DNA of 64,000 bases from Candidatus Poribacteria bacterium (GTDB lineage: Bacteria > Poribacteria > WGA-4E > PCPOR2b), in assembly GCA_965198175.1 (NCBI GenBank), contig OZ240245.1:3675030-3739029 (forward strand), in the 5' to 3' direction. Positions 1 to 64,000 of this stretch are shown piece after piece (position 1 is the stretch's first letter; each line of letters opens with the position of its first letter). The position numbers were made by a program, and so were the translations under genes. The notes beneath the pieces are model-generated. The model did not search any database, was not told the origin of the DNA, and saw nothing but the letters and a program-made list of their open reading frames with translations.

Positions 1-168
1 GTCGGAACCTTAGACAAATACGGGAAGACGGCGGTGATGCTCAGTATTACTGAACACGGCGGGTATGTTAATGTGTACGGCAAAGGCGAGGGCAAGGCGG
101 TGATTGGAATCAACGAATACGGCAACGGCGTTGTCAACACGTGGGATAAAAACGGGTATCGGCAGTGA
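1..168 (+). CDS. partial CDS, 3' end only: C-terminus of an unknown protein with G/Y/N-rich strand-like repeats
   Basis: Frame 1 is open from the window edge to the TGA at 166-168 (..GGYVNVYGKGEGKAVIGINEYGNGVVNTWDKNGYRQ*). No start lies inside the window. It is not recognisably a Cas protein. Confidence 0.25.
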   Translation, partial: VGTLDKYGKTAVMLSITEHGGYVNVYGKGEGKAVIGINEYGNGVVNTWDKNGYRQ

Positions 169-310
169 TTGGCAATAATGTTCAGACATATAATGTCCCG
201 AATGCACGCTATGGTTCGGCTAAAGTAAAAGGAGGCGGTTGATGGATGCAATACCAGAGAGGCTAGACGGGGCGGGGCGATTGCTCGGTTCAAGTATGGC
301 AAATAAATGG

Positions 311-339
311 TTGACAGGTGAGAAGTAATCTGTTACTCT
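311..339 (+). promoter_or_regulatory. candidate sigma70 promoter facing the CRISPR-like array (TTGACA, 17-nt spacer, TACTCT)
   Basis: The -35 hexamer TTGACA lies at 311-316 and a -10-like TACTCT at 334-339. The region just upstream (172-310) is partly AT-rich and non-coding, like an array leader. The -10 is weak. Confidence 0.25.
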
Positions 340-612
340 AAGAATATCACAGTCGGTGTGGGGTGCTACGGCCGCCAATCCCGGTGGCCGCCCACACAAC
401 ACCTTTAGCACGGTGTATGATTGTGAGACTGTTGATTCCCAATACTTACTTACAATTAAGAGTTTTGCATCAATTCAACAGAACTGTTTAGTGTTCCAAA
501 TAAGTATCGCGTTAGATGTGACAGGCGGAAAGGTGTACTGGACGACTGTAGGCTTTTCCAGCGGCATCCAGCAAAGGTGGTACGGCGAAAGTGAATCTGA
601 TTTTCGCAAATC

Positions 613-650
613 GGTTTTCTGCGGAAAACAGGGGGGTACTTGCGAAACTT
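613..650 (+). repeat. 38-nt conserved element, copy 1 (..TTTCTGCGGAAAACAGGGGGGTACTTGCGAAACTT), followed directly by a repeat-tail-like TACGGCTGAAAG
   Basis: It matches 827-864 at 33 of 38 positions. The two copies sit in different reading frames of the overlapping track ORFs, so the conservation is not due to coding. Confidence 0.5.
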
Positions 651-767
651 TACGGCTGAAAGGACGGTATAACAGGCTGAAAACAGGGTGAAGTCTCTCA
701 ACCAGAATTTCACCAGACACCGCATAAAACTAGATGGGACACAGGTTGGAAGCAATGTTAGGGGTAG

Positions 768-804
768 GTTGCACTCTTTGACGCGATTACAAGCGGACTG
801 AAAG
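768..804 (+). repeat. CRISPR repeat R1 (perfect consensus)
   Basis: The 37-mer is identical to 1833-1869. Confidence 0.7.
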
Positions 805-826
805 AGGCATTAACACAGAGAAAATC

Positions 827-864
827 GTATTTCTGCGGAAAACAGGGGGGATTTTGCGAAACTT
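827..864 (+). repeat. 38-nt conserved element, copy 2, 22 nt downstream of R1; its G6 tract and TTG overlap the predicted start of ORF 854-1240
   Basis: It matches 613-650 at 33 of 38 positions. Confidence 0.5.
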
Positions 865-1240
865 AACAAATAACGTGGATGCGACCGCGATGAAAACGGG
901 GGAGCGCCTCAAGCGCGAGCGGCGGGTCTATGGTCGTTTGTACTTCCGCCGCTTGCACTTCCACAACGATTCATTTTGGCTTGTGTCGTTTCCCAGTCGC
1001 AAGGTTTTTGACAATTGCAAGCGTGCGGTCGAGGTGAGGCGGCTGCTAGGCGGGGCGTATCACTGCCGTTTGGAACGCATGGCTGCCAAAGACGCCAAGT
1101 GTGACGAATTAGTAATGGCCAGGCAATGCCATCACTACGAACCGGCGTCGATGATTGCCCTCGTCGAATACTTAGAACGTGATTGGAATGGCACGCCCCA
1201 ATGTCCTGAATATCATTGCATTCCGCCTCTGCCCGATTGA
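854..1240 (+). CDS. hypothetical Arg-rich and Cys/His-rich small protein (117-128 aa) embedded between CRISPR repeats
   Basis: The ORF runs from a TTG at 854, or an ATG at 890, to the TGA at 1238-1240. It contains several Cys/His clusters (CHHYEP, CPEYHC) that could bind metal. A degenerate repeat starts immediately after its stop codon. Confidence 0.4.
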   Translation: MRNLTNNVDATAMKTGERLKRERRVYGRLYFRRLHFHNDSFWLVSFPSRKVFDNCKRAVEVRRLLGGAYHCRLERMAAKDAKCDELVMARQCHHYEPASMIALVEYLERDWNGTPQCPEYHCIPPLPD

Positions 1241-1278
1241 TTGACACAATCGCAGACGCGGCAAAGCGGCTCTGCGGA
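1241..1278 (+). repeat. degenerate CRISPR repeat (TTGaCAC..GACGCGg-CAAaGCGGcTCTG)
   Basis: It keeps the TTG-CAC, GACGCG and CAAGCGG blocks of the repeat in the right order and at near-correct spacing. It starts 1 nt after the stop of ORF 854-1240. Confidence 0.45.
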
Positions 1279-1343
1279 ACTCGACCGACGGACGAACTAG
1301 TGAAGTCTTTTTTGGAGGCGATCAACTACGCAGAGGTTAGAAA

Positions 1344-1649
1344 ATGTCAATAACCTCACGAAGCTATACTATAGGGGAGGAGGTGATCAATCAATGGCAA
1401 GCAAAAAACGACCTGTTTACCCTGATAACCTGCCGAGCAAAAAAGAAGGAGCCAATGCGGGTAAAGGTAGAACAAACAACCCTAACCCAAAACACGGGAA
1501 GGCTCGTGACAAGTCTACATCTCGCAAAAAGTAGCATTATCGCCCTCAGGGAAGGCTTGGCTTACAATCTTTCCTTGAGGGCTAAGGATGCAAATCAGAA
1601 ATATCTGTTCCACTATGGTGGATGTTTGCGTAGGAGGAAATCATTATGA
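1344..1649 (+). CDS. hypothetical small ORF from the track (101 aa), with an alternative 46-aa Lys-rich ORF from the ATG at about 1394
   Basis: A strong SD (GGGGAGGAGGTGA) sits 7 nt before the ATG at about 1394. My hand translation of the printed sequence around 1437-1444 disagrees with the track by one A. With six A's the short basic ORF MASKKRPVYPDNLPSKKEGANAGKGRTNNPNPKHGKARDKSTSRKK is intact. Confidence 0.25.
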   Translation: MSITSRSYTIGEEVINQWQAKNDLFTLITCRAKKKEPMRVKVEQTTLTQNTGRLVTSLHLAKSSIIALREGLAYNLSLRAKDANQKYLFHYGGCLRRRKSL

Positions 1650-1759
1650 ACGACTACCGACGATGGGAAATACAAAATCCGATGCCGTGGTGGAAGATTC
1701 TCTTAATCTGGGTGGTGGCAGGGATTTTTTTTTGCCTACTCCACGGGCTGGGTTGTGAT

Positions 1760-1796
1760 TAAAAAAGACAGTAGAGAGTGACTAGCGGACTGAAAG
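1760..1796 (+). repeat. degenerate CRISPR repeat; the 3' 13 nt TAGCGGACTGAAAG are conserved
   Basis: It ends in GCGGACTGAAAG and lies exactly one 36-nt spacer (1797-1832) upstream of perfect repeat R2. Confidence 0.5.
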
Positions 1797-1832
1797 AACC
1801 ACAAGCCCATAGCCTTGATTCACTTGCTGAGA

Positions 1833-1869
1833 GTTGCACTCTTTGACGCGATTACAAGCGGACTGAAAG
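1833..1869 (+). repeat. CRISPR repeat R2 (perfect consensus)
   Basis: The 37-mer is identical to 768-804. Confidence 0.7.
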
Positions 1870-1904
1870 CGACGAAACGTGGACGTTTAAAGGAGAATTG
1901 AAGG

Positions 1905-2234
1905 ATGAAAAATAAGAATGAATTAGGCGGTTGCGGAACATTCGCTGTGATCGTATATGTAAGCGTAGTAGGTATCATTGCCGTTATTTGGATAATAGTA
2001 GAGGGTATACCTTATGTTGCAAAAGGCTTTTTGAAAGGCTTAAATGCTGTGGAAACTCGTGTTGGACCAACAGTTCGTAGAATAACCAACGAATCTACTT
2101 TACAAGATTTAAGAGACGATTACTACCATGGCATGAAAACCCCAAAGGGCTGGGACGCTGGCGAGTGGTACAAATACAAAACCGAAACCCCTGGAAAAGC
2201 ACTCCGATACCTTGACCGCTTGGCAATGGATTAG
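1905..2234 (+). CDS. hypothetical small membrane-anchored protein (109 aa; one N-terminal TM helix and a Lys/Tyr/Trp-rich C-terminal domain) embedded in the array
   Basis: The SD AAAGGAG sits 9 nt upstream of the ATG. A hydrophobic helix GTFAVIVYVSVVGIIAVIWIIV is present. Confidence 0.5.
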   Translation: MKNKNELGGCGTFAVIVYVSVVGIIAVIWIIVEGIPYVAKGFLKGLNAVETRVGPTVRRITNESTLQDLRDDYYHGMKTPKGWDAGEWYKYKTETPGKALRYLDRLAMD

Positions 2235-2267
2235 CGCATTGACAACTTTTTAACTTGAGGAGACTTT

Positions 2268-2489
2268 ATGCCACGAACCTTTTATAGTCGTTCCGATATA
2301 GTTGGCACCATCTCAATGCACAATATGCAAATTACAGATACGTTAGACCAAATCAAACGTGCCTTATCCGCTTATGGAAAAGACGCCGAACTTGTTGAAT
2401 GGGAAAATGAAGTTGAGGAGTTATTAAACACGCTCAAATCTAAGGCAAATACTTATGAGAAGGTTTTTAAGATTCGTCCTCTTCAATAA
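2268..2489 (+). CDS. hypothetical small acidic helical protein (73 aa), 33 nt downstream of 1905-2234; the pair may form a small operon
   Basis: The SD GAGGAG sits 8 nt upstream of the ATG. The 33-nt intergenic stretch looks like a vestigial repeat. Confidence 0.45.
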   Translation: MPRTFYSRSDIVGTISMHNMQITDTLDQIKRALSAYGKDAELVEWENEVEELLNTLKSKANTYEKVFKIRPLQ

Positions 2490-2575
2490 GGGAGATTAGC
2501 GGCATCTTCTGCTAATAGTCGTGCATTTACTTTACTGAGTATTCTGTCAGCAGCATCAGTAAGCATGTGGAAAGC

Positions 2576-2612
2576 CGCACTACCTTTGCCGCGATTACAA
2601 GCGGACTGAAAG
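2576..2612 (+). repeat. CRISPR repeat R3 (5' 12 nt diverged, 3' 25 nt perfect)
   Basis: The sequence is ..CTTTGcCGCGATTACAAGCGGACTGAAAG. A 36-nt spacer (2613-2648) follows. Confidence 0.65.
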
Positions 2613-2648
2613 ATTAGAACCCCTGCGCTAAACGCAAGCGATGGAATC

Positions 2649-2685
2649 GTTGCACTCTTTGACGCGATTACAAGCGGAATCACAA
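2649..2685 (+). repeat. CRISPR terminal repeat R4 (first 29 nt perfect, last 8 diverged)
   Basis: The sequence is GTTGCACTCTTTGACGCGATTACAAGCGG followed by aatcacaa. This is the pattern of a degenerate trailer repeat. Confidence 0.65.
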
Positions 2686-3060
2686 TCCAATAGAACGAAT
2701 GTACTCGTAGGCCCAGTAGGTGCGTAGCGTTTACGTCCAAGCTTGAGCCCAGATAATCTGTCATGTGTTTGTTGGCGAAATAGATAAAGACAACCCGAAA
2801 ATGCCAATCAAAGCATTGACATTAACTACGACTCCCAACGGCGGAAGCCATCACCATATACAACAATGAAGAAGAGTCCGTTGTTCGGATAGACATTGAC
2901 GATCGCGAGAACCCCTCTATTAACTGTTAACAAATCACAAGGATGCGTTTGCACCTGTCATTGAAAACGTGACGAAAACCCAGAAACCCAGTAAGTGAAT
3001 GAATTCTCGCGTGTGGTCCGCCATTCGCTTTAACGAAAAATAACAAAATGATAAAATATC

Positions 3061-3090
3061 TTGACAACAGATGATACCATCCCGTACAAT
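3061..3090 (+). promoter_or_regulatory. near-consensus sigma70 promoter (TTGACA, 18-nt spacer, TACAAT)
   Basis: The -35 is at 3061-3066 and the -10 at 3085-3090. It would start transcription at about 3097, toward the 3.1-3.6 kb non-coding or small-ORF region and the 3891 gene. Confidence 0.4.
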
Positions 3091-3615
3091 AGAAGCATTA
3101 ATCTTATGACGCTCTTTAAAAGCTGATCGGCAAGCCCAATAAGAGGCAGCCGGCATCGTCTTTGAACCCTAGACCGCAACAGATAGGCAGCACGAGTCAC
3201 TGACTACTCGCCACTGCTTTTCCTGTGAACAACCCCTTATTTGAATAACCACCGCGCAAGCGGGCAAGACAAACCCGAATGAGGCAGTCTTGAATCTAAA
3301 ACTGTCGCTTTTGGGTTTTTTTTGCTCGCTGCACCAACGACTGAAGCTTCAATGCCTCAAATTACACATGCTGAAAATGGATTACTATCCAAATCCAATC
3401 GCCTGAAACCGCTCTACAACTGGGTTGAAATTACTCGCATTTTATTCTTAATCCATTTCAAAAAATTTTCACATCGCCCGAACCCGCTCCACTACGAGAT
3501 CTCGGCCCGGAAAGAGGGAATTTCTGACCGCCAAAAATGGATTAGAATAGACTGAAGCCCAATCTTAAAGCAATGAGGTGAAAAAAATGCGCAAACAAAT
3601 CCAAAATGAAATCAG

Positions 3616-3722
3616 TTTTTGTAGGTTGGGTTGAGCGGTGATGATGAAACATGTGGACTATGACGAATCGGTTTGTTGGTCAATTGAATTCGAGAATTGT
3701 TGGATGAAGCGAAACGCAACGC
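3616..3722. repeat. left arm of an imperfect inverted repeat of about 105 bp (partner at 4990-5098)
   Basis: Positions 3616-3677 against the reverse complement of 5035-5098 match perfectly over 20- and 27-nt blocks. The match continues to about 3722 at roughly 80% identity. Confidence 0.6.
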
Positions 3723-3890
3723 TTTTTTATGCTTGAGATTGTGTTGAACGGGGTACGTGAGCAGAAAAACTACGGCCTAACTTCGCTATGGTGAACTGCA
3801 GAAACTAACGCAGTCGCTATTCGCTCAGTTGATCTCAACCCAACCTACAAGAACTACAAAAGCTAACGCTAAAGTAAGGGGGATTTTAAG

Positions 3891-4616
3891 ATGATTCGTG
3901 TATTTGCATCATTGGTGCTTGTCTTGGTATGCACAACCTGCGTTTTCTCTCACCCTGTTACCCTGAGATTCAATGTTACAAGTTTAACGGAAGAATCACA
4001 TATAGTGGTTCATGGCGTAGTTGAAAGCTTACAATATGTGTGGCGTGACAATCTTGCCCCTCGCCGGACGACGGACGTTACAATTAGAATCCAAGACATA
4101 CCCAAAGGCGAACCCAACCTTGGAGACGACCGAGTTATTTTCATGATTCCTGGCGGACGGGGATTAGAGGTGCCTCATACACCCAAATTTGACGTAGGAG
4201 AAAAGGTGTTGCTATTCCTGTTTTACACTCCAAGAGGGCCAGAAGCATGGCGGAAAATTCATGGTGGGCTTGTCGTAATCAATAAAAGGGAAGTGGCAAA
4301 TGATACGGAGGTATCTATTCCGTACACAACATATAAGGATAGGGTAGACGGTGGGAGCCCTGAAGTTATAGATTTCGATAAACCCATACATCTTCCTATC
4401 GATTTGGTGGTTAAGCTAGCAGAAGCTGCGTCTAAAGAGCCCCTACTGGTTTTAAGAGCCGAGGAACCAATAATCGAATTTGCTAAACACGCAGAGTGGA
4501 TTGAGTCGAGTAGGTTTACTAAGCCGGGCAAGGACTTATTGGACAGCGTGAAAGCAGATATTGATGAAATTCTAAAATTGAGCGCAAGGAAGGAGGAAAA
4601 CGATAATAAAAAGTAG
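3891..4616 (+). CDS. hypothetical secreted protein (241 aa) with an N-terminal signal peptide
   Basis: The SD GGGGG sits 8 nt upstream. A signal peptide MIRVFASLVLVLVCTTCVFS is present. The gene lies inside the inverted-repeat-bounded cassette. Confidence 0.55.
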   Translation: MIRVFASLVLVLVCTTCVFSHPVTLRFNVTSLTEESHIVVHGVVESLQYVWRDNLAPRRTTDVTIRIQDIPKGEPNLGDDRVIFMIPGGRGLEVPHTPKFDVGEKVLLFLFYTPRGPEAWRKIHGGLVVINKREVANDTEVSIPYTTYKDRVDGGSPEVIDFDKPIHLPIDLVVKLAEAASKEPLLVLRAEEPIIEFAKHAEWIESSRFTKPGKDLLDSVKADIDEILKLSARKEENDNKK

Positions 4617-4989
4617 AATAGCAATGATACTGGTGCTAATGGCTAATTTCTAGGCAACGATGGAATGAACCGGGTCCAGTGGTCGTAAGTTAGGTAGAGC
4701 AGTTTCGAAAAGGGTTGCTGCATAAGAAGGATTTGGTTTCGGGGGCTGAATTGGTCGTGATTCAATCGAAACCGAACTCTCTTTATGTGCTTGACAATGT
4801 GATTAGCGGGGGCCGTGAGCGGAAATAATGTGGAGAAAGCTATCGTACTCGCTATTCGCTCGCTTGATTCTATTCGGTCAATTGAGTTGTTCGCTCAGTT
4901 GATTGTATGGAATGCGTAACGGTAAATTTCCGGCGGGACGAATTTGGAACTTCGGAGAAAACTATCGCCTTCGCTGTCCGCTCAGTTGA

Positions 4990-5098
4990 TCGTTGGGTTT
5001 CGCTCCATCGAACAAATCTCGAACGCAATTAACCGACAAACCGATTCGTCATAATCCACATGTTCCACCACACCCGCTCAACCCAACCTACAAGAACT
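4990..5098. repeat. right arm of the inverted repeat (partner at 3616-3722)
   Basis: It is the reverse complement of the left arm. The internal direct repeat GCTATTCGCTCAGTTGAT occurs three or more times inside the cassette, at about 3795-3830, 4838-4905 and 4955-4990. Confidence 0.6.
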
Positions 5099-5287
5099 TA
5101 TCCGCATTGGACTGGGGCAGTAAGTGTAGAATCAATTAAAGGGATTCGAAAACGAACCTTCCAGCGTTTTGCAGTTGACACTCTAACCACATACTAATAT
5201 AATGTGTTGTACGAGTTGTACTGATTTTACGATTCAAATCGAGATTGTCTGAACCACTACGATTTTATATCGTCTACGGAATTCAAG

Positions 5288-6241
5288 ATGACAAACTTTA
5301 GAGCAATTTATCTGAATACTTTTATTGTTTTCACGTTCTCGATTGTGATGGCTGGTTGCAATACGACCAAACTCACCGTCAACCAAACAGTAAAGGTTTT
5401 TGCGAAAGCGTCCAAAACCTACGACAAGGAGGCGGACCTCATGCTAGCGGATGCTGGCATCATGTCAAACCTCAAGACATTTGAGGGATTGCAGGAGATT
5501 GTGCCGGAGAATGAGCGACTCCTGACGCTTACGGCGCGATCGTTTGCCTCATATGCGTTTGGCTTTGTTGAGGACAAAATGGAGGCAGCAGCGGCAGTTG
5601 GCGATTTCGAGACCGAATCTGAGATGCTCGCCCGGGCGATCGATTTTTATGAGCGTAGCAAACGGTCTGGTTTGAAGGCTTTGTCAAAGGCGAATTCGGC
5701 GTTCCCGGAAGCACTTGATGGCGAGCCGGAGAAGTTGGCACGCGCGTTAAAGCGATTCAAGAAAACACACGTGCCTGCGCTTTTCTGGACCGCATATGCG
5801 TGGGGTAGGGCGATTAATTTACAGCAGGACGATCCGATGCTGCTTGTCGATCTCGCCAAAGTAGAGATGATGATGCGCCGTGTTATCGAACTTGATGAAT
5901 CCTTTTACTTCGGCGGGGCGCATCTGTTTTATAGCGCCTACTACGGCAGCCGTTCACCACAACTGGGCGGCAACCCTGAGAAAGTGAAGCAACATTTACG
6001 AAAAGTGGACGAAATCAACAATGGCAAATTTCAGTTTAGTAAGTTGTTTCTCGCCCGCTATTACGCTTATCCTATTCAAAACCGGACGCTCTATGAAAAG
6101 ACGCTACAAGAGATTCTTGATGCACCGATCGACGTGTTCCCGGAACATCGGATATCAACCGCGATTGCTAAAGCGCGTGCTGAGCGTTGGCACGCCCAAA
6201 CAGACAATCTTTTCGGTGAAGCAGATGCCCACGATGAGTAG
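5288..6241 (+). CDS. TatT-like TPR lipoprotein, the T component of a TPAT-type TRAP transporter
   Basis: It has a lipoprotein signal sequence (..VMAGC). The body is helical and TPR-like. It sits immediately upstream of the DctP, DctQ and DctM homologues. Confidence 0.5.
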   Translation: MTNFRAIYLNTFIVFTFSIVMAGCNTTKLTVNQTVKVFAKASKTYDKEADLMLADAGIMSNLKTFEGLQEIVPENERLLTLTARSFASYAFGFVEDKMEAAAAVGDFETESEMLARAIDFYERSKRSGLKALSKANSAFPEALDGEPEKLARALKRFKKTHVPALFWTAYAWGRAINLQQDDPMLLVDLAKVEMMMRRVIELDESFYFGGAHLFYSAYYGSRSPQLGGNPEKVKQHLRKVDEINNGKFQFSKLFLARYYAYPIQNRTLYEKTLQEILDAPIDVFPEHRISTAIAKARAERWHAQTDNLFGEADAHDE

Positions 6242-6346
6242 CATCCAATGAAATGCAGTGGAGAGTTAAGAGCAAGTCTTTGCTCGCCACTAATCACTCT
6301 GCACCATAAAACACTCCACGCATGATTCGCAGCATCTGATAAAGAT

Positions 6347-7399
6347 TTGAGGTTTTTCAGACTGGAGAGACACATGACTCGCTTAACACAAATTTATCTT
6401 GTAATCTTCTCGCTCGCGATCCTTGTCATAATACCCACTGCTAGCGGCAACGAAAAAATTAAATTGGCAACACTCGCACCGAAAAACTCGTCGTGGATGA
6501 AGATTTTTTATGCGATGGGGAAAGAGATTCAGGAAAAAAGCGGCAGTAAGGTAAAGATTCAATTTTTTCCGGATGGGGTGCAGGGAGATGAAATCGATGT
6601 CATTCGTAAAATGCGCGCGGGCTTGCTTCATGCGGGTGCGATGACAGATGTCGGTTTGGGGGAGATTCATCAATCGGTGCTTATTTTTCAAACATTTCGC
6701 CTGTTTAATAACTATGCCGAACTCGACTACGTGCGCGATCAACTGCGGGATGGACTTGAAAAAGCGTTTGATGAGGCGGGCTATGTCCTACTAGGTTGGG
6801 GGGATATTGGTTACTACTATATTTTCAGCAATCATCCGATAAAGACCATCGAAGATCTCCGTGATCCAAGCGTCAAGGTGTGGGTACGGACGGGCGATCC
6901 TGTCTCAGAACACTTCTACAAAACCGTTGATTTCATAGGTGTTCCAGTGTCTGTGCCGCAGGTGCTGTTATCGTTGCAAACCGGGCAGATTAACGCTCTG
7001 ATTGTTTCGCCATTAGCGTGCGTCGCGCTGCAGTGGTATCCTAAGCTGAAGTATATGTCCGACATGCCAATCAGGATTGGAATTGGCGCAACGTTAATCA
7101 CTAAAGGAAGATACAATCAATTACCCGCCGAGGAGCAGAAGATTCTACGCGATACGGCACGACAATATCACCAGAAGCTCATCCAGCGCGTCCGGAATGA
7201 CAATGATAAGTCAGTCGAGGCGTTGACAAAAAAAGCGGGGATGCAGATAGTGACCATCAGCGATTCGGAGCGGGAGCGCTGGAACACGCGATGCGCCCAA
7301 ATGCGTGATGAACTCGCGGGAGAAATTTACCCACCTGCTCTACTTCAACAAGTGAACGCACTACTAGATGCTTATCGTTCAACACATCCACAAGATTGA
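6347..7399 (+). CDS. dctP: TRAP transporter substrate-binding protein, DctP family (TatP-like)
   Basis: It has a signal peptide and typical DctP-family motifs. The true start is probably M at about 6374. Confidence 0.75.
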   Translation: MRFFRLERHMTRLTQIYLVIFSLAILVIIPTASGNEKIKLATLAPKNSSWMKIFYAMGKEIQEKSGSKVKIQFFPDGVQGDEIDVIRKMRAGLLHAGAMTDVGLGEIHQSVLIFQTFRLFNNYAELDYVRDQLRDGLEKAFDEAGYVLLGWGDIGYYYIFSNHPIKTIEDLRDPSVKVWVRTGDPVSEHFYKTVDFIGVPVSVPQVLLSLQTGQINALIVSPLACVALQWYPKLKYMSDMPIRIGIGATLITKGRYNQLPAEEQKILRDTARQYHQKLIQRVRNDNDKSVEALTKKAGMQIVTISDSERERWNTRCAQMRDELAGEIYPPALLQQVNALLDAYRSTHPQD

Positions 7400-7934
7400 C
7401 ATCTGCCAATCAGGTGAGACTTTCAGATTGAACGCCGTCAAACGAATCAATATCCTTCTTGGTAACATCGAAACCGCGTTGCTATGTCTGATTATCCTGT
7501 CAATCGTTGGATTGGGGATACTGAAGATTCTTCTGCGCTATATTTTTCAAATAAGTCTCCTGTGGAACCAAGTTTTACTGCAGCACTTCATATTGTGGCT
7601 AACATTCTTGGGCGCATCGCTAGCCACCTGCGAAAACCGCCATATCAGTATTGATGTCCTCACCCGCTACCTACCGAGGCACCTCGTTCAATGTACCAAC
7701 ATCCTCATTCATATTATCAGCTTTGTTATCGTCTCCATCCTCGCTTATACCGGCTTTGAGTTCATACGCGACGAGCAGATGAGCGGTGCAACACTCGTCG
7801 GCACTATCCCAATTTGGTGGGCGAAGCTGATCATCCCGATTGGGTTTGGATTGATTGCACTTCACTTTGCTCTCCAAACCGTCATGGAGATATTTAGCAA
7901 AACCAAAGGGGAAGCTGCATCATGGGAGCGTTGA
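7368..7934 (+). CDS. dctQ: TRAP transporter small permease, DctQ family
   Basis: It has four TM helices in the DctQ pattern. The start is uncertain, probably downstream of 7399. Confidence 0.65.
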   Translation: MLIVQHIHKIDICQSGETFRLNAVKRINILLGNIETALLCLIILSIVGLGILKILLRYIFQISLLWNQVLLQHFILWLTFLGASLATCENRHISIDVLTRYLPRHLVQCTNILIHIISFVIVSILAYTGFEFIRDEQMSGATLVGTIPIWWAKLIIPIGFGLIALHFALQTVMEIFSKTKGEAASWER

Positions 7935-9214
7935 TTGGGCTCGGTTTGGGCTTGTTTGCGCTCTTAGGCGGCGCATTGTTTGTCCTGCTCGGCGGGTTGG
8001 CGATTTTCGGTTATGCAGCGGCGGGCGATCCGATCAGCAGTATCATTATTGATCTTAATCGCTTGGCGCGCAATCCGACAATCATGACAATCCCGCTGTT
8101 CACCTTCGCCGGCTATGTGATGGCGGAGAGCAACGCCCCCAAGCGTCTCATCGCCCTGGCACAAACGAGTGTTGGTTGGTTGCCGGGCGGTATTGCTGCG
8201 GTTGTGCTGGTGACATGCGCGTTTTTCACGACGTTCACCGGGGCTTCCGGGGTGACAATCATCGCGCTGGGCGGGTTACTCTATCCAATCCTTCGTCAGC
8301 ATTATACGGAACGCTTTTCACTCGGGTTAATCACGACATCGGGCAGTCTCGGACTTCTTTTCCCACCTAGTGTCCCTCTTATCCTCTATGCAATCATCGC
8401 CCAGGTACCGATTGATGTGATGTTCTGTGCAGGGATTCTCCCCGGCTTTCTCCTGCTAGTGATTCTCGTCGGGTACTGCTCTGGCTGGAGTATGTTCAAA
8501 AGGGTCGAACATACCCCCTTTGATTTGCGCGCTTTTGGAGTGGCTCTATGGAATGCTTTGGGAGAAGTACTGCTACCGTTCATTGTGCTTGGTTGTATTA
8601 TATCGGGGATTGTCACAATTGATGAAGCGGCTGCACTGACAGCGATTTATCTGTTGATTGTTGAAATGGTTATCCATCGCGATATTAGTGTCAGGCAGTT
8701 GCCGAAAATTGTGCGAGAGAGCATGCTGCTCGTCGGCGCCATCTTGATTATTCTCTGTATCGCACTGGGACTGACCAACTATCTCGTCACAATCGAATTG
8801 CCGAGCATTGCGCTTGACTGGATTCAAGGGCAGACACAAAACAAGATTGTTACCTTAATTGGACTCAATCTTTTTCTGCTAGCCGTCGGTTGCTTGATGG
8901 ATATCTTTTCCGCCATTGTTATCATTGTTCCCCTGCTGATTCCAATCGCGGAAGGATTCGGGATAGACAAAGCTCACCTTGGTATCATCGTGCTGACGAA
9001 CTTGGAGATTGGCTACTTAACACCGCCCGTTGGCATGAACCTCTTCATCTCAAGCCTCAAGTTTGATAAATCCATTGTTTCACTGTATCGATCTGTGTTG
9101 CTATTCATCGGATTGCTCCTATTCGCACTGATAATCGTCACCTACGTTCCCGCGTTGAGCTTGTGGCTGCCGCGCGTGCTGGGGAAAATGTCCACGCCAC
9201 TGTTGCTTGAATAG
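7922..9214 (+). CDS. dctM: TRAP transporter large permease, DctM family
   Basis: It is a 430-aa polytopic protein with DctM-family conservation. It overlaps the dctQ stop. Confidence 0.8.
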   Translation: MGALIGLGLGLFALLGGALFVLLGGLAIFGYAAAGDPISSIIIDLNRLARNPTIMTIPLFTFAGYVMAESNAPKRLIALAQTSVGWLPGGIAAVVLVTCAFFTTFTGASGVTIIALGGLLYPILRQHYTERFSLGLITTSGSLGLLFPPSVPLILYAIIAQVPIDVMFCAGILPGFLLLVILVGYCSGWSMFKRVEHTPFDLRAFGVALWNALGEVLLPFIVLGCIISGIVTIDEAAALTAIYLLIVEMVIHRDISVRQLPKIVRESMLLVGAILIILCIALGLTNYLVTIELPSIALDWIQGQTQNKIVTLIGLNLFLLAVGCLMDIFSAIVIIVPLLIPIAEGFGIDKAHLGIIVLTNLEIGYLTPPVGMNLFISSLKFDKSIVSLYRSVLLFIGLLLFALIIVTYVPALSLWLPRVLGKMSTPLLLE

Positions 9215-9287
9215 GAAAGATTGCATTATCGCGTAAGTCTGAGTAAATCAGGTGGGTCGCGCAATACTCAACGAGAATTGGTAATTG

Positions 9288-10580
9288 TCAGTTTTTCTGG
9301 ATGTGCTTGGGAGCTAGGGCTGTTAGCGATAAACCGCGTGCGGCTGAATATACCGTCAGCGCCAACCAGAGTCCATGGTTTCCAAGCGGCTTTAGGAAGT
9401 AATATGCTGGCAAGAAGACGAGGAGTGTCGATACAATCATGGCATTTCGCATCGGTTTTGATGCGGTCGCGCCAAGAAATATTCCATCCCAGAGGTATGC
9501 CACGGCATTAATGATTGGGGCAAGGGCGATCCAAATCAAATAGGGGAGCGCTTGTTTCACCAGATCAGTTTTGTTCGTAAAGACATAAAGCAGCGGATGT
9601 CCGAAGAATCCGTAAATCAGACTAAATACCGCCGCTAGGCAAAGGCCCCAGATGAATACATACCGCACCGCCACTCTTAAGTTGTGGATGTCGACGGCAC
9701 CCTTGTACTTACCGATAAGACTTTCCGCCGCAAAAGCGAAACCATCAATGGCATAAGCAAGAAAATTAATGAACTGTAGGAGGATGGTATTGACTGCTAG
9801 AATAATATCGCTCACAGCAGCTGATTTTGCAGTGAAAAACGTATGGGAGAAAACCAGACATAATGTGCGGATGAATATATCGCCACTAATTGCGAAGAAT
9901 CGTTTCAGATCGGGTAGATACAATGCTTCTTTCAGGTTCCACCCCTCCAACAGGTCGCTATATTTTCTACGGTATAGAATAACGGTACACACAAGTCCAA
10001 GGTACTGAGCGATAACGGTTCCCAAGGCGACGCCATTTGATTTTAGCCCCATCGCCTTCACAAAGAATAGGTTGAGCCCAATATTCAGAACGTTCATCAG
10101 GATAGTGATTATCATTGGGTATTTCGCATTCTGGACACCCAAGAACCATCCGTGAAAAACAAAAATACTTAGAGCAGCCGGGGCAGCATAGATACGGACA
10201 TAAAAATATTGACGCGCTAACCGTTCAACTTCGGTGCTGGCATCAATGAGATAGAAACTGATTTTTGCGATATAAGACTGAATTAAAATAAGCAGAACGC
10301 TCACAACAAGCGCAACGAACAGACCTCTTGTAAGAATCAGGATACTTTCTCTCTGGTGGTTCGCCCCATGGGCTTGTGCGGTGAGTCCAGTTGTGCTCAT
10401 TCTGAGGAATCCAAATCCCCAGTACAGCATATTAAAAATGGCTGCCCCAATAGCAACGCCGCCAAGATGTTGCTCTGATTCTAGCCGCCCCATCAAGGCA
10501 ATGTCAACGGCTCCCAGGATAGGAACGGTCAAATTGCTGATGATGTTTGGTATAGCCAATCGAATAATCTGTTTGTTCAT
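9288..10580 (-). CDS. MATE family efflux transporter
   Basis: It has 12 TM helices. The N-terminus IPNIISNLTVPILGAVDIALMGRL is typical of MATE/DinF transporters. Confidence 0.75.
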   Translation of the reverse strand: MNKQIIRLAIPNIISNLTVPILGAVDIALMGRLESEQHLGGVAIGAAIFNMLYWGFGFLRMSTTGLTAQAHGANHQRESILILTRGLFVALVVSVLLILIQSYIAKISFYLIDASTEVERLARQYFYVRIYAAPAALSIFVFHGWFLGVQNAKYPMIITILMNVLNIGLNLFFVKAMGLKSNGVALGTVIAQYLGLVCTVILYRRKYSDLLEGWNLKEALYLPDLKRFFAISGDIFIRTLCLVFSHTFFTAKSAAVSDIILAVNTILLQFINFLAYAIDGFAFAAESLIGKYKGAVDIHNLRVAVRYVFIWGLCLAAVFSLIYGFFGHPLLYVFTNKTDLVKQALPYLIWIALAPIINAVAYLWDGIFLGATASKPMRNAMIVSTLLVFLPAYYFLKPLGNHGLWLALTVYSAARGLSLTALAPKHIQKN

Positions 10581-10667
10581 GTCGTGATGCTAATGGTTGC
10601 TAAGGGGGTAGCAGTAGCCAAAATTAAAGTTCTTGTGGATAAGCCAGCAGTCGCATCGTCTCAAGAC

Positions 10668-11273
10668 TCAACAATTGTTTTTGGCTACAAGTATACCGTA
10701 TTCTACATTATGTACCTTTGTTCGCCACTCCGATGAAGCCTCCAGATACGGTTTTAGTAATCTGCCCTTGTCCCCCCATAAGACATCATCAACAATAATT
10801 ATAGCGTTCTCTCCGAACAGGTTTTCAACAGCCTTGAACTCCTTCCAGATATGATCGCCATCGTTGACAGAATCAAATAAGGCGAAATGAACCGTGTCAA
10901 AGACATGTTCTTCAACCATTCTAGTCAAGTTTTCAACCGAATCGCCTTCAACATAGTTAATGTACTGGTTATAGTTCTTGCACAATTCTTGACAAATCCT
11001 AATGTGTTCTTTGCTAATCTCAAATGTGTAGAAATCACCTCGGTTCATCAACACCGAAGAGATGGCTAAGGTACTCTCAGTGCCTTCATTGGCATCCCGG
11101 ATACAACCAGTTTCGATAATAACTGGGTGAGGTGTTGTTTCAAGTATTTCTAACAGATATCTTTCGAGAATTGACCTGTGTGCCCGCAAATGCTGTCGCA
11201 ATCCAAGCTTATAGAAAATCAGATTCAGCGCTTTCCAGGTTTTGTTTGCCAATCGACTCTCTCTAATTGACAT
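10668..11273 (-). CDS. class I SAM-dependent methyltransferase (Methyltransf_24/TylF-like, ..FDSVNDGDH motif)
   Basis: The ETGC Rossmann motif and the DGDH motif are present. It is 201 aa long. Confidence 0.5.
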   Translation of the reverse strand: MSIRESRLANKTWKALNLIFYKLGLRQHLRAHRSILERYLLEILETTPHPVIIETGCIRDANEGTESTLAISSVLMNRGDFYTFEISKEHIRICQELCKNYNQYINYVEGDSVENLTRMVEEHVFDTVHFALFDSVNDGDHIWKEFKAVENLFGENAIIIVDDVLWGDKGRLLKPYLEASSEWRTKVHNVEYGILVAKNNC

Positions 11274-11339
11274 CTTCTGGATCTCCTCTTTGACATGCTG
11301 TATGCGCCTTTCCTAGAGATGCTCCCTCGCCTTCCCATT

Positions 11340-13169
11340 TCAACTATCAAGTCGCCTTTGATTCGTCGTTGTAATTCGATTCTTCGCCCGCTTGGCAGTC
11401 GCTTTCATAAGAACAAAGGAGATTAATAGAATGACTAGCAGCGCCCCGATAATTCCTTTTATGAGTGCATAGGTTTGCTGCTTCCTGACATAATTCAGGG
11501 TAGCTTGGGCTTCTTCATAATTGGTGTCCAAAGCTAGTGCAGCTTCAAGATGTGCTGTTGATTTCTTATAATTCTGATTTTTGAGATAAACAATCCCCAA
11601 ACTGTTATGTGCTTGGGGGTTTTTCGGATTCATTTCTAACAGTTTTTGATATGTCAGTATAGCGCCATCTAAATCTTCGACTAGGCTCTTTTGCCAGCCG
11701 ACTTGCATCAAGGCTGCTTCCAGATTTTGGCTGGCATGCCAACTATCCGGGTGGTATTCCAACGCGCGTTCATAGCACCGTGTTGCTCCCGTCCAATCCT
11801 CTTTGCGCGCGTGCTGTGCGCCCAAATTATTCAATGTTGTTGCAATTCCCACTTGGACTGCTTCGTTCTGGGAATCAATCTCCAAGGCACGTTCATATAC
11901 GCCCAAAGCCTTTTGATATTCTCCTGCCGCATCGTAGGTAACAGCTAGATCATACAGCAGAATATCGGAGAACGGAAACCGCATAAGCCCTTGATTGAAA
12001 CATTTGATTGCTCGTGAAAGCTGATTTGCCTGAAGCAGTTTATACCCCCAACGGTGGTAAGTTGCTAGGAGATTATTGTTCAGTTCGGAAGAATTGGGAG
12101 CAAGCCGTAACGCACGCTGAAAAAAGTTCACCGCCTGGCTAAACTGACCTTGAAGCAACGAAAGCGCACCCAAAGCCCCAAGCACTTCTGCAGTTGGCTT
12201 TGTGCTCAACGCCATTCTATAGTGTGTAATTGCCAAATCGTACATCCTCCTCGACTGGAAGATCTGAGCAAGTTCAACCGCTGAAAAATGGAACGATGGA
12301 TTAATCTCCAGGGCTTTTTGAAAAGCATCAATTGCTGCGTGGTAATCACCGAGGTCCGCATGAACCATGCCCAGAGCGTAGTAGGTCTCGGCAGTGGATG
12401 GTGATGTTTTGATTTCTTCTTGAAGGGCACTAATAGCTTGGTCGTGAAAAGGGGTGTTCACAGGCGTTTTCCGCACCTTCATCCACGTCGCCACATCTCG
12501 CGCTGTCGGTTTTTGAGCAGTCGTAGCGAAATACATCACATCATTTGGATTCTCGCTGTGGCCCCATAATCCGATCGCGTGCCCAATCTCATGCAGCATC
12601 ACAGCTTGAACCACTTCAGATGTGTGCAGTTCCAACGTCCTATCGCTCTGTAGAAAAATCTCGATTTCGACATGAAATCCATCCACGTTTCGAATTAACA
12701 CCGCCTCTCCGACATTCTTATACATCCCGGCTCGACTTCGCCGATGCACCCACTTAAGTCGAATATCCGCCGTCGCAGCGGTTGGTGAAAATCGAAATTG
12801 TAGAAGTCCCTTGGTTGCCTCCTGCCATAGATTTAGAGATTGATTCAACGCTTGTTCGTAAACCCTTGCTAGATCCGCCTGAAGTGGAACAGCTTCCCTA
12901 TAGACTAAAATTACTTCCCGGTCAAACCGTGTCAGACGCCCATTGGAAGCCATCGTGACCCGATCGAAATAGTCATCCGCACAAACAGCATTTCCAATGA
13001 GGATACACACAACTCCGCCAATTACACCGAAAATCCGGAAACGCTGAAATTCGTAAAAACGGTTTCCCATAGCTCTGGTTTTCGTGCGCCCCATCCTTTT
13101 AGCTTTTCGACTTTCTATCCCCCGGTTTCTTCTTTGTGTTGATCCCACTTCCCAACCGCTCCTATTCAT
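11340..13169 (-). CDS. matrixin-type zinc metalloprotease (HEIGHAIGLWGHS) fused to TPR repeats with a C-terminal TM anchor
   Basis: It has the HExxHxxGxxH metzincin motif, more than eight TPR units and a C-terminal hydrophobic helix. The true start is probably an internal Met (MGNRFYEF..). Confidence 0.65.
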   Translation of the reverse strand: MNRSGWEVGSTQRRNRGIESRKAKRMGRTKTRAMGNRFYEFQRFRIFGVIGGVVCILIGNAVCADDYFDRVTMASNGRLTRFDREVILVYREAVPLQADLARVYEQALNQSLNLWQEATKGLLQFRFSPTAATADIRLKWVHRRSRAGMYKNVGEAVLIRNVDGFHVEIEIFLQSDRTLELHTSEVVQAVMLHEIGHAIGLWGHSENPNDVMYFATTAQKPTARDVATWMKVRKTPVNTPFHDQAISALQEEIKTSPSTAETYYALGMVHADLGDYHAAIDAFQKALEINPSFHFSAVELAQIFQSRRMYDLAITHYRMALSTKPTAEVLGALGALSLLQGQFSQAVNFFQRALRLAPNSSELNNNLLATYHRWGYKLLQANQLSRAIKCFNQGLMRFPFSDILLYDLAVTYDAAGEYQKALGVYERALEIDSQNEAVQVGIATTLNNLGAQHARKEDWTGATRCYERALEYHPDSWHASQNLEAALMQVGWQKSLVEDLDGAILTYQKLLEMNPKNPQAHNSLGIVYLKNQNYKKSTAHLEAALALDTNYEEAQATLNYVRKQQTYALIKGIIGALLVILLISFVLMKATAKRAKNRITTTNQRRLDS

Positions 13170-13252
13170 TCGTTCTTCAACGACTATTGAAAAGCAATGG
13201 TATCACTATGATTTGTCCTTTGTCAATCATCTTTCACAAAGTTAGAAATGGC

Positions 13253-13281
13253 TTGACAGCGGATGGGCTCATTGCTATAAT
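13253..13281 (+). promoter_or_regulatory. perfect consensus sigma70 promoter (TTGACA, 17-nt spacer, TATAAT) upstream of the D-2-hydroxyacid dehydrogenase gene
   Basis: The -35 is at 13253-13258 and the -10 at 13276-13281. The gene start at 13424 lies about 135 nt downstream. Confidence 0.55.
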
Positions 13282-13423
13282 GGCAAATCTTGAAATGGGG
13301 GGTAGCAAGAATGCCGCAACACTCTGACAAATCTATTTTTCACTCTACTTCACATAACCCACTGGTACAGCGAGTTGCTGCGGCGGATGCGAGCCTATAA
13401 CAAAAAAGGGTGAGGATAACGCT

Positions 13424-14383
13424 ATGAAAATTTTGATTTGCCTGTCTATGGTCGATAATTTTCGCCACCTAATCCGTGATGCTGCGGGTGATAATACTGT
13501 TGTGTTTGCAAATTCGAGCGAGGATTTTCTTTTAGAAGGCACCGACGCGGAAGTCTTTTGCGGGAACTGCAGTGAAACGGAATTTCAACATCTGCCCAAC
13601 GTGAAGTGGATGCAGTTTGCTACCGCGGGGATGGATGCCTTTTTGTATCCCGCACTCCGCAACAGCGATGTGATCGTCACTAACGGAGCGGGATTGTACG
13701 GACCAGAAGGTGCAGAACACGCTTTCGCACTACTGCTCAGTTTGACACGGGGAATTCATCACTGCGCCCGTAATCAGACCCATCCACCTGCTGACAGTCC
13801 TGCGATTCAATGCGGCAGAAGCTGTGGGATTGAAATTAACGGATGGACGCTTGGTGTCATTGGTGTGGGTGGATTCGGGATAAACATGGCAAGAATTGGC
13901 AAAGGCTTTAACATGCACGTCATCGCTGTAGATGCGTATCGCACTGATAAACCAGACACTGTCGATGAACTAGCACCAATGGACGGGCTGTCAGACCTGA
14001 TGTGTAGAGCTGATGTGGTGATGACTGCGTGTCCGTTAACAGAGGGGACCTACCATCTGATTAATGCGGAAAACTTGGTGCTGATGAAACCAACGGCTTA
14101 TTTAATCAATGTCACTCGCGGTGGAGTGATCGATGAATCAGCTCTCATTGAAGTCCTTAAAGCGGGAAAAATTGCCGGCGCAGGGCTAGACGTTGTTGAA
14201 GTTGAGCCGCTAGCAGATGACAGCCCTCTTCGGGATATGGATCATGTAGTTATTACTCCTCATTGGGCTGGCGCTTCACAGCAGTCTCCACAGCGCTTCG
14301 TTACGTTCTTCTGCGAGAATTTGAAGCGGTACATAAATGGCAAACCGTTGAAAAACATCGTGGACAGACAGCTCGGCTTTTAG
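13424..14383 (+). CDS. D-isomer-specific 2-hydroxyacid dehydrogenase (NAD-binding)
   Basis: It has the GxGxxG Rossmann motif and the R..E..H catalytic residues (..HVVITPHWAG). Confidence 0.75.
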   Translation: MKILICLSMVDNFRHLIRDAAGDNTVVFANSSEDFLLEGTDAEVFCGNCSETEFQHLPNVKWMQFATAGMDAFLYPALRNSDVIVTNGAGLYGPEGAEHAFALLLSLTRGIHHCARNQTHPPADSPAIQCGRSCGIEINGWTLGVIGVGGFGINMARIGKGFNMHVIAVDAYRTDKPDTVDELAPMDGLSDLMCRADVVMTACPLTEGTYHLINAENLVLMKPTAYLINVTRGGVIDESALIEVLKAGKIAGAGLDVVEVEPLADDSPLRDMDHVVITPHWAGASQQSPQRFVTFFCENLKRYINGKPLKNIVDRQLGF

Positions 14384-14687
14384 GTATAGCCAGTAGGTTT
14401 CATCCAGTTTTTGCTTGCCCTCTAACGTTCATGCGGTAATTATCGTCACCTTCTTAGGAATCGGTTTATCTCAGGAATTCTTCCCACCATAGCCTGAAAA
14501 CATCCACAGTTTCAGCAGTCCACGATTTGAGGTCGTCGCGAGGTACGAACTGGAGGAGAGCGCTATCGAAACCTCACCTTGCTAAGAAGCTAACTACAAA
14601 CCCAATATGTGAATCATTGGGTTTGAATTATGTGTGATGAATTTAGGAAATCTTCAAAAAAATGAAATTCGATGAGGAGAAAATCAC

Positions 14688-15755
14688 GTGTCAGAGATGA
14701 CAGTACAACCTCAGCGCGTAAAAGACTACTGTATACGCGCATTGGAAAAGGTCGGCATGGGATTCGACGACGCTCGCATAGCTGCAGAGGTGCTTGTGAC
14801 CGCAGACATGAGGGGAACCACAACGCACGGCACAATCGGATTAAAAGGGTATATCAGACAGATACGGGAAGGCGGGATGAACCCCAAAGCCGATGTCGAA
14901 ATCATTCGCGAGGGACCAACTTGGGCAGTTGTAGATGGACAGGCTGGGTTGGGTGTCGTGACATCGTACAAGGCGACGAAGCTCGCGATCGCCAAGGCGA
15001 AAGCAAATGCCGTTGGCATGGTTTGGGTCAAAAACAGCAATCACTTCGCCGCGGCTGGATATTACGCTATGATGTGCGCTGAAGCTGACATGGTTGGTTT
15101 GGCGATGACCAACGCGAACATCTCGCTCAGCGCACCTGGCTCAGCAGGGCGGGTCATCGGAAATAACCCGTTTGCCTATGGAGCGCCGGCAGGAAAAGCA
15201 CCCCCGGTCAATCTGGATATTGCGATGGGCGTGGTCGCTGGCGGCAAGGTACACGCCGCCGCAAGAGAGGGCCGAAGTATTCCGTTGGGGTGGGCAATTG
15301 ACGGTCAAGGGGTTCCTACAACTGACCCTAGGGAGTATGAGGAGAAAGGCGGTGCAACGGTTCCTTTGGCAGGACACAAGGGTTTTGGATTGGCACTGTT
15401 GATAGAAATACTGGCCGGCGTCATGACAGGCGGCGGTATACGGACGGAGGTGAAATCTTACGTCGAGCATCCCGAAAGTCCGAGCGATATAGGACACTTC
15501 TTCATGGCTATAGATACCGGTACCATTATGCCGATTGAGGAATTCAAAATCCGAATGGATAGCTTGATAACCGGAGTTAGCTCGTCGCCCAAAGCACCGC
15601 GGGTGGATCGAATTTATCTTCCGGGTGAAATGGAATATGAACGGGAAGAAAAAGCAAAAAAAGAGGGGTTTGTTCTTGATGACGGCGCTTTGAACAGTCT
15701 CAAAGAGTTAGGGCAGGATTTGGGATTGGAAGACGAGAGATTCTGGCATTTGTAA
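14688..15755 (+). CDS. Ldh_2 family oxidoreductase (malate/L-lactate/sulfolactate dehydrogenase-like)
   Basis: The Ldh_2 motifs TTTHGT..NSNHFAAAGYY are present. Confidence 0.7.
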   Translation: MSEMTVQPQRVKDYCIRALEKVGMGFDDARIAAEVLVTADMRGTTTHGTIGLKGYIRQIREGGMNPKADVEIIREGPTWAVVDGQAGLGVVTSYKATKLAIAKAKANAVGMVWVKNSNHFAAAGYYAMMCAEADMVGLAMTNANISLSAPGSAGRVIGNNPFAYGAPAGKAPPVNLDIAMGVVAGGKVHAAAREGRSIPLGWAIDGQGVPTTDPREYEEKGGATVPLAGHKGFGLALLIEILAGVMTGGGIRTEVKSYVEHPESPSDIGHFFMAIDTGTIMPIEEFKIRMDSLITGVSSSPKAPRVDRIYLPGEMEYEREEKAKKEGFVLDDGALNSLKELGQDLGLEDERFWHL

Positions 15756-15803
15756 GCAAGATGTTAGTTCACATCGCATCGAAAACAAGAGGGGGTCTGT
15801 CTA

Positions 15804-16604
15804 ATGACTGTAAATCAAAGCGTGAGATTCACTTTGGATATTTTCGCCTTATGCGGCTTGGTGTTGATTTTTCTAGTCGCCATCCAATCTCCATTGTGGG
15901 CTGAAGCTCAGAAAGCAGATCTTGATGTCAAAGCTATCATCAAAGCGGTTGATGAACTCTATCGGAGTCAAACTAGCCATGCGGACATTGAGATGCAGAT
16001 CGTCACACCCCACTGGGAAAGAACATTGTCGCTCGCAATCTGGACAAAGGAGATGGATAAGACCTTCATCCTGATCAAGTCTCCGAAAAAAGAGAAGGGC
16101 GTTGCGACGTTACGAATCGGAAATGAAATGTGGAACTATCTGCCCAAGACTAACAAGGTGATGAAAGTGCCACCATCAATGATGATGGGATCTTGGATGG
16201 GTTCTGATTTTACAAATGATGACCTCGTCAAAGAGTCATCAATGATTGAGGATTATACCTACGAACTGATCACACCGGCGGATGCCCAACCCGACCATCT
16301 TTATATTCAGCTGCTGCCAAAGGAGGACTCACCGATTGTCTGGGGCAAACTTATCGTCGCTATCCGAGTGAGCGACCGGATTCCGGTTTGGCAGCATTTC
16401 CACGATGAAGCGGGGCGTCTGACGCGAGTTATGAATTTCAAAGAAATCAAATCGTTTGACGGAAAGACCATACCATCGGTGATGGAGATGATACCGCAGA
16501 ACAAAGAAGGGCACAAAACCGTCGTACGCTTCGTGGATGCTGCGTTTGACAAGGGGATTGACAAAAAAATCTTCACACGCCGAAACCTGCAGAAGCGGAG
16601 ATAG
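15804..16604 (+). CDS. LolA-like outer-membrane lipoprotein-sorting protein
   Basis: It has a signal peptide and a LolA-like fold signature. It sits upstream of FtsX-type permeases. Confidence 0.55.
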   Translation: MTVNQSVRFTLDIFALCGLVLIFLVAIQSPLWAEAQKADLDVKAIIKAVDELYRSQTSHADIEMQIVTPHWERTLSLAIWTKEMDKTFILIKSPKKEKGVATLRIGNEMWNYLPKTNKVMKVPPSMMMGSWMGSDFTNDDLVKESSMIEDYTYELITPADAQPDHLYIQLLPKEDSPIVWGKLIVAIRVSDRIPVWQHFHDEAGRLTRVMNFKEIKSFDGKTIPSVMEMIPQNKEGHKTVVRFVDAAFDKGIDKKIFTRRNLQKRR

Positions 16605-16634
16605 GTAGGGCATGAGTGAACTGGTACAGGCTTA

Positions 16635-17870
16635 ATGCTTCGATATACGCTTATGATGACACTTAAAATTGCATTCCGCAATATTTTCCGTCAAAAACGA
16701 CGCACAATTCTAACCGCACTCGCAATGATAGTCGGATTTACACTCTCCTCTGTGTTCATTGGCTGGTCTGACGGCGCGTATTCCGATATTATTGAGATGT
16801 TTACGCAGAACCGGATTGGGCATATTCAGGTGCATCGGGGTGGCTATCTCGAAAAACCGTCGCTCTATAAGACGATGGATGACTACGAGACAATCGGGAA
16901 AACCATTGAGGGCGTAAAAGGGGTAGAGGCGTGGACGCCGCGAGTGTACTCGGCAGGACTCGGCTCGGTTGATGAAAAAAGCACTACCGTACAAATCATC
17001 GGCATTGATGCGGCGCGTGAAGTTCAAGCGACCCGATTTGATAAGAAAATCATTGATGGAGAGGTAATCTCAGTGCAGCCAGCGCGCGAAGCGGTTTTAG
17101 GCAAGGGACTCGCGAAAAACCTTGCTGCGGCGGTCGGCGACGAAATCGTGATTGTCTCGCAGGGTGCCGATGGCTCAATCGCTAACGAATTGTATGAGAT
17201 TGTTGGCATTGCAGAAAGCGGCGACGACAGCACAGATCGGATGGCGTGTTATCTCCACATCGGAAACGCGCAGGAATTGCTTGTTCTTGAAGGACGCTCC
17301 CACGAAATTGTTGTGATTGTGTCAAACATCAATCGTGTACTCAAAATCACGAAGGCAATCGAAGCCAGTCTTGATGATTCAATGCTCGATGTTGCCCCTT
17401 GGCAGGAGGTCGCCAAATCCTTTTTTCGGGCGATGCAGGCGGACAAGAAGGGTGATGCTATCGGGCGGATTATCATCATGCTCATCGTCGCTATCGGTGT
17501 ACTGAACACGGTCCTGATGTCGGTACTAGAGAGAACGAGCGAATATGGCGTATTGAAGGCGATCGGAACGAAACCGGTGCAAATCTTTGGGCTAGTGATT
17601 TGTGAAGTGCTCATCATCGCCCTCGGCAGCATAGTCGTCGGTGCTGTGCTCGGCGCTTCGATTAACCATCTGCTATCGATATATGGTATCACCATGCCAC
17701 AGGAATTTACTTACGGCGGTATCAAATTTCAGACGATGTACGCCGAGGTCAACGCACGAAGTCTCATTATTCCCGCGATTACCGTCATTCTATCGGCAGG
17801 GATAGTCAGTATATTTCCTGCGCTGAAGGCGGCACGAATTCTGCCGGCTAGAGCGATGCGAACGCATTGA
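16635..17870 (+). CDS. ABC transporter permease, FtsX/MacB/LolC family
   Basis: It has an N-terminal TM helix, a large periplasmic domain and the FtsX four-TM C-terminus. Confidence 0.75.
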   Translation: MLRYTLMMTLKIAFRNIFRQKRRTILTALAMIVGFTLSSVFIGWSDGAYSDIIEMFTQNRIGHIQVHRGGYLEKPSLYKTMDDYETIGKTIEGVKGVEAWTPRVYSAGLGSVDEKSTTVQIIGIDAAREVQATRFDKKIIDGEVISVQPAREAVLGKGLAKNLAAAVGDEIVIVSQGADGSIANELYEIVGIAESGDDSTDRMACYLHIGNAQELLVLEGRSHEIVVIVSNINRVLKITKAIEASLDDSMLDVAPWQEVAKSFFRAMQADKKGDAIGRIIIMLIVAIGVLNTVLMSVLERTSEYGVLKAIGTKPVQIFGLVICEVLIIALGSIVVGAVLGASINHLLSIYGITMPQEFTYGGIKFQTMYAEVNARSLIIPAITVILSAGIVSIFPALKAARILPARAMRTH

Positions 17871-17932
17871 GACAAGCAATCAAGGAGCAGAACAGATAAC
17901 CTTTCACACATCACATTTCACGGTTCAAAATC

Positions 17933-19162
17933 ATGTGGTTAATCCTCATCAAACTGGCTTGGAGAAATCTCTTTCGGAATAAACGGCGCACCATCATTGC
18001 TTCGATAGCGATTGGTATCGGTTTGGCTGTGCTGATCTTCGCTGATGCGCTGTGGGTTGGAATGGAGCAGAACATGGTCAAAACCGCCACTGCTTCGTTT
18101 CTCGGCGATGGGCAGATTCATCGCGAAGGCTTCCGCGACACGCAAGCAGTTGAAATGACAATCAATCAACTCAACGAAGTGATTGATGCCCTCTCGCAAG
18201 AAGCGATTGTCGAACAGTTTACACCCCGAACGTTCGCTTTCGGGATGATTACCTCGCCGGCAAATGTCAGCGCAATTAACCTAGTGGGAGCCCAACCATC
18301 GACAGAGCGGTTCTTATCCCAGATCGATGACGCAATCATAGAGGGGGCATACTTTGAAGGTGATAACAATCGCGATATTGTGATTGGTGCGAAACTGGCA
18401 GAACTCCTTGAGATTACACTTGGCAATAGGATCGTCGTCACCGTCGCCCAGTCGGAGAGCGGCGATTTGTCCCAAGAGATGTTTCGGATTTCAGGGATCT
18501 ATCATTTTGCCGACGAGGCGATGAACAGCAGCATGGCATTTGTGCGGTTGGAAAAAGCGCAAGAGATGCTTGCTATCGGTTCCGGTGTCCATGAGATTGC
18601 CATCAAATTTACCGACACAAAATACGGACAGAATAAAGACATTCCATTTTGGGAGCGGTATTCTCAACACGGCAACGAAGCGTTAAGTTGGACGGAGATC
18701 CTACCCCAATTGCAAGCCGTATTCGAGATGTCTAAGTATAGCAAGTACATCATGGGAGTTATCCTCTTTGGTGTTGTTGTGTTCGGAATTATCAATACGC
18801 TTTTTATGTCGCTGTATGAACGGATGTTCGAGTTTGGCGTATTACGCGCCGTTGGTACCCGTGCGTTTGGGATGGCGCGACTGATCTTATTTGAAGCCGG
18901 GGCGTTAGCGACTGTGAGTATCGCCCTCGGCGCCATCCTCGGTTTTGGCTCGACGTGGATGTTCGCAAAGATCGGAATTGATTACACCGGCATTGAAATG
19001 ATGGGGGTGACGATGCAGGAGCTCATCTATCCCATCATGACGGTCAAACCGTTCATCTTATATCCGATCTGTGTTTTTATCTTTACCATTATCACCGGGC
19101 TATATCCCGCTCGATATGCAGCGAAGATAGCCCCAGCGACTGCGATGCGTAGAAGCTTTTAA
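17933..19162 (+). CDS. ABC transporter permease, FtsX/MacB/LolE family
   Basis: It is a paralogue of 16635-17870. Confidence 0.75.
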   Translation: MWLILIKLAWRNLFRNKRRTIIASIAIGIGLAVLIFADALWVGMEQNMVKTATASFLGDGQIHREGFRDTQAVEMTINQLNEVIDALSQEAIVEQFTPRTFAFGMITSPANVSAINLVGAQPSTERFLSQIDDAIIEGAYFEGDNNRDIVIGAKLAELLEITLGNRIVVTVAQSESGDLSQEMFRISGIYHFADEAMNSSMAFVRLEKAQEMLAIGSGVHEIAIKFTDTKYGQNKDIPFWERYSQHGNEALSWTEILPQLQAVFEMSKYSKYIMGVILFGVVVFGIINTLFMSLYERMFEFGVLRAVGTRAFGMARLILFEAGALATVSIALGAILGFGSTWMFAKIGIDYTGIEMMGVTMQELIYPIMTVKPFILYPICVFIFTIITGLYPARYAAKIAPATAMRRSF

Positions 19163-19210
19163 GTCAGCAAGAGCGGTAGGAGGAAGGAACAAAAGGATCT
19201 GTTTTACGTT

Positions 19211-19924
19211 TTGCACAAGGAGTTAACTTTGGCGAATACTGATGTCATTGTCACAGAAAAGATTACGAAGGTGTATACGGGAAATGGTGTGCCCGTCGAA
19301 GCCCTTCGGGGAGTTGATTTGACGATTCAATCAGGAGAGTTTACGGCGTTGGTGGGACCGTCTGGGTCGGGGAAAACCACACTTCTCAACATCATTTCCG
19401 GGTTGGATGCACCGACAGATGGAAAGGTCTGGCTGTCGGGCAAGCTGCTGTCGGGTATGAGCGGCAATGAGCTGTCCGATTTTCGCCGAGACAACATCGG
19501 TTTCATCTTTCAGGCGTACAACCTCATTCCCGTGCTGAAAGTGGAAGAGAACGTGGAATACATTATGCTCTTGCAGCGTGTGTCCAAGGCGGAACGGCAT
19601 AGACGCGTTGCCGCAATGCTTGAGGAGGTAGGGCTAGCAGGATTTGCGGACCGAAACCCACCGCAACTCTCAGGTGGGCAGCAACAGCGTGTCGCCATTG
19701 CACGGGCGATGGTCTCTGAACCTGCGATTATCCTCGCGGATGAGCCGACCGCGAACCTCGACTCGAGAACAGGTGCAGACCTGCTTGATATGATGAGTCA
19801 CCTCAATGCACGTACAAACATGACCTTCGTATTTTCAACCCACGATCCAATGGTGATGGAGAGGGCGAGGCGTTTGATAACGCTGAAGGACGGACAAGTT
19901 GAGAGTGACGAGATTAAAGGGTAG
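19211..19924 (+). CDS. ABC transporter ATP-binding protein (LolD/MacB-type)
   Basis: Walker [10 protein letters not shown], the ABC signature LSGGQQQR and Walker B ILADEPT are present. The likely true start is the TTG at 19229, with the SD AAGGAG at 19218-19223. Confidence 0.8.
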
Positions 19925-21155
19925 CGTGGGCATCACCTGCCAAAGGCATCTGTGGTGGATGATGATTCTGCTCCCAACCATCGCCTTAGCCAACGATGAG
20001 TTTCAAATCAGCGGGTATTACAAAAACTTTTCCACAGGTTTGGCTTCCCCCTTGCCAGACACACCAATTATCGGTGCGGTGAACAATCGACTGCGACTGA
20101 ATTGCACTTACGCGCCCTTTGATACGTTCTCGTTCGACCTCTCCTACGATTTCGCTCCGCGTATTCAAGACCCCTCACTGTTTTCTGAACCGCCAATTGC
20201 AGCCTCCACGGATTCGCTCCGCTATCGCGTTGTGGATTTTGATTCCGCTATCTATCCGGGCACGAATGACCCGGTCGGTAGTTTCGGTCTCTTTCAGAAT
20301 CTCGATCGTGCTTCCATTGCGTACGTTGCCGATTTTGGGGACATCACAATCGGTCGCCAAGCCATCGCATGGGGAAGTGCGCGGGTCGTAAACCCGACGG
20401 ACGTTATCGCTCCCTACGCCTACAATCAACTGGACACGGAGGACCGAATCGGTGTGGATGCAATTAGAGTTCAGATCCCGATTGGTGTGTTGGGAGAGTT
20501 TGATACCGGCTATGTTTTCGGCGAGAATTTGAGGGTTGAAAAGAGTGCCTTCTTCCTCCGAAGCCAACTGAATGCGATAGAAACGGACTTCTCAATTTCA
20601 CTGTTAGGATTTCGTGAACACCTGATGACCGGTGTTGACATAGCGCGGGGAATCGGCGGTGCCGGGTTCTGGCTTGAAGCGGGCTACGTTTACGCCAATG
20701 CGTTCGATAGCGAAAACGCGGAAGCAGAAAACTATCTCCGCGCGTCAATAGGTCTGGACTACAGTTTCGGTGGGGTGGCTTACGGATTCATCGAATATCA
20801 TTTCAGCGGCGCAGGGGCAGGGGCACCGGAGGATTATCTTGCCAATCTGACTCAGCCAGCGTACACCGATGGGGGAGTCTATCTCATGGGTAAGCACTAC
20901 TTTGTTCCCGGGCTGACCTGCCAAATCACGCCGCTCATCTCGTTGAGTACCGTAATACTATCGAACACCTCCGATTCCTCGGTGTTCCCCTCTGTACAGA
21001 TTGAATACAATTTCGCACAGGACATTTATCTCTCCGCTGGTGGATTAATCGGAATCGGCAAACGTCCTGAAACTGAAGACGACGAAACACAATTCAGATC
21101 GGAATTTGGTGGATATTCTAGCTTTTATTTCCTTTCGTTTCGGATTTATTTCTGA
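19899..21155 (+). CDS. hypothetical outer-membrane beta-barrel protein (C-terminal ..SFRIYF)
   Basis: It has alternating amphipathic strands and a terminal Phe. It is the last gene of the LolA-like/ABC cluster. The start is probably the internal MMILLPTIALA. Confidence 0.45.
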   Translation: MRVTRLKGSVGITCQRHLWWMMILLPTIALANDEFQISGYYKNFSTGLASPLPDTPIIGAVNNRLRLNCTYAPFDTFSFDLSYDFAPRIQDPSLFSEPPIAASTDSLRYRVVDFDSAIYPGTNDPVGSFGLFQNLDRASIAYVADFGDITIGRQAIAWGSARVVNPTDVIAPYAYNQLDTEDRIGVDAIRVQIPIGVLGEFDTGYVFGENLRVEKSAFFLRSQLNAIETDFSISLLGFREHLMTGVDIARGIGGAGFWLEAGYVYANAFDSENAEAENYLRASIGLDYSFGGVAYGFIEYHFSGAGAGAPEDYLANLTQPAYTDGGVYLMGKHYFVPGLTCQITPLISLSTVILSNTSDSSVFPSVQIEYNFAQDIYLSAGGLIGIGKRPETEDDETQFRSEFGGYSSFYFLSFRIYF

Positions 21156-21517
21156 CGATGCGTTGATTGCAAATGGCTGACCCTCGAATAAATAACTCTG
21201 AGCCTTTAAGAATAGTTTTGTATTAGTCAAAGAGATGGTTTACTCATTGCGCTGCTACCGTGGATTGACAGGTTTTGTCAATGAGGACTTGGAAATCCAA
21301 ACCGAGGGGTATTGAGTAGCGATTTCTATAGGCTAACCAGTTACAGAAACCGAGTTTTCAAGAAAAAACTCGGTTTCAAGAATCACATTCTGCTCCGCTG
21401 GAGCAGAAGGCTGGAAATTTTAGGCGGCTATAAACATGGCGCTCCGCTGGAGCGTAAGAACAAAGCGTTTGCGGGTGTCTATATTCTACTTGACCATTAC
21501 ACTTTTTGAATATTTTC

Positions 21518-21546
21518 TTGCAAATAAAGATCTAATATGCTATACT
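21518..21546 (+). promoter_or_regulatory. sigma70 promoter of the pyrimidine operon (TTGCAA, 17-nt spacer, TATACT)
   Basis: The -35 is at 21518-21523 and the -10 at 21541-21546. Confidence 0.5.
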
Positions 21547-21595
21547 CACATTAATCTTTCATGTTGTCGAGGTCGAACAAACTCTCCTTTTAATC

Positions 21596-21612
21596 TGATC
21601 CGGCGAGGTTAG
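21596..21612 (+). promoter_or_regulatory. candidate PyrR-binding loop (UCCGGCGAGG, compare the consensus UCCNGNGAGG) in the operon leader
   Basis: It lies between the promoter and the intrinsic terminator. A pyrR gene is encoded in the operon. Confidence 0.4.
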
Positions 21613-21673
21613 AAAAGGGTGCAATACGCAACCTGCAACTATTATCATTGTTCATTTTCTATTGTCAGATAGC

Positions 21674-21699
21674 CTCCCTGTCTTGAGGGAGGTTTTTTT
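21674..21699 (+). terminator. intrinsic terminator/attenuator (CCTCCCT-gtcttg-AGGGAGG followed by U7) that ends 1 nt before the ATG of the HD gene
   Basis: It has a 7-bp GC-rich stem, a 6-nt loop and a U7 tract. The GGGAGG in the stem doubles as the SD for the ATG at 21700. Confidence 0.6.
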
Positions 21700-22329
21700 A
21701 TGCGACGGATTCCCCGATTGATTATGAATGCAAAAGCCGTGTTAGACTTGATTGAAGAGATAGGCGTTCTTAAGAATCTCCCCCGTACCGGTTGGCGGTT
21801 TAGCGGGATTAAAAACGCCGAGAGTGTGGCAGATCATTGCTATCGCGTATCTCTTCTGTCAATGCTCTTAGCTGATGTGTTGACAAAACAGAACGTCACG
21901 TTAAACGTTGAAAAGGTGATTCGAATTGCGCTGCTACATGATGTTGCCGAGGCAAGGATTGGTGATGTGCCATTTCCAGCCCTAGAATATATACCTGAAG
22001 ATATCAAAGAGGCCGGCGAAAAAGCCGCATTGCAGTCAATGTTTGAGGGTTTTGACACCCTTCTACAAAATTACACTGACTTATGGGAAGAATTTGAAAA
22101 AGGCACATCGCTGGAAGGAAAATTAGTGCGAGCGGCAGATAAACTTGAACTGATGATTCAAGTGTTTGAATATGAAAAATTGGGCTATCGATCGCTCGAC
22201 CAGTTTTGGACGAACACTTGGAACCATGAAGGATTTGATGATTTTGCACTGGTTCGCGAAATCATGGATTTACTTGTCGAAAGAAGGGAAGAGGTGTTAT
22301 CGAAATGCGCGAAAAAGCACAGGTTATGA
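21700..22329 (+). CDS. HD-domain phosphohydrolase, YfbR-like 5'-deoxynucleotidase family
   Basis: The H..HD..E metal-binding motifs are present (ADHCYRVS..LLHDVAEARIGD). Confidence 0.65.
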   Translation: MRRIPRLIMNAKAVLDLIEEIGVLKNLPRTGWRFSGIKNAESVADHCYRVSLLSMLLADVLTKQNVTLNVEKVIRIALLHDVAEARIGDVPFPALEYIPEDIKEAGEKAALQSMFEGFDTLLQNYTDLWEEFEKGTSLEGKLVRAADKLELMIQVFEYEKLGYRSLDQFWTNTWNHEGFDDFALVREIMDLLVERREEVLSKCAKKHRL

Positions 22330-22850
22330 CTTCCGAGGACATTCGACGCGCTTTGACCAGAATCTCACACGAGATTCTGGAACACAATCATCGTGAAATT
22401 GCCGATCTCGCGCTGATTGGGATTAAGAGCCGAGGAGATTACTTGGCTCATCGCATCGCCAAAAACTTGGAAACTATCGAAAATATTAAAGTTCCTGTGG
22501 GTGTAGTCGACGTGCGTTTGTATCGAGACGACGTAAATCTCTATGAGGAAGAGATAAAGATTAACCGGACAGATATTCCCTTTAGCGTTGCAGGCAGATG
22601 TATTATTCTGGTTGATGAGGTTATCTACACAGGGCGCACCATACGTGCTGCGATGGATGCCGTCATGGATTTTGGACGTCCGGCGGCAATTCAGCTTGCT
22701 GTGCTCATAGATCGAGGACATCGCGAACTACCAATCTCTGCGAATTTTGTCGGCAAAAATATTCCGACATCGCGAAAGGAAATCGTGCGTGTCCAATTGG
22801 TAGAAGAGCATGGGTCGGATCGAGCAGCGATTTATGAGGGGGATGAATGA
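22305..22850 (+). CDS. pyrR: bifunctional pyrimidine operon regulator/uracil phosphoribosyltransferase PyrR
   Basis: The PRTase motif ILVDEVIYTGRT and the PyrR family length are present. The likely start is M at 22326. Confidence 0.8.
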   Translation: MREKAQVMTSEDIRRALTRISHEILEHNHREIADLALIGIKSRGDYLAHRIAKNLETIENIKVPVGVVDVRLYRDDVNLYEEEIKINRTDIPFSVAGRCIILVDEVIYTGRTIRAAMDAVMDFGRPAAIQLAVLIDRGHRELPISANFVGKNIPTSRKEIVRVQLVEEHGSDRAAIYEGDE

Positions 22851-24136
22851 GTCGAATTCTCATCCGCAATGGACACATGGTTGATCCCGCCAACCAGATT
22901 GATTCGATTCAAGACCTTCTCATCTGTGATGGGAGAATCACTCAAATTGGGGAACAGATTGAGGTTGAAGCGCATAGAATCATAGATGCCAGAGGGTTGA
23001 TTGTTGCGCCGGGTTTGATTGATATGCACGTCCATCTACGGGAACCTGGCTTTGAACACAAAGAAACCATCTCATCGGGCACCCACGCAGCGGCGGTGGG
23101 CGGATTTACATCGGTTGTCTGTATGGCGAATACTAAACCGGTTGCTGATTCCCCGAACGTAATTCGATTTATCCAACTACAGGCAGAGCAAGATGGTGCC
23201 GCTAATGTGTTCCCAATCGGCAGCATCACGAAAAATCTCGCAGGCGACGAGGTGACTAATGTTCCAGCCCTGCTGGAAGCTGGAGCGGTTGCGTTATCCG
23301 ATGATGGGAAAACCGTCATGAACTCCGCGCTAATGCAGAAGGCTTTAGCGTGGAGTGCGGAACTAGAATTTCCCGTCGCGGTTCACTGCGAAGAGCACAA
23401 TCTGAATGAAGGAGCGGTGATGAACCTCGGTGAAACCTCGCGCAGACTGAATTTGCCCGGCAGCCCCAACGTAGCAGAGGACATCATCGCAGCCCGAGAT
23501 ATTATGCTTGCAGAGTTAACAGGGGGGCACCTTCACATTTTACACGTCAGCACCGCTGGAACTGTCGAACTGGTTCGTTCCGGAAAGCACAGGGGCATCC
23601 ATGTGACAGCCGAAGCAACACCGCATCATTTCACTCTCACCGAATCTGCTGTCGAAGAACACGGTGCGAACGCAAAAATGCATCCACCCTTGCGAACTCA
23701 GGCTGATGTTCATGCCGTGATTGAAGGACTAATTGATGGAACGCTTGATGCAATTGCTACTGATCATGCTCCTCACGCTCCGTTTGAGAAGGAACAAGGA
23801 ATATACGACGCTCCTCCCGGCATCGTCGGTCTAGAAACCTGCGTGCCGCTTGTTTTCACTCAACTCATTGATACGGGCAAGCTCACTCTATCGGAAGCGA
23901 TTGCGAAGATGACGTGCGCCCCTGCGAATATTCTGCAAATCGACCGCGGTACACTCTCAATCGGCGCGGTCGCAGACGTAACGCTAATTGATCCAAAACG
24001 AGCTGTAAGAGTTGATCCGACACAATTTGTGTCCAAAAGCCGTAATACGCCCTTCAGCCATTGGGAGTTGAAGGGTTACCCGGTGATGACTATCCGCGAT
24101 GGTATAGTGACGCATTCAACGATCAATACCTGCTGA
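22847..24136 (+). CDS. pyrC: dihydroorotase
   Basis: The DMHVHLREPG metal-binding motif and the ..DHAPH motif are present. It overlaps the pyrR stop. Confidence 0.8.
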   Translation: MSRILIRNGHMVDPANQIDSIQDLLICDGRITQIGEQIEVEAHRIIDARGLIVAPGLIDMHVHLREPGFEHKETISSGTHAAAVGGFTSVVCMANTKPVADSPNVIRFIQLQAEQDGAANVFPIGSITKNLAGDEVTNVPALLEAGAVALSDDGKTVMNSALMQKALAWSAELEFPVAVHCEEHNLNEGAVMNLGETSRRLNLPGSPNVAEDIIAARDIMLAELTGGHLHILHVSTAGTVELVRSGKHRGIHVTAEATPHHFTLTESAVEEHGANAKMHPPLRTQADVHAVIEGLIDGTLDAIATDHAPHAPFEKEQGIYDAPPGIVGLETCVPLVFTQLIDTGKLTLSEAIAKMTCAPANILQIDRGTLSIGAVADVTLIDPKRAVRVDPTQFVSKSRNTPFSHWELKGYPVMTIRDGIVTHSTINTC

Positions 24137-24352
24137 AGTCCAAGAGATTCCGACAGATTCTCCTAGAAAAGGGCACAGCCCTCCGTCTACCTTATAAAGT
24201 GCAATCAAGAGAAGTAGATAGATTGAGGAATTGGGAATAGTGATTGTAAATTGTGCAACCTTCTGTGACGATACCGGACTGTCCTTTTTGGTTCCTGTTA
24301 AGGCAACGACCTCTATGACAAGTAATTCCCCAGTTGAGGAGATTCAATCCCA

Positions 24353-25549
24353 ATGAGAGCAATTTTAGCATTGGCCGACGGCACAATCTATGAAGGCGAA
24401 CACTTCGGTGCGATTGGCGAGTCATCGGGTGAGGTTGTTTTTAATACCAGTATGACAGGCTACCAAGAAATTCTCACCGATCCTTCTTATAAAGGGCAAA
24501 TCGTCACAATGACATATCCGTTAATCGGAAATTACGGCTGTAATGATGTCGATGTCGAATCGGTTGTTCCACAGGTCGAAGGGTTTATCGTTCGTGAATA
24601 CAGTGCCCACTATAGTAACTGGCGTTCTCGATGTAGCCTCGGTACTTACCTCGAAGAACATGGAGTTATTGGTATCCATGGTGTCGATACCCGTGCTTTA
24701 ACCAAAAGGCTAAGGGTCCACGGTGTTATGAATGGGGTACTTTCGACAGAAGATTATGACACTCAGCAACTTATTGCACAAGCACAAGCGTGGCAAGGGT
24801 TAATAGGTGTGGATCTAGTTCATCGAGTAACCTGCCCAAGCCCCTATTTGTGGGAGGACTCCAATTCCCACCCAAATGCTTTCTCCGATTCAGATTTTTC
24901 AAAGTATCAAAGCAGTACGCAATTGACAAACAATTTTGATTCATCGTCAGTAGGAGTGGTACCTGAGCCACAGTTTCGTGTCATCGCAATGGACTTCGGG
25001 ATTAAATACAATATTTTACGCCAACTAACTCACCACGGTTGTCAAGTGCAAGTTGTCCCAGCCCATACCTCTGCTGAGGATATTCTTTCCGCTAACCCTA
25101 ATGGAATCTTCTTATCAAACGGTCCCGGCGATCCAGATGCGGTTGACTATGCACTTGAGACAATCAAGAAACTTATAGGTAGGAAGCCAATCTTCGGTAT
25201 CTGTTTGGGCCATCAGCTATTGGGGCTTGCGTTCGGAGGAAAGAGATTCAAGCTCAAATTCGGACATCGAGGCGCAAATCAACCTGTCAAACGGCTTGAA
25301 ACCAACACCGTGGAAATTACCGCCCAAAATCACGGTTTCTGTGTGGACATTGATTCACTGCCAAATACAGTTGAGATTACCCACGTCAATCTGAACGATC
25401 AAACCCTCGAAGGAATGCGGCATTCTGAACATCCTGTCTTGGCTGTACAATATCATCCGGAAGCTTCGCCCGGTCCTCACGATGCAAGCTATCTTTTCAA
25501 GCAATTTACAGACCTTATGAAAAGATACAGAAGAGAGATGAGGCATTAA
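24353..25549 (+). CDS. carA: carbamoyl-phosphate synthase small (glutaminase) subunit
   Basis: The CPSase small-chain N-domain and the GATase motif GICLGHQ are present. Confidence 0.85.
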   Translation: MRAILALADGTIYEGEHFGAIGESSGEVVFNTSMTGYQEILTDPSYKGQIVTMTYPLIGNYGCNDVDVESVVPQVEGFIVREYSAHYSNWRSRCSLGTYLEEHGVIGIHGVDTRALTKRLRVHGVMNGVLSTEDYDTQQLIAQAQAWQGLIGVDLVHRVTCPSPYLWEDSNSHPNAFSDSDFSKYQSSTQLTNNFDSSSVGVVPEPQFRVIAMDFGIKYNILRQLTHHGCQVQVVPAHTSAEDILSANPNGIFLSNGPGDPDAVDYALETIKKLIGRKPIFGICLGHQLLGLAFGGKRFKLKFGHRGANQPVKRLETNTVEITAQNHGFCVDIDSLPNTVEITHVNLNDQTLEGMRHSEHPVLAVQYHPEASPGPHDASYLFKQFTDLMKRYRREMRH

Positions 25550-25597
25550 AGGAACTAACACGAATCTAGTTCCTAGTGCCTGACACGTGCGCAGATT

Positions 25598-28500
25598 ATG
25601 CCGAAGCGAACTGACATTGAGAAAATTTTAATCATCGGCTCCGGCCCCATCATCATCGGTCAGGCTTGTGAATTTGATTATTCCGGGGCACAAGCGTGCA
25701 AAGCCCTGCAAGAGGAGGGGTTTGAGATTGTTCTAGTTAATAGTAATCCGGCGACCATCATGACAGACCCTGAATTTGCAAATCGAACTTATGTCGAGCC
25801 GATTACGGCGGACGTGGTCGAACGAATTATCGCTAGGGAACGTCCCCATGCCTTGCTGCCAACCTTGGGAGGACAAACCGGACTAAATGTCTCCGTTGAA
25901 CTTGCAGAAGCTGGCGTGCTAGACAGATATAATATCGAACTGATTGGTGCGAAACTTGACGCGATAAAAAAGGCAGAAGATCGCGCACTCTTCAAAAAGT
26001 CAATGCAGCAAATCGGGTTATCGGTGCCAAATAGTGGAGTCGTGCACTCCGTCGAAGATGCTGCAACGATTGTCTCCATGATTGGCTACCCCGCAATCAT
26101 CCGCCCCGCATTCACACTTGGTGGTACTGGTGGGGGAATTGCATATAACATCGAAGAGTTCAAAGAGATGGTCGAACATGGCTTGGCGTTGAGCCCGGTC
26201 AATGAGGTGTTAATCGAGGAGTCCGTTATCGGTTGGAAAGAGTTTGAACTAGAGGTGATGCGTGATCACACAGACAATGTCGTGATTATCTGCTCGATTG
26301 AAAATGTGGACCCAATGGGCATCCATACTGGCGATAGCATCACGGTCGCGCCTGTTCAAACGTTGACAGACAAAGAATATCAGCAGATGCGAGATGCAGC
26401 AATCAAGATTATTCGCGAAATTGGTGTTGATACAGGCGGTTCAAACGTTCAATTTGCTGTGCACCCGCAGACAGGGGAACAGGTCGTCATCGAAATGAAT
26501 CCACGCGTTTCGAGGAGTTCTGCGCTTGCGTCCAAAGCCACAGGATTCCCAATCGCCAAGATTGCGGCAAAGCTGGCAGTTGGCTATACGCTTGATGAAA
26601 TCCCCAACGACATCACTCGCCAAACGCCCGCTTCCTTTGAACCCACAATCGACTACGTTGTCGTCAAAATCCCGCGTTGGGCATTTGAGAAATTTCCAGA
26701 TGCCGATGTAACCCTGACCACCCAGATGAAGTCGGTTGGGGAAGCTATGGCGATCGGGCGGACTTTCAAGGAAGCGTTGCAGAAAGGCTTGCGATCGCTG
26801 GAAACAGGGTGGTATGGACTCGACAATCAGCAAGTCCGAAATCTACCTCTTGCTGAACTGCCTGAGAAACTGACTTTTCCGAACGTTGAGCGACTTTTTT
26901 ATATCAAACAAGCTTTCCAAGCTAGTATGAGTGTAGATCAGGTATATGGCTATACAAAAATCGATCCCTTTTTTCTATATAACATTAAAGAGATAGTTGA
27001 CTTTGAAACGCACCTGGAGAAACAGGGAAGAGAGGAACTGAAAAAATGGGGATCGGACACATTGACGAACCCATTGACACATGAATTCATTTCCCTGCTT
27101 AGTAAGTCGAAACAGTATGGATTTTCAGATCGCCAGATTGCTGAACTGTGGGATGTTTCTGAATCATATGTCAGGTTTTTACGGAAGGAAGCGGGAATTG
27201 AAGCGACTTTTAAAACGGTTGACACATGCGCCGCTGAATTTGAGGCGATAACTCCTTACTACTATTCAACTTACAGCAGTGAAGATGAAGTGCGCCCGAG
27301 TTCCAAAAGAAAGGTAATCATTTTGGGAGGTGGTCCAAATCGGATTGGTCAGGGAATTGAGTTTGACTATTGCTGCGTTCACGCAGCGATGGCGCTTAAG
27401 CAAGATGGTATTGAAACGATTATGGTCAACAGTAATCCTGAAACAGTTAGTACGGATTATGATACCTCGGATCGCCTCTATTTTGAGCCGCTCACACTCG
27501 AAGATGTTTTGAACATTATCGATCGTGAGCAGCCCGATGGAGTGATCGTTCAGTTTGGCGGGCAAACGCCCTTGAATCTTGCGCTTGCACTCAAAGACGC
27601 AGGTGTACCTATTATCGGAACCAGTCCTGATGACATTGCGCGGTCGGAAGATCGGAAATTGTTCAAAGCGGTGTTGGATGAAATCGGTCTGGTGCAACCT
27701 CCAAATGGAACTGCAACCTCGATTGAGGAAGCAAAGCCTATCGCCGCGTCGATCGGGTATCCCGTCATTGTTCGTCCCTCGTATGTGCTGGGCGGACGGG
27801 CAATGCAAATTGTTTACGACCAAACCCTTTTAGAGGAATACATGGACTCCGCAGTTGCCGCTTCACCAGAACATCCGGTACTGATTGACAAATATCTGGA
27901 AGATGCGATTGAGGTGGATGTCGATGCGATTTCTGACGGCAGTATGACCCTCGTCGGAGGTATCATGGAGCACATTGAGGAAGCTGGCATCCATTCTGGA
28001 GACAGCGACTGTGTGCTACCACCCTACACACTTGTTGAGGAACAACTTGAAGAACTCAAGAGGTATACGTACGCACTTGCTAAGGCGCTCAACGTTCGGG
28101 GACTGATGAACGTTCAGTATGCGATTAGGAACAACGAGATTTATGTATTGGAAGTCAACCCGCGTGCCTCGCGGACCATACCGTTTGTCAGTAAAGCAAT
28201 CGGGGTTCCGCTGGCAAAACATGCCGCGCGGCTCATGGCAGGTAAAACCCTTGAAGAACTCGGTTTCACCAAAGAGATTGAAAGGAATTATTTCTGCGTG
28301 AAAGCACCCGTTTTTCCATTCAATCGCTTTCCAGGGGCAAATTCACAACTCGGTCCTGAGATGAAGTCGACAGGCGAGGTCATGGGAATTGATGAGAATC
28401 TTGCTCAAGCCTTCGCCAAAGCGCAAAAGGCATGCGGCTACACTTTGCCCGTTAATGGAAGTGCCTTTATTAGCGTCAAAAACAAAGATAAGCGCGCCAT

Positions 28501-28861
28501 AATTTTTATCGCCAAGAAACTCTCCGACTTCGGATTTCAACTAATAGCAACTCACGGAACAGCGAAAGTACTGCGTAGAAATGGGCTGGAGATTACATTG
28601 GTCCACAGTATTGGAAAGGGACGCCCAACAATTCACGACTATGTTAAAAATCATGCTGTGGATCTCATTATCAATACTCCAACGGGATATGAACACCATC
28701 CCGCTGAACAACTGATTCGGAAAATGACAATTGATTATGGCATTCCACTCTTTTCAACCATTTCTGGTGCAGCTGCAGCCATCAACGCAATTGAAGCTCT
28801 TCGTCGTGAAGAGTTGACTGTTACTCCGCTTCAGGATTATTATCAAAATCAGTTAGGCTAG
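25598..28861 (+). CDS. carB: carbamoyl-phosphate synthase large subunit
   Basis: It is 1087 aa long with duplicated ATP-grasp halves and an MGS-like C-terminus. Confidence 0.9.
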
Positions 28862-29228
28862 GACATAATGACATCAACTTGATCTTCGTTTTCTTGCTAC
28901 GTTTTCTGTTTTACTGATTAGTACAGGAGGCTAGTGTTTTCGTATCGTCTGCTAACTGATAGTAAGCATAAGTGTCAATTGATGACTTGATAGCAATACA
29001 TGCCTAGTTCAGTTACCGGACAGGTTTCGGATAGACTGCGGCGTTCGATGTGACCCAACCTATCAATCGGCAATGCGTGTAATTAATCTCCTATAGAGGC
29101 GAAACATGCAAATCAAAACGGAGCTAATGCCCATCGGGCTTCTCCGCACCGGTGCGGAAAGAAGTTTGTCAAGACCGCTCTGCTAGTATGATGTTTGTTA
29201 GTAGTCACATAACCAAAATAATAAAGAG

Positions 29229-30677
29229 GTGATGATGAGAGATCGAAAAATGGAATCCTATTCTGACGACTGGAGAAAACGGGAAGAAGCGGCTGAAGCA
29301 ATGATTCCTCTGATTGGAAACCTTTATCGGAATCACGGCGTGGTTACTACGGTCTACGGTCATTCACTGGTTCATGGCTCCACAATTGATATTCTAAAGG
29401 CTCATCGTTTTACTCGTCAAATTGTAAAAGATGAGCTTTCTGTCTTCACAAGCTTACGCATTCTTCAAGCGTTGAACGAGCTTAACCTATCACCAGCTCG
29501 GATTGACATTGGTAAGTTGACTACAAGGTATCTGCGTAGTGGAACAGGCACGACCTTAAACGCCTTTATCGGAAATGAACTAGCGGAAATTAACGGCGGT
29601 AAAAATACGTGCTTGTTTGAACCGCAAGATGTTGTCCTCTATGGCTTTGGACGAATCGGTCGAACGCTGGCTCGGATTCTCATTGAAAGAAGTGGCGGAG
29701 GCGCTAATTGGAGATTGCGCGCTGTCGTAGTGCGTAACGAGATTAGAGGAGATCTTCTAAAACGAGCTAGCCTACTACGACGCGACTCCGTCCATGGTCA
29801 GTTCAAAGGGACCATCATTGTCAACGAGGCAGAAAACGCTTTCATTGCCAACGGCAACATGATACGTCTCCTTTACGCAGACACGCCAGAACATACCCAC
29901 TACAGCGAGTACGGCATCCACAATGCGATTGTCCTTGATAACACGGGTGCTTGGCGGGATAGAAGTGGGCTCGAGCGACACCTCAAAGCTGAAGGCGTCG
30001 CAAAAATCATCCTTACCGCACCGGGCAAGGGAGATATCCCCAATATTGTTTACGGCGTGAACAACCATGCCATTATAGCGGGTGAGAAGATTGTCTCCGC
30101 GGCTAGCTGTACTACTAATGCAATTGTGCCCGTGCTGAAGGTGATGCACGATCGCTTCCAAATTGAAGAAGGTCACATAGAAACTTGTCATTCATACACC
30201 AATGACCAAAATCTGATTGATAATTACCACATAAAGAGTCGGAGAGGCCGGGGTGCACCGCTGAACATGGTAATTACAGAAACAGGTGCCGCTGAAGCGG
30301 TAGGCAAAGTGCTGCCGGAATTGGCAGGCAAGCTAACAGCTAATGCGATTCGAGTTCCAACGCCGAATGTATCACTCGCGATACTACATCTGACGCTAAA
30401 CAAGGCGAGTACGGTAAAAGAAGTAAACAACTATCTGCGCGGCATTTCGCTCGACTCGCCGTTGCAAGGACAGATTGACTACACCAGTTCCCCGGATGCA
30501 GTTTCCAGCGACTTCACAGGGACTTTGAAAACAGGGATAGTTGACTCGTTAGCAACCATAGTGTCTGGGCATCGGTGTGTGCTGTACGTGTGGTATGACA
30601 ACGAATTTGGTTACAGCCACCAGGTAGTTCGCATTCTTCAGAATATTGCAGGTTTGGAACTTCCCGCTTTTCCTTGA
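29229..30677 (+). CDS. glyceraldehyde-3-phosphate dehydrogenase family protein with an N-terminal extension of about 130 aa
   Basis: The Rossmann motif GFGRIGR and the catalytic ASCTTN motif are present. The C-terminal domain resembles GAPDH. Confidence 0.6.
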   Translation: MMMRDRKMESYSDDWRKREEAAEAMIPLIGNLYRNHGVVTTVYGHSLVHGSTIDILKAHRFTRQIVKDELSVFTSLRILQALNELNLSPARIDIGKLTTRYLRSGTGTTLNAFIGNELAEINGGKNTCLFEPQDVVLYGFGRIGRTLARILIERSGGGANWRLRAVVVRNEIRGDLLKRASLLRRDSVHGQFKGTIIVNEAENAFIANGNMIRLLYADTPEHTHYSEYGIHNAIVLDNTGAWRDRSGLERHLKAEGVAKIILTAPGKGDIPNIVYGVNNHAIIAGEKIVSAASCTTNAIVPVLKVMHDRFQIEEGHIETCHSYTNDQNLIDNYHIKSRRGRGAPLNMVITETGAAEAVGKVLPELAGKLTANAIRVPTPNVSLAILHLTLNKASTVKEVNNYLRGISLDSPLQGQIDYTSSPDAVSSDFTGTLKTGIVDSLATIVSGHRCVLYVWYDNEFGYSHQVVRILQNIAGLELPAFP

Positions 30678-30927
30678 TAACCCTTTCAATCTCGAAAATC
30701 GCGCATTGAACGTTGATTAAGGGTCTCACTGTACCCTCCCCGCAATCCCTCTTGGTAAGGAGGAGGACTAGGCTGTAAAGAATCATTCCCCTCCTTACTA
30801 AGGAGGGGTTAGGGGAGGTTCATAACACGTAGCCACGATCAAAGGAGATCGACCGAGCAGATAGCAAGGGCGACAGTTTTCTGAAGACTATCGCCTTCCC
30901 TATTAGGTCAGTTGATCCTCATGCATA

Positions 30928-32286
30928 ATGAAAAAAGCGACTTCAGTGCGCCAACTTGCGTTGGACTGTCTGATTCAATTGGAAGAAGGCAGCACAACTA
31001 TTGCTCCTCTAATTAATCAGGCGATTCAGCGAAGTCATTTGCATACTATAGATCGTGGATTGCTTAACGAACTCGTTTATGGAGTGGTCCGGTGGAGAAA
31101 GCAACTTGATTGGATTCTCCGCCATTTTGTGGATGGTCGCTTTCGTTTGGATTTGAGGAGCCGCAACCTTTTGCGGTTAGGGGTATATCAATTGCTTCAC
31201 CTCGATAAAATTCCTTCACATGCCGCTATCTACGAAACAGTCGAACTGGCAAAACCAAAACGGAAGAGGGCGCGTTTTATCAATGCCGTTCTGCGTTCAG
31301 TTCAGCGAGATGGTGATAGCCTTCAGTATTCACCTCTAGAATCCGATCCTCTCCAGCATATCTCGATTTCACTTTCCTACCCGTTGTGGTTGGTGAAACG
31401 CTGGATGATGCACTACGGAGTTCAGTGGACGCACGCGTTCTGTCGTGCAAGTAATCAGGTCGCACCACTCTCCATCCGTGTCAATTCCTTGAAAACCAAT
31501 CGAGATGAGTTAATCGAATTGCTTACGGCGGATAGCGCTTCAGTAAAGGCAAGCCAATTAACGCCCGACGGTTTGTTGCTTGCGGATTCACCTTCCATCC
31601 AGTCATTGCAAGCTTACCAAAATGGCTGGTTCTACGTACAAGATGAAAGTGCGATGTTAGTAGCGCACTTGCTTCGTCCCCAACCGGGGAAAAAGGTTGT
31701 AGATCTCTGTGCGGCGCCCGGTGGGAAGACGAGCCATATCGCGCAACTCATGGGAAACACAGGCCAGATTATTGCTGTGGATGTTTCACAAAACAGGGTT
31801 CGACGCGTTGAGGAGAACTGCCAACGCCTCGGTATAACAACTGTCCAAGTGCAAGTCGCGGATGCTGCCAACTCCCCACTCGACTTCCTGAAGGACGTGG
31901 ATTACTTCCTCGTTGATGCGCCCTGTTCAGGATTAGGAGCGCTGCGGCGCCATCCGGATATACGCTGGAACAAAACCCCTGAACAGATTAACGAACTTGC
32001 TCAACTACAGTTTAACCTTTTGCAAAACGCGGCGCGAAAGGTTAAACCAGGCGGTGTTCTGGTTTATAGTACATGCAGCACCGAATCGGAAGAGAACGAG
32101 ATGGTTATTCAACGTTTCCTCAAGACCCATCCGCACTTTGTCGTCGAAAACGCAGGAGAATTCCTACCCGCTATGTCTCCTCGCGCAATCACTCCTGAAG
32201 GATTTCTACAAACCTTTCCGCATGAACACGGCATTGATGGCACTTTCGCAGCGCGTCTAAGAGTCAGGCGGACAATTAAATCATAA
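30928..32286 (+). CDS. rsmB: 16S rRNA m5C967 methyltransferase RsmB/Sun
   Basis: It has a NusB-like N-domain, the SAM motif DLCAAPGGKT and the catalytic DAPCSG. Confidence 0.75.
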   Translation: MKKATSVRQLALDCLIQLEEGSTTIAPLINQAIQRSHLHTIDRGLLNELVYGVVRWRKQLDWILRHFVDGRFRLDLRSRNLLRLGVYQLLHLDKIPSHAAIYETVELAKPKRKRARFINAVLRSVQRDGDSLQYSPLESDPLQHISISLSYPLWLVKRWMMHYGVQWTHAFCRASNQVAPLSIRVNSLKTNRDELIELLTADSASVKASQLTPDGLLLADSPSIQSLQAYQNGWFYVQDESAMLVAHLLRPQPGKKVVDLCAAPGGKTSHIAQLMGNTGQIIAVDVSQNRVRRVEENCQRLGITTVQVQVADAANSPLDFLKDVDYFLVDAPCSGLGALRRHPDIRWNKTPEQINELAQLQFNLLQNAARKVKPGGVLVYSTCSTESEENEMVIQRFLKTHPHFVVENAGEFLPAMSPRAITPEGFLQTFPHEHGIDGTFAARLRVRRTIKS

Positions 32287-32319
32287 GAAGTAAACCGCGG
32301 TGTCCCGAACGCGATTCTT

Positions 32320-33873
32320 ATGGATTTTACTATGGCACACCCTCTTCTCGAAATGCAATCCATAACAAAAGAATTCCCGGGTGTCCGAGCGCTTGATGAC
32401 GTTTCATTTGATGTGCGGCACGGAGAAATCCACGCGCTCTGCGGTGAGAACGGTGCAGGCAAATCAACTCTGATTAAAATCCTTGGTGGTGCTTACCCTC
32501 ATGGCGCTTACACGGGTAAGATAAGCATAAATGGTCGTCCTCATCATTTCAGCACTGTCTGCGATGCAGAAAATGCCGGTGTTGCGATAATCCATCAAGA
32601 GCTAGCATTGGTTCCAGAGATGACAGTCGGCGAAAATATCTATTTGGGTCAGGAGCCCAAGCGGTTTGGGTTCATCAACTGGAATCAATTGTATCATCAG
32701 GCAGTGTATCTGCTAGCAGATTTTGAACTTTCTCTTCAGCCTCAAACCCTAGTGAATCAATTGGGGATCGGCGGGCAACAATTGGTGGCAATCGCCAAAG
32801 CCCTGTCTCGTGAAGCACGTCTCCTTGTACTTGATGAGCCGACTGCCGCGCTGACTGAAAGTGAAATAGAAAACCTGATGCGCATCCTTCGTCAACTGCG
32901 CGAGAAAGGTGTCTCTTGTATTTACATCACGCATAAGCTCAAGGAAATTTTCGAGATAGCGAATCGTGTAACCGTCCTGCGTGACGGTAAAACAGTAGGT
33001 ACTATTCCGATGAAGGAGTGCAATGAAGGTGAACTGATTACACGGATGGTTGGGCGTGAATTGAGGGATTTCTACCCGAAAAGCGAAAAGCAAATCGGAG
33101 GAGTCGCTTTACAAGTGCGAAAGCTCAATGCCGATTATCCGGACAGACCCAATCAGCAATTCCTCAGAGACATAAACTTTACGGTGCGCTTCGGGGAAAT
33201 TATCGGAATCGCAGGACTGATGGGATCCGGGCGGACAGAGCTACTAACTGCCATTTTTGGTGCCTATTCGGGCAAGTGCACAGGTGAAATCGTCGTCGAT
33301 GGCGTTCAGGTTTTGATCGACTCTCCTCACGACGCGATTAGTCACGGGATAGGTCTTGTCAGCGAGGATCGCAAGCGGTACGGATTAATCCTTGACACAG
33401 ACGTTCCCTCGAACATGACGCTCGCTAGCCTTGATGCCCTCTTTAAGGAACCGGGGAAACGGCTTGCGCCTTGTGGGATCATCAATCGGAACGAAGAGTT
33501 TCGCCAAAGCAATCACTATGTTGAATCTCTGCAGATTAAGGCTACCTCGCTTGATGCACCTGTCAACCATCTTAGCGGCGGCAATCAACAGAAGGTAGTT
33601 TTGGGTAAATGCTTGATGACCCAGCCGAGGATTCTTCTCCTTGACGAGCCTACACGTGGCATTGATGTGGGTGCCAAAGCGGAGATTCACAGGTTGATTG
33701 CTCAACTTGCCCGTAAAGGTGTTGCAATCGTAATGGTCTCATCCGAACTCCCCGAAATCTTGCACATGAGCGATCGCATCCTTGTTTTGCATGAAGGGGA
33801 AATTACGGGGGAATTTGTTAATGACAATACTACTCAAGCGGAGATTTTAAGGTGCGCTGCAGGCGAACGGTAA
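32320..33873 (+). CDS. sugar-type ABC transporter ATP-binding protein with duplicated ABC domains (RbsA/MglA-like)
   Basis: It has two Walker A motifs and two LSGG signature motifs. Confidence 0.7.
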   Translation: MDFTMAHPLLEMQSITKEFPGVRALDDVSFDVRHGEIHALCGENGAGKSTLIKILGGAYPHGAYTGKISINGRPHHFSTVCDAENAGVAIIHQELALVPEMTVGENIYLGQEPKRFGFINWNQLYHQAVYLLADFELSLQPQTLVNQLGIGGQQLVAIAKALSREARLLVLDEPTAALTESEIENLMRILRQLREKGVSCIYITHKLKEIFEIANRVTVLRDGKTVGTIPMKECNEGELITRMVGRELRDFYPKSEKQIGGVALQVRKLNADYPDRPNQQFLRDINFTVRFGEIIGIAGLMGSGRTELLTAIFGAYSGKCTGEIVVDGVQVLIDSPHDAISHGIGLVSEDRKRYGLILDTDVPSNMTLASLDALFKEPGKRLAPCGIINRNEEFRQSNHYVESLQIKATSLDAPVNHLSGGNQQKVVLGKCLMTQPRILLLDEPTRGIDVGAKAEIHRLIAQLARKGVAIVMVSSELPEILHMSDRILVLHEGEITGEFVNDNTTQAEILRCAAGER

Positions 33874-33918
33874 ATGTGTAACTATTGTAATGGAAGTCAA
33901 ACTTAACGGAGAATTGCT

Positions 33919-34887
33919 TTGGAAAACACAAGAATAGTTTGTACAGGTCCCATTGAAAATATCGCAGTTGAAATCTTGAGCCCATTCGGCGAAGTCATTA
34001 TTGCTTCAGCTTTTGAAGAGGAAGTGTTACTGCCGCTTCTAGATAGAGCAATCGGCCTAGTGGTCCGGGGTGTTGAGGGAAGCGTGAGCGCTCGCGTCAT
34101 TAATGCAGCTACGGATTTAAAGGTAATCGGTCGCTCCGGTGTAGGATATGACAATGTAGACATCAAAGCCGCTACCGCGCGTAAAATTCCAGTGGTTTAC
34201 ACACCTGGAGTCAACGCACGCGCGATAGCGGAGGCAGCGGTCGCCCTAATTTTCACGTTGTGTAAGAAGGTAGTCTTTTGGGACCAACAGCTAAAACTTG
34301 GCAACTGGAACAGCCGGTTCCAACACCAACCAGGTGACTTGGATGGCGCTACGTTGGGCATTATCGGCTTCGGACGAATCGGACAAATGCTGGCGGAGTT
34401 GATTCGGCCATTTAATGTAACGATTCTAGCGTACGATCCCTATGTATCGAACGAACGAGCGAAGCAGCTTGAAACAGAACTTGTTGATCTTGAAGCTTTA
34501 TTGGAGCGGTCAGACTTCATCTCTATCCATGCTGTCCTGACCGATGAAACACAAGGACTAATTGACCGTGATCGGATGCGACAGATTAAACCAGGCGCTT
34601 ACATTGTTAACCTGGCGCGGGGTGGACTCATTGAAAGTCTAGATGTGCTTTATGAAGCCTTGGAATCGGGGAAATTAGGAGGTGTTGGACTAGACGTTTT
34701 CCAACCGGAACCCCCAGACGTCAGTCATCCCATCTTTCAATCGCCCAACTGCGTGACATCGCCTCATGCGTTGGGATTGACGCCGCAGGCGATGACGAAA
34801 ATCTTCGAGAGCATGGCTAACGATATGGCGGCAGTGTTCAATGGAAAGTCCCCACGGCATGTTGTAAACCCGGAAGTTTTTTCTTAG
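33919..34887 (+). CDS. D-2-hydroxyacid dehydrogenase (phosphoglycerate dehydrogenase/hydroxypyruvate reductase-like)
   Basis: GxGxxG and the catalytic R/E/H triad are present. Confidence 0.7.
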   Translation: MENTRIVCTGPIENIAVEILSPFGEVIIASAFEEEVLLPLLDRAIGLVVRGVEGSVSARVINAATDLKVIGRSGVGYDNVDIKAATARKIPVVYTPGVNARAIAEAAVALIFTLCKKVVFWDQQLKLGNWNSRFQHQPGDLDGATLGIIGFGRIGQMLAELIRPFNVTILAYDPYVSNERAKQLETELVDLEALLERSDFISIHAVLTDETQGLIDRDRMRQIKPGAYIVNLARGGLIESLDVLYEALESGKLGGVGLDVFQPEPPDVSHPIFQSPNCVTSPHALGLTPQAMTKIFESMANDMAAVFNGKSPRHVVNPEVFS

Positions 34888-34953
34888 AATGGGGTATCGA
34901 TTGTGAATAGTGGATACCATCCTCGCTTTGGACAAATTTATTGAGGCTACAGC

Positions 34954-36882
34954 ATGAATAGCTCTTCTGAATTCGAGAAGAAAAGCGCTAGCGGTCTTAC
35001 CCTCCGCGTATTAATCATCGGGCTTCTGCTTGTTATCATCAACTCGTATTGGATCAATCTCTTCATTCCCTTCTATGGCGGCATCCTGCACAGTTATATG
35101 TCGCTCTTCTCGAACACCGTCTTCACCTTGCTAGTCATTCTTCTCCTTAACCCCCTGCTGGCACGTATACGCCCTCACTATGCCCTGCATGGATCGGAAG
35201 CGCTGGCGATATATATCATGCTGATTATGGTTTCTACTGTAGGCGGCGCGCCGCACCTGAGCTATCTGGCTTATATGCTACCCCATCCGTTTTGGTTCGC
35301 CTCATCAGAAAATGACTGGGATAACCTTTTTCTAGGTCACATTCCCGACTGGATGACGGTGCAGAATACACAAGTGTTGAGAGGATTTTATGAGGGGGAT
35401 TCGTCGTTTTGGATGTCGCAGAACTTCAACAGTTGGCTGGTTCCGCTGCTAACCTGGTCTATTTTCATGTTGGTTCTCTATTTTGTACTGATGTGCATGA
35501 ACACTATTCTGAGAAAGCAGTTCACCGACTATGAACGACTGACGTATCCGATCACCTGGTTACCGCTGGAAATGGGGAGAAAACCAGCCAGCTTCTTCGC
35601 GAACAAGTTGATGTGGATTGGGTTTGGCATCGCGGCAGGTGGCGGTTTGCTAAACGGCTTGAGTCATCTGTATCCCGCACTTCCTTCGCTGCCGATTCGA
35701 GCGCTGGACAACCGAATCACCCACCTATTCCTCGAACGGCCCTGGAACGCTGTTGGAACAATGCTGATAGCGCTTCACCCTTTCGCTATTGGCCTCTCCT
35801 TTTTTATGCCCTTGGACCTGGCATTCTCGTCATTGTTTTTCTTTTTCTTTGGAAAAGCTGTGCTCGTGCTAAGAAGTGCAATGGGACTGCAGATGAATCT
35901 TTATCTCGATGAGCAGTCAGAAGGGGCATGGATCGGGTTAGGTCTTCTCGCGTTATGGGTGGGGCGCAGGCACTTGAAACAGGTGTTCACCGTAGCCGCG
36001 ACAGGAAAGGGGGAAATTGACGATTCAAAGGAGCCCATGACATATAAATGGGCTATATTCGGAATCGTCGGGGGAGTACTTTTCCTTATATTCTTTGCTG
36101 CAAAAGCGGGACTCTCCCTTTGGGTGTTTCTTCTGTTTATCGCAGTTTACTTCTTGATGGCAATCAGCCTGACAAAAGTTAGAGCAGGTCTCGGTCCGCC
36201 CATGCACGAGGTCATATTCAAAGATCCGGCAACAACTATGGTTTCCGCACTGGGAACGAGGACGATTGGCGCAAAGAACTTAACCCTCATGTCGTTCCTT
36301 TACTGGCTAAACCGAGTCAACACGTCGCATCCAATGCCTAACCAGCTTGAAGCCTTCCGAATCAGTGAACAAGCGCAGTTAAACAGTCGAAAACTAACCG
36401 TTGTAATGCTAGCTTCGCTTGCTGTTAGCATCATTGTAACTTGGACGGTCTATTTTTCCCACGCGTATGAGCGTGGTGCCGGTTTGGGTGGAGGGGGTAT
36501 TGCATGGGAATGCTTTAATCGCCTGCAACGCTGGCTGAATTCTCCGACTGAATACAACTATCCCGCGATAATCGCTATGGGAACTGGGTTCGGGGTCACC
36601 CTTTTGCTGTCCGCGATGAAGCTTCGTTTTCTATGGTGGCCCTTTCATCCGATAGGGTATGTAATCGGGACCGGCAGGTGGGGCGACTTGTCCTTCATCT
36701 GGTTTCCAATGCTTCTCTGTTGGGCGCTCAAGTTGGGAATTCTACGGTATGGTGGGTTGCAAGCCTATCGAAAGGCGATTCCCTTTTTTGCGGGCTTGAT
36801 TCTCGGAGATTATTCTATGGCTTGTCTCTGGGGCATCATTGGTTGGGCGCTTAAAAGGCAGATGTATCAGATTTGGGTTTAA
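34954..36882 (+). CDS. hypothetical polytopic membrane protein (642 aa, at least 12 TM helices)
   Basis: It is highly hydrophobic. I recognise no family. Confidence 0.5.
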   Translation: MNSSSEFEKKSASGLTLRVLIIGLLLVIINSYWINLFIPFYGGILHSYMSLFSNTVFTLLVILLLNPLLARIRPHYALHGSEALAIYIMLIMVSTVGGAPHLSYLAYMLPHPFWFASSENDWDNLFLGHIPDWMTVQNTQVLRGFYEGDSSFWMSQNFNSWLVPLLTWSIFMLVLYFVLMCMNTILRKQFTDYERLTYPITWLPLEMGRKPASFFANKLMWIGFGIAAGGGLLNGLSHLYPALPSLPIRALDNRITHLFLERPWNAVGTMLIALHPFAIGLSFFMPLDLAFSSLFFFFFGKAVLVLRSAMGLQMNLYLDEQSEGAWIGLGLLALWVGRRHLKQVFTVAATGKGEIDDSKEPMTYKWAIFGIVGGVLFLIFFAAKAGLSLWVFLLFIAVYFLMAISLTKVRAGLGPPMHEVIFKDPATTMVSALGTRTIGAKNLTLMSFLYWLNRVNTSHPMPNQLEAFRISEQAQLNSRKLTVVMLASLAVSIIVTWTVYFSHAYERGAGLGGGGIAWECFNRLQRWLNSPTEYNYPAIIAMGTGFGVTLLLSAMKLRFLWWPFHPIGYVIGTGRWGDLSFIWFPMLLCWALKLGILRYGGLQAYRKAIPFFAGLILGDYSMACLWGIIGWALKRQMYQIWV

Positions 36883-36977
36883 TAGACAATTCTTTGTTCG
36901 CTTGACACTGCTCCACATTTGGGAAATGTTTTATTTTTTTGCACGAAAAAACCGTCCGGACTCAATTTCGCGCACCA

Positions 36978-38006
36978 TTACTCCCCACCGGTAGCCGCTT
37001 CCTTCCCGCCTTCTGGTTGCAGCACCGTCGATTTTAAGGAGAGACTGTAATCGAGCAGCATCCTTGCGTACGGGATATTGTGTAGCCCATAACCGCTGTC
37101 GCCTTTTACCATGTCATAATTCCATTTCGCAGCCTTGTACGCTTCACTGTCTAAATCGGTCGCACGGTCAAGCATGGCTTTTATTGCTTGCATTTTACCT
37201 TCCATCTCTTCACGATACCCTTTTAGCCTAGCTTCCATATTATCGTGGCAATCGGCGCAAATCGAGAAGTCCGCGATAAATGTATGTCCGCCGCGTTGAG
37301 CGATTTCATCTTTCGATTCTTTTTTCGCCATGTGACAATGTATACATCGCTTCTTCATGACTCTAACGTGTGGCGAAGGCTTTCGTCTGACGCCCTTCCC
37401 GTCACGTCCGAGGAACATTTCCGCCTGAGATTGGTGGATAATACCCGCTCCGGCGCATCCGCAATCCATTTTATGGCAGGAGACACATAGCTTTCTAGGC
37501 GATCTTACCAATAGATGCTCGCGATTGCTGCTATGCAAATGGCACGATGAACAACTGATAGCGTTCACAGCAGTTTCTAGATTGTAAAGGTGATCTTTAG
37601 ATCCGCCTATTTTGGAATGTATCTCATAGCCGGCCGAATGGCAACTAAGGCAAGAGACGCGTACGGGATGGTCCCCGTGGTCAAGGTTGATCAATGCCTT
37701 CGCGTGCCCAGCAGTCTTCCATTCAGCGTAAGCTGCTTCATTTCCGTGGCACATGTAACACTTTTCGCGGAAAGGGGAATCTTCTTGAATAGCAATGGAA
37801 CTGGTAGCGGGCTCAGAATGCCCTCTCTCGCCCGCTTGGAGGTGGTTAATGGAAATGAATCCAATGATGAGCATAAATGCCGTCAGCAATAAGAATAAGA
37901 GCGATTGTTTCAAATATTGCAATGCTTCTCTCCTTCTCGCGACAACGTAATGTAGGCGCGCCGAGACTCGGTTTCCCACCTCAATCCTGCGGGTGCTACT
38001 TGACAA
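36978..38006 (-). CDS. hexaheme c-type cytochrome with six CxxCH motifs, membrane-anchored or secreted
   Basis: The motifs are CYMCH, CLSCH, CSSCH, CVSCH, CIHCH and CADCH. It has an N-terminal hydrophobic segment. It overlaps the upstream WD40 gene by 11 nt. Confidence 0.7.
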   Translation of the reverse strand: MSSSTRRIEVGNRVSARLHYVVARRREALQYLKQSLLFLLLTAFMLIIGFISINHLQAGERGHSEPATSSIAIQEDSPFREKCYMCHGNEAAYAEWKTAGHAKALINLDHGDHPVRVSCLSCHSAGYEIHSKIGGSKDHLYNLETAVNAISCSSCHLHSSNREHLLVRSPRKLCVSCHKMDCGCAGAGIIHQSQAEMFLGRDGKGVRRKPSPHVRVMKKRCIHCHMAKKESKDEIAQRGGHTFIADFSICADCHDNMEARLKGYREEMEGKMQAIKAMLDRATDLDSEAYKAAKWNYDMVKGDSGYGLHNIPYARMLLDYSLSLKSTVLQPEGGKEAATGGE

Positions 38007-40245
38007 TCACCATCCGCCGTAACGAGCTGTAATTACCCGTACTGAGCTGATAGAAATAGGTGCCGCTTGTGACGCGTTCTCCGTTATGATTGCGGCCGTC
38101 CCAATACGCTGCTTTTGCTTTGTCTCGGTAGACTCCCGATTTTTGACGGCCAATGTCGAGCCTGCGCACGATATGCCCGCTCTGGTCATAGATGCTGAAA
38201 TTCACGAGCGCATCGTTTGCCAACTTATACGGTATCCACGTTTCGGGGTTGAACGGATTCGGATAATTTTGCAGCAACGCCGTCCGTTTGATGCTTCCGA
38301 GCGTCGTGGTGAGTCTTCCTAACGGTTCCACTCCAACCCCAACTCCGGTGGAAGAGATAAGTTCCCACAGCATCACGGTGCCATCGTAACCCGAGCTAGC
38401 CAGGGTTTCGCCGTCGGGGCTGAACGCAAGGTTAAAGACCCACAATGAATGTCCTTTGAGTGAAGTTACGAGTTCCCACGTATCGGTGTCCCAGAGACGA
38501 ACCTTTCCGTCCCAACCCCCACTGGCGAGTGTGCGTCCATCGGGACTGAACGCAAGGCTATTGATCGAATACGCATCTGGCACATCTATGGTTCGCAGCA
38601 GTTCTCCCTTATCAGCATTCCATAATGAAATTGTTTTCCCGCCCCCGCTTGCGAAGAGGTTGCCGTCCGGACTGAACGCAACGCTATCAATAGGCCCCTC
38701 ATGCCCATCTAACCGGCGTAGCCGTTCTCCTGTTTCTACGTCCCACAGAAAAAGTGAGTCCCAACTCCCGCTTGCCAGCTTTCCGCCATCAGGGCTGAAC
38801 GCCACACTTTTCAGATCGCGCAAATGCCCGGTGAGGGTACGCAGCGCTTTCCCCGTATCGGCGTCCCACAAACGGACCGTATTGTCCCGACTCGCGCTTG
38901 CGATAGTGCTGCCATCCGGACTGAACGCGACACTATTGACCATCAAGGTATGCCCCTCCAGCCTTAGTTGCTCTTCTCCAGTGTCGGCGTCCCGCACACT
39001 GACAGTATTGTCCCAACTCGTGGTGGCAATCGTGCCGCCATCAGGGTTGAACGCAACGATATTGATAGAACCGAAATCGATAAACGAACGCCGGCGTTCT
39101 CCCGTTTCAGAGTTCCAAAACCGGATACCGTTCCAACTCGCACTTGCGACGGTGCCGCCGTCTGGACTATACGCAATGCTGTTGGCTGCAGAGTAATGTC
39201 CGGCGATGGTGCGAAGCAGTTCACCCGATTCGACGTCCCACAGTCGGACGGTCTCGGAAGCGCTCAAACCGGCAATCGTGCTGCCGTCGGGGCTAAATGT
39301 AACTGTATCATCGCGCGAACCCGATCCGTTGAGGGTTCGCAACTCTTCTCCCGTTTCGGGGTTCCACAATCGGATAACGTCCTGGCCCCCGGTAGCAAGG
39401 ATTCTCGCATCGGGACTGAACGCAACTGTTTCCACCGAACGCAATGCGATAAGTGTGCGCAGGTGTTTTCCGGTTTGGGCGTCCCATAGCCGAGCGGTAC
39501 CGTCCCGACTCCCGCTTGCGAGGATGTTTCCGTCGGGACTGAACGCTACACTATACACGTAACCCGTGTGCCCCTCGAGTGTGTTCAGGTGTTCTCCAGT
39601 ATCGGCGTCCCACAGGCCGATGGTTCTGTCTGCGCCCGCGCTCGCGATAATGCGGCTATCCGGACTAAACGCGAAGCCGTTGACCCAACTCCCATATCCG
39701 TTGAGTGTGCGAAGATGTTTTCCCGTATTGGCGTCCCAAATTTCAATATCTCGGTTCCCACTTTCGCTTGCTATAGTGCGTCCATCGGGACTGAACAAAA
39801 GGCTGTTGGCCGTACCCGATCCTTTTAGCGTTTCCAGATGTTTTCCCGTATTGGCGTCCCACAGTCGAATGTCATCGTCCCAACTTGCCCCTGCGATTGT
39901 GCTGCCATCGGGACTAAACGCAATGCTGTCGACGTCCGTATTCCCGGCAAGCAGGTCGGCTTCCTTATGGGTTTCTGTATCGTAAAGCCAAATTCCGATT
40001 CCGCTGGCAACCGCGAGTCCGGTACCGTCGGGCGTATACACTATTTCGTGTATTCTGCCTTGACCGAGGCGCAATTTGGCGCCCTCGGGGAGACCCCACT
40101 GCAGAGAATCCTGGGCGTAGCTGTGAGGTGCCCACAGCGCGGCAAGGAACAATAGGCTAAGTGTGAAAACCATTGATTTCTTCATTGGAATAATCCTCCA
40201 TGTTTGAGTTTGGGGGCGCATCCCCGCGATTTCTACTTTTGGCAA
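37996..40245 (-). CDS. WD40 beta-propeller protein with a C-terminal T9SS type-A sorting domain (LLQNYPNPFNPETWIPYKL..)
   Basis: It has a signal peptide and at least 12 WD40 units (..WD, SPDG). The final 90 or so aa match the Por-secretion CTD consensus. Confidence 0.75.
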   Translation of the reverse strand: MPKVEIAGMRPQTQTWRIIPMKKSMVFTLSLLFLAALWAPHSYAQDSLQWGLPEGAKLRLGQGRIHEIVYTPDGTGLAVASGIGIWLYDTETHKEADLLAGNTDVDSIAFSPDGSTIAGASWDDDIRLWDANTGKHLETLKGSGTANSLLFSPDGRTIASESGNRDIEIWDANTGKHLRTLNGYGSWVNGFAFSPDSRIIASAGADRTIGLWDADTGEHLNTLEGHTGYVYSVAFSPDGNILASGSRDGTARLWDAQTGKHLRTLIALRSVETVAFSPDARILATGGQDVIRLWNPETGEELRTLNGSGSRDDTVTFSPDGSTIAGLSASETVRLWDVESGELLRTIAGHYSAANSIAYSPDGGTVASASWNGIRFWNSETGERRRSFIDFGSINIVAFNPDGGTIATTSWDNTVSVRDADTGEEQLRLEGHTLMVNSVAFSPDGSTIASASRDNTVRLWDADTGKALRTLTGHLRDLKSVAFSPDGGKLASGSWDSLFLWDVETGERLRRLDGHEGPIDSVAFSPDGNLFASGGGKTISLWNADKGELLRTIDVPDAYSINSLAFSPDGRTLASGGWDGKVRLWDTDTWELVTSLKGHSLWVFNLAFSPDGETLASSGYDGTVMLWELISSTGVGVGVEPLGRLTTTLGSIKRTALLQNYPNPFNPETWIPYKLANDALVNFSIYDQSGHIVRRLDIGRQKSGVYRDKAKAAYWDGRNHNGERVTSGTYFYQLSTGNYSSLRRMVIVK

Positions 40246-41327
40246 ACTTCCTCTAATTTAAAGCCTGACTAAAATAGAAAAAGTTACAGGAACGGTTGGT
40301 GTTCACGACTGTTCATTTCGGAAGTTTATTCAGAACCAATTTAAGAAGAAAATATAAACCGCGCAAGTTATTCCGGTGATTTGTCAAATGTTGAATGAGA
40401 GCAACCGCCACCACTTATGCTAACCTGTCAACCGCTAAGAACACCTCTCAAAGTCGGTTTGTGCTTAAGAGAATAGTCTTAAAGGTTGACTTGCCGAATC
40501 ACTGAGTTAACAGAGTGAAGAAGGCAATATGAACCAATTGGTCTGATTTGACGAAAACCTAGAGATTTTGCTGCCTTCAGCCGGTTGCTTCATCTACCAT
40601 TACGTAAATGTTTCCTTGCAAGGAAGCCTAATATGCGAACCTGAATCCGGTTCTACGAGATTTTTCAATGCAAATTATACGCCAACACATAATCTACTTC
40701 AAGTTAGGACTAGGTAAGCCTGATGTATCAAGGCAGGCGAACAGTTTGAGATTTTTCATCTAGAGCGCCGGCTGCTGCACGAAACAGTGCAGTTTGAACG
40801 AACCCTTGCACTGTTTCGTGCACCTCCCAATATTTCGGGTTCATTGAGACAATGCGCTTTTCTGTTTTTCAACAGATTTCTAGCGATAATTATACACTCT
40901 CATGTACTTAATCATCAACTCCGTCAAGTCACGATGCCAGTGGCGAATGCTATTACATGATACGCCTCCGTGGCAAACTGTCTATTTACGATTCAGAAAA
41001 TGGCGAGCTGACGATACACGGTTCTTGATTCATCACGGCACTTCGCGAACAAACATGCCACGATGTTGACGAATTACCATCACCGACAGCCAATCGGTTA
41101 AGACGACCATTGGCTAAAAGGGGGAAAAGCAAATATAATGCCAGCTCGAAATGCTTTAAAAATTAGGCGCGACGCGGCACATTACTTGAGAAACTGTTCA
41201 ATACATGAACAGAGTTGTCCACAAACTGAGCGTTCGTAACTGGCTTGACTGATAATGTTATTTTGAGAGGCGAACCTAGTTTAACTTTACGGCAACCGTT
41301 GGGAACGCGCCTGCTGCTCTCGCACAA

Positions 41328-42368
41328 CTATCTAGATAGTGTACTTCCCAACTGTTTAATCCAGCCCCAACTCAATGGTTGCTTCCCGGCAGGAGAAACT
41401 GCGAACTCAACGATAAAGTCCGGGGCGAACCACGCCGGAGACCGGTTGAATGGGCCCGCCTGCCCAATTACCGGTAGGTCAAAGCGATTTTCGTGATTCC
41501 CCTTGCCCGCCCCCGCCTTCACTTCGTATATGGTAATCTTCGAGGAACCGCCTCCGAATATGATTGTGGCTACTTCCTTACCGTCCGGGTTCCACGTCAG
41601 ATCCTGCTTTTCTTCCTGGCTAAAAATTTCATAGACATTTTGGGCACCCTCATCGCCGAGTTCGGCGTCCATCACCCATACATTACCGGTCCCATCTCGT
41701 CGCGTAATCCATCCAATCCGGTCCCCGTCGTGCGAAAATTCGGGCTGGATGTCCTCGCCCTTATGATTTGTGAAATTCACCTGGTTGCCACCGTCTGAAT
41801 TCATCACGTAGATGTCTCCGAGCGTCCGTCCTCGTTTGGAAGCGAACGCAATTCGCCGACCATCCGGCGACCATGAGGGCATTCTATCTGGGGCTGGGTC
41901 GTTTGTGAGGTTGGCAATAATATTGCCCTCGACCGACATTACGTAAATTTCGAGGTTCCCGTCCCGATCAGAAGCGATGGCGAGATTTCTGCCGCCAGGG
42001 TGCCAGTCGGGCCAGCTATCTACCCCTTCATGATCGGTGATTCGCCTCAGGTTCTTGCCGTCAGCGTCTACGATATAGATATCGGTATTTTTCTGCGACG
42101 TCGCATGGAACGCAAGTTTTCGGCCATCCGTGGACCATTCAAGTCCAAGCGGCCGCGGATCGTCATTATCTGTTGCAATGTTGAGCAATGCATTCACAGC
42201 GCCTTTCCCTTCGGGATTTGTCAAAAAAATTGTCTCCTCGCCGGATACTGCTATTGTCGCTTCGTTGGGTGCGAGCGCCTGCCCGCCTATGGGTATAACG
42301 AGGTTGATTAGGATTACCAAGTTGGAGAATGCCAAGATTCTCAAAGTTAATCGCGTTCTTTTTTGCAT
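41328..42368 (-). CDS. TolB-like periplasmic beta-propeller (PD40 repeats), paralogue 1
   Basis: It has a signal peptide, repeated WSPDGRRIAF/SPDG motifs and a conserved tail PAWFAPDFIVEFAVSPAGKQPLSWGWIKQLG. Confidence 0.7.
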   Translation of the reverse strand: MQKRTRLTLRILAFSNLVILINLVIPIGGQALAPNEATIAVSGEETIFLTNPEGKGAVNALLNIATDNDDPRPLGLEWSTDGRKLAFHATSQKNTDIYIVDADGKNLRRITDHEGVDSWPDWHPGGRNLAIASDRDGNLEIYVMSVEGNIIANLTNDPAPDRMPSWSPDGRRIAFASKRGRTLGDIYVMNSDGGNQVNFTNHKGEDIQPEFSHDGDRIGWITRRDGTGNVWVMDAELGDEGAQNVYEIFSQEEKQDLTWNPDGKEVATIIFGGGSSKITIYEVKAGAGKGNHENRFDLPVIGQAGPFNRSPAWFAPDFIVEFAVSPAGKQPLSWGWIKQLGSTLSR

Positions 42369-42569
42369 AAGTCTTGCCTCCGCTTTACAATTTAAAAATT
42401 TACGGCAGTCGCCGTTTATCTAGAAAACTACTGAGAACCAATTGGAATAGGAAAACAACTAGAGTCGAGTGTTGTGCTGTAGCTCAATTTCACTTGTACG
42501 CCGCTCCATTTCTGGTGAGGCATGCAGCAGGTTGAATTATCCGTACGATTGGCGAACGAACCGGAACGC

Positions 42570-42899
42570 CTACTCAACCCTGCCAATCTTGGCGGCTTCT
42601 GGCGCCCGCGTCGGCAAATTCTGCTTAGCGAGCTGATCTTCCGGGATATAGTTGGAGTAATCAGAAATTTTACCGTGGGTCAATGAGTAAACAACAACGT
42701 TTGTCATAAACCGATATACGCCTGGAGAGTAGTGTACGGACCTCGTCGGTAGACTTACCGCCTCCATTGCGCACATGTAATCGCGGCGGACTAATAGCAC
42801 CGAAAGCTTTTCACCAACGGAGATTCCTTCAAGGAAATTGCGTTTTGGTGCTTTTGTGCCAAACCAGAAGATATCGAACCCAACTGGCGGGCCGCCCAT
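42570..42899 (-). CDS. TonB C-terminal-domain-like protein or fragment (109 aa), in the -1 frame relative to 42791-43303
   Basis: The sequence ..LEGISVGEKLSVLLV..AMEAVSL..VHYSPG loosely resembles the TonB C-terminal domain. It has no signal peptide or TM helix of its own. It overlaps the upstream ORF by 109 nt. Confidence 0.4.
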   Translation of the reverse strand: MGGPPVGFDIFWFGTKAPKRNFLEGISVGEKLSVLLVRRDYMCAMEAVSLPTRSVHYSPGVYRFMTNVVVYSLTHGKISDYSNYIPEDQLAKQNLPTRAPEAAKIGRVE

Positions 42900-43303
42900 T
42901 TCATAGAAGTTGTTATAGACCTCGTGTTAACGACCTTGGGAACATTAGGATTGATGGGTTGGTTGAGTTTGACGACTTTATTCGAGAATTCGAGCACCGT
43001 TTGGGGCTCTAAGGATTTCGTGCGAACGACTGCAGTGGTTGTGACTCTGGGTTGCACCTGAACCTGTTCAACGACAACGGTGTTATCCGTTGGAATATTA
43101 GGTTTAATCTGTTTGATAACCGGCTTACGAACTTGGGGTTTCGGCGGCTCAGGCAGTTCAAGAACTTGGGCACCGACTAAGTCTTTGAATTGCGGGGTTT
43201 GTGTGACGAGATAAACACCGAGAATCAGCACAGCGACTCCGTGAAGAATCAACGATGTCATCAAGGCACCTGAAGTTTTCTTGGCACTCATCTTCTGCGT
43301 CAC
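42791..43303 (-). CDS. TonB/TolA-like N-terminal part with a cytoplasmic stub, a TM helix and a Pro-rich spacer (170 aa)
   Basis: The hydrophobic helix is ALMTSLILHGVAVLILGVYLV and the Pro-rich stretch is ELPEPPKPQVRKPVIKQIKPNIP. Confidence 0.5.
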   Translation of the reverse strand: MTQKMSAKKTSGALMTSLILHGVAVLILGVYLVTQTPQFKDLVGAQVLELPEPPKPQVRKPVIKQIKPNIPTDNTVVVEQVQVQPRVTTTAVVRTKSLEPQTVLEFSNKVVKLNQPINPNVPKVVNTRSITTSMKWAARQLGSISSGLAQKHQNAISLKESPLVKSFRCY

Positions 43304-43749
43304 CTCCGATTCGTTAAAGGAAGCGTGGTATTGGACTTAAAATTGAACTGCGCTGCCATTTCGCGGGCTTTATTCTGGATTGTTAATCCCCGTGCCAACC
43401 TGTCTATTTACGATTCAGAAAATGGCGAGCTGACGATACACGGTTCCTGATTCATCACGGCACTTCGCGAACAAACATGCCACGATGTTAACGAATTACC
43501 ATCACCGACAGCCAATCGGTTAAGACGACCGTTGGCTAAAAGGGGGAAAAGCAAATATAATGCCAGCTCGAAATGCTTTAAAAATTAGGCGCGACGCGGC
43601 ACATTACTTGAGAAACTGTTCAATACATGAACAGAGTTGTCCACAAACTGAGCGTTCGTAACTGGCTTGACTGATAATGTTATTTTGAGAGGCGAACCTA
43701 GTTTAACTTTACGGCAACCGTTGGGAACGCGCCTGCTGCTCTCGCACAA

Positions 43750-44796
43750 CTATCTAGATAGTGTGCTTCCCAACTGCTTGATCCAGCCCCAACTCAATGG
43801 TTGTTTCCCGGCAGGAGAAACAGCAAACTCAACCACAAAGTCCGGATCGAACCACGCAGGTGCCCGGTTGATCGAACCAGCCGCCCCAATTACCGGCAGG
43901 TTAAACCGATTTTCGTGATTCCCCTTTCCCCCTGCATCCTTCACCTCGTAAATAACTATCCACGCGGAACCGCCCGCGAACATGATTGTGGCAACTTCCT
44001 TGCCGTCCGGGTTCCACGTCAGATCCTGTTTCTCCTCTTGGCTAAAAATCTCGTACACATTTTCGGCGCCTTCATCACCGAGTTCGGCGTCCATTACCCA
44101 CACGTTGCCGGTTCCGTCTCGTCGTGTGACCCATCCAATCCGGTCACCGTCGTGCGAAAATTCGGGCTGGATGTCCTCACCCTTATGATTTGTGAAATTC
44201 ACCTGGTTGCCACCGTCTGAATTCATCACGTAGATGTCTCCGAGCGTCCGTCCCCGTTTCGAGGCGAACGCAATTCGCCGGCCATCCGGCGACCAGGAGG
44301 GCATTTTGTCTGGGGCAGGGTCGTTAGTGAGGTTGGCTATTGCATTCCCGCCGCTCGTGATTACGTAGATCTCGAGGTTCCCATCTCGGTCGGATGCGAT
44401 AGCGAGCTTATTGCCGCTAGGGTGCCAGTCGGGCCAGCTATCTTCCCCTTCATGATCTGTGATTCGCTTGAGGTTCTTACCATCGGCGTCTACGATAAAG
44501 ACATCGGAATTTTTCTGCGACGTAGCATGGAACGCAAGTTTTCGGCCATCCGGGGACCATTCAATTCCAAGAGGTCGCGGGGCGTCCTTATCTGTTTCAA
44601 TGTTGAGTAGTGCATTGACAGCGCCGCCGCCCTTCCCTTCAGGATCTGTCAAAAAGATAGTCTCCTCGCCAGATACTGCTAATGTCGCTTTGTTGGGTGC
44701 GAGCGCCTGCCCGCCCATTGTAAAAATGAAGTTGAATAGGAAAACAAAACTGGAAACTGCCACGAATCCCAACGTTGATAGCTTTCTGCATTGCAT
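43750..44796 (-). CDS. TolB-like periplasmic beta-propeller, paralogue 2
   Basis: The C-terminal half is nearly identical to paralogue 1. The N-terminal 130 or so aa are about 75% identical. Confidence 0.7.
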   Translation of the reverse strand: MQCRKLSTLGFVAVSSFVFLFNFIFTMGGQALAPNKATLAVSGEETIFLTDPEGKGGGAVNALLNIETDKDAPRPLGIEWSPDGRKLAFHATSQKNSDVFIVDADGKNLKRITDHEGEDSWPDWHPSGNKLAIASDRDGNLEIYVITSGGNAIANLTNDPAPDKMPSWSPDGRRIAFASKRGRTLGDIYVMNSDGGNQVNFTNHKGEDIQPEFSHDGDRIGWVTRRDGTGNVWVMDAELGDEGAENVYEIFSQEEKQDLTWNPDGKEVATIMFAGGSAWIVIYEVKDAGGKGNHENRFNLPVIGAAGSINRAPAWFDPDFVVEFAVSPAGKQPLSWGWIKQLGSTLSR

Positions 44797-44987
44797 AGTT
44801 CTTACCTCCTCTTCACGAGTTTAAAAATCACGGCAAGCGCCGTTTCTCTGTCAAAAACTACTTGAAAACAGTTCCCATTAGGTAATAAAACAGGGTAGAA
44901 ATTGTAATACGCCAATTCTGCTTGCGCGTTTCCAGATAAGAAATTGGAAAACGGTAACGACCCAAATCGACCAACGAACCGTGGAAT

Positions 44988-45317
44988 CTACTCAACCATG
45001 CCAATCTTCGCGGCTTCTGGCGCCCGCGTCGGCAGGTTCTGGTTAGCTAGCTGATCCTCCGGGATATAGTTTGAGTAATCGGAAATCTGACCGTGGGTCA
45101 ATGAGTAAACAACAACGTTCGTCATAAACCGATATACGCCTGGAGAGTAGTGCACCGAACGCGTTGGTAGGCTTACTGCCTCCATCGCGCACATGTAATC
45201 ACGGCGAACTAGCAACACCGAAAGTTTTTCACCAACGGAGATTCCTTCAAGGAAATTGCGTTTTCGTGCTTTTGCACCAAACCAGAAGATATCGAACCCA
45301 ACCGGTGGTCCTCCCAT
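44988..45317 (-). CDS. TonB C-terminal-domain-like protein or fragment, copy 2
   Basis: It differs from 42570-42899 by four aa. Confidence 0.4.
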   Translation of the reverse strand: MGGPPVGFDIFWFGAKARKRNFLEGISVGEKLSVLLVRRDYMCAMEAVSLPTRSVHYSPGVYRFMTNVVVYSLTHGQISDYSNYIPEDQLANQNLPTRAPEAAKIGMVE

Positions 45318-45721
45318 CTCATAGAAGTTGTTATAGACCTCGTGTTAACGACCTTGGGAACATTAGGATTGATGGGTTGGTTGAGTTTGACGACTTTATT
45401 CGAGAATTCGAGCACCGTTTGGGGCTCTAAGGATTTCGTGCGAACGACTGCAGTGGTTGTGACTCTGGGTTGCACCTGAACCTGTTCAACGACAACGGTG
45501 TTATCCGTTGGAATATTAGGTTTAATCTGTTTGATAACCGGCTTACGAACTTGGGGTTTCGGCGGCTCAGGCAGTTCAAGAACTTGGGCACCGACTAAGT
45601 CTTTGAATTGCGGGGTTTGTGTGACGAGATAAACACCGAGAATCAGCACAGCGACTCCGTGAAGAATCAACGATGTCATCAAGGCACCTGAAGTTTTCTT
45701 GGCACTCATCTTCTGCGTCAC
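45209..45721 (-). CDS. TonB/TolA-like N-terminal part, copy 2
   Basis: The first 140 or so aa are identical to 42791-43303. Confidence 0.5.
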   Translation of the reverse strand: MTQKMSAKKTSGALMTSLILHGVAVLILGVYLVTQTPQFKDLVGAQVLELPEPPKPQVRKPVIKQIKPNIPTDNTVVVEQVQVQPRVTTTAVVRTKSLEPQTVLEFSNKVVKLNQPINPNVPKVVNTRSITTSMRWEDHRLGSISSGLVQKHENAISLKESPLVKNFRCC

Positions 45722-45787
45722 CTCCGATTCGTTAAAGGAAGCGTGGTATTGGACTTAAAATTGAACTGCGCTGCCATTTCGCGGGCT

Positions 45788-46816
45788 TTATTCTGGATTG
45801 TTAATCCCCGTGCCAACCTGTTTAATCCAACTCCAGGTCAATGGACGCTTCTCGCCGGGCGATACGGCAAACTGCACAACAAAGTCAGGGTCAAACCAGT
45901 CGGGAGATCGGCTCCCCTGCCATTCCGCGGCGAGTGGCAGGACTTTTCCGTCGGCACGTAAATCGTTTACGACTTCATCTGAATCCATCACAGCGATTTC
46001 CACAAACGGCGCATCCGATAGGACGAGCATTGTACCATCCGGAGACCACGCCGGGTCAAAGTCACAACGCGGTCCGGGCGTGAGATTCTTTACATTTTCT
46101 CCATTAGCATCCATTGTGTGGACATCGCCAGTACCATTGCGTCGGGAGGTCCAGACAATCTTTTGGCTGTCTGGCGACCAACGGGGGTAGCCGTCATCGC
46201 CGCGATGGTTGGTAAGATTCAGCAAGTTTTCGCCATTTGCATCCATGGTGTAGACATCTGAAAGAGTTCTGCCCCGCTTGGTAGCGAACGCAATCTTTCG
46301 ACCGTCTGCCGACCAATCGGGTTGCTTGTCTGGGGCGGGATCGTTTGTGAGGTTCACCCCGACGTTCCCCTGAGCTGTCATTGTGTAGATTTCATAGTTG
46401 CCATCCCGGTTAGTGGTGAAGGCCATCCGCTGACCGCTCGGGTGCCAAGTAGGCCAGCTATCTTCTGCGTCATGGTTGGTGAGTCTCCTGAGCTTCCCCC
46501 CGTCGGCGTTTACAACGTAGATATCAACGTTATCGTTCAGATCGGCATGGAACACAACCCTTCGGCCATCCGGGGACCACCTTACACCCAAGGGTTGGAC
46601 GTCTGCTTTCAGTTGTAGGTCCAATAATGGGCGTAGATTTTCCCCGTCAGGGTCCATCAGCCAAAGATCGCCGTCCGGTTGGCTGCTGGAAAAAACGATT
46701 GTCGGGTCATCGGGTGCCTGCTGTGCTTGAGCGCCTACGGAAAGCATCAAGCTACTCAGAAAAAGCACACCGACCGATAAAAGAGTCCGCGTGGCTAATG
46801 GTAATCTGGGTTGCAT
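45788..46816 (-). CDS. TolB-like periplasmic beta-propeller, paralogue 3
   Basis: PD40 repeats are present. The tail SPDWFDPDFVVQFAVSPGEKRPLTWSWIKQVG is conserved. Confidence 0.7.
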   Translation of the reverse strand: MQPRLPLATRTLLSVGVLFLSSLMLSVGAQAQQAPDDPTIVFSSSQPDGDLWLMDPDGENLRPLLDLQLKADVQPLGVRWSPDGRRVVFHADLNDNVDIYVVNADGGKLRRLTNHDAEDSWPTWHPSGQRMAFTTNRDGNYEIYTMTAQGNVGVNLTNDPAPDKQPDWSADGRKIAFATKRGRTLSDVYTMDANGENLLNLTNHRGDDGYPRWSPDSQKIVWTSRRNGTGDVHTMDANGENVKNLTPGPRCDFDPAWSPDGTMLVLSDAPFVEIAVMDSDEVVNDLRADGKVLPLAAEWQGSRSPDWFDPDFVVQFAVSPGEKRPLTWSWIKQVGTGINNPE

Positions 46817-47364
46817 TGTTATTACCTCTTCTCGCTGTGTTGGTAGTTTGGGTCGGAAGATACAAATCTGAAAAGGAGAAATCCCTTACTCCATTCAAGG
46901 ACAACCTTCGGCGAGTTATCTGGATTGTTCATTTTGCTCAACATAACATTCCGGACAAACCACTATGAGACCTCGACAGGATAGGGGTTACACGTAATTA
47001 TACCATTATTTTATTACTTATGGCTCTAAATGTCAACCTATTTAGTATACTACCACCTAACCGTTCTCAGACCTGAATAAAGAGAGGACCATTGTTCAAT
47101 TGCTACTAAATTGTCGGACAAGTTTCGAACGGTGGTATCAATCGACTGAACGCGGGGCATCCCTGTCCCGATAATCCGGGCTAAGAAGCCTTCCTAAAGT
47201 TATTGTCAACGCTAACCGCACCTCGAATTAGCTCGCACTGACAGAAGTAATGGATCCGTTCGTCAGGGAACGAGTGTAGGATTCGGAATCCCGACCTACC
47301 GATTCAAAATTCACATTAGGCTGTATTAAGGTCGAGTCCTTACGGAGATTTGTGAACTGGATTA

Positions 47365-49314
47365 CTATTTGCTTTGTGTCCGCCTTGCTTGTCGAATGGC
47401 ATGAAGCCCCTGCTGATAAGCTGGGTTATCCGGCTGTAGCGTCAGTGCTTTCTGGATGGTATCCTCTGCCTTCGCGTAGTTCTTGCTGCGGTAATACAAC
47501 CAAGACAGCGTGTTCAGGTATTCCGCCGAGTTGGGCTGAAGTTCGACTGCTTTTTGCGCTAGTTCAAGCGCTCTGTCGAGGTAGATGTCCTTGGCGCCGT
47601 ATAGATGTGCCAACCGTTCATAAGCATGGTGAAAAGAGGTCCCGAGAGAAATTGCCCGTTGATATGCCTGCTCTGCTTCATCAATCTGATTTCGCATCGT
47701 ATAGATTGTACCCAGGAAGTAGTGTGCATCAGCCATATCTGGTTGGCGTTTCAGCGCTGCATTCAAATTATCTGCACCCTCATCTAGCTGTCCTTCCTTG
47801 ACAGCGATAGCACCGAGGATGTAATACGGCTCAGCAAGGTCGGGGTCGTTTCTAACGACCTGTTTATAGTGATGAGCGGCCTGGCGAAACATCCCCTGGC
47901 GTAAGTAGACGCGGGCAAGACCTAGGTGAATCTTTGAATCGTTTAACCCAAAGGACAGAAGTTTTTCAAAGGCTTCCTGAGCCTCATGAAAACGGGACAG
48001 TTGAAAGGCAATATTGCCTAGGTTCTGCCACGCTACTGCGGAGTCGGGTTCGAACTCCAGAGCCTTGCGATACGCTGAATGGGCGCGTTCATACTCGTCT
48101 TCTTTTTTTGAAGTCTGAGCTTTCTTGAACCAGATTGATCCCAGGCCGCTATACGCAGCAGCGAGCTCTGGCTCTAGTTCAATCACGTGCTGTTGAGCCG
48201 CGATAGCCTCCTCAATACGCCCCTGCATGGCATAGATGTGAGCGAGTCCTTCAAAGGCCTCGGATGCGTTCGGATCATGGGTGAGTGCTTTGTTGAACTG
48301 CTGTATTGCCTCATCGTAAATCTTGTCACGGCTGTATTCCCAGCCCGGCTGTATGGACAGCGCATCAGCCTGTGCCATACTCTTGAGACCCTTGTCTATA
48401 GCATCCTTCGCCGCCAAATGTCCCTTAATTTGCCGATACCGCTCCATCTCTGTTGCCGCTTCCGCCGTTTTACCTTGCTTAAAATACAATAGCCCCAACT
48501 GGTAGCGAGCGCCTTCCATCTGGGCGTCAATGCGAATTGCCTCTTGGAACACTTCTACTGCTTCATCCTCCTGTTTCTGTGAGAGATAAACCAGTCCAAG
48601 TTGGAAATAGACCTTGGCGAGGGGCGGTCCCAAGCTGATAGCCCGTTCGTAGTGTTCGGCAGCTTGGTCAACCTTGCCCCGCTCAAACGCAATACGCCCA
48701 AGAAAGTAACTCACATGGGCTGGCAACAGCAAGTCCAGTTTATATGTCCCAGCTCCCGCCTGAGGTGAGGACGGTGCAGTTCGATACTGCCGAGATTCTG
48801 GCGACATCATGAGCAAAAAAGCTTTCTCGAATTCAGCGTGTGCTCGATCATAGTTGTGCCGTTGAAAGTGAACAATTCCCAACTGCGCGTGAGCCTGATC
48901 CCAGTCCGGGAAAAGGTGGATAGCTCGCTCAAGCACAGCTATCGCCTTTTCATATTTCTCCTGTAGGTAGTAGATGCCGCCCAAGCGATAGTACACACTG
49001 GTATCATTTGAATTCAACCGAAGCGCGCTTTCAAACGCCGCTTCTGCTTGGTCTGTCGCATCAAGTGACAAATACGCCAGACCGAGATTCAGGTGCGCCT
49101 CGGCGGACGTCGGGTTATCATCTACCGCCTTTTGATATTGAGCCACCGCTTGTGACAATCCCAGCGTCGCCTCCTGAGATTGTGCTGCTAGGCACAGTCC
49201 CAGCAGCATGACTGAAAAAAAGTCTACAATTCTACAACGGTCGCTTGTTCGAAGGGGGAAATATGCGTTCAAGAACGTCTCTTCATCTTCGCAGTCGTGT
49301 ATTTCGGTATCCAT
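47365..49314 (-). CDS. TPR-repeat protein (649 aa) with an N-terminal signal or anchor
   Basis: It has at least 14 TPR units. Confidence 0.7.
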   Translation of the reverse strand: MDTEIHDCEDEETFLNAYFPLRTSDRCRIVDFFSVMLLGLCLAAQSQEATLGLSQAVAQYQKAVDDNPTSAEAHLNLGLAYLSLDATDQAEAAFESALRLNSNDTSVYYRLGGIYYLQEKYEKAIAVLERAIHLFPDWDQAHAQLGIVHFQRHNYDRAHAEFEKAFLLMMSPESRQYRTAPSSPQAGAGTYKLDLLLPAHVSYFLGRIAFERGKVDQAAEHYERAISLGPPLAKVYFQLGLVYLSQKQEDEAVEVFQEAIRIDAQMEGARYQLGLLYFKQGKTAEAATEMERYRQIKGHLAAKDAIDKGLKSMAQADALSIQPGWEYSRDKIYDEAIQQFNKALTHDPNASEAFEGLAHIYAMQGRIEEAIAAQQHVIELEPELAAAYSGLGSIWFKKAQTSKKEDEYERAHSAYRKALEFEPDSAVAWQNLGNIAFQLSRFHEAQEAFEKLLSFGLNDSKIHLGLARVYLRQGMFRQAAHHYKQVVRNDPDLAEPYYILGAIAVKEGQLDEGADNLNAALKRQPDMADAHYFLGTIYTMRNQIDEAEQAYQRAISLGTSFHHAYERLAHLYGAKDIYLDRALELAQKAVELQPNSAEYLNTLSWLYYRSKNYAKAEDTIQKALTLQPDNPAYQQGLHAIRQARRTQSK

Positions 49315-49341
49315 TAAATTGATACTGGATTCTAGGTAATG

Positions 49342-50391
49342 TTAATTGCTCGGTCCCAACTGTTTGAGCCATCCCCAAGTTAACGGGCGCTTTTCAACGG
49401 GCGAAACTTCGAAAGGTGGCGCAGGAAATGCGGGATCGAACCAAGCGGGAGAACGGGCGCGCTTGCCTTTTTCTAGCACTAGAATCTGTACAAAATTCAT
49501 TGCTGCCTTGAGCTCCGCTTCAAGCGTTTCCCCGGCGCCAAGATTGCCGATCTCGTTGTAAATAAAGATACCCTGTGGAAAAGACAAGGAGGCTATGCGT
49601 TTTCCGTCCGGAGACCAAGTTGCGTCCTTCTTTTCCTCTGTACTCTTGATCCACCGCTGATTCTCTCCATCTGGATCAATGAGGTAAACGTCGCCCGTTC
49701 CATCTCGGCGAGACACCCAAGCCAACGTTAGACCGTCTGGCGACCACTTCGGTTGTATGTCCTGACCCTTATGATTGCTGAGATTCTGCAGGTTTTCGCC
49801 TTTCGCATCCATCACATATAGGTCTGCAATCGTCCGACCTCGCTTGGTCGAGAACGCAATCTTTCGGCCATCTGGCGACCACGACGGTTCGGTGTCAGGC
49901 GCAGCATCCCCCGTGAGATTCGCGCCGACGTTCCCTTGAGCCGTCATTGTGTAGATTTCAAAGTTCCCGTCACGTTTGGTGGCGAAGGCGAGCTTTTGAC
50001 CGCTGGGGTGCCAAGTCGGCCAGCTATCTTCCGCCTCATGCTCGGTGAGCCTTCGGAGATTCTCGCCGTCAGCTCTAATCGTATAGATGTCAATGTTATT
50101 CGTCAAATCAGTATGGAAAGCCAGCATTTCACCGTTTGGGGACCATACCAAGCCCGTAGGTACAGGTTCCCCGCCAATTTCCAAAAGCAGGAGGCGATTT
50201 TCGCCAGCGGGATCCATTGACCAAATGCCAACCTCACCTCCCACCCCGTTGGTACCGATCGCAATGGTTGGTCCCACAGGCGCTTGTGCCCGTGCGCTCA
50301 CTAGCAGGACAACACCGTTCAAGATAAGCACGCCGATGAACACAACAGGCGCGCATATGTTCCGAATCTGCACAACTTGTCTGATTTGCAT
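49342..50391 (-). CDS. TolB-like periplasmic beta-propeller, paralogue 4
   Basis: PD40 repeats are present. The tail SPAWFDPAF..VSPVEKRPLTWGWLKQLG is conserved. Confidence 0.7.
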   Translation of the reverse strand: MQIRQVVQIRNICAPVVFIGVLILNGVVLLVSARAQAPVGPTIAIGTNGVGGEVGIWSMDPAGENRLLLLEIGGEPVPTGLVWSPNGEMLAFHTDLTNNIDIYTIRADGENLRRLTEHEAEDSWPTWHPSGQKLAFATKRDGNFEIYTMTAQGNVGANLTGDAAPDTEPSWSPDGRKIAFSTKRGRTIADLYVMDAKGENLQNLSNHKGQDIQPKWSPDGLTLAWVSRRDGTGDVYLIDPDGENQRWIKSTEEKKDATWSPDGKRIASLSFPQGIFIYNEIGNLGAGETLEAELKAAMNFVQILVLEKGKRARSPAWFDPAFPAPPFEVSPVEKRPLTWGWLKQLGPSN

Positions 50392-50621
50392 AGCGTATCA
50401 CCTCTTTGTGTAGTTGAAATTCTACGGAGAAGTCCGGAATTGCGAGAGAACTCTTGAACTACTGTTTCTCCGGACTTCTCACACTTACTCAGATACAGAC
50501 TTATTCAAGTCGTTAAATCGCGGTAATAGTTTACGCGTCCTATCTTGAAAGAGTCTAGAACTTGCTCAAGTATCCATCCGAAGTTTATTTTATCGCATAC
50601 TTCATCAATGCTGCTAGCAAT

Positions 50622-52349
50622 CTACTCACCACTGGGCTCTGTGACGACAATCTCCTGATTCGGCGCAAGATTTTTCAGAATTTGTAAAATTCCGCTCGGC
50701 CAAAGAATCTCAAGGCGATCCACTATGGCATAATCGCCGAGACCAAAGAGGCAGCGTGGATCATTACTACACAGAATACTTGAACCAGCGCGCACCTCTT
50801 GAACCCACGACTGAGAGCCCACTGTCAATGTCAGCCGTGCACCGATTCCGTCCCGATTGCTAATCACACCCACGAACTTTACCCGCAGCCAATTGTGGTG
50901 ATTGCCACCTTCATTTCGCAGCAATTCCGCAGGCTGATTCACTTGTGTCGTCACTATATCCAAATCGCCATCGTTGTCGTAATCCCCAAAGATTGCACCA
51001 CGGCTGACACTTTCACGCTGAAAATACGTTCCCGAGTCGAACGACACCTCGGTGAACGTACCATCTCCGTTGTTATGAAATAGTTGATTGCGCTGTGCAT
51101 AAGTAAGAGTGTCTGTTACCTGCGCAATATTGTCAATTATATGTCCATTCGCGATGAAGATATCCAGATATCCATCGTTATCATAATCAAAAAAGCGTGT
51201 GCCAAAACCTACAAAGAGGAAGCTCCCCTCCCCTAGACGGGCGCCGTAAATCACATCAGAAAACGTCCCATCCCCGTTGTTCTGGTAGAGTGCGTTCGTT
51301 TCATAGGATAGGTTGGTGACAAAGATGTCCTGAAACCCATCCCCATTATAGTCACCTGCATCAACCCCCATACCAGCCTGTGCCACACCATTGAAGCTAT
51401 AAGCGCAGCCTGCTAGTAGCCCCATCTCGGTGAATGTACCGTCTCCATTGTTGTAGAAAAGGTAGTTTGGGGTATCGTCGTTGGCGACATAGATATCTAC
51501 TTCACCGTCGCTGTTGAAATCCGCTGCGACGACGCCCAATCCTTTCCCGCTATGGGGTCCTTCAATTGCTTTGAACCCTGCAGCTTCGGTGACGTTCGTG
51601 AATGTACCATCTCCATTATTGTGAAAAAGCTGATCGGGCACTCCGTCGAAGTTTTTGGGGTGACAGAGAATGCGAATCCCGTCGACTTCACAGGGAGCGT
51701 GGGGAATTTCCAGCGAATACCGCAGATAGTTAACCACGTAGAGGTCGAGGTTCCCATCACGGTCGTAATCAAGAAAAGTGGCGCTGCTGCCCCACAACGG
51801 GTCTCCTACCCCCGCGGCTTCGGTGACATTCGTAAAAGTGCCATCGCCGTTGTTCCGATAAAGCACATTGGGTCCCAAGTTCGTCACGTATAAATCGGGG
51901 TCCCCATCATTGTCATAATCACCGCAGGCAGCGCCGATGCCATAATTCCCGATGTTGCCCGCGCCTGCCTCACTAGTAGCATTCGTGAATGTGCCATCGC
52001 CATTGTTGCGATAGAGAACACTTGTGTACGATTCCTCCGACGGTTCGCCTGGTAAATCACCGCTGTTGACGAGATAGAGATCGAGGTCCCCATCGGTGTC
52101 ATAGTCAAAAAACGCTCCGCCAGCGCCGAGCTGTTCGGGCAAATGGTAATCACCCTTTGCCCCATTCTCGTGCCGAAACTGAATCCCCGCCTCCGCTGTC
52201 ACATCAATGAACTGAATCCGATGCTCATCTGCACATACGTTGAGGTATATCAGCATGAACACTGCTGCAGAAAAGCGCGTGAGATTTGAGTCGAATGTTT
52301 CCGATTGGCTACTGTTGATTGTCGATGTCCTTTGCCAGACGAAAGCCAA
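50622..52349 (-). CDS. CRTAC1-family FG-GAP/VCBS repeat protein with a C-terminal ASPIC/UnbV domain
   Basis: It has repeated FxDYDNDGDxDxY integrin-like motifs. The C-terminus carries RDGIGARLTL..WPSG. Confidence 0.75.
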   Translation of the reverse strand: MAFVWQRTSTINSSQSETFDSNLTRFSAAVFMLIYLNVCADEHRIQFIDVTAEAGIQFRHENGAKGDYHLPEQLGAGGAFFDYDTDGDLDLYLVNSGDLPGEPSEESYTSVLYRNNGDGTFTNATSEAGAGNIGNYGIGAACGDYDNDGDPDLYVTNLGPNVLYRNNGDGTFTNVTEAAGVGDPLWGSSATFLDYDRDGNLDLYVVNYLRYSLEIPHAPCEVDGIRILCHPKNFDGVPDQLFHNNGDGTFTNVTEAAGFKAIEGPHSGKGLGVVAADFNSDGEVDIYVANDDTPNYLFYNNGDGTFTEMGLLAGCAYSFNGVAQAGMGVDAGDYNGDGFQDIFVTNLSYETNALYQNNGDGTFSDVIYGARLGEGSFLFVGFGTRFFDYDNDGYLDIFIANGHIIDNIAQVTDTLTYAQRNQLFHNNGDGTFTEVSFDSGTYFQRESVSRGAIFGDYDNDGDLDIVTTQVNQPAELLRNEGGNHHNWLRVKFVGVISNRDGIGARLTLTVGSQSWVQEVRAGSSILCSNDPRCLFGLGDYAIVDRLEILWPSGILQILKNLAPNQEIVVTEPSGE

Positions 52350-53172
52350 TAAAACTCGTTCCGATTGCAGAATGGTGCCCCATGCGCGTCATACATCGGG
52401 CTAGTTGCGGTCTATTAGCCCAGGAACCGCCCCGCACTACGCGGCGGCTCCCCACCTCAGGACCTGGTGGATTTTGGGAAGGGCTCCGGTAGTAGTATGA
52501 TTCGGAAAACCAATCTGCGACCCACTCCCAAACATTTCCGCCCATATCAAGTACGCCATATGGACTTGCACCAGTCGGATAGTTCCCCACCGGTGCCAGC
52601 CCGTTGTCATAACCATCCCGCCCATTCCACACATTAGCGTGAACATTTGCCCCGCCAATCGAAACGAAGAAGGCGTTGCCCCAAGGCCAAACACGTTCGT
52701 CCGTTCCGCGCGCCGCTTTCTCCCATTCTGCTTCTGTCGGCAGCCGTTTTTTCACCCATTTCGCATAGGCGTCGGCAGCGTTCCAAGAAACACCTACGAC
52801 CGGATAGTTTGGCTTCGTCTGCGCAATCTGAGGCCAATCACCGATACCAATCTCTTCACCGTAACTAACAGGAGTGTACGCGCTGTTTTCCCCGCCATCA
52901 GACTTCCAGAAAGAAAGATATTCCGCGTTGGTGACCTCGTGTTTGTCGATGTAATACGCATCAAGCGAAATTTGGTGTGCGGGTTTTGTGCCAATTCCTC
53001 CTGCACCGTCGCCCATGGTGAATTTACCGGTGGGGACCAACACCATCCCGTCAGGTGGCGCCATAGGTTTCTGGCGTTCAGCCGACACAGAGCGCACTTC
53101 GCTTGTCAGGAGATTCAGGATAACCCCGAAGGTACAAAAAAGATAGAAGGTGATACGATAGTTAGTTGACAT
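52309..53172 (-). CDS. formylglycine-generating enzyme (SUMF1/FGE-sulfatase domain) family protein
   Basis: Motifs include ..YYIDKHEVTNAEY.., ..GNVWEW.. and ..RVVRGGSW.. The protein is 287 aa. Confidence 0.75.
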   Translation of the reverse strand: MSTNYRITFYLFCTFGVILNLLTSEVRSVSAERQKPMAPPDGMVLVPTGKFTMGDGAGGIGTKPAHQISLDAYYIDKHEVTNAEYLSFWKSDGGENSAYTPVSYGEEIGIGDWPQIAQTKPNYPVVGVSWNAADAYAKWVKKRLPTEAEWEKAARGTDERVWPWGNAFFVSIGGANVHANVWNGRDGYDNGLAPVGNYPTGASPYGVLDMGGNVWEWVADWFSESYYYRSPSQNPPGPEVGSRRVVRGGSWANRPQLARCMTRMGHHSAIGTSFIGFRLAKDIDNQQ

Positions 53173-53183
53173 CGTAAACTAGC

Positions 53184-54482
53184 TTATTTTTCAGTCGTGA
53201 GGCGCTGATACAGACGGTATTCTTCTTTCGCCATTGCGCTGTCTCCTACGAGCTCATAGGTTTTCGATAGATTCAAGTGAAAACGTGATTCGGAAGGGTT
53301 TAGACTAATCGCCGATTGAAACTGTTCAATGGCTTGGGGGTATTTCCCCATCATCGAATAGATACCGCCGAGACTGTTCCGATACGTCGCAACGTTGGGG
53401 CGGCGCTGAACAACCTCTTGATATGCCTCCAATGCTTTCCCGTAGACTTTCAATTGGAAATAAACGTAACCTAGAGCTTCGTAGCCGCGCACGGATTGTG
53501 GGTTGAGCGCGATGCACTTTTCAAACGCGAAGGCGGCAGCACCCCATTGAGCCCGTCCCATTTGAAGACGCCCCAACCGATACCATGCTTCAAGGTTTGT
53601 GGCGTCACTTCCTACTAGGCGTTGGAGACGCTCAATCTCTTCCTCCTCACGGGTCAACCTTTGAAAGGTTTCTAAAGCCTCCTTTCCTTCTTCTGACCGG
53701 TCCATACGGCGATAACAGTTCCCAAGACTCAGGTATGCCTTGGCATGGAACGCATCCTGCTCGATTATCTGTTTGAAGTGTACACTCGCTGTTTCAAATT
53801 CACCCCGCTGGAAATAAGCTAAGCCGAGCGTATAAAACGCCTCTGCTCGCGACGGGTCAAGTTCTATGGCGCGCTGGAGTTCATAAATCGAATCATTAAG
53901 CCGATGCTGTCGAAAGTACGCTATACCCAAAAGCCGATAGCTTTCTGCATGATGAGGATCCATCTGAACCGCTTTCTGAAGCGGCGGAATCGCCTTCGAT
54001 GCCTGCGCCAGCACTTTCAGGTATGTATCACCCAATTTGTAGTAGGCTTCAATGTAGTTCGGATCCGCAATCGTAGCTTGTTGAAACGCATGAGATGCGC
54101 TGTTCCACTGTTGCTGCGCCCCGTAAACCATTCCTAGGTAGTAGTGTGCGTCCGATAGTGACGAGTCAAGCGTGACGGCGCGCTGGAAGGCCACCTGCGC
54201 CTTTTCATAATCTCGACGAAAAATAGCACGCTGCCCTTCGTCGTAAGCTCGAGCGGCTTGATGAGTCTCGAAATTCGCCTTAGTGGCTTCCATTCCTCCC
54301 ACGGCAGACAGCACCCAAATAACGCTTGCTAGAAGTGGTACATTCCATGTCTTTTTGGGAATTTCTTCTATCATCACAAAATGTAAACAGATAAGGAAAA
54401 ACCCATCCCGCACACGTGTCCACGACGGGTTTTTCCTGAAACCAAATCCACTCAGAGCGTCATGAGTTTTACGGGCTAACAT
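53184..54482 (-). CDS. TPR-repeat protein; the true start is probably M37 at 54374, because the first 36 track codons overlie the LamG terminator hairpin
   Basis: It has at least 9 TPR units. After M37 comes a signal-like segment VPLLASVIWVLSAVGG. Confidence 0.65.
   Translation of the reverse strand: MLARKTHDALSGFGFRKNPSWTRVRDGFFLICLHFVMIEEIPKKTWNVPLLASVIWVLSAVGGMEATKANFETHQAARAYDEGQRAIFRRDYEKAQVAFQRAVTLDSSLSDAHYYLGMVYGAQQQWNSASHAFQQATIADPNYIEAYYKLGDTYLKVLAQASKAIPPLQKAVQMDPHHAESYRLLGIAYFRQHRLNDSIYELQRAIELDPSRAEAFYTLGLAYFQRGEFETASVHFKQIIEQDAFHAKAYLSLGNCYRRMDRSEEGKEALETFQRLTREEEEIERLQRLVGSDATNLEAWYRLGRLQMGRAQWGAAAFAFEKCIALNPQSVRGYEALGYVYFQLKVYGKALEAYQEVVQRRPNVATYRNSLGGIYSMMGKYPQAIEQFQSAISLNPSESRFHLNLSKTYELVGDSAMAKEEYRLYQRLTTEK
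54396..54437 (-). terminator. bidirectional intrinsic terminator downstream of LamG paralogue 1 (A5-CCCaTCC..GGaCGGG-T5)
   Basis: The stem-loop is flanked by an A-tract and a T-tract. It is homologous to 56547-56585. Confidence 0.5.
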
Positions 54483-54499
54483 TACTCACAACGTTGCGG

Positions 54500-55405
54500 T
54501 TAAGGGGTGACATGCCATAGCTTTTTGCTGGTCTTTATCTCCGCCCATGTTGTGGACAATTTCTCAGCCGGTGCAACACTGAGCGCAGCAGCAACTGCAA
54601 GCCCGTCCCGCATGATAGATGATATCTCATCTTCGCTCAAAACCCTGCTGAATACCCCGATGTCGTCCACTGTGACTTGAGCAGAAGAACCGAATCTGCC
54701 GCAAATATGCCAAGGACCGTGTTCATCGGTCCGAATAAAGGGTTTCGCACCGGGACCCCGATGCATGAATTCACCATTAAGGTAAATTACTGTCTCTTCA
54801 CTGTTGCCCGTAAACGCATAGTGATTCATCTCCCCGCCGTTTGCAGGAAACCACCAGTGACCGCGCTGGGGAGGTTTACCGTACTGCCACATGATAAACT
54901 CCCCCGCGCCGTCATCCCATGGAAAATGGACCAAAATGCGTTGGTCCCACGGACCGCCGGGCTCGTAGGAAAATAGATCTTTCTGCGCCGCGCTGCCGAT
55001 TTTATCGTTGCGCTGCACCCATGCGGTTATGGTAATTGCTGTCTCATCGGGAAGATCGCCGGCAGCCTCATCATCCTCGTCAGGACCCAAGCGCTCATCC
55101 TTGATGAAATTCGGGATGCTGATAACGCTGCCCTCACCTTCACATTTCAGAGCCTTGCCGAACTTGCCGTCAACCCACTTTGGTTTTTCTCCAGGGTTAA
55201 CCCCCCAGTGACCGCCTTCCAACGTGCCGTCCATGTCATGAGGGTTGCCCGAAGCATCTTCGACTATGCCGCCTTCGCCTTCATCAAAGAGCCAAATGGC
55301 AATGATGTCGGCGGGGTCCAGTGCAGCGAACGTTGGGACGGCAAGCAGCAGCCCCACGAGTGCAACAGTGCTGACACATGCCAGCGTTCTTAGCATAGAT
55401 TTCAT
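54500..55405 (-). CDS. secreted LamG_3/concanavalin-A-like lectin domain protein, paralogue 1
   Basis: It has a signal peptide. The stretch IAIWLFDEGEG..SGNPHDMDGTLEGG..WVDGKFGKALKCEGEGSVISIPN matches the LamG_3 pattern. So does the C-terminal VDDIGVFSRVLSEDEI. Confidence 0.7.
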   Translation of the reverse strand: MKSMLRTLACVSTVALVGLLLAVPTFAALDPADIIAIWLFDEGEGGIVEDASGNPHDMDGTLEGGHWGVNPGEKPKWVDGKFGKALKCEGEGSVISIPNFIKDERLGPDEDDEAAGDLPDETAITITAWVQRNDKIGSAAQKDLFSYEPGGPWDQRILVHFPWDDGAGEFIMWQYGKPPQRGHWWFPANGGEMNHYAFTGNSEETVIYLNGEFMHRGPGAKPFIRTDEHGPWHICGRFGSSAQVTVDDIGVFSRVLSEDEISSIMRDGLAVAAALSVAPAEKLSTTWAEIKTSKKLWHVTP

Positions 55406-55596
55406 TTAGCATTACCTCCATCTGCAGCCGGTACGGTATAGGATGGCTGAATGCATACCGCTATAGAAAATCCCATCCCGAATACCTGTACACGGCGAGT
55501 TTTTCCAAAACCAAATCTACGTACAACGGCGCAAGTTGTTAAACCGCTAGATTAGCATTACTCACGTCGTTGTGGTTAAGAGTAGACATATCTTAG

Positions 55597-56487
55597 CTAT
55601 TTACTGGTCTTTATCACCCCCCATGTTGTTGACAATTTTTCAGCCGGTTCAACATCGAGGGCAGCAGCAACTGCAAGCCCTTCCCGCATGATTGATGATA
55701 TCTCATCTTCGCTCAAAACCCGGCTGAATACTCCGATGTCGTCCACTGTGATTTGAGCGGAAGAACCAAATCTGCCGCAAATGTGCCAAGGGCCATGTGC
55801 AACCGTCCGAACAAACGGTTTCGCACCGGCGCCTACTTGGACAACTTCGCCGTTCTGGTATATGACTGTCTCATTACCCTCACCCGTAAAGGCGTAGTGG
55901 TTCATCTCCCCGCCGTTGGCAGGAAACCGCCAGTTTGCACCCCGGAAAAATTGTTGACCGCCATACTGCCACATGATTAACTCGCCCTCGCCGTCATCCC
56001 ATGGAAAGTGGACCAGGATTCGGTTATCCCACGGACCACCGGGCTCATGGGCGAAGAGATCTCGCTGCGCCGCGCTACCGATTTTATCGTTGCGCCGCGC
56101 CCATACGGTAATGGTAATCGTTGTCTCGTCGGGAAGATTGCCGCCAGCCTCATCGTCCTCGTCCGGACCCAAGCGCTCATCCTTGATGAAATTCGGGATG
56201 CTGATAACGCTGCCCTCACCTTCACATTTCAGAGCCTTGCCGAACTTGCCGTCAACCCACTTTGGTTTTTCTCCAGGGTTAACCCCCCAGTGACCGCCTT
56301 CCAACGTGCCGTCCATGTCATGAGGGTTGCCCGAAGCATCTTCGACTATGCCGCCTTCGCCTTCATCAAAGAGCCAAATGGCAATGATGTCGGCGGGGTC
56401 CAGTGCAGCGAACGTTGGGACGGCAAGCAGCAGCCCCACGAGTGCAACAGTGCTGACACATGCCAGCGTTCTTAGCATAGATTTCAT
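55597..56487 (-). CDS. secreted LamG_3 domain protein, paralogue 2
   Basis: Its N-terminal 115 aa are identical to paralogue 1. Its central block is identical to paralogue 3. Confidence 0.7.
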   Translation of the reverse strand: MKSMLRTLACVSTVALVGLLLAVPTFAALDPADIIAIWLFDEGEGGIVEDASGNPHDMDGTLEGGHWGVNPGEKPKWVDGKFGKALKCEGEGSVISIPNFIKDERLGPDEDDEAGGNLPDETTITITVWARRNDKIGSAAQRDLFAHEPGGPWDNRILVHFPWDDGEGELIMWQYGGQQFFRGANWRFPANGGEMNHYAFTGEGNETVIYQNGEVVQVGAGAKPFVRTVAHGPWHICGRFGSSAQITVDDIGVFSRVLSEDEISSIMREGLAVAAALDVEPAEKLSTTWGVIKTSK

Positions 56488-56546
56488 TTAGCATTGCCTC
56501 CATCTACACCCAGTATCGTATATGATGCCGCATACATACAGGTAAA

Positions 56547-56585
56547 GAAAAACCCGTCCTACCACACACGTGCGGGACGGGTTTT
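56547..56585 (-). terminator. bidirectional intrinsic terminator downstream of LamG paralogue 3 (A5-CCCGTCC-loop-GGACGGG-T5)
   Basis: It has a 7-8-bp GC stem and a 14-nt loop with U/A tracts on both sides. Confidence 0.6.
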
Positions 56586-56676
56586 TAGGAACCAAAACTA
56601 CTTAAGCGCCGCGAGTTGCTAAGTGTTATCACTTCCATTACTCACAGTGCTTCGGTTAAGGGACGACAAGGCAAAA

Positions 56677-57555
56677 CTATTTGACAGCCTTTATCCCTCC
56701 CCAGGTTGTTGATAATTTCTCAGCCGGCTCAACACCGAGGGCAGCGACTGCAAGCCCTTTCTGCATGATGGACGCAATCTCATCATCGCTCAAGACTCTG
56801 CTGAAAACCCCGATGTCGTCGACTGTAACTTGAGCAGAAGAGCCGAATCTGCCGCCAATGTGCCAGGGACCATGTTCAACGGTTCGAACAAAAGGTTTCG
56901 CACCGGCGCCCAGATGGACGAATTCACCATTCTGGAATACGACTGTCTCTTCACCGTTAGCCGTAAAGGCGTAGTGATTCATCTCCCCGCCGTTTGCGGG
57001 AAACTCCCAGTTTGTACCCTGGAAGGGTTTGCCATACTGCCACATGACAAACTCGCCCGCGCCGTCATCCCATGGAAAGTGGACCAGAATTCGGTTATCC
57101 CACGGACCACCGGGCTCATGGGCGAAGAGATCTCGCTGCGCCGCGCCACCGATTTTATCGTTGCGCTGCGCCCATACGGTAATGGTAATCGTTGTCTCGT
57201 CGGGAAGATTGCCGTCAGCCTCATCCTCCTCGTCGGGACCCAAACGGTCATCCTTGTTGAAATTCGGGATGTTGATGACGCTGCCATCCCCTTCACATTT
57301 CAGAGCTTTGCCGAACTTACCATCAACCCACTGTGGCCTTAGGTTGTCGCTATCGTTAGGTCCGCCTTCAAGCGAGCCGTCCATGCCCTTGGGGTTGCCA
57401 GAAGAATCTTCGGTTTTTTTACCTTCGCCTTCATCAAAGAGCCAAATTGCGACAATGTCGGCGGGGTCGAGTGCAGCATAAGTCGGGACTGTGAGCATTA
57501 ACCCGAAGAATGCAACAGTGCTGACACATGCCAGCGTTTTTAGACTTAATCTCAT
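56677..57555 (-). CDS. secreted LamG_3 domain protein, paralogue 3
   Basis: The SD GGAGG sits 10 nt upstream. It has a signal peptide and a LamG_3 body. Confidence 0.7.
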   Translation of the reverse strand: MRLSLKTLACVSTVAFFGLMLTVPTYAALDPADIVAIWLFDEGEGKKTEDSSGNPKGMDGSLEGGPNDSDNLRPQWVDGKFGKALKCEGDGSVINIPNFNKDDRLGPDEEDEADGNLPDETTITITVWAQRNDKIGGAAQRDLFAHEPGGPWDNRILVHFPWDDGAGEFVMWQYGKPFQGTNWEFPANGGEMNHYAFTANGEETVVFQNGEFVHLGAGAKPFVRTVEHGPWHIGGRFGSSAQVTVDDIGVFSRVLSDDEIASIMQKGLAVAALGVEPAEKLSTTWGGIKAVK

Positions 57556-58139
57556 TTTATATTACCTCCATTTTTGTTGGTGTATTTACCAACATCTTAG
57601 GATTGGTGTTTGGGTGACATCACCTAAACACCGGCTCAGAAATGTAGCGTCCAAAACAACGACTGCCACATCCCTTTCAGGAGCGGGGCGTTACACTTTC
57701 CGCTCAACACGCGCAACGCAATATCCTTCAAAATCATGGAAGGAATGCAACACTGCGCAAACTCGTAACAAAAACCTCGCCAATTTGCAAACCCTTCGGT
57801 AGATTCCATCACAATGACTAAACCGCAGGCTCGGATTCGTCAGGTCACAGTGACTCTTGCCAAACGAGTCAACAGCATCCGCTTTACGGAAAGCGAGCCA
57901 AAACTCAGTTGCGCCGTAGGGTCGTCCGCACCTACTTAGAGGCGGGCGGGCAAGAATTACAGCCTCGCTACTATAATTTTGTTTAGTATACTATATTCTG
58001 TTACATTATTGCAACAAAAAAATGACCTTATCTGTTGGATTTCATTGGAAAAGAAGAAAAAAGGACGGCATCACAAGCAATCATACCAACTCACTTCGAG
58101 TTGGGGGGTGAAATCTCACCGAAGATTCGTTAAAAACCG

Positions 58140-58997
58140 CTAGCTGTGCAAGACTTCCATGACAAGCGGGTGCAACCTCTTATTTGCAGCGACACAAGAA
58201 GTTCCACGAACTGCGTCACCTCCATCCCAAGATGTAATTACCCCGTGGGCGCCTCGAATTATGGGAACAACAGGAAGGATGTCCCACGGATTCACGATAG
58301 GGTCGAGCATGATGTCTGCTCCACCCGATGCGAGCATCAAATAACCGTAGCAGTCTCCCCACGTTCGAAAATACTTAATCTTTTGAGCCAAGCTCTCAAA
58401 CCCCGCCTTCTTTTGGTATTTGGGAACACTTAACACATCAGTTGTCAGCAGCGTTGCCTCAGAGAGCTTGTCAACGGTTCTCATCTGCACTCGGTTCCCG
58501 TTAACGGTTGTATGATTATTGTCACCAAGGCATAGTAGGTCTAAAATCGGTTGGTTGATTGCGCCCAAGATAGGTCGTCCTTCGTGAAGCAGACAAATCA
58601 GTGTGCCGAAAAGAGGGCACCCGCTTGCGAACGAGATTGTGCCGTCTATTGGGTCAAGCATCCAGACAAACTCAGCCGCCTCATTTTCGCTCCCATACTC
58701 CTCTCCGATAATGCCGTGGTTGGGGAATTCCCTTCGTATCAGATTGCGCATTACTTCTTCAGCCTGACGATCCGCCAGAGTTACAGGTGTTTCGTCTTCC
58801 TTCATTTCAACATCAAAATCTAAAGCTGCGAAGTGAGGTTTGATGACGTGCGCGCTTTCATCAGCAAGCCTATGAATAAAGCGGATAAATTCTTCATTCA
58901 CCACTGCACCATATTGTGTTAAAGACACATTAATACTCGATTCTAAAGGAGGTATATTCCTCGCCAAATGAACGTTCTTCGACTTTGACAGCGTCAA
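58140..58997 (-). CDS. inositol monophosphatase family protein (IMPase/HisN-like)
   Basis: Motifs include ..WMLDPIDGT.. and ..WDILPVVPII.. The start may lie downstream of 58997, because the ORF overlaps the acylphosphatase gene by 68 nt. Confidence 0.65.
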   Translation of the reverse strand: MTLSKSKNVHLARNIPPLESSINVSLTQYGAVVNEEFIRFIHRLADESAHVIKPHFAALDFDVEMKEDETPVTLADRQAEEVMRNLIRREFPNHGIIGEEYGSENEAAEFVWMLDPIDGTISFASGCPLFGTLICLLHEGRPILGAINQPILDLLCLGDNNHTTVNGNRVQMRTVDKLSEATLLTTDVLSVPKYQKKAGFESLAQKIKYFRTWGDCYGYLMLASGGADIMLDPIVNPWDILPVVPIIRGAHGVITSWDGGDAVRGTSCVAANKRLHPLVMEVLHS

Positions 58998-59199
58998 CCT
59001 TGGCTGCTGGTGGGCCTTTCCAAAGGATAGTCACAAATCGATGGAGCGTCGCTTTATCCCCTTCGGCGACAATCTCAACTCCGCCATCGGGGAGGTTCTT
59101 CACGTAGCCTTGGATGCCGAGCCTTTTTGCATTTTGTTGAGTAAAATAACGGAAATTAACATCCTGTACTCTACCGCTTATAAGAATGTAGCGTTGCAT
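58930..59199 (-). CDS. acyP: acylphosphatase
   Basis: The protein is 89 aa. Motifs include GRVQDVNFRYFT and ..GYVKNLPDGGVEIVAEG. Confidence 0.7.
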   Translation of the reverse strand: MQRYILISGRVQDVNFRYFTQQNAKRLGIQGYVKNLPDGGVEIVAEGDKATLHRFVTILWKGPPAAKVDAVKVEERSFGEEYTSFRIEY

Positions 59200-59401
59200 A
59201 TTCTGGTTGACCTAGATCGTGAATCAAGCAGTGGAAAAGTTGCTCGTTCATTTCGTTGGCAATTTCCTTGCCTGACTCGGAGGTGGATTTCGAATTAGCG
59301 TGCTGCAATAAAGACGGTGGTGTTCCTGCTTTGACGCCGAATTTTAATGCTGCCTTATGAATCTATTTTGCCAGCGAAGTCTCGGTACTCCCTGTCCAGC
59401 T

Positions 59402-61600
59402 TCAGTTGCCTGTTGAGAGTTTCAATTTTTTAAGCGTGAATGTCGTGTATTGTTCTTCGCCCTCAACTATTTGGATAATCTGATTCGACGGTACATCTCG
59501 GAATGTTTGGGTGAGGTTCGTGGTTGGCCAAAAGATTTCCAGACGTTCAATTTTTGAGGCGTCGCCCAAGCCAATGGTTTGCCGAAGCGGATTTCCCCCA
59601 AAGGTGCCGCCGCTGTTGACGTATTTGTAAATTGAGCGCGGTGAACCGTTTTCGATGACTTCGGCATGGATGCGCACGCCGATTGCCGATCGATTAGAGC
59701 GAACCCCAATGAGTCTTATGGCAATCCAGTGATTGCCGAAGCCCGGATTTTCATATAAGACATTCTTGTACGCGTCGCCGGGTAGCGCACCTCCCATTTG
59801 CTCAAAGATATCCTGATCGCCGTCGTTATCAAGATCGGCGAATGCCACACCGTGCCCCTTCTGCAAGTGGCTGAACCCGCCAGCAAAACTCACGTCTGCG
59901 AACCGTCGCCCACCCTGATTCCGGTACATGACGTTCGGCATGATATTCTCATAGTCCGGATATCCGGTGCCGAGGTAAAAATCGAGGTAGCCGTCGTTGT
60001 CCAAGTCCCAAAACCAAGCAGGAAAGCTGACCTCAGGAAGGTCAACGTTGAGTTTTCTAGCAACATTCGTAAATGTGCCGTCGCCGTTGTTGCGATACAA
60101 ACGATTGCCGCCCTTATAATTGGATACGTACAAATCAGGCCAACGATCGCCGTCGTAGTCGCCCCAGATCGCCGATTTGGAAAAACGATAATTCTGTACG
60201 CCCGCCTTCGCAGCCACATCGGTAAATGTACTGTCGCCGTTGTTGCGGAACAGTTGGCACGGTGCACGCAGCGCCTTAGAAGATTCGTTACCAATGTACA
60301 GATCGAGATCGCCGTCATTGTCGTAGTCGCCCCAGGAAGCCGTCCCGCAAGGATAATGCTCCTCGCCCAGACCGGCATCGAAAGTGACATCCGTGAATGC
60401 GGCGTCCCCGTTATTGCGCAGCAGGGAGTTCGGATGTTGTCCTTCATCCTCAATCCATGCGCCTCGCAGCACGAGGAAATCAGTGTCTCCATCGTTGTCA
60501 CAGTCCGCCTGTAACATGTTCAATCCACCGTACAAACCCATCAGCCCAGCTTCCCTTGTAAGGTCCGTAAAGGTGCCGTCTTGATTGTTCCTGAAGAAAC
60601 GCATCTGTCCGGAAGTGTCCCAAGTCGAGGTCACAATGTCGAGGTAGTTGTCATTGTCAAAATCATCCACAATCGCGCCGCCCGACAAATCGAACGTATC
60701 AAGCCCTAGTCTCGGCGCGATATTCGTGAATCGCGGTATTACCTCCTCTGATTCGAACGCCTTGGGTGGAATAAGGTAAGATTTGGGCACCTGCTCAGGA
60801 TAGCCTCCGATTGTCATATACGCAATGTTAATTAACCATTGTGCTGCTAGATGTAGAGATTCATGTTTTGGTGTATTCTGCAGAACTCCTTTGAAATAGG
60901 AAATTGCCTGTTGGGATGGCTCCTGCTGCGTATGAATTCCGCCTTCTCGTAAGGGCAGAATGCAGCTTTCGGCTGTGTGACGGAGACAGCAGTTCTGCGT
61001 TTCGCCGTGCCGCATGTATGCGACGCCAAGTCGAAAAAGACTATGGTTTACTACCTCCACCGGAACCGTGCTCTCCTGCAACCGGGTAAGTTGGAGCGCA
61101 CGCTCAAGGTAATCAATTCCTTCTACCTCATTTCCCAAGCGAAGTAGTGCGTGCCCTAACTGCATATAAGCCATCCATGTCGTTCGCACGGACGCGTCAG
61201 CAGGTAAGCTGGCAAGACGCTTGCGCAAAAATCGTTCATCTTCATTTCCCAAATACATGTTGTCGTCTGGGGTTCCATCAGCAATCTGCTTAAGGAGCGT
61301 TAGCATCCTTTGGTGACCTGACGCTGCTTTGGACGTCGCTATCTCCACAGGTGCTGATACCTCCGCTGGCGAAGCCGCAGATTCTGAATCCGCAAAACCG
61401 AAGACCCTGTCTTCTGCCAAAAACACACTCGCCGCACCAACACCCACTATTCCGATAAAAAACGGCGCAATTAAGCGAGATAAGATGAGATTTGCCTTCT
61501 TTTGGATGCCCAAACGCTCGCTCATTGAGATTGAATTAATCGCTTTTTGCTTTTTGCTTTTTGCTTTTTGCAGGAAGGAAATTATGCCGTCAAACTTCAA
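59402..61600 (-). CDS. FG-GAP/VCBS repeat protein with an N-terminal TPR-like region and a C-terminal ASPIC/UnbV domain
   Basis: It has multiple DxDNDGxxD repeats and the C-terminus ..SAIGVRIHAE..IFWPT. The likely true start is M26 at 61525, which is followed by a signal peptide. Confidence 0.7.
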   Translation of the reverse strand: MKFDGIISFLQKAKSKKQKAINSISMSERLGIQKKANLILSRLIAPFFIGIVGVGAASVFLAEDRVFGFADSESAASPAEVSAPVEIATSKAASGHQRMLTLLKQIADGTPDDNMYLGNEDERFLRKRLASLPADASVRTTWMAYMQLGHALLRLGNEVEGIDYLERALQLTRLQESTVPVEVVNHSLFRLGVAYMRHGETQNCCLRHTAESCILPLREGGIHTQQEPSQQAISYFKGVLQNTPKHESLHLAAQWLINIAYMTIGGYPEQVPKSYLIPPKAFESEEVIPRFTNIAPRLGLDTFDLSGGAIVDDFDNDNYLDIVTSTWDTSGQMRFFRNNQDGTFTDLTREAGLMGLYGGLNMLQADCDNDGDTDFLVLRGAWIEDEGQHPNSLLRNNGDAAFTDVTFDAGLGEEHYPCGTASWGDYDNDGDLDLYIGNESSKALRAPCQLFRNNGDSTFTDVAAKAGVQNYRFSKSAIWGDYDGDRWPDLYVSNYKGGNRLYRNNGDGTFTNVARKLNVDLPEVSFPAWFWDLDNDGYLDFYLGTGYPDYENIMPNVMYRNQGGRRFADVSFAGGFSHLQKGHGVAFADLDNDGDQDIFEQMGGALPGDAYKNVLYENPGFGNHWIAIRLIGVRSNRSAIGVRIHAEVIENGSPRSIYKYVNSGGTFGGNPLRQTIGLGDASKIERLEIFWPTTNLTQTFRDVPSNQIIQIVEGEEQYTTFTLKKLKLSTGN
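61542..61569. repeat. heptanucleotide tandem repeat (GCTTTTT)x4 on the plus strand, GCAAAAA on the coding strand
   Basis: There are four perfect 7-nt units. They lie in the 5' leader of gene 59402-61600, or in its N-terminal extension. Confidence 0.6.
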
Positions 61601-62088
61601 TGTATAGAACCATTTAGTTGGGTGTGATGTCTAATACCGTCCATTCCGGTTATTAGTGATGCCGTCCGTATTAGCGAGTTGTGATGAATCGCACAAGCCG
61701 TATCAATTGTTGACTCTTCTATTGATAAGCGTCAACTAGACTGCAAGCTGTTGCTTTTTTTTATTGGACAATTTGCGGCCATTGCTCTAAAATGGAATCG
61801 GATAGTATTCAGACTTACGCGACTCAGGAATTCAGAGCAAATGGAGTATTCCGAACTTCATTCGATACTTAATCCTATCACGAGAGAAATACCTTGTCAA
61901 GAAGCTAGCAAAGGAAATAGCATGTTCACGTAAATATGGATGGAACCATTATTTTCTGCTTGCGGATCGGCGAGGCTGTTTTTTCCATCTATTTTACAAA
62001 ACTCAGATCCCAATATTATCGCCCGATATTAACTTTATAAAATGGACCCGTCCCACGCGGCAAAGAAACATGAGAAAGGCTATAGTTA

Positions 62089-62712
62089 ATGAGCAAAACT
62101 CAACATCACAAGACGATACTACTCTTTGGAGCGCCAGGCGTAGGAAAGGGTACTCAAGGAAAGATCCTTGGATCAATACCAGGTTTTTTCCATCTATCCA
62201 GCGGCGATATTTTCCGCGCACTTGATGCCAATTCTGAAGTTGGCAAAATCTTCCATAACTATTCATCGCGCGGTGAACTTGTTCCCGACGACGCCACCAT
62301 TGCAATCTGTAGGGAGTATATCTCCAATCTTACAGGTGAAAACGGTTATAATCCGGACACAAGCTTGCTTATCCTAGACGGTATCCCGCGCAACGTTAAT
62401 CAAGCGCGGATGATGGAAGAGCACATCCGTGTGCACAATGTCCTCCACCTCGTTTGCGAAGATTTGGAAACACTAATCAATCGACTCCGTGGTCGCGCTA
62501 TCAAGGAAAATCGAACTGACGACGCCCGTGAGTCAGTCATCCGAAGGCGTTGGGAAGTTTATCGAGAAGAAACATCGCCTCTTCTTGACCACTATCCAGA
62601 GTCGATTATCTCAAATGTGAACGGAATCGGCAGTCCAGCCGAGGTCTTGTACCGGATTCTTGAAATTCTTGTGCCCCTGCAGAATGTCCACCTTAGCAAC
62701 TCACCCATTTAG
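62089..62712 (+). CDS. adk: adenylate kinase (short type)
   Basis: Motifs GAPGVGKGTQ, LILDGIPR and R..DD are present. Confidence 0.75.
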   Translation: MSKTQHHKTILLFGAPGVGKGTQGKILGSIPGFFHLSSGDIFRALDANSEVGKIFHNYSSRGELVPDDATIAICREYISNLTGENGYNPDTSLLILDGIPRNVNQARMMEEHIRVHNVLHLVCEDLETLINRLRGRAIKENRTDDARESVIRRRWEVYREETSPLLDHYPESIISNVNGIGSPAEVLYRILEILVPLQNVHLSNSPI

Positions 62713-62908
62713 TTGCGATTAACAGGTTGCTAGTGAATCTTGCCGTGTCATGAGGGCTGAATTACACCTTCTTAGGTAAACCAAAATCGAGTAAGAGCCG
62801 TCTTTTGCGTAAAGGCTTATAATAATGTTGGACAAGAAATAATGCTCACTCAGAAGGGGAAATACCAAGTGTTGACGAATACTCATTTGATTCAACGGAG
62901 AATTTGAC

Positions 62909-63907
62909 GTGATTGAAGTTGATAATCTCACAAAAAATTATGGCACGACTCAAGCTTTGAGAGGAGTTTCCTTTCGGATTGATAAAGGCGAAGTGGTTGG
63001 TTTTCTTGGTCCAAACGGCGCAGGGAAAACTACTGCGATGCGTATTCTGACTTGTTTCATGCCGGCAAGCGGCGGAAAAGCGACGGTGGCAGGCCACGAT
63101 GTATTCAAGGAATCCCTTGAAGTACGTAAGCGTATCGGCTATCTCCCAGAGAGTGTGCCGCTATACCCTGAGATGACCGTGACAGGCTATCTCAAATTTG
63201 TCTCAAAAATAAAAGGGACACCTCGTAGCAAGCGCGCTGCGAGATTAGATCTAGCCATTGATGCATGCGGATTGAATGACCATCGTAATCAGATTGTAGG
63301 TCAACTGTCCAAAGGGTTTCGCCAGCGCGTCGGCTTGGCGCAAGCCCTCATTCATGATCCAGATGTGCTCATCCTAGATGAACCCACGTCAGGGCTGGAT
63401 CCACGTCAGATTATCGAAATTCGCGGACTCATCAAGAACCTGGGTAAGGAGCGCACAATCATCCTCAGCACGCACATTCTCCCAGAGGCAAGTATGACCT
63501 GTGAACGGCTAATCGTGATCGATGAAGGGCGGATTACCGGGAATGTAAAGCTGTTGGAAGGACGCGCCGTCTCTATTGAGTCGGGCGATGGTGAACACAC
63601 TGAGCTTGGCAATTCAAAAACGCTTTTTCTTGAAGTGGAGGGGCCGGCTGACGCTGTTCTTGCAGCCTTAACTGAAACTCCAGATGTGAGCCACGTTGAA
63701 AGCCGAAGTCTGAGCAGTGGCAACAATCCAACTTTCCATGTCAGTTATGGTTCGAATACGGATATTCGCGCTCACGTCTCGTCGCGCATTATTCAGAACA
63801 ACTGGGGTTTGCTCGAAATGCGTTCGGTCGAAATGACGCTTGAGGAGCTCTTCTTGCAATTGACAAGGCAGGCGGAAAAGGAAACTTACGACGGAAAGGA
63901 TTCTTAG
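62909..63907 (+). CDS. ABC-2 type transporter ATP-binding protein (GldA-like)
   Basis: Walker A GPNGAGKTT, the signature LSKGFRQR and Walker B LILDEPTSGLD are present. Confidence 0.75.
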   Translation: MIEVDNLTKNYGTTQALRGVSFRIDKGEVVGFLGPNGAGKTTAMRILTCFMPASGGKATVAGHDVFKESLEVRKRIGYLPESVPLYPEMTVTGYLKFVSKIKGTPRSKRAARLDLAIDACGLNDHRNQIVGQLSKGFRQRVGLAQALIHDPDVLILDEPTSGLDPRQIIEIRGLIKNLGKERTIILSTHILPEASMTCERLIVIDEGRITGNVKLLEGRAVSIESGDGEHTELGNSKTLFLEVEGPADAVLAALTETPDVSHVESRSLSSGNNPTFHVSYGSNTDIRAHVSSRIIQNNWGLLEMRSVEMTLEELFLQLTRQAEKETYDGKDS

Positions 63908-64000
63908 GATCCTGGAGGATGCTTCGGGATACTGAGTGCAATCGAGGCGTCAAGCGTCGCGATATGGGTTTAAGTAGACTATCAACGCCTCGCGACTCTC

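What the first reader, a model, noticed from the sequence alone, without database searches (positions are those of the whole stretch)
40976..45822. Tandem 2.42-kb duplication of a TonB-like plus TolB-like module with mosaic divergence
Units A (40976-43399) and B (43400-45822) are head-to-tail copies. Their 370-bp non-coding tails differ at only about 3 positions. The TonB-like N-terminal ORFs are identical over about 140 aa. The TolB-like propellers, however, are about 75% identical in the N-terminal third and nearly identical afterwards. This mosaic pattern indicates recurrent gene conversion between paralogues, and possibly diversifying selection on the signal-peptide-proximal part, rather than simple drift after one duplication. 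Two further TolB-like paralogues (45788-46816 and 49342-50391) lie immediately upstream in the same orientation.
Basis: seen in the sequence. Interest (0 to 1): 0.7.

Follow-up and report, generated by a model that had tools for sequence, protein, structure and literature searches.

The report
Tandem propeller-gene cassettes in Poribacteria
A sponge-symbiont (Candidatus Poribacteria) genome carries two head-to-tail copies of a module made of a broken membrane-protein gene plus a secreted beta-propeller gene; the copies are two old gene variants recently joined side by side, not one duplicate that diverged in place, and the locus is rearranged repeatedly in related genomes.

Summary
The 2.42-kb tandem repeat is real: unit A is 40978-43403 and unit B is 43400-45821, on the minus strand. 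The join lies in a 4-nt overlap inside a 10/12 imperfect microhomology.

Each unit holds a DUF4159 pseudogene (not TonB-like) with the same 757-nt out-of-frame deletion. Each also holds an intact, signal-peptide-bearing PD40 beta-propeller gene, which resembles only the TolB propeller and is not TolB.

The unit ends are near-identical (0/503 and 3/365 differences). The cores differ at 288/1566 positions; for the propeller genes dS is 0.49 and dN/dS is 0.18.

Comparative data change the interpretation:
- Unit B's core is 100% identical to the single-copy module of another strain (L001).
- The 5' half of unit A's propeller gene differs at 2/724 nt from the "alpha" gene of four other haplotypes, one from another species. 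The rest of that gene is a patchwork.
- The A/B split is at least as deep as a species split (dS 0.28-0.40).
- Two other, independent tandem junctions and single-copy forms exist in relatives.

My reading is a recent microhomology-mediated join of pre-existing divergent cassettes at a recombination-prone locus of eukaryote-like repeat proteins. Gene conversion of an old duplicate is not needed, and diversifying selection is not supported. Whether the assembly is correct could not be tested with reads.

The parts
45788..46816 (-). PD40 beta-propeller paralogue C (342 aa). Its last 34 nt (45788-45821) form the high-coordinate end of unit B and are copied at 43370-43403.
   Evidence: PF07676 PD40, E 3.6e-40. 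It is 46% aa identical to A and B. Boundary alignment.
45209..45721 (-). Unit B, 5' part of the DUF4159 pseudogene. This is the 170-aa ORF (166 aa from the ATG): an N-terminal membrane helix, a Pro-rich linker, then an out-of-frame tail.
   Evidence: Homologues are N-termini of 400-550-aa PF13709 proteins of Poribacteria. No Pfam or NCBIfam hit of its own.
44988..45344 (-). Unit B, 3' remnant of the DUF4159 gene, in the frame of the 109-aa ORF. The deletion breakpoint is at 45344/45345.
   Evidence: Alignment with intact genes of L016, L015 and L011 shows a 757-nt deletion, GGTCGTTAA|CACGAGGTC.
43750..44796 (-). PD40 beta-propeller gene 'beta' (348 aa), intact, with a signal peptide.
   Evidence: PF07676, E 2e-29. 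It is 100% identical to the single-copy gene of L001 and 99.7% aa identical to the proximal gene of L016.
43400..43749 (-). Tail of unit B: non-coding sequence downstream of beta, a copy of 40978-41327.
   Evidence: 3/365 differences from tail A. At those three sites it carries the L001 state.
43389..43403 (.). Duplication junction. There is a 4-nt overlap (43400-43403, CTGT on the + strand) inside the imperfect microhomology GTGCCAACCTGT / GTGGCAAACTGT.
   Evidence: Three-way comparison of the left boundary, the junction and the right boundary. The junction was not found in JGI metagenomes.
42791..43303 (-). Unit A, 5' part of the DUF4159 pseudogene (170-aa ORF). It is identical to the B copy down to 42901.
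   Evidence: 0/503 differences over 42901-43403 vs 45319-45821. Same deletion as in B.
42570..42926 (-). Unit A, 3' remnant of the DUF4159 gene (frame of the 109-aa ORF), of a different lineage from the B copy.
   Evidence: 34 differences from the B copy, mostly synonymous in this frame: dN 0.022, dS 0.46. Closest relatives are L5_1 at 90-96% in the first part, then L9_2 at 95-99%.
41328..42368 (-). PD40 beta-propeller gene 'alpha' (346 aa), intact, with a signal peptide. It is itself a mosaic.
   Evidence: PF07676, E 6e-25. Over 42610-41887 there are 2 mismatches in 724 nt vs L5_2. Segment 41887-41688 is gamma-like. Segment 41687-41438 has no close relative. It falls in the alpha clade of the NJ tree.
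40978..41327 (-). Tail of unit A, which is the start of the 1.08-kb non-coding spacer.
40246..40977 (-). Rest of the non-coding spacer between alpha and the WD40 gene, outside the repeat.
   Evidence: Species-specific, 91-99.5% identical in L001, L005, L008 and L016. No Rfam hit.
37996..40245 (-). WD40-repeat protein with a C-terminal T9SS type A sorting domain. It is the hypervariable neighbour that borders the array.
   Evidence: Pfam WD40, E 7e-119. TIGR04183, 31.5 bits against a cut-off of 23. It is 74-76% aa identical to its counterparts in same-species contigs.
47365..50391 (-). TPR protein (47365-49314) and PD40 paralogue D (49342-50391): conserved upstream members of the cluster.

Best explanation
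The window comes from a Candidatus Poribacteria genome and covers a cluster of secreted repeat-protein genes. On the minus strand the order is FG-GAP, PD40-D, TPR, PD40-C, DUF4159, PD40, WD40.

In this genome the module [end of gene C + DUF4159 pseudogene + PD40 gene + 350 nt of downstream spacer] is present twice in tandem. The two PD40 genes are not a duplicate pair that diverged here. They belong to two old lineages of the same cassette. I call them beta (unit B) and alpha (unit A). Both circulate among strains and species of this group embedded in nearly identical flanks.

The tandem arrangement arose recently by an illegitimate, microhomology-mediated join. The downstream spacer of a beta-bearing copy (equivalent to 40978) was joined to the 3' end of gene C upstream of an alpha-bearing copy (equivalent to 45821). 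Two routes are possible:
- one step, between two DNA molecules carrying different cassettes (unequal crossover or homology-facilitated illegitimate recombination of imported DNA); or
- two steps, with an in-genome duplication followed by replacement of one core through homologous recombination with another haplotype.

The unit ends are identical because they are young copies of sequence that is invariant in the species. The cores differ because they were already old when joined.

The net effect is a genome with one more intact, divergent, separately promoted secreted PD40 propeller. The DUF4159 pseudogene is a passenger.

Shown: the structure, the junction, the lineages, the other haplotypes and purifying selection. 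Inferred: the order and mechanism of events and any adaptive value.
For: - Structure and junction.
- Organism and DUF4159 identity. The same 757-nt deletion is present in both copies and in L001, L005 and L008, while the gene is intact in L016, L015 and L011.
- Unit B plus the region upstream has 0 mismatches to the single-copy contig L001 between 43890 and 46640, and is 98-100% identical to the proximal unit of L016.
- Unit A's upstream region and 5' gene half have 2/724 mismatches to the distal alpha gene of L005/L016, and 2/817 to L015, a different species whose flanks are ~88% identical.
- The NJ tree gives three lineages that cut across genomes: alpha (wA, L5_2, L8_2, L9, L10), beta (wB, L1) and gamma (L5_1, L8_1, L11).
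- dS(A,B) is 0.49, against a background dS of 0.28-0.40 to the sister species and 0-0.12 between strains.
- The tail differences are haplotype polymorphisms: B matches L001, and A matches all the others.
- Independent tandem junctions exist elsewhere. One joins a WD40 5' fragment to the DUF4159 3' end in L005, L008, L015 and L016, also at a 10/12 microhomology (CGCGGnnGCCAG). Another joins the PD40 tail to mid-DUF4159 in L009. Single-copy forms are L001, L010 and L011.
Against: - No haplotype with alpha directly downstream of the pseudogene as the only copy (the postulated alpha-bearing parent) was found. The alpha protein and the window's WD40 protein are not on record, and a pattern for that contiguity gave 0 hits in JGI metagenomes.
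- One base (41282) is shared uniquely by both window tails. That would fit a short conversion tract after the join.
- The window's junction has been seen only in this sequence, and no reads were available to validate it.
- The one-step and two-step routes cannot be told apart.
Confidence: 0.7

Rival explanations
1. This is an old in-place tandem duplication. Its units drifted apart, and their ends are kept identical by recurrent gene conversion between the two paralogues in this genome.
For: There are sharp transitions between near-identical and diverged tracts. One base (41282) is shared only by the two window tails. Mosaicism across the gene family shows that conversion-like exchange does happen at this locus.
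Against: - The junction is absent from the four other same-species haplotypes (L001, L005, L008, L016) and from JGI metagenomes.
- The identical head is equally identical in single-copy L001, so no A-B homogenisation is needed.
- The tail differences track outside haplotypes.
- Both cores have near-identical counterparts in other genomes.
- Two separate conversion tracts, each ending exactly at the junction, would be required.
Confidence: 0.12
2. This is an assembly artefact. Two co-occurring strains, one with the beta cassette and one with the alpha cassette, were stitched in tandem, or a chimeric read created the junction.
For: Unit B and everything upstream is essentially the L001 strain, while unit A and the WD40 gene look like another haplotype. 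Related strains co-occur in one sample: L001 and L008 are both from ERZ25072076. The junction is unique to this sequence.
Against: - A two-allele bubble has no path from the tail back to gene C. The junction is a 4-nt overlap in a 10/12 microhomology, which no overlap or k-mer assembler would join but which is typical of illegitimate recombination.
- A comparable microhomology marks the independent junction seen in four other contigs.
- Comparable two-copy structures occur in independent assemblies, including a circular 5.09-Mb contig at 31x.
Confidence: 0.1
3. Diversifying (positive) selection on the signal-peptide-proximal part of the propeller drove the N-terminal divergence after duplication.
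For: dN/dS is 1.25 in codons 1-40, and aa identity in residues 1-30 is only 43%.
Against: - That window is the signal peptide, where constraint is loose.
- From codon 41 onward dN/dS is 0.0-0.38, and it is 0.18 overall.
- Synonymous sites and the upstream non-coding DNA are as diverged or more so, at 41-68% identity.
- The N-terminal segments are lineage markers shared with other genomes.
Confidence: 0.04

Closest known systems
TolB (Tol-Pal system periplasmic protein; TIGR02800, PDB 7mx5, 1crz, 2hqs)
   Same: Both are periplasmic or secreted proteins with a beta-propeller built of PD40 repeats. The best solved relatives are TolB propeller domains, E 3e-21 over residues 74-228.
   Different: There is no TolB N-terminal domain. 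The TIGR02800 score is 165-183 bits against a cut-off of 343, and only the propeller part of the profile is matched. There is no tol-pal gene context. At least four paralogues sit in one cluster. These are stand-alone ~346-aa propellers.
DUF4159 (PF13709) membrane-anchored proteins of Poribacteria
   Same: The 170-aa and 109-aa ORFs match the N- and C-terminal parts of 400-550-aa DUF4159 proteins at 75-96% identity. Intact orthologues sit at the same place, between PD40-C and the PD40 cassette, in L016, L015, L011, L010 and L009.
   Different: In the window both copies lack 757 nt (about 252 codons of the domain core) and are out of frame. Neither fragment scores in Pfam. They are pseudogene remnants, not TonB.
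Eukaryote-like repeat proteins of Poribacteria (Kamke et al. 2014, PMC3909097)
   Same: The cluster combines TPR, WD40 with a TIGR04183 Por-secretion tail, PF13517/PF07593 (FG-GAP/ASPIC-UnbV) and signal-peptide-bearing repeat proteins. Those are the classes that paper reports as abundant in poribacterial genomes.
   Different: The sections of that paper I searched do not mention PD40 or TolB, and mention tandem only for repeats within proteins. The cassette lineages, the recurrent tandem junctions and the exchange between species are described here from long contigs.
Microhomology-mediated tandem duplication, homology-facilitated illegitimate recombination, and replacement-type flexible genomic islands in bacterial populations (general knowledge)
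   Same: These share head-to-tail units, a junction at a short imperfect microhomology, copy gain and loss between strains, and highly divergent alleles inside near-identical flanks.
   Different: Here the two units were already about 12% diverged when joined. At least three independent junctions affect the same gene in related genomes.

Membership tests
TonB | C-terminal TonB_C domain (PF03544) | tested here: not met
   No Pfam or NCBIfam family was found for the 170-aa or 109-aa ORFs. Intact homologues carry only PF13709.
TonB | N-terminal membrane anchor followed by a Pro-rich spacer | tested here: met
   This can be read directly from the sequence: a hydrophobic helix (LMTSLILHGVAVLILGVYLV) followed by LELPEPPKPQVRKPVIKQIKP. 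The resemblance is only superficial. The same N-terminus is shared with DUF4159, VWA and sigma-factor-domain proteins.
TonB | ExbB/ExbD partner genes nearby | tested here: not met
   None appears among the ORFs and precomputed Pfam assignments of the neighbourhood.
DUF4159 (PF13709) | A ~200-residue DUF4159 domain scoring above the Pfam cut-off | tested here: not met
   The window copies score nothing. Intact orthologues score 91-95 bits against a cut-off of 25.9. A 757-nt internal deletion removes the core. The window copies are a remnant of a family member, not a functional member.
DUF4159 (PF13709) | Sequence homology to family members over the retained parts | tested here: met
   E values reach 1e-76, with 75-96% identity to PF13709 proteins of Poribacteria.
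TolB (TIGR02800 equivalog) | Whole-protein score above the curated cut-off (343 bits) | tested here: not met
   183 bits for A, 165 for B and 167 for C. Only profile positions ~197-358 are matched.
TolB (TIGR02800 equivalog) | N-terminal TolB domain (TolB_N) plus a tol-pal operon context | tested here: not met
   Pfam finds only PD40 and propeller models. The neighbours are TPR, DUF4159, WD40, FG-GAP and a multihaem cytochrome.
PD40 beta-propeller repeat proteins (PF07676) | PD40 repeats above the gathering score | tested here: met
   87-135 bits against a cut-off of 20.9 for A, B, C and D.
Tandem duplication by illegitimate (microhomology) recombination | Head-to-tail units whose novel junction lies in a short homology between the two original end points | tested here: met
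   There is a 4-nt perfect overlap within a 10/12 match (13/17 when extended) at 43400-43403.
Gene conversion between resident paralogues | Tracts where the two paralogues are more alike than either is to its counterparts in other genomes | tested here: inconclusive
   In the head, A = B = L001, so there is no excess similarity. In the tail, the three A/B differences follow outside haplotypes, but one base (41282) is unique to both copies.

The most novel reading that the evidence does not exclude
The DUF4159-PD40-WD40 region could be a dedicated cassette-diversification locus of sponge symbionts. Under this reading, secreted beta-propeller genes are repeatedly duplicated, deleted and patched with segments from other strains and species. 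One example is the ~0.8-kb alpha segment that is almost identical across a species boundary. Selection from the host or from phages on surface or secreted proteins would drive this, as a population-level analogue of antigenic-variation cassette systems.
Probability: 0.15. Interest if true: 0.65.

Novelty: new member of a known kind. Interest (0 to 1): 0.35.

Why it matters
This case shows concretely how the large repertoires of eukaryote-like repeat proteins in sponge symbionts are built and reshuffled. Three processes are visible:
- recurrent microhomology-mediated tandem gains and losses of whole genes;
- old cassette lineages kept inside near-identical flanks;
- exchange of sub-gene segments between co-occurring species.

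It is also a caution for genome scans. A mosaic of identical and diverged tracts in a tandem repeat can arise from joining two old alleles, without gene conversion or positive selection in place. It does not reveal a new molecular system.

Tried and rejected
- Rfam scan of 40000-47500 at E <= 1 gave no match. The conserved non-coding tail is therefore not a known RNA.
- The promoter/terminator scan gave nothing above the shuffled expectation, apart from the small hairpin upstream of each PD40 gene.
- Tandem Repeats Finder found nothing, because its longest period is 500.
- Exact look-ups of the alpha protein and of the window's WD40 protein showed neither is on record. The source contig and the postulated alpha-only parent could therefore not be retrieved.
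- The junction 23-mer and a 47-nt pattern for DUF4159-3'/alpha contiguity each gave 0 hits in JGI metagenomes.
- A homologue search with the WD40 protein was swamped by long generic WD40 proteins. The best specific hit was 80% identical over 57% of the query, so it gave no help on the parent haplotype.
- TonB and TolB assignments were rejected (see the membership tests).
- A reading in which the 109-aa ORF is an independent gene was considered. It starts at a conserved internal Met, has no Shine-Dalgarno sequence (the PD40 genes and the 166-aa ORF have GGAGG), and its purifying-selection signature is explained by divergence that predates the deletion. I treat it as a remnant.
- Structure prediction was not run, because it would not bear on the origin of the repeat.

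Full report
**Observation**

All genes in 37-53 kb lie on the minus strand. Repeat finding and pairwise alignment show two head-to-tail units: A at 40978-43403 and B at 43400-45821.

Overall identity is 88%, distributed very unevenly:
- 3 differences in 365 nt at the low-coordinate end (40978-41342 = 43400-43764);
- 0 in 503 nt at the high-coordinate end (42901-43403 = 45319-45821);
- 288 in 1566 aligned positions in the core (41343-42900), with 41-96% identity per 100 nt.

Fisher tests give p = 2e-24 for the tail and p = 2e-38 for the head.

The junction is a 4-nt overlap, CTGT on the + strand at 43400-43403. It lies within GTGCCAACCTGT, which matches GTGGCAAACTGT at the left boundary at 10 of 12 positions, or 13 of 17 when extended.

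The statement that the propellers are nearly identical after the N-terminal third is not correct. Residues 116-346 are 88% identical, and synonymous divergence there is high.

**What the genes are**

Each unit contains an intact ~346-aa protein with a signal peptide and PD40 repeats (PF07676, E 6e-25 and 2e-29).
- It resembles only the propeller half of TolB. TIGR02800 gives 165-183 bits against a cut-off of 343, and the best PDB hits are TolB at E 3e-21 over residues 74-228.
- There is no TolB N-domain and no tol-pal context, so it is a stand-alone PD40 propeller, not TolB.

The 'TonB-like' 170-aa ORF and an overlapping 109-aa ORF in another frame are the two ends of a DUF4159 (PF13709) gene.
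- Full-length homologues of 400-550 aa, named Candidatus Poribacteria by their sources, match the first ~130 and the last ~118 residues.
- Alignment with intact orthologues shows one 757-nt, frame-breaking deletion (GGTCGTTAA|CACGAGGTC).
- The deletion is present in both window copies and in three other contigs of the same species. These ORFs are therefore pseudogene remnants.

The surrounding cluster contains FG-GAP/ASPIC, PD40-D, TPR, PD40-C, a WD40 protein with a T9SS-type sorting tail, and Laminin_G_3 genes. This corresponds to the eukaryote-like repeat proteins described for Poribacteria (PMC3909097).

**Related genomes**

Exact-protein look-ups and one genome scan gave nine informative loci.

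Same species (flanks about 99% identical):
- L001 has one unit only: C, pseudogene, beta, WD40.
- L005 and L008 have pseudogene, gamma, spacer, then a WD40 5' fragment joined to the last 40 nt of DUF4159, then alpha, then WD40. The period is 2576.
- L016 has the same second junction, but with an intact DUF4159 and beta as the proximal gene.

Sister species (flanks about 88% identical; L015 and L011 are 99% identical to each other):
- L015 has two copies with that same junction.
- L011 has one copy.

A more distant species pair:
- L010 has one copy.
- L009 has a third kind of tandem, in which the second unit starts in the middle of DUF4159.

The junction shared by L005, L008, L015 and L016 also lies in a 10/12 microhomology, CGCGGnnGCCAG.

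The window's junction was found nowhere else. It is absent from the same-species haplotypes L001, L005, L008 and L016, and a search of JGI metagenomes gave 0 hits.

**The two units are old lineages**
- A neighbour-joining tree of the PD40 proteins gives three clades that cut across genomes: alpha (window A, L5_2, L8_2, plus the L9 and L10 genes), beta (window B, L001) and gamma (L5_1, L8_1, L011).
- Window B is 100% identical to the L001 module. There is no mismatch from 43890 to 46640. It is 98-100% identical to the proximal unit of L016 along its whole length.
- Window A is a mosaic:

| Segment | Closest relative |
|---|---|
| 42926-42727 | L5_1, 90-96% |
| 42776-42577 | L9_2, 95-99% |
| 42610-41887 | distal alpha of L005/L016, 2 mismatches in 724 nt (2 in 817 vs L015, another species) |
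| 41887-41688 | gamma-like, 98-100% |
| 41687-41438 | no close relative, 76-87% |
| 41437 onward | common tail |

- For A versus B, dN = 0.087, dS = 0.49 and dN/dS = 0.18. dN/dS exceeds 1 only in codons 1-40, the signal peptide.
- Flanking genes C, D and TPR give dS of 0.28-0.40 to the sister species, about 1.0 to the L009/L010 species and 0-0.12 between strains. The A/B split is therefore at least as old as a species split.
- The DUF4159 3' remnants of A and B differ at 34 positions with dN 0.022 and dS 0.46. That is divergence accumulated while the gene was still intact, before the shared deletion.

**Why the ends are identical**
- In the 503-bp head, A, B and single-copy L001 are all identical, so this stretch is simply invariant in the species.
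- In the tail, the three A/B differences (41025, 41068, 41109) are polymorphisms seen elsewhere. B has the L001 state, and A has the state of L005, L008 and L016.
- This is what is expected if a beta-type and an alpha-type haplotype were joined recently. It is not expected from homogenisation.
- The only hint of conversion after the join is base 41282, which is unique to both window tails.

**Most likely history**

The join is recent and illegitimate, mediated by microhomology. It links the spacer downstream of beta to the 3' end of gene C upstream of an alpha-bearing unit.

It happened either in one step between two molecules with different cassettes, or in two steps: a duplication followed by replacement of one core through homologous recombination. 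Both routes give young ends and old cores, and I cannot separate them.

L001-type single copies are the expected deletion products of recombination between the direct repeats. The postulated alpha-bearing parent, with alpha contiguous with the A-type DUF4159 end as in L9_2, was not found.

**Rivals**
- An old duplication with conversion would need two tracts ending at the junction. It is contradicted by the outside counterparts of both cores and by the absence of the junction elsewhere (confidence 0.12).
- An assembly artefact cannot be excluded without reads. However, a two-allele bubble provides no path from the tail back to gene C, and a 4-nt overlap in a 10/12 microhomology is a biological signature, not an assembler's. 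Analogous tandems also exist in independent long contigs, including a circular 5.09-Mb one (confidence 0.10).
- Diversifying selection is not supported.

**Assessment**

The finding is real and well explained. It is a structural polymorphism in a recombination-prone cluster of repeat-protein genes of a sponge symbiont, and a new example of known processes.

The more interesting by-products are three:
- the same gene has been duplicated recurrently and independently at three different junctions;
- cassette lineages are shared across species;
- a ~0.8-kb segment is almost identical across a species boundary.

Interest is moderate to low for the finding as posed. It would be higher only if the locus proves to be a selected diversification system.

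Noticed in passing
window 37996-40245 (-); L009 9947-16714; L010 9756-16585: The WD40 protein with a T9SS type A sorting tail is only 74-76% aa identical to its counterparts in same-species contigs whose flanks are >99.5% identical. In the L009/L010 species the same position holds a tandem array of at least three or four ~737-aa paralogues that are ~58% identical to each other.
   Followed up: partly
window 54500-57555 (-), variable block 53640-54795: There are three tandem Laminin_G_3 genes (301, 296 and 292 aa), 81-84% nt identical to each other. This stretch is one of the few places where the window and L001 differ strongly.
   Followed up: no
window 42402-42415 and 44830-44843 (-): A 5-bp GC hairpin (ACGGCGnnTGCCGT) followed by a T-run lies ~47 nt upstream of both PD40 start codons. 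It is kept in alpha and beta genes of other species, and with one change in gamma genes, although the rest of the intergenic region is only 41-68% identical. It may be a terminator of the DUF4159 gene or a regulatory element.
   Followed up: partly
window 40246-41327, inverted repeat 40776-40791/40807-40822: A 1.08-kb non-coding spacer lies between the PD40 and WD40 genes. It is present only in this species group (the sister species has ~290 nt) and is 91-99.5% conserved. It has no Rfam match and contains a perfect 16-nt inverted repeat with a 15-nt loop.
   Followed up: partly
window 42610-41794 vs L015 7759-8575: The upstream region plus the first ~575 nt of the alpha gene differ at 2 of 817 nt from a contig of a different species whose flanking genes are ~88% identical. 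This indicates a recent exchange of a sub-gene segment between species.
   Followed up: partly
C-termini of the four PD40 genes (41328.., 43750.., 45788.., 49342..): All four paralogues end in the same motif, VSPxxKxPL(S/T)W(G/S)W(I/L)KQ(L/V)G, a few residues before the stop codon, although they are only 46-52% identical overall. It may be a sorting or interaction signal.
   Followed up: no
window 43291-42791 and 45709-45209 (-): The 166-aa ORF left by the DUF4159 deletion keeps a GGAGG Shine-Dalgarno sequence, the membrane helix and the Pro-rich linker. A truncated membrane-anchored product could still be made. Gene callers annotate it in several assemblies.
   Followed up: no
L011 vs L015 (OZ245030.1 and ERZ25766727 ctg362377): These two contigs of the sister species are 99% identical but carry one versus two PD40 copies. 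The same presence/absence polymorphism therefore exists in a second species.
   Followed up: partly
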